Below are positions 1 to 26,508 of a stretch of 26,508 nt of DNA, piece by piece. Below the pieces are notes generated by a model. That model was not told the DNA's origin and did not search any database. It saw only the letters and a program-made list of their open reading frames with translations. Origin of the DNA: a virus. Lineage: Duplodnaviria; Caudoviricetes. Within the stretch, counting starts at the first letter, position 1, and each line of letters starts with the position of its first letter. The translations under genes were made by a program, and so were the position numbers. The stretch is from positions 1-26,508 of the IMG/VR virus record IMGVR_UViG_3300017722_003065; one strand, 5' to 3'.

Positions 1-1152
1 ATGCAATTGATGCCAGTGGCACAGAAAACAATGGGAGTGACCAACCCCAACGATCCTGATCAAAATATTCGTGCTGGAGTTCAGTTTCTTGGTCAGCAGT
101 TGACTCGCTGGAAAGATCCTGTGTTGGCTATGGCTGCTTACAACGCTGGCCCTGGCAACGTGGCAAAATATGGTGGAGTTCCACCTTTCAAACAAACACA
201 GAACTATGTGGCTGGGTACACACCTGATCCCATAAAGCCCATGCCTGCCGAAGGACCTGGTGTGCTGGACACCATAAAGAAAACCGGGTACGAATGGTTA
301 CGCAGTGCCGGAGATGCAATTGATCGTGCTGTGACTCCCAAGAATCTTGATCCTAAGACTCTGCAACCTTTGCAAGAAAAAGTGTATCCACCATACAAAG
401 GACAACCACCGGAGTCAGATCCGCGAATTGATCCCTTGCGTGATCGACTCAGCCGTGGTGAGAACCCCAAAAGCATTGAAGCAGACCTTAGAAAAAAAAT
501 AGCCGCTGATGCTGAGCGAGTTGAGTATGAACTAAGAGTTCAAAAGGCCATGCAACAACAGCTGGAAAAAGAAAAAGCCGAGCTAGAGGATAAACTAAAA
601 CAATATCCCAACGAAAAGGCCTGGCAGGAGCGATTGAAAGACGTTATAAATTACCTCACTGCTCCGCCCAAGCCATTCAAAGATGCGTTCAAGCAACCGC
701 CACCGCCAGACGTTGAGGTCTGGGATCGGCCTGTCAAAGAGCAAGACAATGAACCCACACCTCCACCGCAAGATGGTCCTAGCATACAAAAAGGTCTTAA
801 TTTTTTACGACAACTGCATGGCCTGTCAAAGATAACATCAGGTGGTGCTAGAGAAGAATTGATTGGAGCAGTGAGAGACTATGCACAGAATCAGGCACCG
901 CAAGTCTTGAAAAAATCTTTGCCGCAACCGCAAGACCCTGTGCAGGAAAATGCGTCAGGGTATATTCCCACAAAGAAACAAGCACGAGATCCTAGATATG
1001 CCATGGCGTTGACCGTGGATATCAAGCCAGGCCAGGTTGGCAAAGAAGCCAACAAGATGGCCTTGCAAACTGATTCACAGGGCCGGCCGGCACTGCTGAT
1101 GCCCAGCCTACAAAATCAACATCGTAAAGTTCAAGATAATGAATCTAGATGA
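1..1152 (+). CDS. 5'-truncated protein: soluble lytic transglycosylase (SLT-like) domain followed by Pro-rich/coiled-coil linker and a short C-terminal module
   Basis: Starts at MQLMP and contains AAYNAGPGNV..YGGVPPFKQTQNYV, typical SLT motifs. The catalytic Glu lies upstream of MQLMP in this family, so the gene begins before the window. The C-terminal segment follows a VQE site. Confidence 0.85.
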   Translation: MQLMPVAQKTMGVTNPNDPDQNIRAGVQFLGQQLTRWKDPVLAMAAYNAGPGNVAKYGGVPPFKQTQNYVAGYTPDPIKPMPAEGPGVLDTIKKTGYEWLRSAGDAIDRAVTPKNLDPKTLQPLQEKVYPPYKGQPPESDPRIDPLRDRLSRGENPKSIEADLRKKIAADAERVEYELRVQKAMQQQLEKEKAELEDKLKQYPNEKAWQERLKDVINYLTAPPKPFKDAFKQPPPPDVEVWDRPVKEQDNEPTPPPQDGPSIQKGLNFLRQLHGLSKITSGGAREELIGAVRDYAQNQAPQVLKKSLPQPQDPVQENASGYIPTKKQARDPRYAMALTVDIKPGQVGKEANKMALQTDSQGRPALLMPSLQNQHRKVQDNESR

Positions 1153-4100
1153 AATAGAAAGTTTCCCAAAGTTCAGTGCCGGCTCCACCAGTATGAATAG
1201 GCTGAGCCCGGACCCGTACGGCCGCTGGGGAGAAACTGAACAATCAGCAAACAAGAACCTTGAGAAAATAAGGAAGGCGGCCCGACAGTTGCCAGGTTCG
1301 CCGTACTTGTATACCGTCGTGCCCCAGCGATCAAATCAACGTCCTGCCTACTATATCTACGTTTTGACTCCGGATGGCGAAGTGATTGGCGGGCTTGACA
1401 TTGACGATCATGGCAAGATGTTTGAGGTTGATAAAATTCAAGTGTTGCCAAAGTATCAAGGACAAGGCCTAGGCATGTCGTTGTATGGCATAGCATTGTC
1501 TATTTTGAAAAAGCCCCTGGTAGCCGGCACAGCTCAAACTCCAGACTCTCAACGTGCCTGGCTTAGACTCAGTCAGATACCTGGTGTACAGGTCATGGGC
1601 CTGTTGCAAATGCAACGAGCTCAGGTGCCGTTCTACAAGTGGAAAGTCGAAGAGCTGGGCGCAAAACCTTGGACTAGAGTAGGCAACCATCAACTGTATC
1701 TGTTCCCAGTCACTGCTGGTAAAAAGCGAATGAAAGTCGCTCAACCCAAGGTACACAAAATTTATGGACGCGACACTGATGAACTCTACACCACAATGAT
1801 TGCATTTTACAATCAGCAGCCGGTGTTGGAGTCTGTGCAACCAACAGTTGTTCAAGAAAATCCCAGTGCTGAAATATCTCAGCACGAAAAATTAGATCGT
1901 GTGTTGATTCGGCTGTGTGAAATGCTGCAGGCTGCCGAGCATCCAAAATTTGGTATGGTTGCTGCTGCTGTGATTGACCCTGACAATTGCATTGTGGCTG
2001 CACTGAATCGCAGACTAAGCCAAGACAAAAATCTACATGCTGAACCTGCTGCTATGAGAGCCTACGAAAAACGCTACGGTACAATACCTGATGGATCTAT
2101 TATTGTCACAACTCTCAGCCCCTGTGCCGAGCCCATGGCCGAACGTCAGGGTCAGGCCTGTGTTGAGCGTATCAATCAAAGCAATGTACACAAAGTCTAT
2201 TGCGGCTACATGGATCACACACAGCATGAAGGTCTCACTGAACTGCGTGAATTCACCCTGGAAGAAACTGCCAATCCTGACATCAGACGTCTGTGCAAGA
2301 AATATGCAGATACGTTTTTAGATCCCACATACAGTATTGATATCCATGGCATTGAACAGCCTGGTCAAGTGAATAGTCTTGAAGCCTTGAGGGAAGCCAC
2401 CTTGGGCACATTGTATCCGCCCACAATTCTTGGCACACTTCAAATTGATGATATTGTGATTGCATTAAGCAAGCATCTTTATGATCGAGCAGAGGAGAGA
2501 AAAATTCCTCTTTCAAAAATAGAAAGTACGATACGAAGACTACGTCGTGTAAAGAGTAAAATGCGCCAGTATGAACCAGGGAGCAAGTTCTGGGTTTATA
2601 ATCCATATGAAGAAATTGCTCTAGGCTTTCAAGTGCTAGACAGCGGAGCATTTAAGGTGAACACTGTGATTGCTGAACCTCCGCATGCTCAAGGAGAATT
2701 ACCAATCGTTCGCATGTATGAAAACCTAACAGAATTATGGACACAGCCCTATGAACTAACTTCAAGGGTCACTGGTCCTGCCAACATGGAATACTATTTT
2801 GACACCAAAGACAATAGATCAGGTAGAATAGTTTTTGACAGTGTGCTTGACACCGATCAAGGTGGCTTACATGCTATACTGGTTATTGTGCATTTTTATA
2901 TTGATAACCTCTATCATACCAGCGGCAAAGGTGATGCTGTGGCAATATTTTCCACTGTTGTCGCTGCTTGTCGTGATTATCTGCGTAGGTACAAGCCGCC
3001 TGTGGTAGTGTTTGAAACTGATGATCCAAAGAAACGTAACTTATATGTAAAAATGGCCGGGATGTTTCCTGATTATGTGATTTATCCTTACCCACAGTGG
3101 GTGCAAGATCCCATTGTTGGTGATGAAATAGTTAATTCATTGATGGATGGCAATGCCAAAGATGCAGTGGTATTACACAGACGAAATTATGATCCAGAAA
3201 AAACTAGAATGTACATTGACGAGCAAGGTGTAGCGGGGGGTTTGGAAAACAATAGAATTAGTTTTCAGATACAAAAAGGCAAAAATAAATTTGCAACTAC
3301 TTTAAGTATTAGTAACAACCCAGTTGGAGTATACCAATATGACGCTGATACAGGTCGTAGCATAGCCGAGATTTATCCAGAATTCAAAGGCAAAGGATTA
3401 GGTAAATTGTTAGTTTTACATGCTATCTATACCGCAGCACAATTGGGATTAAATTTCCAAGAAGATGAATCAAGAACTGCCGAGTATGATAATGTGTTAG
3501 ACAGCTTGAGTAGCAACGGTTATATTGTAGATGACGATGGATATTGGTACGTAACTGGTGAGGGCGAACAATATCTACAACAATCAATGAAGCAAGGTGT
3601 GGCGGAAGGCTCTCCTAACTTTAATCGTGAATGGGACGAAGCAACCCGATATCCCGAGTTTGTTAACCTAGGTAAGGAAAAATGGATTGAACTTGTAAGC
3701 AAAGGTAAACCAGTAACAGTTACAAGAAAAAATGTTAACAAAATAAACAATACCGATGCCGCTGATCCTAAAAGTTTTAAACTACTAGACCCCGAAAAAC
3801 AAAAGCGAGCGTTGGCGCAACTTGCCAATGGCGATGTAGAAATGCCTATTGTCGCTAGATACAGCGACGGCTATTTAGAACTAATAGGCGGTAATACAAG
3901 ATTAACTGCCCAAATGGCAAAAGACGGTCAAGCTAAAGTTTGGTTATTTAATGTGCCAGAAGAATTAACGCAAGGTGTGGCGGAAGCGTTTGATCAACCT
4001 TACGCAACAGATTTAGAAAAATCCGAACATGATGATTATGATTCATTGGTACAATTGCCAGATGGTTCTCACTTGAGCATTATGTTTAATCACCAAGGTG

Positions 4101-5287
4101 ATGCCGAATATCAAGTTGAATTTTGGCGAGGGCCTAGCCAGGAAGTAACCGGTGAAGGTGATGCACAAAGAATATTTGCCACAGTTCTAAATACTATACA
4201 AAAGTTTATTAAAGAACACAATCCGTGGCGTTTGACATTTTCCGCAACCAAAGACGTTGCGCCTGGCCAAAACAGTGAAAGCCGAGCCAAATTATATAAT
4301 AGGTTAGTTGATCGCTATGCTGCTGCTTGGGGGTATGATGCTCTTATTAATGATCTTGGTGACCAAGTTGAATACGAGTTGACTAGATTAAAGCCGGGTA
4401 TAGCGGAAGGCTTGAATTTTGATGAAATCTACGGCAAGCATCTAAAAGTAACTGACAACAATGGTGATCCTCGCAAACCAGGATTTAGTCTTGTTACACC
4501 ACTCAATGGTGATTCTTGGAACTGGCGTGAGCGTCCTGAGTTTAAGGACTTAGTAAAACAAAAACTTAACGATCCAGGATTCCTTGGAGATCACAAATAT
4601 CAACAAATTATTGCCTCTATGTCAGGTAAACAATTTGATCCAACTAAACATATTGCTAAAGAAAACTTTGCTGATGGCAAGGTTAAAGGTAAAAGCCGAC
4701 CGGGTCGTGTCAAACGTGCAGGTGCAAGTTGCAACGGTTCTGTCACAGACCTACGACGCCGTGCCAAGAACGCATCAGGTGAAAAGGCCAAAATGTATCA
4801 CTGGTGTGCCAACATGAAGTCTGGTCGCAGCAAAAACAACGAGTCTCAGGCCACTGCCGCACCAATATCACCGCAGGCATGGATTGATCAAATCCATGAC
4901 ATGTATCCACAGACCTGGCAAAACAATCATGTCATGCCCATGGGCGGTGAAGGTGAAGATCAACAGTTTGCTATGTTTGAATTAGTGCCCAGTACAAGCA
5001 AAAAGAATGCTGTGGACATCAAGTGGTTCCAGGCCTATCCCTTGAGACAGGGCGTGGGCAGCCGTGCAATCAAAGAACTACAACAGCTGGCACGAGAGGC
5101 TGATATAACATTGACATTGTATCCCTGGGACAAAGGGCGAGTGAGTCAGGCCAAACTCATGAAGTTCTATCGTGGCCAAGGATTCCAGCCCACTGTCAAG
5201 GGCAGCAAGAACATGTTCTGGAGTCCGGAAAAAGCCCTGGAATCTGGTCTCATGGAGTCTTGGCAAGCGTTTCGAAATTCAAAATAA
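1139..5287 (+). CDS. 1382-aa modular polyprotein (about 10 modules: 3 GNAT-like, Zn-dependent deaminase, ParB-like, two paralogous unknown domains, basic Cys peptide); putative virion internal protein
   Basis: GNAT motif A at YQGQGLG, FKGKGLG and LRQGVG..FYRGQGF. Deaminase motifs LHAE and TLSPC..C. ParB-like PIV...LIGGNTRL. Modules are separated by x-x-E linkers (VLE, VQE, LRE, LTE, GLE, VAE twice, IAE, AKE, NNE). Confidence 0.8.
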   Translation: MNLDEIESFPKFSAGSTSMNRLSPDPYGRWGETEQSANKNLEKIRKAARQLPGSPYLYTVVPQRSNQRPAYYIYVLTPDGEVIGGLDIDDHGKMFEVDKIQVLPKYQGQGLGMSLYGIALSILKKPLVAGTAQTPDSQRAWLRLSQIPGVQVMGLLQMQRAQVPFYKWKVEELGAKPWTRVGNHQLYLFPVTAGKKRMKVAQPKVHKIYGRDTDELYTTMIAFYNQQPVLESVQPTVVQENPSAEISQHEKLDRVLIRLCEMLQAAEHPKFGMVAAAVIDPDNCIVAALNRRLSQDKNLHAEPAAMRAYEKRYGTIPDGSIIVTTLSPCAEPMAERQGQACVERINQSNVHKVYCGYMDHTQHEGLTELREFTLEETANPDIRRLCKKYADTFLDPTYSIDIHGIEQPGQVNSLEALREATLGTLYPPTILGTLQIDDIVIALSKHLYDRAEERKIPLSKIESTIRRLRRVKSKMRQYEPGSKFWVYNPYEEIALGFQVLDSGAFKVNTVIAEPPHAQGELPIVRMYENLTELWTQPYELTSRVTGPANMEYYFDTKDNRSGRIVFDSVLDTDQGGLHAILVIVHFYIDNLYHTSGKGDAVAIFSTVVAACRDYLRRYKPPVVVFETDDPKKRNLYVKMAGMFPDYVIYPYPQWVQDPIVGDEIVNSLMDGNAKDAVVLHRRNYDPEKTRMYIDEQGVAGGLENNRISFQIQKGKNKFATTLSISNNPVGVYQYDADTGRSIAEIYPEFKGKGLGKLLVLHAIYTAAQLGLNFQEDESRTAEYDNVLDSLSSNGYIVDDDGYWYVTGEGEQYLQQSMKQGVAEGSPNFNREWDEATRYPEFVNLGKEKWIELVSKGKPVTVTRKNVNKINNTDAADPKSFKLLDPEKQKRALAQLANGDVEMPIVARYSDGYLELIGGNTRLTAQMAKDGQAKVWLFNVPEELTQGVAEAFDQPYATDLEKSEHDDYDSLVQLPDGSHLSIMFNHQGDAEYQVEFWRGPSQEVTGEGDAQRIFATVLNTIQKFIKEHNPWRLTFSATKDVAPGQNSESRAKLYNRLVDRYAAAWGYDALINDLGDQVEYELTRLKPGIAEGLNFDEIYGKHLKVTDNNGDPRKPGFSLVTPLNGDSWNWRERPEFKDLVKQKLNDPGFLGDHKYQQIIASMSGKQFDPTKHIAKENFADGKVKGKSRPGRVKRAGASCNGSVTDLRRRAKNASGEKAKMYHWCANMKSGRSKNNESQATAAPISPQAWIDQIHDMYPQTWQNNHVMPMGGEGEDQQFAMFELVPSTSKKNAVDIKWFQAYPLRQGVGSRAIKELQQLAREADITLTLYPWDKGRVSQAKLMKFYRGQGFQPTVKGSKNMFWSPEKALESGLMESWQAFRNSK
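3224..4411 (+). repeat. Four dispersed in-frame ~17-nt direct repeats, consensus CAAGGTGTGGCGGAAGG (QGVAEG), at 3224, 3593, 3971 and 4394
   Basis: caaggtgtagcgggggg, caaggtgtggcggaagg, caaggtgtggcggaagc and ccgggtatagcggaagg, read directly. Related copies at 17240 (aaaggtgtggcagaagg) and 18347 (caaggtatggccgagg). Confidence 0.85.
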
Positions 5288-5290
5288 ATA
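5285..5290 (+). promoter_or_regulatory. T4-type late-promoter-like box TAAATA
   Basis: aaaaTAAATAtaag overlaps the upstream stop and lies 21 nt before the ATG at 5312. The same hexamer precedes several other genes in the window. Confidence 0.6.
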
Positions 5291-5311
5291 TAAGATACTT
5301 GGTGACCAAAC

Positions 5312-6622
5312 ATGAGACTTTTAGAATTTAAATTACTGGAATACGATCAAGCCAAAACTCTGCAGAACTTTGGCGAAAAAATGCTGGCTGCTGCAAAGAA
5401 AGATAGCACGTTGCCCGCAGACACACAAAAAGAACTGCGCAGTCCTGCAATGAGTGAGCAAAACCGCAACAACATTCTGCAGTTTTTGTTACAGCAACTG
5501 GAACAGGCCGACCCCACTCCCAACAAAAAATACACTCAGGCCATTGCCAAAATGTACGGCAATGGACAGAGCTCCATGGAAGATATTCTCAGTACTCTAG
5601 CAGATTATCTCACAAGGTTTGATCGTATGAATCGGCGCAAAAAGATTCCTGTGCCACGCAACGACTTCAATCGTTACACCAGTCTTGAAGACTTCATGGA
5701 TGTGGTAGACGAATACTATGATCCTGCCGAAGATGACGACACTGCTGGCGATGCTGAAAAGGGCAAATATCAAGAACTGTATCGTGACGCCGACTTGGTT
5801 GTGCTACAGCCCTTGGATCAAACTGCAGCCTGTTACTATGGACGAGGCACACGTTGGTGCACCGCAGCCACCAAAGGTATGAATTACTTTGACAACTATT
5901 CAAAGCGTGGACCGTTGTTTATCATCATTCCTCGCAAACCTGCTTACCCTGGCGAAAAGTATCAGTGGCAGTTTGAAAGCAGTTCGTTCATGAACGAACA
6001 AGATCGTCAGATTGGCGAAAAAGGCATGACAGAATTAGCAGCAAGATATCCGCAACTCAAGAACATACTCAAAGACTACGCAGAAAAATACACCATGGTG
6101 CCGTTGTTGACAGATGAATTTGTCAACACAATCAAAGATTATAGAGCCACTGCGCAATCACAAATGGCCAACTTCATTTCGCAGTACTCTGATCGTATTG
6201 CAGGTTTTGGACTCAAAACTCTAGAAGAATATGGCCTGGCGTTGCCGCCCCGGGTGGCTCAAGAAATTGCTGCCAACATACCTGATTATCTTGGTCAACT
6301 TGTTGACGCAATGGCAGCACCAGGTGGGTTCTGGGACAAAGTTCAAGAGCGTGTTGGCGACGAACGCAGCGAAGATCGCATTGAAACAATCCTCAGCACC
6401 GACCCCAAGATAAAGAAACTAACCGACAAGAGTACCGCAGCATTGATGCTCAAGGATGAATTAACTGGCAATGAGGCCAGCCGTGGCACATGGGACTGGC
6501 ACCAAGATTCTATAAAACATGTCACTGATTTGTTGTTGCGTGATCCAGTGTTTAGATTTATCATGAAACAAGTTCCCAAGATGTACAATAACATGCTTGC
6601 GGAGACTGGTCGTGCGGTTTAA
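5312..6622 (+). CDS. Hypothetical phage protein with CTS-like leader and a conserved-looking YG..TRWC domain (possibly PcfJ-like)
   Basis: 436-aa ORF with N-terminus MRLLEFKLLE and central AACYYGRGTRWCTAA...YFDNY...PLFII...KYQ. The family assignment is from memory and tentative. Confidence 0.7.
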   Translation: MRLLEFKLLEYDQAKTLQNFGEKMLAAAKKDSTLPADTQKELRSPAMSEQNRNNILQFLLQQLEQADPTPNKKYTQAIAKMYGNGQSSMEDILSTLADYLTRFDRMNRRKKIPVPRNDFNRYTSLEDFMDVVDEYYDPAEDDDTAGDAEKGKYQELYRDADLVVLQPLDQTAACYYGRGTRWCTAATKGMNYFDNYSKRGPLFIIIPRKPAYPGEKYQWQFESSSFMNEQDRQIGEKGMTELAARYPQLKNILKDYAEKYTMVPLLTDEFVNTIKDYRATAQSQMANFISQYSDRIAGFGLKTLEEYGLALPPRVAQEIAANIPDYLGQLVDAMAAPGGFWDKVQERVGDERSEDRIETILSTDPKIKKLTDKSTAALMLKDELTGNEASRGTWDWHQDSIKHVTDLLLRDPVFRFIMKQVPKMYNNMLAETGRAV

Positions 6623-9593
6623 CGAAATACAAGATCTTTCCAACGACGAGTTATTCGGCTATACAAATCTGGTGCGAGAGATTGCTAGATTTCTCTGGCG
6701 AGAAAATACGCCATCCAACAAGTGCATCTATCCGGAAAACATATCAAAATATCTACGGAACAACTCTCGGTTAGATAAACTCTGGCATGCTCAATCTCCA
6801 AACACGCAAGAGTTCATGGCCGATCAGATTTATGCAGCCATGTATCAAATGGAATTGGATTCATTCACGGAGTCTCAAGACAACAACAATGATGACATGT
6901 TTGGTGCGTCAATTGCCACATTGCCAAAAGTTGAATCTATTCTGGCAGCAGGCATACCACTGTACATCACCAACGTTGTAGCCAATGACAAAGACCGCCG
7001 GTGCAGAGTCAAAGAAATTCGGCACGAGGTGCGGACATTTGGGCAGATGAAACCATTTATCAGTTTTTGGCTTGATGATGCTCAAACCAGTGGCAGCATC
7101 CTGCCTTGGAATGACCGCGAATGGCAGTTGCAGCGCATTGAAGATGGGTTTGTGCTGTGGCCTCGCGATAAAAAACTACAAGAAACACACAGCGATGACG
7201 ATGACGTATTTGCTGAACGCAGTGTGAGTCAAAAGGTCATGAATTTGGTGCAAACTGGTCAGCCAGTTTACTATGCGGTTGACGTTGGCAAGCCCAGAGA
7301 TCAATGGCGCCTGCGCGAAATCATACGAGCAACTCCCACCAACTATACCTGGCTCAATCGCAGTGGCATGACCATTACTTTGGGCTATGATTCAATTCCT
7401 GTGAAATTGCAAAAACTTGACAATGGAAAAAATATACTTGTGCCATCAACACGCAACGTTGACGAAAGCGATACCAGCGACAACGAATTGTTTGGACCAC
7501 GAGCAGTGACTCGCATCAACTTACAACAGATGATAGATAATGATATACCAGTGTATCTAAGAATTAAAAGCAACGGTGAAGATGCTCAGATAACTGAGAT
7601 CAATCCGCCCATGGAAGGTTATCCAGGCTATTGGATGCGGTATCGATCTCCAACTCAGCGGGGCATGCTGGCCTGGCGTGATCGTCACTGGGCGGTTGAA
7701 TCCTACCGTGATGGAGTAATCTTACAACCACTGCCTGGAGCCCGAATGTACGAGAGCGAATCTGACCAAGACCTGTTTGGCACTGATGATCTTAGATCTA
7801 GACTGCATGCACGAATACATGCTGCATGGAAAAAAATTACATACACACTTGACGAGCTTGGCCCTGAGGCAATATTTCAAAGTGCCAAAATGTTTAGCAA
7901 CTTGTACTACAAGTGGGATGATGGCGAACACGATCCCATGGCAGTGATGGCATTCCGAGAATCCCCTGACAAAGTGTTGCAGGCTGTGGCAGAACTAGAA
8001 AAGATTGCCAAGGATCCTTACGATTATCTTGAACATCTCAGTGAAAACAACGATGACGACATGTTTAGCAGGCCCGGTCGGTTGGCCAAGGTCATAAACA
8101 CTGAACTCACTACATTGCGTGATCCCTATGTACGCACTGTTGAAATTGTGCGAGACCTAGCTAAAAACAAATTCAAAGTTAAAACAAGAGTCAGTGCAAA
8201 ATCTCCACGTGCCACACGAGGGCAGGCCACCTTTTGGTTTGGAGAATATGCAACTAAGCCCGGAGAGGATTCGCCAAAAACTCCACCGGTGGCACTGCAA
8301 ATAAAAGCAGAGCTAGAAAGTCAAGGATTTGAGTGCAAGTTCACCGACTCCGGCTGGCTCAGTGTCAAAGTTCCACCAATGTTCTCAAATGTTCTTGGTG
8401 AAGATGATGACAATGAATTGTTTGGCGGACGCAAACTCACACCCGGATATTTGAAAGAGCTGGTTAACACCACAGGACTCTGGTTGGAAATAAGCGGCGG
8501 CGAACAGTTTCGTGTGCTGGGAGTGGGACGTTTCAGCGAATTTCCCGACGAAATAGCATTTAAAATGTCAACAAGTTATGGCGAAGGTTTTACAGCATCG
8601 TATCCACCTGACATGTTGCGACTTGATCTTACTCATCAAGGAACACCAGTGTTGCACTATGGAACCCTGGCCGAAGCTTCCGACGATGATATGTTCTCCT
8701 CACAATCAAAAATTCAAACTCTCCATTTGACCCGGATCTTTCGTGCTGTGGAAGATCTTGTGACCCTGACCATTGTCAATGTCTATCCCCCCGAAGATCC
8801 TCGCGATGACACCATAAATGAACTCAACAAATTCATGACACGTCACAATGTATCCTTTAAGATTGTAGAACTGGCTCTGCAGAGAATAGCAAGTTTTGAC
8901 AGTTTTGACGAGTTCTACAATGAGATGCTGCACATATATAAACAACACTACAAAGATGAACTCGGCGAAGTCAAGGAGCCAGAATCCGATGAAGAGCTAT
9001 TCACACCTGAAAAAACGTTGATTACTCGAGGGCATGCTGTGGCCAATGTGTTGAGAAAAATAAGTTTTGATACCATGAGCGAAGTCATGAAGATTAGGCC
9101 CCAAGACATGGAGTCAATTCGTGAAAAAATATATTTGGCTACATTAAATTACGAGCGTGGAGATATACTTGAAGGTAATGCACAGATTTACACACTGACT
9201 CCTCGTGCATTTTCTTACATAACATGGAGTCTTGAGCAAGCAGGACTCAACAGCTATGCACGTCGTATCTCAGAACAAAGAGATCAGTATCAGCAGGATG
9301 ATATGTTCGCTGATCAGAGTCGACTCACGCAGAATCGTTTCATTGGTAAGATTATAATCAAGCTGGCCGAAGAAATTTACAATGATCCTTTGAGTGAGCA
9401 AAGTGACAAAGAAGATGCCAAGGATTTACAGACAGTGGGCCGAGTGTTCAGCACCCAAGGCACTCGCCAAGGGCTGACATTGATACGTCAGTGGGCTGAC
9501 AACGGAGATACTGTCATCTATGACAATGTTTTAAGTGTGATGTGGCAACATGGCATTGACATTGGTGAACTAGAACAGCAATACCAGATCTAG
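6612..9593 (+). CDS. ~993-aa polyprotein of ten ~80-120-aa modules, each headed by an acidic DD(E/D)(L/M)F tag
   Basis: The GTG at 6612 has a GGAG at 6601-6604 and gives MRFNEI, so it is preferred over the TTG at 6597. Motifs: NDELFG, NDDMFG, DDDVFA, DNELFG, DQDLFG, DDDMFS, DNELFG, DDDMFS, DEELFT, QDDMFA. Confidence 0.8.
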   Translation: MRFNEIQDLSNDELFGYTNLVREIARFLWRENTPSNKCIYPENISKYLRNNSRLDKLWHAQSPNTQEFMADQIYAAMYQMELDSFTESQDNNNDDMFGASIATLPKVESILAAGIPLYITNVVANDKDRRCRVKEIRHEVRTFGQMKPFISFWLDDAQTSGSILPWNDREWQLQRIEDGFVLWPRDKKLQETHSDDDDVFAERSVSQKVMNLVQTGQPVYYAVDVGKPRDQWRLREIIRATPTNYTWLNRSGMTITLGYDSIPVKLQKLDNGKNILVPSTRNVDESDTSDNELFGPRAVTRINLQQMIDNDIPVYLRIKSNGEDAQITEINPPMEGYPGYWMRYRSPTQRGMLAWRDRHWAVESYRDGVILQPLPGARMYESESDQDLFGTDDLRSRLHARIHAAWKKITYTLDELGPEAIFQSAKMFSNLYYKWDDGEHDPMAVMAFRESPDKVLQAVAELEKIAKDPYDYLEHLSENNDDDMFSRPGRLAKVINTELTTLRDPYVRTVEIVRDLAKNKFKVKTRVSAKSPRATRGQATFWFGEYATKPGEDSPKTPPVALQIKAELESQGFECKFTDSGWLSVKVPPMFSNVLGEDDDNELFGGRKLTPGYLKELVNTTGLWLEISGGEQFRVLGVGRFSEFPDEIAFKMSTSYGEGFTASYPPDMLRLDLTHQGTPVLHYGTLAEASDDDMFSSQSKIQTLHLTRIFRAVEDLVTLTIVNVYPPEDPRDDTINELNKFMTRHNVSFKIVELALQRIASFDSFDEFYNEMLHIYKQHYKDELGEVKEPESDEELFTPEKTLITRGHAVANVLRKISFDTMSEVMKIRPQDMESIREKIYLATLNYERGDILEGNAQIYTLTPRAFSYITWSLEQAGLNSYARRISEQRDQYQQDDMFADQSRLTQNRFIGKIIIKLAEEIYNDPLSEQSDKEDAKDLQTVGRVFSTQGTRQGLTLIRQWADNGDTVIYDNVLSVMWQHGIDIGELEQQYQI
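7464..7511 (+). repeat. 48-nt dispersed repeat, copy 1 (copy 2 at 18071-18118)
   Basis: gaaagcgataccagcgacaacgaattgtttggaccacgagcagtgact versus gaaagcaataccaatgacgacgaattgtttggaccgcgagcagtgact, 43/48 identical by manual alignment. Confidence 0.9.
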
Positions 9594-9620
9594 ACTCGCA
9601 AGAATAGAACGGAAAACGCT

Positions 9621-10901
9621 ATGCAAAATAAACCATTAAAAGAAAACGATGACGACATGTTTGGCGGTGCTGCACCTGCCAAGCCCGGCGGCCGCCGTGC
9701 CCCAGACAAAGATCTATTTGGGACTCCTAAAAGATTAATCATTGCCAAGGTACTACGTGCTCATGCGCAAGCCAGCATCAAAGAGATTGCTCAAGCCCAG
9801 CGTCGTGCGCAGGCCGGCAAGGCCAAAAGCTATGAGGATGCTGAATATCTTGGTTGGCTACAACAATTGGCCAATATAATGACAAAAGTCGCTGACGTGT
9901 TCCAATTCAAAGGCACAGCGCCGGGATGGCTTGCATATCACCGAGCCTTGCGTAAGTTTGACGCCGAGGGAGTTGAAGAAGACATTGCCAGTGACCTTGA
10001 AGATGCAGGCATTGATGTAGATGAACTCATTGAATATGAAACCGCTGTGGCTCAAGTGTATCAGGACATGCGCGAATCTACCAACAACTATCTGAGAGAA
10101 TTTGTTGAGTGGACCAACCTTATATTCACCGAAGCCGACAAAAAGAAACAGACACAGACAAAAACAAAAACTGATCAGCCGGGCCTAGATCCCAATATGT
10201 TTACACCAAAGATGGATCAGCCCTTGACACGTCAAGAACCTGAACAGCCAAAAGATCAACAGCCAAGTCAGCCTAGAGATGTGCGCCGAGCATCAGCACA
10301 ACGTACAAAGCAGGCCACTGCTGGCATCACGCCCACTGATCAAATGAGCAACATGTTGGGCAAATTGCGCAACATAGAGATTGATACAGACCTGCCAGAC
10401 TATCCTGACACTGAACCCGAAACCATGCCCTCGGTAGATGTCAACACACGCAACTTGCCTGCAGTGGCATCGGCCAATCTTCAAGCCGCAGGTCTACAGA
10501 ATCCCGAGTTCTATCAAGTGGCAGCACTGCCTGGCAACATGGCAGCAATGATCCGACAACTGGGACGCAATCTGTTTGGATCACTCACAGCAACACCAAC
10601 CAATAGAATTCATGTTGTGGCCAACCTGGGTGGTCAAGGTCCCAACACCACACAAGAAGTCAATGCTGTGGCAGGATATCTACGCGAGTACGGCACAGAC
10701 CTAGGCCCTGGTGATGTTGATTTCAATCAAGTCATGCCAGGTTATCAGGCTGACACGCACATGTATTCAGCAGGTGGCATCCGTTGGATGCTGGTCAAGG
10801 ACTTTGCTGGTCAGTATATCTACTGTTGGCCTGAGTCTGATTCAGTGGACTATGATCCACAAAAGAAATTAAGCTCAGATCCACAAAAAAGATTGCGATG
10901 A
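9621..10901 (+). CDS. Hypothetical modular protein with DDDMFG tag; putative virion internal protein
   Basis: 426-aa ORF beginning MQNKPLKE-NDDDMFG, with internal MRE/FTE sites, a Q/P-rich linker and a globular C-terminal domain. Confidence 0.75.
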   Translation: MQNKPLKENDDDMFGGAAPAKPGGRRAPDKDLFGTPKRLIIAKVLRAHAQASIKEIAQAQRRAQAGKAKSYEDAEYLGWLQQLANIMTKVADVFQFKGTAPGWLAYHRALRKFDAEGVEEDIASDLEDAGIDVDELIEYETAVAQVYQDMRESTNNYLREFVEWTNLIFTEADKKKQTQTKTKTDQPGLDPNMFTPKMDQPLTRQEPEQPKDQQPSQPRDVRRASAQRTKQATAGITPTDQMSNMLGKLRNIEIDTDLPDYPDTEPETMPSVDVNTRNLPAVASANLQAAGLQNPEFYQVAALPGNMAAMIRQLGRNLFGSLTATPTNRIHVVANLGGQGPNTTQEVNAVAGYLREYGTDLGPGDVDFNQVMPGYQADTHMYSAGGIRWMLVKDFAGQYIYCWPESDSVDYDPQKKLSSDPQKRLR

Positions 10902-11578
10902 GAGCCAAAGAATTTATTACAGAAGTAGATCCTATACAGATACAACTGGGGCCAGATATCTCGCCTGAACTTCGTCGCTACAAAGAACGTGGTACACTAG
11001 ATACATTTGATCCCAGTGGGAGAGAATACGGTGCACAAGATATTCTGGGACCTGGACAGATTCGTCAGATGAGAGCAGTACAAAACGCAGCACCTTCGTT
11101 TTCATATCCCAAAACTGGCGCCATGGGATCAACCTACAGTCCGCCCAGAGACGACACCACACCTGTGATTCCTGTCAACATCAAGCGTGTGGACACGTTT
11201 GAACCTCCAGAGAAAGCTCAGGCCAACTGGACCAAGGTGAATCGCATGGCTGATGCATTGAAAGCCGGCAAAGAACTGCCGCCAATTGCAGTCAAGCCCA
11301 CTGACACAGGATACCAAGTAGTTGACGGACATCACAGATTGGCAGCGCATCAAAAAGCCGGATCAACCACTATCCCTGCCAAGGTTGTGCAGCCAGAAAA
11401 TATAAAAACAATCAACGAGCCCAGCATGAACTGGGGGTATGATCAAGCCACCAAAGATTTTCTCAGACCCGGCTACAAAGATCAACGGCCCAAGAATGTC
11501 AAAATACCAGTGAGCTTGAAGCAGGCTGCAGTTACAGCGGATCAAAGTCGTACAGCTATACCACCGGTGAAACAATAA
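10898..11578 (+). CDS. ParB/sulfiredoxin-like N-terminal domain protein with CTS-like leader
   Basis: LPPIAVKP..GYQVVDGHHRLAA is the ParBc signature. N-terminus is MRAKEFITE. ATGA overlap with the upstream stop. Confidence 0.8.
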   Translation: MRAKEFITEVDPIQIQLGPDISPELRRYKERGTLDTFDPSGREYGAQDILGPGQIRQMRAVQNAAPSFSYPKTGAMGSTYSPPRDDTTPVIPVNIKRVDTFEPPEKAQANWTKVNRMADALKAGKELPPIAVKPTDTGYQVVDGHHRLAAHQKAGSTTIPAKVVQPENIKTINEPSMNWGYDQATKDFLRPGYKDQRPKNVKIPVSLKQAAVTADQSRTAIPPVKQ

Positions 11579-11589
11579 CTTAGCAAAAC

Positions 11590-12342
11590 ATGATCATAAC
11601 TGACCGTGAAGGATGTTCAGGCTCTTGGCTCACCGAACTTTTGTTGTTGGGCGGACGCACTGGGCAGGCTTTTTTTCGGCAGGATCGTGCAGGTGGCAAT
11701 GTCAGCACAGATCATCTACATGGCAATGGGCATGATGATCAAAGTCTACGTGACCTACGCGATAGATGGAATGGTGAAAAAATAATTCGTTGCCACAGCA
11801 CCAACTATGCACTGCTGCGTGAGCTATGGCCCGACGAAATGATTGTGCGCATTGTGCCCAAGACATCTATACTGCAGGCCGTGGCCGCTGCCTACTACAA
11901 AACACGCACTGACACTGACCCCACTGTGGCTGCTGCATTTGATTTTATCAATCACTACTATCAGTTGTTTAAAAACGATCCCAAGCCTGTGACTGTTGAC
12001 AATTCTTGTGTGATAGACTTTGGCGTACTGTCACGTGAACGTCCGTTTGAACGGCTGTGTGAAGAACTGTTTGAACTGCCCCTGCAAGACAACCACTGGC
12101 GATTCTGGCGTGACTACTGGATGTTACAACACTATCCTGTGGATGAAGAACGCTTGGTGGTCAACATAACTCCGCTGAATCTCTACCGGGTGTTTGACCG
12201 CGAACCCACAGCGTTCAATCTGGCGTGTTTTGTTTTTGTGTACGAGCTCATGAATGATCTTCCTGAAGAATCAAGACTATGGTCAATTGACCAAGCCGCC
12301 ACCAACTTCTCCGAACTACTCAATCAAATGCAATACCGTTGA
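11590..12342 (+). CDS. Hypothetical protein, weak sulfotransferase/P-loop-like resemblance
   Basis: 250-aa ORF. N-terminal IIT.REGCSGSWL.ELL and IIRCH resemble the 5'-PAPS loop and KxH motif of sulfotransferases. The function is weakly supported. Confidence 0.55.
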   Translation: MIITDREGCSGSWLTELLLLGGRTGQAFFRQDRAGGNVSTDHLHGNGHDDQSLRDLRDRWNGEKIIRCHSTNYALLRELWPDEMIVRIVPKTSILQAVAAAYYKTRTDTDPTVAAAFDFINHYYQLFKNDPKPVTVDNSCVIDFGVLSRERPFERLCEELFELPLQDNHWRFWRDYWMLQHYPVDEERLVVNITPLNLYRVFDREPTAFNLACFVFVYELMNDLPEESRLWSIDQAATNFSELLNQMQYR

Positions 12343-13126
12343 CCAGGTCCGAGGCAATGCCTTGAGGCCCAGACTCTGTCATGCCCACGTGAAATATCTT
12401 TGTGGGCTGTATTGCCAGCTCACTGCAGACTTCAACGTGTTTGTTGCCATAGCAATTCCACCCATAGTCTCGCGGTAAGTTGTTTATGACGTAACTGCCT
12501 GCGCTGGTTTGAGCCATGTTGGCTGTGCGTTCAAAGTGATTGAACACAGTGACTGAATCCATGCTGCGTTGACGGCTCCATCGCACTCCTATGCGATTCC
12601 ACTCCATGGCATATTTGCTGAGGCTCATGGCAAAACTCTCTATGCAGGGATGCGCTAGATCAATCTCAATGTCTCGTGCTGCAGTGAACCAAGCAAAGTC
12701 AATGTGTATGGGTATGTTCTTTCGCTCACACTCACGCAACACTTCAGGCCAGTCCGGACGAAGGTCAGCCCAGCGCCAGTTAGGCAAACTCACAATCAAC
12801 GGGCGGCCTGGCGTCAGCATACCTGGCTCAGTGCCATGCTTGCCCATCAATCCATAGTAGGCATATTCCTGCGGCAAAATCTGTAGTCCTGCCCAGCCAT
12901 GCTTGAGCACCAGACTTTCAATGAAGTGTGTGCAGCCAAGTATGACATCGGTGTCAGGAAATTCATCCCAGCCCTGAAGATCATTGATACGAGTGCTGCG
13001 AAACCACTCCACTGCCTCGGGTAAAAATTCTTCCTTGGTGGTCATGTGTTGTTGCCCGGCAAACCACTGCTGGCGCAGCTTTACCAAATGTTGATCTCTC
13101 AACGGTAGTAGTTTTTTCACGCCCAT
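12320..13126 (-). CDS. PLP-dependent aminotransferase-like (fold type I) protein
   Basis: IVSLPN, PIHIDFAW (PLP Asp) and FAMSLSK (Schiff-base Lys) followed by NRIG, in the expected order. Confidence 0.7.
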   Translation of the reverse strand: MGVKKLLPLRDQHLVKLRQQWFAGQQHMTTKEEFLPEAVEWFRSTRINDLQGWDEFPDTDVILGCTHFIESLVLKHGWAGLQILPQEYAYYGLMGKHGTEPGMLTPGRPLIVSLPNWRWADLRPDWPEVLRECERKNIPIHIDFAWFTAARDIEIDLAHPCIESFAMSLSKYAMEWNRIGVRWSRQRSMDSVTVFNHFERTANMAQTSAGSYVINNLPRDYGWNCYGNKHVEVCSELAIQPTKIFHVGMTESGPQGIASDLVNGIAFD

Positions 13127-13587
13127 ACGTCATCCATGAGCCAACGGTAAAACGGTGATTCAAATGTCAGATGCCAGACTCCATTGTGTCCCAACACAGT
13201 TTCCCCGGGAACCTGACTCAGTAAGGGCTGCCCCAGTTCCTGCTGTTGTTGTGCCCAGGGTTCAGGATAGTCAGGTTCGTACCAACTGCGACTGTAAATG
13301 ATGTTTTGAATATCCACACCATCAATGGTGATCTGCTGTATTGTCAACAGTTGATCTTTTTTCATGCCATGTAAGGTACTGGGGTGATCGTGAGTTTTGT
13401 TGTAGCGTCGTATAGTCAAACTCTGTGTGTCGCCGTGTTGGAGACTGTGATGAAATCTCACGGTGGTACGACGGGTAACAAAGTTATCCCAGATCACTGT
13501 GTTGTTGATGGCGATTTCAGCCCCGGGTGGATGACTCCAATGTTGCGGATCAAGCACAATTGTAAATTCAATAGTTTCTGTTCTCAT
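13117..13587 (-). CDS. Hypothetical protein (beta-rich)
   Basis: 156-aa ORF overlapping the downstream minus-strand gene, with TAAATA 5 nt upstream on the minus strand. Confidence 0.7.
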   Translation of the reverse strand: MRTETIEFTIVLDPQHWSHPPGAEIAINNTVIWDNFVTRRTTVRFHHSLQHGDTQSLTIRRYNKTHDHPSTLHGMKKDQLLTIQQITIDGVDIQNIIYSRSWYEPDYPEPWAQQQQELGQPLLSQVPGETVLGHNGVWHLTFESPFYRWLMDDVWA

Positions 13588-13592
13588 TGATG

Positions 13593-13608
13593 TATTTAAA
13601 ATTAAATA
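13593..13608. promoter_or_regulatory. Back-to-back divergent TAAATA boxes (TATTTA-aaat-TAAATA)
   Basis: An inverted pair of hexamers fills the 25-nt gap between the divergent genes 13587(-) and 13613(+). Confidence 0.65.
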
Positions 13609-13612
13609 TCAG

Positions 13613-14203
13613 GTGAGTATAGATTCTTCCCTTGTTGAACAGGCCACTGCCTACAGCTATTGGCAATTACTGCAGTCACGCACAACTGTGATATCTGGAC
13701 TATTTCGTGTGCAGGATTTTTTGTATCCAGTGTTGCTGGACAAACTGCTGGCAAAATTACGTGAAACTCTGCCCTGGCAGCCTGAAACCACTGAGTCTGG
13801 ACTTGAAGCCTATCCCAACAGACAAAAAATAAATTGGTTACCAGATTCAGTAATTGAAGAAACGCACATGGTGTTTGCAAACATCACTGCGGCAGTCAAC
13901 AGCAAATTCTCTAGAAACAATAGATTTTTGAGTATTTCAGTGTGGCGAGATGACCCTGGGTACTGTATTGTCCCACATACCGACACTGAGTTGATAGACA
14001 TTGCCATACAAATCTATCTAGAGCCCGGACTTCCAGAATTGGGCACAGAATTTCATCTAGATTCCCACACAGTCAAGATACCCTATCAACCAAACACAGG
14101 ATATATCATGGACAATCAAGCTCAGATCTCACACAGCATGAGCACGCCAGTGCCGGAATTTCAGCGCAGACTCAGTGTGTACGCAATCTATACTGCTCAA
14201 TAA
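13613..14203 (+). CDS. 2OG-Fe(II) oxygenase superfamily protein
   Basis: HxD (PHTD), IQIYL, GTEF, distal His (ISHSM) and 2OG-binding RxS (RRLSVY). Confidence 0.8.
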   Translation: MSIDSSLVEQATAYSYWQLLQSRTTVISGLFRVQDFLYPVLLDKLLAKLRETLPWQPETTESGLEAYPNRQKINWLPDSVIEETHMVFANITAAVNSKFSRNNRFLSISVWRDDPGYCIVPHTDTELIDIAIQIYLEPGLPELGTEFHLDSHTVKIPYQPNTGYIMDNQAQISHSMSTPVPEFQRRLSVYAIYTAQ

Positions 14204-14206
14204 ATA
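14201..14206 (+). promoter_or_regulatory. Late-promoter-like TAAATA
   Basis: Overlaps the stop of the oxygenase gene and lies 4 nt before the ATG at 14211. Confidence 0.55.
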
Positions 14207-14210
14207 TAAA

Positions 14211-14507
14211 ATGGGTCGCTATTTTGTCAAAGTTGAATGTGATGTATTCTGTGATTGGCACAGTGAAAATCCACGCTACAGAGTGTTTGTGAATGACGAG
14301 TTGTTTGTTGAAAGAACTTGGATTTGGCAGCATCATTATCTGCGTGAATGTATTCAGATGCAGGTAAACCCTGGCAAATATGCCATAAAGATTGAACTGG
14401 TGGAACCTGCTCCCAATGCCACACTGACCTGGAGCAACACACAAATAACAACAGGCCCGGCCACCATCAAAAGCGGTTGGTTAATAAAGGTACATGATGA
14501 GAGCTAG
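14211..14507 (+). CDS. Hypothetical protein (98 aa, beta-rich)
   Basis: The ATG at 14211 follows TAAATA and avoids a long overlap with the upstream gene. Sequence MGRYFVKVECDV...PRYRVFVNDELFVERTW. Confidence 0.7.
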   Translation: MGRYFVKVECDVFCDWHSENPRYRVFVNDELFVERTWIWQHHYLRECIQMQVNPGKYAIKIELVEPAPNATLTWSNTQITTGPATIKSGWLIKVHDES

Positions 14508-14679
14508 AGAATTTGTGACAGAAACCACCACTGCCGGCGCAATTGCCACGGTAGATGCCCCTTTGGGCGGTGTCCAGCACAGAAATGCTGGATCGTTCTT
14601 TGGCGGTAAATATACCAATGAACCATTCGCTAATACTCCGCAATGGATGAGAAAAGGAAAACGCCGTGCTCGCAGATGA
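14497..14679 (+). CDS. Small putative virion internal protein with CTS-like leader
   Basis: MRAREFVTE-TTTAGAIATV with a basic C-terminus. AAGG lies upstream and the gene is coupled to both neighbours. The start may be 14494. Confidence 0.7.
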   Translation: MRAREFVTETTTAGAIATVDAPLGGVQHRNAGSFFGGKYTNEPFANTPQWMRKGKRRARR

Positions 14680-15109
14680 TTTAAAAGTTTTATTGGCCAG
14701 TAGTTATGCTTTTGCTGTCAAAGCGCAGTACTTTCACTGGAATGTTGAAGGTCCGGACTTTGCACAATTGCATGAGTTCTTTGAGAAGCTTTATTTAGAA
14801 GTCAACGACAATGCTGTTGATCGCACGGCTGAATTTATTCGCAGCTTGGATGAATACACCCCAGGTAGTTTTGAAAGATTCAGTGAACTAAGCATCATTG
14901 CCGGGCAGACTAAAATTCCACGTGCTCGTATCATGTTGGAAGAACTCTATACCAGCAATGCGGCAATGATTGACCTGTTGAATCAATGCTTTGAATCGGC
15001 TCAAAACGAACGTCAGGAAGGCATTGCCAATTTCATTGCTGAACGCCTAGATGCGCACGGCAAACATGGCTGGATGCTGCGCAGTTTCTTAAAGGATGCA
15101 CGAGCATGA
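14666..15109 (+). CDS. dps: Dps family ferritin-like DNA-protection protein
   Basis: FHWNVEGPDFAQLHEFFEKLY..D..AE..R and C-terminal KHGWMLRS. AAGGA lies upstream of the GTG start. Confidence 0.92.
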   Translation: MLADDLKVLLASSYAFAVKAQYFHWNVEGPDFAQLHEFFEKLYLEVNDNAVDRTAEFIRSLDEYTPGSFERFSELSIIAGQTKIPRARIMLEELYTSNAAMIDLLNQCFESAQNERQEGIANFIAERLDAHGKHGWMLRSFLKDARA

Positions 15110-16071
15110 TGTACGGACTAAAACCATTTAATGGCGCAGAGATGCGAGCATACTTAGATGTTCTGAACGAAGCACCTCCTGCACAAGGTGTAATGCGCCA
15201 GAGTGCAGGAAGTCCTGAAAGAGAACAACAATTTATCAACAAATCAATGGCAGATATGGAGACCATGGCCAACAGAAAAGTTAGGCCTGATGAATCTGTT
15301 CAAGAAGATGAACTGTCAGAGCTACGCAGATATTTTGACATGGTTGAGGCCAATGAAACTCCCACAGGTGCTGGACAATTTTCAACCAAGCAGATGGGGG
15401 ATGGAACAAAAGTTTCGTTTGATCCAGCTACTGGTGGCAAAACTGTCAGCGGCGCCGACGGCGCAACCAGTTACAATGTAGCAGGACAAAAAACATCATC
15501 TCAAACTCCCAGCTTTAAAGGATTCCAGAAATCAACCAACTATCAAACTGGTGAAAAGACTACTACTGGACAAGTGGGGCCTGTGAGTATTTCATCAACT
15601 CAAAGGCCAGATCAAAGCACAGTTCAAACTGCCGAGGTGCCTCTAGGTTCAGACGTCACCGCCAAGGTGGCACGAGGTATAGGATTTGGTGGCGCCGGAA
15701 AAGATGTTCAACAGGGCGGTAATCAAGTCACAGGCATAACAACTAGAACAGCTCAAAATCCCGAAGGAACCACATCAAGTTTTGTAGGCAAGCCAACTGA
15801 TCAACAATTTGATCAAGCAGTACAAGAAGATGATCTTGAGGACAAAGTCATGGCACAATACAACACTCCACAGGCAAAAGCAAAAAGTCAAGCAATAGAT
15901 AAAGCGTTTGCATCAGGTGACCAAAAAGAATTTGATAGATTGGGCATTCAATCTCCTGAACAAATTGAGCGAGATCTTCAAACAATGCTTGCAGGAGAAA
16001 AAGCACAAGATGCAGCAGTGCAACGAAATCCCAGTTTGGTAATGCGTGAATGGATGGCACTGTGCCGATGA
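15106..16071 (+). CDS. Hypothetical protein with a G/T/S/Q-rich central region and x-x-E sites
   Basis: 321-aa ORF coupled by an ATGA overlap. Contains VLNE, VQEDE, MVE and VQEDD sites. Confidence 0.7.
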   Translation: MMYGLKPFNGAEMRAYLDVLNEAPPAQGVMRQSAGSPEREQQFINKSMADMETMANRKVRPDESVQEDELSELRRYFDMVEANETPTGAGQFSTKQMGDGTKVSFDPATGGKTVSGADGATSYNVAGQKTSSQTPSFKGFQKSTNYQTGEKTTTGQVGPVSISSTQRPDQSTVQTAEVPLGSDVTAKVARGIGFGGAGKDVQQGGNQVTGITTRTAQNPEGTTSSFVGKPTDQQFDQAVQEDDLEDKVMAQYNTPQAKAKSQAIDKAFASGDQKEFDRLGIQSPEQIERDLQTMLAGEKAQDAAVQRNPSLVMREWMALCR

Positions 16072-16643
16072 GCGACGATATAAAAAATATGTTGGACAAA
16101 CTTAGGTTGCTGGAAGGCACAGTTACCTCGCCAGCATTGCCCAAGCGAGGGTTGAACAAACAACAGAAGTCAGTGCCTGAGTTGCCGGCGCTGTTCAAGC
16201 CCAAAGACATATCACCGGTGTTGGGCGGCAAGAAGGATCCACGGCACCCCACTGCAGATTACTTTGTAGGTGGTGAAAGCAAAGAAATGTCCGAGGATCT
16301 GTTGAGCAATGTGCGTCGCACTTTAGATGATTACCTGCAAGACATTGAACAAAAATTAGAAAAACAAAAAGATCGTGATTTAATCAGCAAAGCCGGACAA
16401 GACATACAGAAAGATCCACTGCGTGATTTATTACCAGTTAAAACCATTGCCACCGACGATGGCAAAGACATGCGCATACATGGCAATGAGGATGATGGGT
16501 TTGTTATTCGTATTCGTGATCGGCCAATGAAGGCTCGATTCCGCACACTTGATGAAGCAGAAATGGCCTGTGAACTTTTTGCAGCACATCGTCGTAATCG
16601 CAACATGGAAGCTCAAGCACAAGACTACGTGGAAGAATCATGA
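16068..16643 (+). CDS. Hypothetical protein, putative virion internal protein
   Basis: ATGA overlap at 16068-16071. Leader MSDDIKNMLDKLRLLE. Confidence 0.7.
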   Translation: MSDDIKNMLDKLRLLEGTVTSPALPKRGLNKQQKSVPELPALFKPKDISPVLGGKKDPRHPTADYFVGGESKEMSEDLLSNVRRTLDDYLQDIEQKLEKQKDRDLISKAGQDIQKDPLRDLLPVKTIATDDGKDMRIHGNEDDGFVIRIRDRPMKARFRTLDEAEMACELFAAHRRNRNMEAQAQDYVEES

Positions 16644-19078
16644 AAATCAATGACTTTAAAACTGCAAAGAAGCCTCGCGTCAAAGAAGCCATTGATCCTG
16701 AGTTTGCTGCCAAAAAACGTGGCATGGGATACTTTGATTACAGCACGTTGAAGCGCGAAGACTTCAACGATGACGACTGGTATGTATGGGATCCAGAGCA
16801 ACAACAGTTCGTGGCCAGCTACGGTGCCCGGAGTTCGACTGCCTTGGATTTTAGAATGCGAGAAAATTTCGGTGGCACATATAAAATGCCCGATGGCAGA
16901 ATAGCCATGCGCGGAATGCGGGCTAAATTTATGCCCGGCATTGAAAGCCGAAATAACGACAATCTTGACGAAGCCGCCAAGACTCTGCAGATGATCGAGG
17001 GCTGGGAAGAATTCAAAGAAACTGCTCCGGCATTGAAAGAAGTTCGCCGCCGTCGCCAAACCAACGAGAGTATAGAAGAAGCCACAGGTGATCCAAAGTT
17101 TGACAAGATGCTCAAAGGTATCACAGGTAAAAGACAAGTAGCCAAACAACAAAAAGCAGATACCAAACAACAGGCACGTGATGCTTTTGGTAGTATGTTT
17201 GGTGGAGGTAATCCTGCTGATAAGCTCAGCATCAGAAACAAAGGTGTGGCAGAAGGCAAGAAAAAGAGAAAGAAAAAATCTTCAAGGGCATTGAGCAGAT
17301 ATTTCTTCCCAGGCTACGGCTATTATGGCGGCGGTGAATCTGGTGAGGGTGGCGGCGAAGGCGGTGGTGAAAGCATCAACCCACGCCAGGCAGAAGATTC
17401 TGATCTAGATGAAAATCTAAGAAATTGGTTCAAAGAAAAGTGGGTGAGATTTGGCCCTGATGGCAAGATTCGCGGCGACTGTGCCAGAGGCAGTGAATCC
17501 GAAGGCAAGCCTAAATGTTTACCACAGTCCAAAGCACATGCTCTGGGCAAAAAAGGCCGTGCATCGGCTGCAGCCCGCAAGCGCAGAGAAGATCCCAACG
17601 CCAATCGTACAGGTGCTGCAATAAATGTTGCCACCAAAAAGAAAACCAACGAAGTTCAACTTGACGAGAAATGCTGGGATACCTACAAACAGGTGGGCAT
17701 GAAGAAAAAAGGCAGTCGCATGGTTCCCAACTGTGTGCCAAAAGAAAGCCAAGAAAAAACACAGCAGTGTCCTGAGTGTGGTGGTTCAATGTATCCAGAC
17801 ACAATGCTAAATGAAAAGAAAGATGCCTGTTACTACAAAGTAAAAGCATCGGCCAAGGTATGGCCCAGTGCTTATGCATCAGGACGTCTAGTACAGTGTC
17901 GCAAACGCGGTGCTGCCAACTATGGCAAGAAAAATGAAAGTGTAGCAGAAGACACGCTGGATGAAAAGTGGAGTAAGAAATACAAAAGCAGCATTGACTG
18001 CAACAACCCCAAAGGATTTAGTCAACGAGCACATTGTGCTGGCCGTCGGAAAAATGAAGATGTTACGGAAGAAAGCAATACCAATGACGACGAATTGTTT
18101 GGACCGCGAGCAGTGACTGGTACATTATTAGATAGACAGGCTCTAAACGTTGCCAAAAAACTGACTACAGATAAGAACCTGGCAAAGTTAAATAATATGG
18201 CCAATGATAGCACCATTTATCGTGCGTTAGAACGTTATTTTTCTAAAAACAATATTTCCACAAGAATCTTTAATCGTGTCGCTGCTATTGTGTTTAAAAA
18301 ACTGGACAAGTATGGTCGTAGATTATCCACTGACCCAAGAATACAACAAGGTATGGCCGAGGATGACAAAGACAATGCCACAACAGCCAAGAAGCCCGGC
18401 TTTATAGACAACGTCAAACAAGGGGCCGAAGACTACAAAGATCTCTGGATGATGGGCGCAACTGGTCGCACACCTGAACGTTGGAAAAACTCAGCTGAAA
18501 AAGCAGCCGAGCGCGGATCCGCACCAGGTCCACAGTTTCCTTTGAAAGAAGGTCGTATGAAGGAAATTGCCATTGAATTTCAAGACTACAAACATCTACC
18601 TGACATGGCTTTTCAAAGCCGATACAAAATCAGCAAACGTGACTGGTGGAACAAGCACGCCAAACTGGTACAGGGATCAGGCCTAGGCATTGGCATGGAC
18701 GAAGCCCGTGGCAAAGTCAAAGCCAAGATTGTTTATCCCCGGCCCACTAGAGCTGAACGTGAACACGACCGTATTCGCAAAGAACGAGGGTTGCCCAATC
18801 CCAGCCACTACAAAACACTGGGCGATAAACTGGATAAAGAGCTTGCAGCCTTGCGCGGTGATGATGTCACCGAGGCTCACGTTGATGCTGATGAACTGGT
18901 TGATGTCTATATCAAAGGGCAACACAAAGGCCGCAGTATTAGAATCCCAGTGGCAAAAAACTTTCCCAACAAACACGTTGATTTACTGACACAGCGTCTC
19001 AAATCCCGTGGCATAAACCCGCATGCCATTGTGTATGGGCCAACCACAAGAAAAGTTGCCGAAGACACTGATCAATGA
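16640..19078 (+). CDS. 812-aa polyprotein of short, mostly basic modules separated by x-x-E sites; putative virion internal protein
   Basis: More than 15 sites such as VKE, LDE (four times), IEE, VAE (three times), LNE, MAE, LKE, MDE and VTE. Several K/R-rich two-Cys modules. Contains both GVAEG and DDELFG linkers. Confidence 0.8.
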   Translation: MKINDFKTAKKPRVKEAIDPEFAAKKRGMGYFDYSTLKREDFNDDDWYVWDPEQQQFVASYGARSSTALDFRMRENFGGTYKMPDGRIAMRGMRAKFMPGIESRNNDNLDEAAKTLQMIEGWEEFKETAPALKEVRRRRQTNESIEEATGDPKFDKMLKGITGKRQVAKQQKADTKQQARDAFGSMFGGGNPADKLSIRNKGVAEGKKKRKKKSSRALSRYFFPGYGYYGGGESGEGGGEGGGESINPRQAEDSDLDENLRNWFKEKWVRFGPDGKIRGDCARGSESEGKPKCLPQSKAHALGKKGRASAAARKRREDPNANRTGAAINVATKKKTNEVQLDEKCWDTYKQVGMKKKGSRMVPNCVPKESQEKTQQCPECGGSMYPDTMLNEKKDACYYKVKASAKVWPSAYASGRLVQCRKRGAANYGKKNESVAEDTLDEKWSKKYKSSIDCNNPKGFSQRAHCAGRRKNEDVTEESNTNDDELFGPRAVTGTLLDRQALNVAKKLTTDKNLAKLNNMANDSTIYRALERYFSKNNISTRIFNRVAAIVFKKLDKYGRRLSTDPRIQQGMAEDDKDNATTAKKPGFIDNVKQGAEDYKDLWMMGATGRTPERWKNSAEKAAERGSAPGPQFPLKEGRMKEIAIEFQDYKHLPDMAFQSRYKISKRDWWNKHAKLVQGSGLGIGMDEARGKVKAKIVYPRPTRAEREHDRIRKERGLPNPSHYKTLGDKLDKELAALRGDDVTEAHVDADELVDVYIKGQHKGRSIRIPVAKNFPNKHVDLLTQRLKSRGINPHAIVYGPTTRKVAEDTDQ
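18071..18118 (+). repeat. 48-nt dispersed repeat, copy 2 (copy 1 at 7464-7511)
   Basis: Encodes ESNTNDDELFGPRAVT versus ESDTSDNELFGPRAVT. The flanks are unrelated. Confidence 0.9.
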
Positions 19079-19212
19079 ACACCTACACATTCAACACCAT
19101 CATTGGAGAAGACAGCGATGGCGATCCAGTGTATCAAGAGTTTGTAATTGAAGCTGAAAATTTTGCCGAAGCCAGATACAAACTTGCTGAACTGATTGAA
19201 CAACCCAAGTAA
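19075..19212 (+). CDS. Small acidic hypothetical protein (45 aa) not in the ORF track
   Basis: MNTYTFNTIIGEDSDGDPVYQEFVIEAENFAEARYKLAELIEQPK*. ATGA overlap with the upstream stop, and it fills the gap exactly. Confidence 0.65.
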   Translation: MNTYTFNTIIGEDSDGDPVYQEFVIEAENFAEARYKLAELIEQPK

Positions 19213-19293
19213 CCACCTTAGGACCGCTAAGGTACGGTGGGCGGCTGCTGCCAGAAGTCAAGGATTCGCTACCCTTTGATGACAAAGTGAGCA
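19213..19293 (+). ncRNA. Candidate structured RNA, family unassigned
   Basis: GC-richer intergenic segment with hairpin ACCTTAG-gaccg-CTAAGGT, hairpin TCAAGG-attcgctacc-CTTTGA and possible GCTGCT/AGTGAGC closing pairing. Confidence 0.5.
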
Positions 19294-19294
19294 C

Positions 19295-19300
19295 TAAATA
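19295..19300 (+). promoter_or_regulatory. Late-promoter-like TAAATA (cTAAATA)
   Basis: Lies 18 nt upstream of the ATG at 19319, which has an AGGA SD. Confidence 0.6.
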
Positions 19301-19318
19301 TAGTTTTGGATCAGGATC

Positions 19319-19720
19319 ATGGACATCAATGAAATAATTGCAGAAGACTGGCAGAAGACCAACAAACGAGATAAAACCGATGGTATGAGCTCAAAAGCAG
19401 TCAAGGCCTATCGTCGTGAGAATCCAGGTTCAAAACTCAAAACCGCTGTGACAACCAAACCCAGCAAGCTCAAAAAAGGCAGCAAATCGGCCAAGCGTCG
19501 CAAGAGTTTTTGCGCTCGTATGAGTGGAATGAAAAAATCTCGTGCCAGTGCCAAAACAAAGAGAGACCCCAACAGCCCAATCAACAAAGCTCTACGTCGC
19601 TGGAACTGCGAGAGTATTGAACAAGTGGTGCAAATGGTTGAAATGAAGCTCAGTCAGATTGAACATTTGAAAAAAATAATAACAGAGTCAAATGCTGCAA
19701 ATCAGAGAACTCGATCTTGA
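19319..19720 (+). CDS. Highly basic small protein with CTS-like leader; putative virion internal protein
   Basis: MDINEIIAE leader and a K/R-rich core with RRKSFCARM...ALRRWNC. Confidence 0.75.
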   Translation: MDINEIIAEDWQKTNKRDKTDGMSSKAVKAYRRENPGSKLKTAVTTKPSKLKKGSKSAKRRKSFCARMSGMKKSRASAKTKRDPNSPINKALRRWNCESIEQVVQMVEMKLSQIEHLKKIITESNAANQRTRS

Positions 19721-19910
19721 CTCCAAGCATGTGGTAACAAACAATGTTGGATTGATTTTGATTTACACCACCAATGGATACTTGGCCACAATTGTTAATT
19801 CTTTTACACCAACTCTTGATCCCAATCTTCGTTTGAATGTAGGCGGCGATCCAGGTACCCGTAAGTCTAATCCACAGATCTTTCATCACGTTCGACGATA
19901 TCAGCGTTGA
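19692..19910 (+). CDS. Hypothetical protein (72 aa)
   Basis: Fills the gap before the sigma70 promoter and has AGAG upstream. No recognisable motif. Confidence 0.55.
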   Translation: MLQIRELDLDSKHVVTNNVGLILIYTTNGYLATIVNSFTPTLDPNLRLNVGGDPGTRKSNPQIFHHVRRYQR

Positions 19911-19935
19911 CAACAATAGTTTTTTAATGTACAAT
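19907..19935 (+). promoter_or_regulatory. Sigma70-type (early/middle) promoter
   Basis: TTGACA (19907-19912), 17-nt spacer, TACAAT (19930-19935), then GGAG and the ATG at 19954. Confidence 0.85.
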
Positions 19936-19953
19936 TGTTTTTTTGGAGACTAT

Positions 19954-20214
19954 ATGGATCAACGTAACTTCACTGCCGAGCAAAAGGCCAAACTCATACA
20001 ACTCATCAATGAAGGTATGCAAGTGATGATGGAAGTTGAAACACTCAATGGTGGGCTCAGCGACACCGTCAAAGCAATTGCCGAAGAACTTGAAATCAAA
20101 CCCAATGTACTGAAGAAAGCCATTAGACTGGCACACAAGGCTGAATTTGGTAAAGAGCAACAAGACCATGCGTTGTTGGAAACTATCTTGACAACTGTTG
20201 GCAAGACACTGTAA
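19954..20214 (+). CDS. Small helical dsDNA-binding protein (T4 DsbA/GapR-like)
   Basis: 86 aa. KAIAEELEIKPNVLKKAIRLAHK follows a coiled-coil helix. SD-supported start immediately upstream of the polymerase. Confidence 0.6.
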   Translation: MDQRNFTAEQKAKLIQLINEGMQVMMEVETLNGGLSDTVKAIAEELEIKPNVLKKAIRLAHKAEFGKEQQDHALLETILTTVGKTL

Positions 20215-20222
20215 AATAAACA

Positions 20223-22889
20223 ATGAGCTATATAGACGCATTGTTTGATCGTGAACGCGATCGTGTTCATGTAGTTGAACGTCTCAACGGCGAACGCCGA
20301 TATCAAGAATATCCGGCCAACTACATTTTTTATTATGATGACCCGCGTGGAAAGTTTCAAAGCATCTATGGCACACCCGTGTCTAGATTTTCCACACGCA
20401 GCAACAAGGAGTTTCGCAAGGAACTGCGTATTCAAAACGGCAAACGATTCTATGAGTCTGATATCAATCCGGTGTTTCGTTGTCTAGCAGACAACTACAA
20501 AGGACAGGATGCACCTCGTGTACATGCTGCATTTTTTGACATTGAGGTTGACTTTGATCCTGAAAAAGGCTACAGTCGGCCCGATGATCCTTTCAACGCC
20601 ATCACTGCCATCAGTGTCTATTTGAGCTGGCTTGACCAACTGGTGACCATGGCAGTGCCGCCGCGACACATGAGTTGGGAAACAGCACAAGAACAAGTGG
20701 CCGAGTTTGACAACTGTTATTTGTTTCGCAGTGAAGCAGAAATGCTGTCGATGTTTTTAGATCTCATTGACGATGCAGATGTGTTGAGTGGCTGGAACAG
20801 TGAAGGTTATGACATTCCCTACACAGTAAATCGTGTGACAAGAGTTCTCAGCAAAGACGACACACGCAAGTTTTGCCTCTGGGGGCAATTCCCAAAGTCC
20901 CGAACATTTGAACGCTTTGGTGCAGAGAACATTACATTTGATCTTGTGGGTCGTGTACACATGGACTATATGCAACTGTATCGCAAGTACACCTATGAAG
21001 AACGACACAGTTACAGCCTTGATGCTATTCTTGAATATGAAGAGCTAGGATCAAAGACCAAGTATGAAGGCACGTTGGATCAACTGTACAATCAAGATTT
21101 CAAAACATTTATTGAATACAATCGACAAGACGTCAATGGTCTTGCTGCCATTGATAAAAAGCTGAGATTTCTAGATTTGGCCAATACCCTGGCACATGAA
21201 AATACTGTGTTGCTACAGACCACCATGGGTGCTGTGGCAGTTACAGAACAGGCAATCATCAACGAAGCGCATGAACGTGGTATGGTAGTACCTAACCGTA
21301 GAGAAAGGCTCACAGATGAAGAGACACAAGCCGCAGGTGCCTACGTTGCTTATCCCAAAAAAGGTCTTCACGACTGGGTCGGATCAATTGACATTAACTC
21401 GCTGTACCCTTCGGCAATCCGTGCTCTTAACATGGCGCCCGAAACAATCATTGGGCAGCTGAGACCACACATGACCGACCACTACATTGCAGAAAAAACG
21501 CAAGGTGGTGCAAGTTTTGCAGCGGCCTGGGAAGGGCTGTTTGGTACATTAGAATACACGGCTGTGATGGAACAACAGCGTGGCACTGAAATTACCATCG
21601 ACTGGGAAAGTGGTGAGGAAACTGTGCATTCAGGAGCCGAGGTCTGGCGCATGATGTTTGACTCAAATCAGCCCTGGATGATCAGCGCCAATGGTACTAT
21701 ATTCACATATGAGTCTGAAGGAGTGATACCTGGACTACTCAAACGCTGGTATGCTGAACGTAAAGAAATGCAAAAGAAAGCACATGAGTTTGAAGGGCAA
21801 GACAATGCACAATTTGAATACTGGGACAAACGGCAGTTGGTTAAGAAAATTAATCTCAATAGTTTGTATGGTGCTATTCTCAATCCTGGTTGTAGATTTT
21901 TTGATAAACGAATTGGTCAATCAACCACGCTCACTGGACGAGCCATTGCAAAACACATGGATGCATACGTCAACGAATGTCTCACAGGAAAGTATGATCA
22001 CACCGGTGAAACTATCATCTACGGTGACACAGACTCATGTTATTTTTCAGCATGGCCAGTGCTGAAAAATGAAGTTGAAGAAGGCCGCATGGAATGGAAC
22101 AAAGACACATGCATTGCTTTGTACAATGGCATTGCTGATCAGGTCAATGATAGTTTCCCAGGTTTCATGGAAACAGCATTTCATGTGCCGCGTGACATGG
22201 GCGAAGTGATACGTGGCGGTCGTGAACTTGTGGCTATCAAAGGCCTGTTTATCACAAAGAAACGCTATGCCGTGTTGTATATTGACAAAGAGAACAAACG
22301 CACAGATGTCAATGGAAAACCTGGCAAAGTCAAGGTCATGGGCTTGGATCTCAAACGTAGCGATACCCCCAAGGTAATCCAAGATTTTTTACTGGATGTG
22401 CTCAATGATGTGTTGACTGGCAGCAGTCGTGATCACATAGTTGAAAAGATCAAAGAGTTCAAATACCTGTTCAAAGAACGACCAGGCTGGGAGAAAGGTT
22501 CGCCCAAACGTGTAAATAATCTCACCAAGTATGCCAAAGCCGAAGAGCGTGAGGGTAAAACCAACATGCCTGGACATGTACGTGCTGCAATGAATTGGAA
22601 CATCATGCGGCGCATGCACTCCGACAACTACAGTATGCAAATCATGGACGGACAAAAAGTCATTGTATGCAAACTCAAAGGCAACGCCCTAGGCTGGACA
22701 TCAATTGCCTATCCCACTGATGAGTTGCATTTGCCCACATGGTTCAAAGAACTACCATTTGATGACAGTGAAATGGAGTCCACCGTGATTGGAGCTAAGA
22801 TAGATAATTTATTGGGTGTGTTGGACTGGGATCTTACTGCTGCCACCAACACAGAAAATACATTTCAAAGTTTGTTTACGTTTGAATGA
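20223..22889 (+). CDS. polB: Family B DNA polymerase with 3'-5' exonuclease (T4 gp43-like)
   Basis: ExoI FDIEV, ExoII GWNSEGYDIPY, ExoIII YNRQD, motif A DINSLYPS, motif B KKINLNSLYG, motif C YGDTDS, and KKRYA. Confidence 0.97.
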   Translation: MSYIDALFDRERDRVHVVERLNGERRYQEYPANYIFYYDDPRGKFQSIYGTPVSRFSTRSNKEFRKELRIQNGKRFYESDINPVFRCLADNYKGQDAPRVHAAFFDIEVDFDPEKGYSRPDDPFNAITAISVYLSWLDQLVTMAVPPRHMSWETAQEQVAEFDNCYLFRSEAEMLSMFLDLIDDADVLSGWNSEGYDIPYTVNRVTRVLSKDDTRKFCLWGQFPKSRTFERFGAENITFDLVGRVHMDYMQLYRKYTYEERHSYSLDAILEYEELGSKTKYEGTLDQLYNQDFKTFIEYNRQDVNGLAAIDKKLRFLDLANTLAHENTVLLQTTMGAVAVTEQAIINEAHERGMVVPNRRERLTDEETQAAGAYVAYPKKGLHDWVGSIDINSLYPSAIRALNMAPETIIGQLRPHMTDHYIAEKTQGGASFAAAWEGLFGTLEYTAVMEQQRGTEITIDWESGEETVHSGAEVWRMMFDSNQPWMISANGTIFTYESEGVIPGLLKRWYAERKEMQKKAHEFEGQDNAQFEYWDKRQLVKKINLNSLYGAILNPGCRFFDKRIGQSTTLTGRAIAKHMDAYVNECLTGKYDHTGETIIYGDTDSCYFSAWPVLKNEVEEGRMEWNKDTCIALYNGIADQVNDSFPGFMETAFHVPRDMGEVIRGGRELVAIKGLFITKKRYAVLYIDKENKRTDVNGKPGKVKVMGLDLKRSDTPKVIQDFLLDVLNDVLTGSSRDHIVEKIKEFKYLFKERPGWEKGSPKRVNNLTKYAKAEEREGKTNMPGHVRAAMNWNIMRRMHSDNYSMQIMDGQKVIVCKLKGNALGWTSIAYPTDELHLPTWFKELPFDDSEMESTVIGAKIDNLLGVLDWDLTAATNTENTFQSLFTFE

Positions 22890-23824
22890 AAATAAGTCAT
22901 ATTCTTCAATCCCGTGATCGCCTGCAGCAGACTTTGCAATTGACCGAACACAATTCTGCTTTTGAAAATTACTTTCAATCAGTGTTTTCGGCGTTTGTGG
23001 ATATCTCCTTCTTGCGGGACAAGTTCGAATCAACTATACAGAGCAATGCCACTCAGTGGCGCAGTGCCACAACAGTTATTGAAAACAATCTTAACCTTGG
23101 TGTAGAAGAATGTAACCGACTCATAGTGGAACACGAGACTCCGCTGTTTGATGTCAGCAGAAAATTCTACGCAGACATGTATCACAATGAAACTGATTTT
23201 GTCACGTTGACCCGGAGCCTTGGTACGCCTGACAAATTGTATGATGAAATTTTTACTAGAATTGGAAAGTACAGCAGTTGGGAGTATCCTGCATTGTTGA
23301 TTAGGCCTGGCAATGAAACTGTTGTGGAGAGATTGGTTGCCAGCGATCCACTGTATTTGATGGATCAGCGATTGTCATTATTGCAGCCAAGTCTTGATAA
23401 ATTTCCGCCGGAATATCAGCGTAGGTTGAGAACTTACACAGTGGAAGAAGGATGTCGATTGATGGATCACTTGCCAAGCCGACAATTTAATCTAGTGGTT
23501 GCTTATAACTTTTTAAACTACCGGCCAATAGATGTATTGCAGCAATATATCACTGAAGTGTTTGAAAAATTACGCCCAGGTGGAATTTTTGGATTCACAT
23601 TCAATGACTGCGAGCATGTGGCAGCCACACAACTGGCTGAAAACAGTTTTGCATGTTATACTCCGGGCCGACTGGTGTTGGCTCATGCCCAACAGACAGG
23701 GTTCCGGGTGATCTCACAGGACAGTGATGGACATCATTTTCACTGGTTAGAATTACAAAAACCCGGAACTCTATCCTCTCTAAGAGGCGGACAAACTCTG
23801 GCAAAAATAATGCCAAAATACTAG
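22886..23824 (+). CDS. Class I SAM-dependent methyltransferase-like protein with N-terminal helical region
   Basis: FNLVVAYNFLNY and VFEKLRPGGIFGFTF match the later Rossmann MTase motifs. Motif I is degenerate (LIRPG). Confidence 0.6.
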   Translation: MKISHILQSRDRLQQTLQLTEHNSAFENYFQSVFSAFVDISFLRDKFESTIQSNATQWRSATTVIENNLNLGVEECNRLIVEHETPLFDVSRKFYADMYHNETDFVTLTRSLGTPDKLYDEIFTRIGKYSSWEYPALLIRPGNETVVERLVASDPLYLMDQRLSLLQPSLDKFPPEYQRRLRTYTVEEGCRLMDHLPSRQFNLVVAYNFLNYRPIDVLQQYITEVFEKLRPGGIFGFTFNDCEHVAATQLAENSFACYTPGRLVLAHAQQTGFRVISQDSDGHHFHWLELQKPGTLSSLRGGQTLAKIMPKY

Positions 23825-23831
23825 CACGATC

Positions 23832-23850
23832 TAAATAAACCTGTTACAAT
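23832..23850 (+). promoter_or_regulatory. TAAATA box plus extended -10 (TGnTACAAT)
   Basis: TAAATA at 23832-23837 and TGTTACAAT at 23842-23850, upstream of GGAG and the ATG at 23874. Confidence 0.55.
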
Positions 23851-23873
23851 TGCAACTTAATGGAGAAACACAC

Positions 23874-24596
23874 ATGAAAGATCATTTACTTGATTTAGTG
23901 GAACACACCCATGACCTTGGATGCATTGCTTTGATCAAGATCACGGGCACTGACAAAGAAACAACTATCGTAGGCTGTGCTGAAAAACGAGAGGCAGTGC
24001 TGCAAGCGCGATATCATACACCAGTGGCAGAGTTCATTGGTACATTTGGTATGCCTAACTTGGGGAAGTTAAAAATTCTTTTAAACTTGCCTGAGTACAA
24101 AGAAAATGCAAAAATTACCTTGACAAAAGATCAGGCCGGTGCCACAGATGGCTTGCTGTTTGAAAACACAGCCGGGGATTTTCACAACAACTTTAGATTC
24201 ATGTCAGCAGAAATTGTCAACGGAATTCTCAAGGACATGAAGTTCAACGAACCCACATGGCATGTGGAATTCGAGCCCAGTGTCGCTGGTATCCAAAAAC
24301 TCAAGATGCAGGCACAGGCCAATGCCGAAGAAACATTGTTTAATGCCAAGACAGAAAACGGTGATTTAAAGTTCTTCTTTGGTGATCATTCAACACATGC
24401 TGGTAACTTTGTGTTTCATCCTGGCGTGTCAGGTCAAATCAAACGCCCATGGGCATGGCCAGTCAAAGAAGTAATTTCAATAATGAACTTAACTGGAGAC
24501 AAGACTATGCGTATCAGTGATGATGGTGCTGCTGATATTAGAGTTGACTCTGGCATTGCTGTTTATCGTTACATTATACCTGCACAAACAAAATGA
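23874..24596 (+). CDS. Probable DNA polymerase sliding clamp (gp45/PCNA-like)
   Basis: 240 aa with a two-fold alternating helix/strand pattern ending in ..IRVDSGIAVYRYIIPA, near PolB. GGAG SD. Function is inferred from size, pattern and context only. Confidence 0.55.
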   Translation: MKDHLLDLVEHTHDLGCIALIKITGTDKETTIVGCAEKREAVLQARYHTPVAEFIGTFGMPNLGKLKILLNLPEYKENAKITLTKDQAGATDGLLFENTAGDFHNNFRFMSAEIVNGILKDMKFNEPTWHVEFEPSVAGIQKLKMQAQANAEETLFNAKTENGDLKFFFGDHSTHAGNFVFHPGVSGQIKRPWAWPVKEVISIMNLTGDKTMRISDDGAADIRVDSGIAVYRYIIPAQTK

Positions 24597-26122
24597 TTGA
24601 ACAGCATGACTTAACTGCAGCACAACAGGATTACGCTGTATTCCTTCCTGCAGTGTCAAGTTTCTACAGCACATATATTGGACGTCAGCGATTTGAACCC
24701 TATGTTAGTGCCGCTCGTATGCCTGCTGGGCTGCCTGACATGGAGATGCTGAACATTTTTAATGATCAAGCAGGATTGTTTCCCTATCGTTGGGCATTGT
24801 ATTCAGCAGGACATGCTAACTTGGATTTGACCAAACACGATCCTCGAGAAGATATGATGCGTAATCGGGGCAACCACACTACCTTGTTGTGTGACTCAGG
24901 CGGATTCCAGATTGCCAAAGGTGTATGGGAAGGCGATTGGAAAGATCCCAAGTGTCCACGAGCACAAAAGAAACGTGATGCTGCGCTGAAGTGGTTAGAT
25001 GGCATGGCCGATTATGGCATGACACTGGATATTCCCACATGGACGTCTCATGTACCTGGCGCTACTGAAAAGACTGGTATCAGAGACTATGATGACGCCG
25101 TGCGAGCCACGCACTACAACAATGAATACTTCATTAAACATCGTCGGGGTGTTGACAATGGTGGCACCAAGTTCTTGAATGTTTTACAAGGTGCCAATCA
25201 CGGTGAAGCTGATCGCTGGTATGACCTGATGAAACAGTATTGCGACCCCCAGCAGTATCCAGGGCGTCACTTCAATGGTTGGGGCATGGGCGGACAGAAC
25301 ATGTGTGATGCTCACTTGGTAATGCGCAGAATTGTAACACTGATACACGATGGGTTACTTGAGCAGGGCACTCATGACTGGATGCACTTCTTGGGCACGT
25401 CAAGGCTGGAGTGGGCATTGTTGCTCACTGACATCATGCGAGCAGTGCGTCGCTATCACAATCCTGACTTTACTGTCTCTTTTGATTGTGCATCACCATT
25501 CCTAGCCACTGCCAATGGACAGTTGTATCACAGCATTGGCCTAGAAGATCGTGGACGGTTCAATTACTTCATGGAACCCACAGTTGACAACAAGAAGTAT
25601 GCCACAGACTCACGCAGTTTCCGTGATGCAGTGATGCAGGATGGTATTCACAAACAGTTTGAAGACTCACCTATCAGCGCACGACTGAAGATATCAGATA
25701 TCTGTGTGTACAAACCCGGCGACTTAAATAAAATTGGCAAGGAAGGCAAGACAAGTTGGGATAGTTTCTCCTATGCATTGTTGATGGGGCATAATGTTTG
25801 GATGCATCTTGAATCAGTGCAACGTGCCAATCGCGCATACGATTCGGGTATTGTACCTTCGATGTTGATACAAGAAACATTTAATCGTATCACAGTTAGA
25901 GACATTGTTAATCAAGTCTTTTCTTTGAAAGATCAACAACAAAGTTTGGCATTGGTTGACCATCACAAGACACTCTGGGAGCAGATAATTGGCACTCGAG
26001 GACACACTGGCAAACGAGCAACCAATGCTCATACTATGTTTAACAACCTTTTCGAAGTAGACGAAAAGGATTCTGAAGGGGATTTAGATGAATCAAGACT
26101 TGACCAACTTGAGCAACAGTAG
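24593..26122 (+). CDS. tRNA-guanine transglycosylase-like protein (DpdA-like, probable DNA 7-deazaguanine insertion)
   Basis: CDSGGFQ (catalytic Asp), MTLDIP, LNVLQG, GWGMGG, MHFLG and SFDCASP, in TGT order. Confidence 0.8.
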   Translation: MIEQHDLTAAQQDYAVFLPAVSSFYSTYIGRQRFEPYVSAARMPAGLPDMEMLNIFNDQAGLFPYRWALYSAGHANLDLTKHDPREDMMRNRGNHTTLLCDSGGFQIAKGVWEGDWKDPKCPRAQKKRDAALKWLDGMADYGMTLDIPTWTSHVPGATEKTGIRDYDDAVRATHYNNEYFIKHRRGVDNGGTKFLNVLQGANHGEADRWYDLMKQYCDPQQYPGRHFNGWGMGGQNMCDAHLVMRRIVTLIHDGLLEQGTHDWMHFLGTSRLEWALLLTDIMRAVRRYHNPDFTVSFDCASPFLATANGQLYHSIGLEDRGRFNYFMEPTVDNKKYATDSRSFRDAVMQDGIHKQFEDSPISARLKISDICVYKPGDLNKIGKEGKTSWDSFSYALLMGHNVWMHLESVQRANRAYDSGIVPSMLIQETFNRITVRDIVNQVFSLKDQQQSLALVDHHKTLWEQIIGTRGHTGKRATNAHTMFNNLFEVDEKDSEGDLDESRLDQLEQQ

Positions 26123-26318
26123 TAATATAGAAGAACTTAGTATTGAAGAACTTGAACGTGAGCATCATAGATTGGAAAAACAACTAGGCAAATTGAAAAA
26201 ACACCCCATTGCCGATCATGATCGAATACGCGACATGAAAAAACTCAAACTACAACTCAAAGATCAACTCATTAAATCGAAGGCCGAAGATGGAACGTCA
26301 GGGTCACAAAACAGCTAA
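26088..26318 (+). CDS. Small coiled-coil protein (DUF465/YdcH-like)
   Basis: LEREHHRLEKQL...IRDMKKLKLQLKDQL pattern. GGGG lies upstream of the ATG. Confidence 0.6.
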   Translation: MNQDLTNLSNSSNIEELSIEELEREHHRLEKQLGKLKKHPIADHDRIRDMKKLKLQLKDQLIKSKAEDGTSGSQNS

Positions 26319-26508
26319 TATTTTCACTGGTGTAGAAGTTGAACACACCGCGCAATATCAACAACCAACTGTGTTTGTAGTAGGCGCACAAAACGTCAAT
26401 GAGATTGAACGACGTGCCGAAGCCTTTGGCGCTCGTCACATCTACCTTGGTGCCAATCATAGTTTTCCACGCGACGCCAGTACCGAATCCTGGGCCAACT
26501 TTGAAGGC
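26290..26508 (+). CDS. 3'-truncated hypothetical protein
   Basis: Open from the ATG at 26290 to the window end: MERQGHKTANIFTGVEVEHTAQYQQPTVFVVG...HIYLGANHSF. GAGG lies upstream. Confidence 0.7.
   Translation, partial: MERQGHKTANIFTGVEVEHTAQYQQPTVFVVGAQNVNEIERRAEAFGARHIYLGANHSFPRDASTESWANFEG

Follow-up and report, generated by a model that had tools for sequence, protein, structure and literature searches.

The window, by which we mean the whole 26,508-nt stretch of DNA analysed, belongs to a T4/Rak2-related freshwater jumbo phage and carries a 1382-aa ORF in which four in-frame copies of a short repeat, here called the joint, lie between modules. The joint, CAAGGTGTGGCGGAAG, encodes QGVAEG; two of the four copies in this ORF (1139-5287) are perfect and two are worn. 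The features of this ORF and of a second polyprotein gene are listed below, with the basis of each assignment in brackets.

1139-5287, + strand: 1382-aa multi-module ORF, predicted head-cargo polyprotein (Pfam GNAT, deaminase and DUF6934 matches)
1139-1822, + strand: N-terminal leader (M-N-L-D-E-I-E) and GNAT acetyltransferase module (PF00583, E 4.9e-5)
1859-2389, + strand: zinc-dependent cytidine/dCMP-type deaminase module (PF00383, E 5.6e-11)
2723-3223, + strand: DUF6934-like module ending in IDE, of low GC3, upstream of the first repeat (E 0.0013, under cut-off)
3224-3241, + strand: joint 1, worn, three mismatches, QGVAGG, Glu lost (16-mer matching, translation)
3242-3592, + strand: module M1, 117 aa, weak GNAT and winged-helix similarity (under cut-off)
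3593-3610, + strand: joint 2, perfect, QGVAEG (16-mer matching, translation)
3611-3970, + strand: module M2, 120 aa, predicted ParB/sulfiredoxin-like fold (model pLDDT 85)
3971-3988, + strand: joint 3, perfect core, QGVAEA (16-mer matching, translation)
3989-4393, + strand: module M3, 135 aa, DUF6934-like, predicted GNAT-related fold (E 1.6e-4, under cut-off; PHROGs 16075/6387)
4394-4411, + strand: joint 4, worn, four mismatches, PGIAEG (repeat family spacing, translation)
4412-4654, + strand: module M4, 81 aa (4 related loci)
4655-4840, + strand: non-repeat Glu boundary, then conserved basic E-NFADGK module (592 relatives of the C-terminal query)
4844-5284, + strand: C-terminal GNAT-like module (weak, E 0.047; related loci L253-L259)
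17240-17257, + strand: joint copy KGVAEG, two mismatches, second polyprotein gene (16640-19078; 16-mer matching)
17936-17953, + strand: worn joint ESVAED, second gene (locus comparison)
18347-18364, + strand: worn joint QGMAED, second gene (16-mer matching, translation)

The search of viral contigs yielded no true orthologue of the gene as a whole. The N-terminal GNAT module had no relative in the viral contigs searched, and the sole relative found for the module at 2723-3223, in locus L605, was identical across the match and is therefore not an independent one. M1 was widely shared, being present in 44 related loci with differing neighbours, and modules frequently land at the E-NFADGK module. 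Sequence searches of solved structures with M1 and M2 returned nothing informative; Foldseek comparison of the M2 model gave ParB, Noc and Srx as top rows (best E 0.015), and an Atlas lead placed PF02195 on 18 % of one cluster. Structure matches of the M3 model (pLDDT 87) included acetyltransferase rows from E 0.001, whilst M4 could be assigned to no family, its best score of 0.88 lying below the reliable range. Among cultured phages M3 alone matched (14 Vibrio phage records), no cultured member carried the gene, and a search with the joint region gave three matches, which is chance level. The modules between the joints had been described by eye as more AT-rich than the flanking gene, and the four modules do have a GC of 0.38 and a GC3 of 0.28, compared with GC3 values of 0.46 and 0.50 at the ends of the gene and 0.44 in eight other genes (Fisher p about 1e-10). 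However, GC3 is already 0.33 at 2402-3223, similar to the modules (p=0.18); low GC begins some 800 nt ahead of the first copy, so the AT-rich tract extends beyond the stretch with the repeats.

The repeat pattern reported in the original prediction was confirmed by computation. Four in-frame copies of about 17 nt start at 3224, 3593, 3971 and 4394 (spacings 369, 378 and 423 nt, frame common to all), and the 16 nt noted as common to 3593 and 3971 become 17 with the G that precedes the 16-mer. A window-wide search with the 16-mer at up to three mismatches gave five matches (3224, 3593, 3971, 17240 and 18347) against 0.19 expected, a total reached in 0 of 100 shuffled windows. The copies at 3224 and 4394 are worn, the former with IDE directly before it. 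Both second-gene copies reported earlier, at 17240 and 18347, were recovered along with a third, worn copy at 17936. At 17240, related locus L261 has the same upstream module and a different downstream module, and at the site matching 17936 related locus L057 has about 65 additional residues.

Comparison of related loci placed the change of neighbours at the repeat, as had been predicted. For 47 of 50 module families ending at the joint, the closest relative had an unrelated neighbour; the same was true of 18 of 108 families at generic [LIVMF]xE sites and of 288 of 3337 at controls. Among pairs with a common upstream module, the downstream module was unrelated in 220 of 227 at the joint, compared with 109 of 556 pairs at [LIVMF]xE sites in general and 2021 of the 14639 control pairs sampled (gapped scoring, identical contexts collapsed before pairing in every class), although the loci are related to each other and these pair counts and p-values therefore overstate independence. 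Where upstream identity was at least 95 %, 32 of 35 pairs already differed downstream. Modules have been gained, lost and reordered in frame, again as proposed, with 219 of 234 adjacent copies a multiple of three apart within one open frame. The shared core spans 15 nt (+1 to +15), and neighbours change exactly at its edges: position 0 tracks the upstream module (0.79), +16 onward tracks the downstream module, and minor bases at +3 to +15 are shared with neither partner class (0-0.15). Wobble identity within the core is steady at 0.75-0.88, whereas synonymous identity in the flanks ranges from 0.44 to 0.95. The 15-nt core is inherited with neither neighbour. Three mismatches were found at 4 of 6 unswapped compared with 21 of 151 swapped sites (p=0.006, with only six unswapped sites). 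Movement is also seen away from the repeat. Many M3 homologues and some M1 homologues lie at generic xxE junctions in other phages, M1 in L377 and L380 is bordered on both sides by a duplicated ENFADG, and L401 and L402 switch at partial matches of 4-6 nt with a duplication of about 35 nt, the switch points varying in L402. The repeat is thus not required, since homologues of the same modules lie between generic xxE junctions elsewhere.

Nucleotide conservation of the joint exceeds by far what its peptide would impose, in agreement with the original prediction. In 216 loci found by protein, 78 of 125 GVAE peptides carry the joint spelling, against an expected fraction of 0.0045 (0.5 %); when the three wobble sites were left open, a single one of the 64 possible spellings accounted for 57 of 131 distinct matches. 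Unrelated GVAE peptides in the clamp gene are spelled with common codons, and the next gene but one in the window has a peptide-level linker with free codons. The joint is present in 17 of 19 large related records (84 copies vs 1 control), among them 12 of the 14 records found by protein, whose polymerases are 61-80 % identical to that of the window. Copies with up to three mismatches were in frame in 182 cases, out of frame in six and antisense in none. Among 177 sites that were matched on DNA alone, no changes occur at the T of the hydrophobic codon or at the A of the Glu codon and three occur at the G of the latter, whereas each of the remaining 13 positions shows 11-34. Peptide variants such as QDVAE, QSVAE and QGVTE occur; Gly, Ala and Gln vary freely, and the DNA conservation is therefore not accounted for by the peptide.

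That hydrophobic-x-Glu alone is invariant fits a T4-type head protease, and Val-Ala-Glu of the joint is likely a cut site of the phage head protease. The earlier claim that the repeat is both protease site and recombination junction stands for the breakpoints and for the retained hydrophobic-x-Glu, with cleavage itself a prediction. An S77 (gp21-type) prohead protease is encoded in 14 of 19 related records and 8 of 9 near-complete ones, outside this 26.5-kb fragment, and related record G001 has a T4-like head operon. T4 gp21 cleaves after L/I-X-E (PMC9026906, section 2.5); P3 of the joint is Val or Met, outside the published motifs of T4 (L/I-X-E) and SPN3US (A-X-E), and joint 1, without its Glu, counts against the cut-site reading. 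The N-termini of repeat-bearing ORFs match a loose leader pattern in 82 of 114 cases, a count taken without a control set.

Eight sequencing runs hold the phage, one of them possibly the source of the window, and were analysed as contigs rather than raw reads. The phage's own array was the same in runs from 2017 to 2025. Among the matches listed, contigs bridged joint 3593 in six of the eight runs, 3971 in seven and 4394 in four; because contigs from independent runs bridge these joints without differences, the arrangement is not an assembly artefact, and a chimeric window was ruled out. Junction reads had been suggested as a sign of module excision, and no repeat-to-repeat deletion joint occurred among the matches listed in the eight runs. 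Joints from 3611 to 3251 were present in at least three runs (side lengths not given), but other phages carry M1 behind a perfect repeat, which explains these joints equally well without circles. Two read joints, 3596-4661 (X18) and 3610-4766 (X16), were left uncounted with a short side of only 21 letters; the former spells a form found in another phage (L352).

The absence of a visible recombinase from the window was borne out for tyrosine recombinases by a Pfam scan, and PF00589 was also negative in 19 related records, including the nine that are at least 90 % complete. PF07508 and PF01797 were over cut-off in 0 of 19 related records, the Y1 search giving two rows below cut-off (E 0.017 and 0.031), and PF00239, PF01548 and PF00078 in 0 of 5 related genomes. 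Across 5-19 genomes per family, nothing over the cut-off was thus found for recombinases of the tyrosine, serine, IS110 or Y1 type or for reverse transcriptase, in searches that were a loose first look at known families only. Neither dyad symmetry nor a hairpin was found at the joint (81-nt stretches around the four joints, + strand as DNA, z -0.2 to -1.06). With these results and no repeat-to-repeat deletions among the matches listed, the integron-like framing of the original prediction was not upheld; nor was its likeness to MuF/polymorphic-toxin arrays, as there was no MuF match and variation is internal rather than C-terminal. An internal start at the GTG of the joint was set aside by eye, there being no spacing to an upstream ribosome site.

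We consider it probable that the joint is an in-frame exchange point of related jumbo phages, operating through general short-homology recombination, and also a predicted protease cut that frees modules in the capsid. Sharp core edges decoupled from both neighbours, a single spelling persisting across phages whose polymerases are 61-80 % identical to that of the window, swaps that outpace point mutation and the 3611-to-3251 joints would also suit a dedicated, unrecognised sequence-specific recombinase or nicking protein, of phage or host, that binds the core of 15 nt and mobilises modules in circular form, in integron-like fashion. This is unlikely given that the only invariant positions are those fixing hydrophobic-x-Glu whilst the wobble Gs vary most, that the joint lacks dyad symmetry and hairpin, that the profile searches brought up no known family, that the L402 switch points vary, that the array was stable over the years sampled, and that the 3611-3251 joints fit other phages equally. 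Likewise improbable is an intragenic cassette system of a freshwater jumbo-phage family in which an unrecognised sequence-specific recombination factor would act on the 15-nt site, its codons co-opted as a head-protease cut site, with any captured domain automatically fused in frame, packaged and released as a free effector.

Movement at generic xxE junctions, the ENFADG duplications around M1 and the free-codon linker nearby could instead be taken to mean that the linker is a protease site only, that products of random illegitimate recombination survive only where domains meet and that the spelling is a founder effect. Homology nevertheless breaks far less often at generic xxE sites than at the repeat, the peptide varies freely at Gly, Ala and Gln, and a founder spelling should decay with its module, whereas core identity is independent of module divergence; we hold this explanation to be quite unlikely, and it is already largely refuted. 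G-quadruplex-driven pilin variation and Chi are precedents for signal-driven recombination, and here the rare codons GTG-GCG generate GG pairs and copies lie on the coding strand. It is nonetheless highly improbable that a DNA/RNA structural or host signal (a two-tier G-quadruplex from four GG pairs, a Chi-like word or a host repeat) starts recombination or affects translation. No core positions vary more than the Gs that the GG pairs need (34 and 32 of 177 sites), the fourth pair occurs in only 110 of 177, and across 229 kb of related genomes Chi-like words occur about as often as a Markov model expects. The host-repeat reading was dropped, the 16-mer being single-copy in 120 of 120 cellular loci (about 570 estimated in cellular genomes vs 278 by uniform chance).

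The joint is best read as a self-reinforcing short-homology joint acting over evolutionary time, and as neither an integron nor a phase-variation system. A module flanked by the common spelling would recombine with the largest number of partners, and a 15-nt match would tolerate few mismatches, so that consensus copies would spread and worn copies freeze; one spelling could be kept in this way without a dedicated enzyme. Crossover between joints, in co-infection or via excised circles, would insert, delete or swap modules, perhaps by UvsX/RecA-type recombination (RecA/UvsX is encoded in 15 of 19 related records) or replication-linked template switching, and the products would be filtered by selection that keeps the frame open and hydrophobic-x-Glu intact. 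A T4-like N-terminal leader would then bring the polyprotein into the prohead, where the S77 protease would cut after Glu, and acetyltransferase-like, deaminase and ParB-like pieces would be delivered at infection.

One short sequence steers domain exchange and likely frees the domains as proteins; with both roles, the joint would be a plug-in standard for virion-loaded proteins. It would offer a clear example, open to quantification, of the 'linker' route long proposed for modular phage evolution, operating within a single gene and tied to virion loading. With the joint as a search key, ORFs could be split and the small pieces catalogued as candidate anti-host or anti-defence proteins, probably injected, of a phage family that is abundant and uncultured. 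Two ideas become testable: that a 15-nt standard is kept by frequency-dependent recombination alone, and that a T4-type protease processes internal polyprotein sites.

Integrons comprise IntI, attI and attC, with arrays of exchangeable AT-rich units between repeated sites. The present array resembles them in its unrelated, AT-rich, exchangeable units between a repeated site, but has no tyrosine recombinase or attC-like fold, its units, being domains, have no start or stop of their own, and its order is stable within the population. Unlike a shufflon, with inverted sites and an Rci-type tyrosine recombinase, all copies are direct and on the coding strand, and PF00589 is absent as above. A literature search, with subscription journals and supplements outside its reach, found no description of this system. 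T4 IPI-III and Alt combine a capsid targeting sequence with gp21 processing (PMC9026906, PMC5694885); shared with these are variable cargo, Glu-ending motifs, a family S77 protease and candidate N-terminal leaders, short and with xxE at the end, the ending ITE being common to T4 Alt and window ORF 10898. T4 internal proteins are, however, separate small genes with one propeptide each, whereas here modules are fused, sites are internal, P3 is Val and the DNA of the site is the swap point. Polyvalent proteins bring disparate effector-like domains together in a virion-delivered polypeptide predicted to be cut into units, much as GNAT and ParB-like domains share one chain here, but they embed an MPTase peptidase, and the available parts of the two sources (Iyer et al. 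2017, PMC5512222; Iyer et al. 2021, PMC7824862) describe no conserved DNA joint; Pfam scans of the 1382-aa ORF and its 10 segments found no peptidase. The likeness is also clear to the PeSL cassettes of the T4-type phages RB49 and phi1, and to the Botstein 'linker' model, in which a short repeated element marks the borders of insertion, deletion and replacement, in PeSL within hyperplastic regions. According to Arbiol et al. (2010, PMC2839356), PeSL has no known dedicated recombinase, general phage recombination being proposed, mini-circles were shown and T4 recombination needs patches under 50 bp. PeSL is an intergenic promoter and stem-loop that moves whole ORFs, whereas the joint described here is a 15-nt coding sequence without a hairpin that exchanges domains in frame.

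The window, a 26.5-kb virus record, was present in 23 freshwater or lake runs. The nearest cultured match to its family B polymerase was Sinorhizobium phage Phosso (50 %), followed at 42-44 % by 349-384-kb Vibrio, Yersinia, Erwinia, Serratia and Escherichia phages, which we take to be the Rak2/GAP32 group; 19 uncultured records of 210-525 kb had polymerases 61-80 % identical to it. The repeat-bearing gene encodes 1382 aa, in which GNAT, deaminase, DUF6934-like and unassigned segments follow one another. Its relevant features are:

1139-5287, repeat-bearing ORF
3224, 3593, 3971 and 4394, copies of the QGVAEG-coding repeat (the joint; 15-nt core, +1 to +15)
3242-3592, module M1
3611-3970, module M2
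3989-4393, module M3
4412-4654, module M4
4655-4840, conserved basic module (NFADG module)

The four copies and their spacing, as originally observed, were confirmed in the window sequence, where matches with at most three mismatches numbered five against 0.19 expected. M2 and M3 formed self-contained domains in predicted structures (pLDDT 85 and 87), with fold likeness, at weak E-values, to ParB/sulfiredoxin and GNAT, respectively. The modules had been described as AT-rich, and GC3 was indeed low in M1-M4 (0.28 vs 0.44-0.50 elsewhere), but it was also low in the 820 nt preceding the first copy (0.33) and so does not mark the repeat-bounded part alone; low GC is a mark of recently acquired cargo in general. 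Within module 2723-3223, positions 2824-2868 formed a short diverged patch, all four runs compared having the same seven substitutions relative to the window; it may be a tract acquired by recombination, or the window's record may be in error there.

Breakpoints were compared across 484 loci and the window, using ORFs below 53 % GC that held the repeat and collapsing identical contexts. Among pairs sharing an upstream module, the downstream module was unrelated in 220/227 at the repeat, 109/556 at generic [LIVMF]xE sites and 2021/14639 sampled control pairs. At upstream identities of at least 95 %, it differed in 32 of 35 repeat pairs. The frame was open between adjacent copies in 219/234 cases (median spacing 294 nt). 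Read by eye, none of the distinct homologue contexts of M1-M4 (32, 7, 62 and 3, respectively) had the window's repeat-joined neighbour, and the only window boundary to recur among them was the Glu boundary following M4. Related viral loci L356/L266 carried an array (M3-M1-NFADG) reordered and shorter than that of the window, whilst in L357 M1 was fused directly to the NFADG module. Most M3 homologues began after ordinary xxE sites, and M1 lay between non-repeat sites in L365-L374 and between two ENFADG copies in L377, L380 and L383; the repeat is thus the dominant joint, not the sole one. The idea that breakpoints fall at the repeat stood in 47/50 families when each had one vote (families with unrelated neighbours numbered 18/108 for generic xxE sites and 288/3337 for controls), but not as an exclusive rule. 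Such comparison makes module exchange at the joint very likely. The ENFADG start of the conserved basic module is a second joint.

The joint's spelling of QGVAE is improbable under window codon usage (0.004), largely owing to GCG, which makes up 7 % of Ala codons. An exact scan of 6/64 parts of IMG/VR returned 131 loci (approximately 1400 stretches estimated), and of those contexts listed among 164 distinct ones, nearly all were QGVAE within long frames. When the three four-fold wobble sites were freed in the pattern to avoid circularity, one spelling of 64 accounted for 57 of 131 distinct matches, most others lying in short or GC-rich unrelated frames. Nucleotide conservation had been predicted to exceed the peptide constraint, and this was upheld in 216 loci retrieved solely through protein similarity: 78/125 GVAE peptides used the joint spelling (expected 0.0045), unlike GVAE in the sliding-clamp gene, spelled with common codons. 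DNA matches with at most three mismatches in these loci comprised 182 in frame, six out of frame and none antisense, against five in frame for a reversed-pattern control. The preceding Lys codon was AAG in 43/54 cases (background 27 %), so that the consensus has no sharp edge at this upstream codon but tapers off into it. The 15-mer occurred in 17/19 large records, including 12 of the 14 found by protein; in cellular genomes it was single-copy in 120/120 loci, at near-chance frequency. Four of the 19 records (G010, G013, G014 and G017) had a second repeat group approximately 2-5 kb before the RecA/UvsX gene. The 525-kb record G011 held two polymerase genes and two repeat pairs of 381-nt spacing (C1:176505-176900 and 524058-524453), possibly a chimeric or duplicated assembly.

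In swapped pairs, which share an upstream module but have unrelated downstream modules, non-consensus bases tracked the upstream module at position 0 and farther upstream (0.79 at position 0; only 0.26 at -1) and the downstream module from +16 on, whilst those at +3 to +15 were common to neither neighbour (0-0.15). Core wobble identity was 0.75-0.88 regardless of flanking synonymous identity (0.44-0.95), close to the 0.77 of random site pairs. The core is thus returned again and again to a single consensus and does not descend together with a module. Nor is it a binding site frozen in sequence: among 177 sites identified from DNA matches only, 13/16 positions varied 11-34 times. Most of these changes were transitions, and some altered the peptide (QDVAE, QSVAE, QGVTE), whilst the bases fixing hydrophobic-x-Glu changed 0, 0 and 3 times (binomial p 1e-4 to 1e-7 if sites are taken as independent). 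Sites with a retained neighbour tended to appear worn, three-mismatch copies making up 4/6 sites whose partners kept the neighbour vs 21/151 others. L401/L402 differed by an extra module bounded by a duplication of approximately 35 nt, and its switch points fell at partial matches of 4-6 nt to the repeat's left half; insertion and later deletion would fit equally.

The joints were bridged without differences by contigs of the 2017, 2020 and 2025 runs, and the matches listed for eight runs included no repeat-to-repeat deletions, although contigs drop rare variants. Diverged M1 and M4 copies, each preceded by a perfect repeat but next to other modules, occurred as loose ends in the same runs (circle junctions would look alike), indicating that donors coexist in the community.

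S77 head protease was found in 14/19 related records, and one of them, G001, had a T4-like head operon with scaffold-like proteins and a capsid N-terminus rich in xxE motifs. PMC9026906 places gp21 cleavage after L/I-X-E and, with PMC5694885, Alt cleavage at ITE-6 and LTE-619. Window ORFs began MRAKEFITE, MMRAREFVTE and MDINEIIAE, and a loose leader pattern, counted without a control set, fitted 82/114 repeat-bearing ORFs. Cleavage at the joint is probable, and the xxE-ending leaders suggest a whole cargo island upstream of the DNA polymerase. ORFs at 5312, 10898, 14494, 16640 and 19319 had short leaders ending xxE, resembling the T4 capsid targeting sequence. A second linker family, approximately xxE-(S/N)-x-D-D/E-L/M-F, occurred eight times in a 998-aa ORF (6597-9593), with single occurrences in two further genes (9648 and 18086); its codons varied freely, marking it as a peptide-level module leader, unlike QGVAEG. 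Positions 7461-7511 and 18068-18118 were 88 % identical. The putative island included a Dps/ferritin-like gene (14666-15109; PF00210, E 3e-20) and was broken up at 11590-14507 by ORFs that by eye were sulfotransferase-like, PLP-enzyme-like and oxygenase-like; two ORFs there lay on the opposite strand, and three scanned had no Pfam match. A 509-aa ORF (24593-26122) without Pfam or PHROG match is probably similar to DNA modification enzymes of the tRNA-guanine transglycosylase type; the next ORF (26290-26508) is cut by the window end.

RecA/UvsX was present in 15/19 related records. Tyrosine recombinase, large serine recombinase, Y1 transposase above cut-off and ERF were each found in 0/19, and resolvase, IS110 and reverse transcriptase each in 0/5, by searches that open with a permissive screen and are blind to novel families. 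A dedicated recombinase is likely absent. The integron-like framing of the original prediction was not sustained, failing the defining tests, as did its MuF likeness; the joint system likewise fails those of PeSLs and shufflons. It shares modular shuffling with PeSLs as described in PMC2839356, working like PeSL-mediated exchange plus the T4 internal-protein route, and its product resembles polyvalent proteins as portrayed in PMC5512222 and PMC7824862. A search of the open literature returned no description of this joint system. The observation is real. The present analysis adds a 15-nt core travelling with neither neighbour, a pattern of decay by which selection on the peptide can be told apart from resetting of the DNA, and an array that stayed stable for eight years.

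Follow-up and report, generated by a model that had tools for sequence, protein, structure and literature searches.

Gene g4 of a T4-like jumbo phage codes for a chain of ten small modules, most of them unrelated, each of which is headed by a putative cleavage site of the form [LIVMF]-x-E and a short acidic tag. The window, by which we mean the whole stretch of DNA analysed here, is a 26.5-kb piece of this phage; in the family B polymerase, identity is 50% with Sinorhizobium phage Phosso and 42-44% with Rak2/GAP32-like phages. In our reading, to which we give a probability of about 0.45, the g4 chain would be loaded into the prohead, where a T4-type head protease would cleave it to give ten proteins of 10-13 kDa. 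The tags, now N-terminal, would be retained and would dock all of the products on one shared receptor, likeliest a partner from the same cassette. The modules would be a library of small, interchangeable binders directed at the host, comparable to T4 IPI; since they belong to no known family, this effector role rests on analogy. g4 sits between g3 and g5, and the features of the window that bear on this proposal are as follows.

5285..5290, plus strand: TAAATA, resembling a T4 late promoter, 21 nt 5' of g3 and overlapping the stop codon of the upstream gene; presumed promoter function
5312..6622, plus strand: g3, 436 aa, GTRWCTA-type protein with an MRLLE start; candidate tag receptor
6612..9593, plus strand: g4, 993-aa polyprotein of ten tagged modules, with no Pfam, PHROG or NCBIfam family
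6627..6872, plus strand: predicted fragment 1, helical, 82 aa, after FNE; tag NDELF at 6642
6873..7754, plus strand: predicted fragments 2-4, three paralogous beta-rich modules, after FTE, LQE and VDE; tags at 6888, 7197 and 7479
7755..8045, plus strand: predicted fragment 5, after MYE; tag DQDLF at 7764; its family also occurs with an EGEVLQFP head
8046..8402, plus strand: predicted fragment 6, the most widespread module, after LSE; tag DDDMF at 8052
8403..9590, plus strand: predicted fragments 7-10, after LGE, LAE, VKE and ISE; tags at 8409, 8682, 8988 and 9294
9621..10901, plus strand: g5, 426 aa, with tags at 9648 and 9705, one helical module and a conserved C-terminal domain (about 10350-10898)
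10185..10202, plus strand: LDPNMF motif of g5, where untagged sisters read [FL]-D-[DNH]-L-F; possible source of the tag, by presumed ancestry
18086..18118, plus strand: tag inside g16 (16640-19078); copied tag block

The ten tags of g4 lie in one ORF, whose start codon is GTG at 6612; close homologues open there with MRFNEI or MRLNEI. An earlier note on this DNA had placed the tags at about these positions, the third of which starts at 7197, and its spacing of about 250-360 nt agrees with the measured 246-357 nt. Its wording of the tag, E..DD(E/D)(L/M)F, needs a small correction at tag 3, which reads DDDVF; the g4 consensus is D-D-[DE]-[LM]-F-[GSA]. Every tag stands shortly behind an [LIVMF]-x-E site: the nine sites named earlier, from FTE to ISE, are all present, and FNE before tag 1 can be added. 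The further tags reported near 9645, 9710 and 18085 are real and start at 9648, 9705 and 18086, the one at 9705 without a preceding E-site. Another match to the pattern, at 14292 in an unrelated gene, looks like chance. The predicted fragments of g4 are 82-119 aa long (9.8-13.4 kDa), and the modules are mostly acidic. Across 291 tags, the residue in front is S, D, N or T in 247 and the residue after the Phe is G in 170, with G, S or A conserved at the latter position. These flanks resemble helix-cap preferences. The tag is probably a docking motif that forms one short helical turn.

Shuffling rules out a chance origin of the g4 tags: 100,000 shuffles gave a mean of 0.055 tags and a maximum of 3, compared with the 9 in g4 that match the slightly narrower pattern used in this test, and because that pattern was chosen after the data had been seen, the evidence from homologues carries more weight. 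A first search returned 29 homologues of g4, all of them tagged, with 2-13 tags each. Fifteen are close, two of which are the window's protein itself; in the other 14 the similarity is limited to module 6, with module 5 in addition in one case. A profile search added further relatives, the longest being a chain of 1,750 aa that carries 13 tags or more, and many relatives have one or two tags per protein. When the tagged proteins are cut at their tags, the pieces fall into 42 BLAST families, some remotely related, that occur in shuffled order and number. By pattern, 459 of the 481 module-family hits are tagged, a share that is inflated because the module and homologue sets were gathered with tagged queries. 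The other 22 hits comprise 3 misprojected partial hits, 15 tag variants and 4 copies with a different head. The latter are members of the module-5 family (P0053, P0055, P0056 and P0058) and begin with AE-GEVLQFPK in place of the tag, possibly a second address motif. Thus the motif is conserved in homologues (29 of 29), and it is not a buried part of a repeating fold, the explanation that the earlier note had held against its own idea: it heads unrelated families, 42 in all, and one of these also occurs under another head. The feature is real and strongly selected. Two further architectures were seen. In P0043 and P0131-P0136 the tagged array and g5 domain are fused to a C-terminal PF00182 chitinase/lysozyme-like domain, and P0059, in which an IscS-like N-terminus precedes the end of module 6 and a tag, is probably an assembly chimera.

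The tag has moved as a unit. The g16 tag and tag 4 of g4 are identical at 31 of 33 nt, yet the modules behind them are unrelated, which shows that the tag block was copied. One could imagine on this basis that the tag is a relic of duplication, kept as a recombination handle for module shuffling and having no protein partner, and the shuffled module order and the lean of the tags' Leu codons to CTG/TTG in two genomes would fit. We regard this as most improbable, because most tag pairs in the window share only 10-23 of 33 nt, the codons vary synonymously while L/M-F is held, and the tag persists in 42 families and over a deep clade. A DNA-level repeat was also rejected: the copies at the tags are short and 65-94% identical, with synonymous variation.

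The link between tag and cleavage site is tight. For 123 of 127 non-redundant internal tags, the preceding 12 residues contain an [ILVMF]-x-E site, against 18.7% of random 12-aa windows. T4 gp21 cleaves behind L/I-X-E, and N-terminal leaders, 10 residues in length, send cargo to the T4 head, according to the accessible part of PMC9026906. In the relatives, the P3 residues of the 123 sites are L (49), I (34), V (22), M (11) and F (7), so that 83 are strict L/I-X-E; in the window, 5 of 10 sites are strict and all 10 fit [LIVMF]-x-E. Sites followed by a small or acidic P1' are rarer than expected inside the module bodies of 42 family representatives (14 vs 24.7, p about 0.011), and other ORFs of G005, a complete sister genome of 355 kb, have no such depletion. 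Plain L/I-x-E is not depleted in the module bodies (31 vs 34.9), and for g4 alone the depletion is not significant (2 vs 5.1, p 0.11). The head genes lie outside the window, and we therefore infer the protease from G005, which encodes a T4-type portal, an S77 protease (PF03420) and gp23, and whose capsid leader contains LLE and LAE sites. g4 opens with MRFNE (5 aa) and its relatives with MRYNEIIE, MRYSELIE or MKIKNIILE, which resemble targeting sequences, a likeness and nothing further. TAAATA precedes 66 of the 298 gene starts of G005, portal and tail sheath among them, against a background of 0.35% of windows inside ORFs, where stop codons are uncontrolled. Five contigs of 151-212 nt (0-2 differences) from three RNA runs overlap g4; as DNA carry-over is uncontrolled in these runs, they were not counted. 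On these sequence signals, late expression, packaging and cutting of the g4 chain are likely. The anatomy described in the earlier note, in which every cut would leave a fragment beginning with the same tag, holds as far as a site precedes 123 of 127 tags, the cutting itself being a prediction.

If the chain stayed uncut, its tags could jointly stick it to a lattice or scaffold in multivalent fashion. Their even spacing would suit such a role, as would their number, which reaches 13 or more per chain, but the site before 123 of 127 tags would then go unexplained, and many relatives have too few tags, only one or two per protein; we think this very unlikely. A rather unlikely alternative that accepts the cutting is a tag for head assembly only, which guides the protease to its sites or retains and threads the fragments during maturation and ejection. 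The tight coupling of tag and site speaks for it, as do the weak sites, such as FTE or MYE, that a tag could license, and the placing of the acidic linker in modelled segments of low confidence that are probably flexible. Against it, the capsid leader, the scaffold and many junctions within the tagged genes have cut-like sites without tags, the tag at 9705 has no site, and two related genomes, G006 and G009, have no site-linked tags. Moreover, the gap between site and tag varies from 0 to 9 residues (291 tags), which is unlike a fixed subsite.

Other genes around the cassette deserve mention. Two window regions, 1139-5287 and 16640-19078, encode polyproteins with VAE/LxE-like sites in which nearly every junction is without a tag, and the first contains GNAT, deaminase and DUF6934 domains. 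A Dps/ferritin-like gene (14666-15109) stands amid leader-bearing genes. The 509-aa ORF at 24593-26122 has no family match; we presume that it resembles a tRNA-guanine transglycosylase/DpdA-type enzyme, which would in turn suggest modified DNA. In three loci ClpP is encoded upstream of the tagged cassette, at a distance of a few genes (L007:660-1250, L002:3601-4191 and L005:2186-2776, the last for L005/L006). It was not seen in the window or in L004, and a link between ClpP and the cassette was dropped.

The distribution of the tag is narrow. In G005, 17 of 19 tags fall in four adjacent genes, and shuffled proteomes give 0-6. G006 (99% complete) is nearer to the window than G005 is, in both its polymerase (79% vs 72%) and its putative clamp (70% vs 57%), and it has no site-linked tag, g3 match, g5 domain or module family. 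G009 has g5 and a distant g3 and no site-linked tags. Among 20 loci with a g5 domain, 14 lack tags in the flanking sequence retrieved. In a quick tree of 95 g5 domains, the tagged proteins (69) and those from untagged loci (6 rows) fall on opposite sides of one branch with an SH-aLRT of 99, the 20 domains without a tag of their own being left uncounted. The tree and the tag-free closer relative indicate that the tag arose once, in an accessory cassette. The earlier note had proposed a shared sorting or ejection signal. A general packaging, sorting or ejection signal is unlikely, because the tag is confined to one cassette and is absent from many cut-like junctions and from the closer relative G006.

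We favour instead the docking of the cut products on a shared receptor, and the cassette itself offers two candidate partners. In the window and in L002, L004, L005, L007 and L037, the gene directly upstream of the array is g3, and its C-terminal domain of about 190 aa is found only in tagged loci; it is absent from all 13 untagged loci that have the N-terminal part of g3 (L054-L066). Of the six tagged loci that the profile of this domain matches, five were used to build it, and since tag and domain share one origin, their co-occurrence counts as a single event. This clade-specific domain is our best guess at the receptor from the sequences, albeit a doubtful one. The second candidate is the g5 domain, to which the tagged array is fused in several relatives. 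As sole receptor it is weakened by the 14 loci that have it without tags. Near the start of g5, 5 of 6 untagged sister loci compared have [FL]-D-[DNH]-L-F (FDDLF, LDDLF or FDNLF); at the same spot in the tagged clade, LDPNMF occurs in 41 and FDIPF in 27 of 118 g5-domain proteins. This suggests that the tag may derive from the g5 motif or share its receptor. A distant g5 homologue (L067:7878-8492) lies within a portal-protease-scaffold-like head cluster, a placement that suggests a head role for the g5 domain. It is possible, though we would not count on it, that the clade copied a docking motif from the conserved head protein g5 onto dozens of unrelated mini-domains as an address label, and that the injected binders plug into one hub, which would be either g3, delivered alongside, or host machinery, for example the beta-clamp.

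The hub could also lie outside the cassette. Docking after injection on a host hub, either in the SSB-tail pocket or, as a DLF/DMF ligand lacking Gln, in the pocket of the beta-clamp, is in our view improbable. The tag has the L/M-F anchor, and [DE]-[LM]-F-G fits positions 3-5 of QLDLF/QADMF; the portion of PMC11139829 at hand reports that beta-clamp motifs favour Gln first, that Gln is not strictly needed, that LF alone can anchor and that acidic flanks help. The FDIPF form of the g5 motif also counts for a host hub. However, Gln occupies position 1 in only 2 of 285 tags and Leu position 2 in 3 of 285, and a change of Gln to Glu greatly lowers affinity (same portion of PMC11139829). SSB pockets use the C-terminal carboxylate, as far as the available text of PMC5872125 goes, and none of 169 proteins ends in the tag.

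Alternatively, the tag could bind the phage's own sliding clamp and bring the modules to replicating phage DNA. The putative clamp is a 240-aa gene assigned by synteny with the Phosso annotation. Among 80 loci examined (L068-L147), the 79 readable ones conserve a polymerase C-terminus T-F-x-[STN]-L-F-x-F (22860-22889 in the window), which on this conservation is likely the clamp-binding motif of the clade. Its L-F is shared by the tag, the g5 motifs of untagged sister phages have a similar ending, and T4 clamp partners use LDFL in the part of PMC9690074 available. Yet 78 of the 79 loci have F as the anchor of the polymerase motif and the remaining one has L, while at this position the tag has D in 247 of 285, M in 2 (both inside a module) and never F; in addition, the clamp is a core gene and the tag is accessory. 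We hold this to be very improbable. The earlier suggestion that the tag docks diverse domains on a single hub remains the best reading, but each hub motif compared, those of the beta-clamp, phage clamp and SSB tail, differs from the tag at a defining position.

Family searches and structure models add little detail. g4 has no convincing family in Pfam, PHROG, NCBIfam or PADLOC, and none of 37 single modules scores above a curated family cut-off. Neither g4 nor g5 has a match among 50,697 phage records, and g5 has none in cellular genomes, which gives no hint of the host. The AlphaFold model of g4 (12 sequences) is weak, with a pLDDT of 45.6 and most of the chain poorly modelled, and a fold search with it was discarded as meaningless. 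All ten tags lie in segments under pLDDT 50, outside the better-predicted modules 1, 6, 9 and 10; this weak model is mild evidence that the tags stand outside the folded modules. No clear fold emerged from a model of the g5 domain (pLDDT 49; best Z 5.7), and the ESM Atlas held no usable match for module 6 or the g5 domain.

If our reading is correct, a second tag retained on every product would be a new addressing layer, since the T4-type leader is discarded. One shared hub would serve a large library of small phage proteins, here 42 families, none of them annotated, and the modules would be candidate counter-defence or host take-over factors. The tag, of 5-6 residues, is transplantable, so that a peptide pull-down could trace the hub. 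With the site-plus-tag pattern, unannotated ORFs of jumbo phages can also be divided into domains.

Several known systems resemble g4 in part. Like the clamp-binding motifs (QL[SD]LF; LDFL in T4) and the SSB tail DDDIPF, the tag is short and acidic and ends in L/M-F; unlike them, it is without the Gln/Leu of the beta-clamp motif, the upstream aromatic anchor of the phage clamp motif and the free C-terminus of the SSB tail. The ejection proteins of SPN3US and phiKZ are also internal proteins cut by a jumbo-phage head protease, some of them multiply, at A-X-E. In SPN3US, 13 of 14 sites remove N-terminal propeptides, and the accessible part of PMC10052503 describes no repeated tag on mature fragments. 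Our search of the literature, mostly at abstract level and largely outside subscription journals, found no phage head polyprotein with a repeated tag that is retained. The polyvalent proteins of phages (Iyer et al. 2017, PMC5512222) likewise hold many shuffled domains in one chain, and g4 falls within their range of 2-15 domains; processing and delivery at infection have been proposed for them, as stated in the part of that paper available. Unlike them, g4 has no metallopeptidase or other known catalytic domain that we could find, and its junctions have a fixed site and tag for a protease in trans, a linker that this part of the paper does not report. Polyvalent-protein domains (MPTase, ART, GNAT, LPD) do not score above cut-off in g4 or the 37 modules, while the neighbouring polyprotein at 1139-5287 has GNAT and deaminase domains.

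The closest parallel is with the T4 internal proteins IPI-III and Alt. As with them (PMC9026906, in the part available), the start of g4 looks like a short leader that ends in x-x-E, its putative sites are L/I-x-E-like, its predicted products have about 10-13 kDa and its locus is a variable accessory one, and a gp21-family protease is encoded in the sister genome G005. In contrast to the T4 internal proteins, which are single proteins that, in the part of the literature available, lose their tag on cutting, g4 comprises ten modules with a second tag on every predicted product, and its site is broader, with V, M and F also at P3. By analogy, g4 would work like the T4 internal-protein system in polyprotein form, while strictly not being a member of it.
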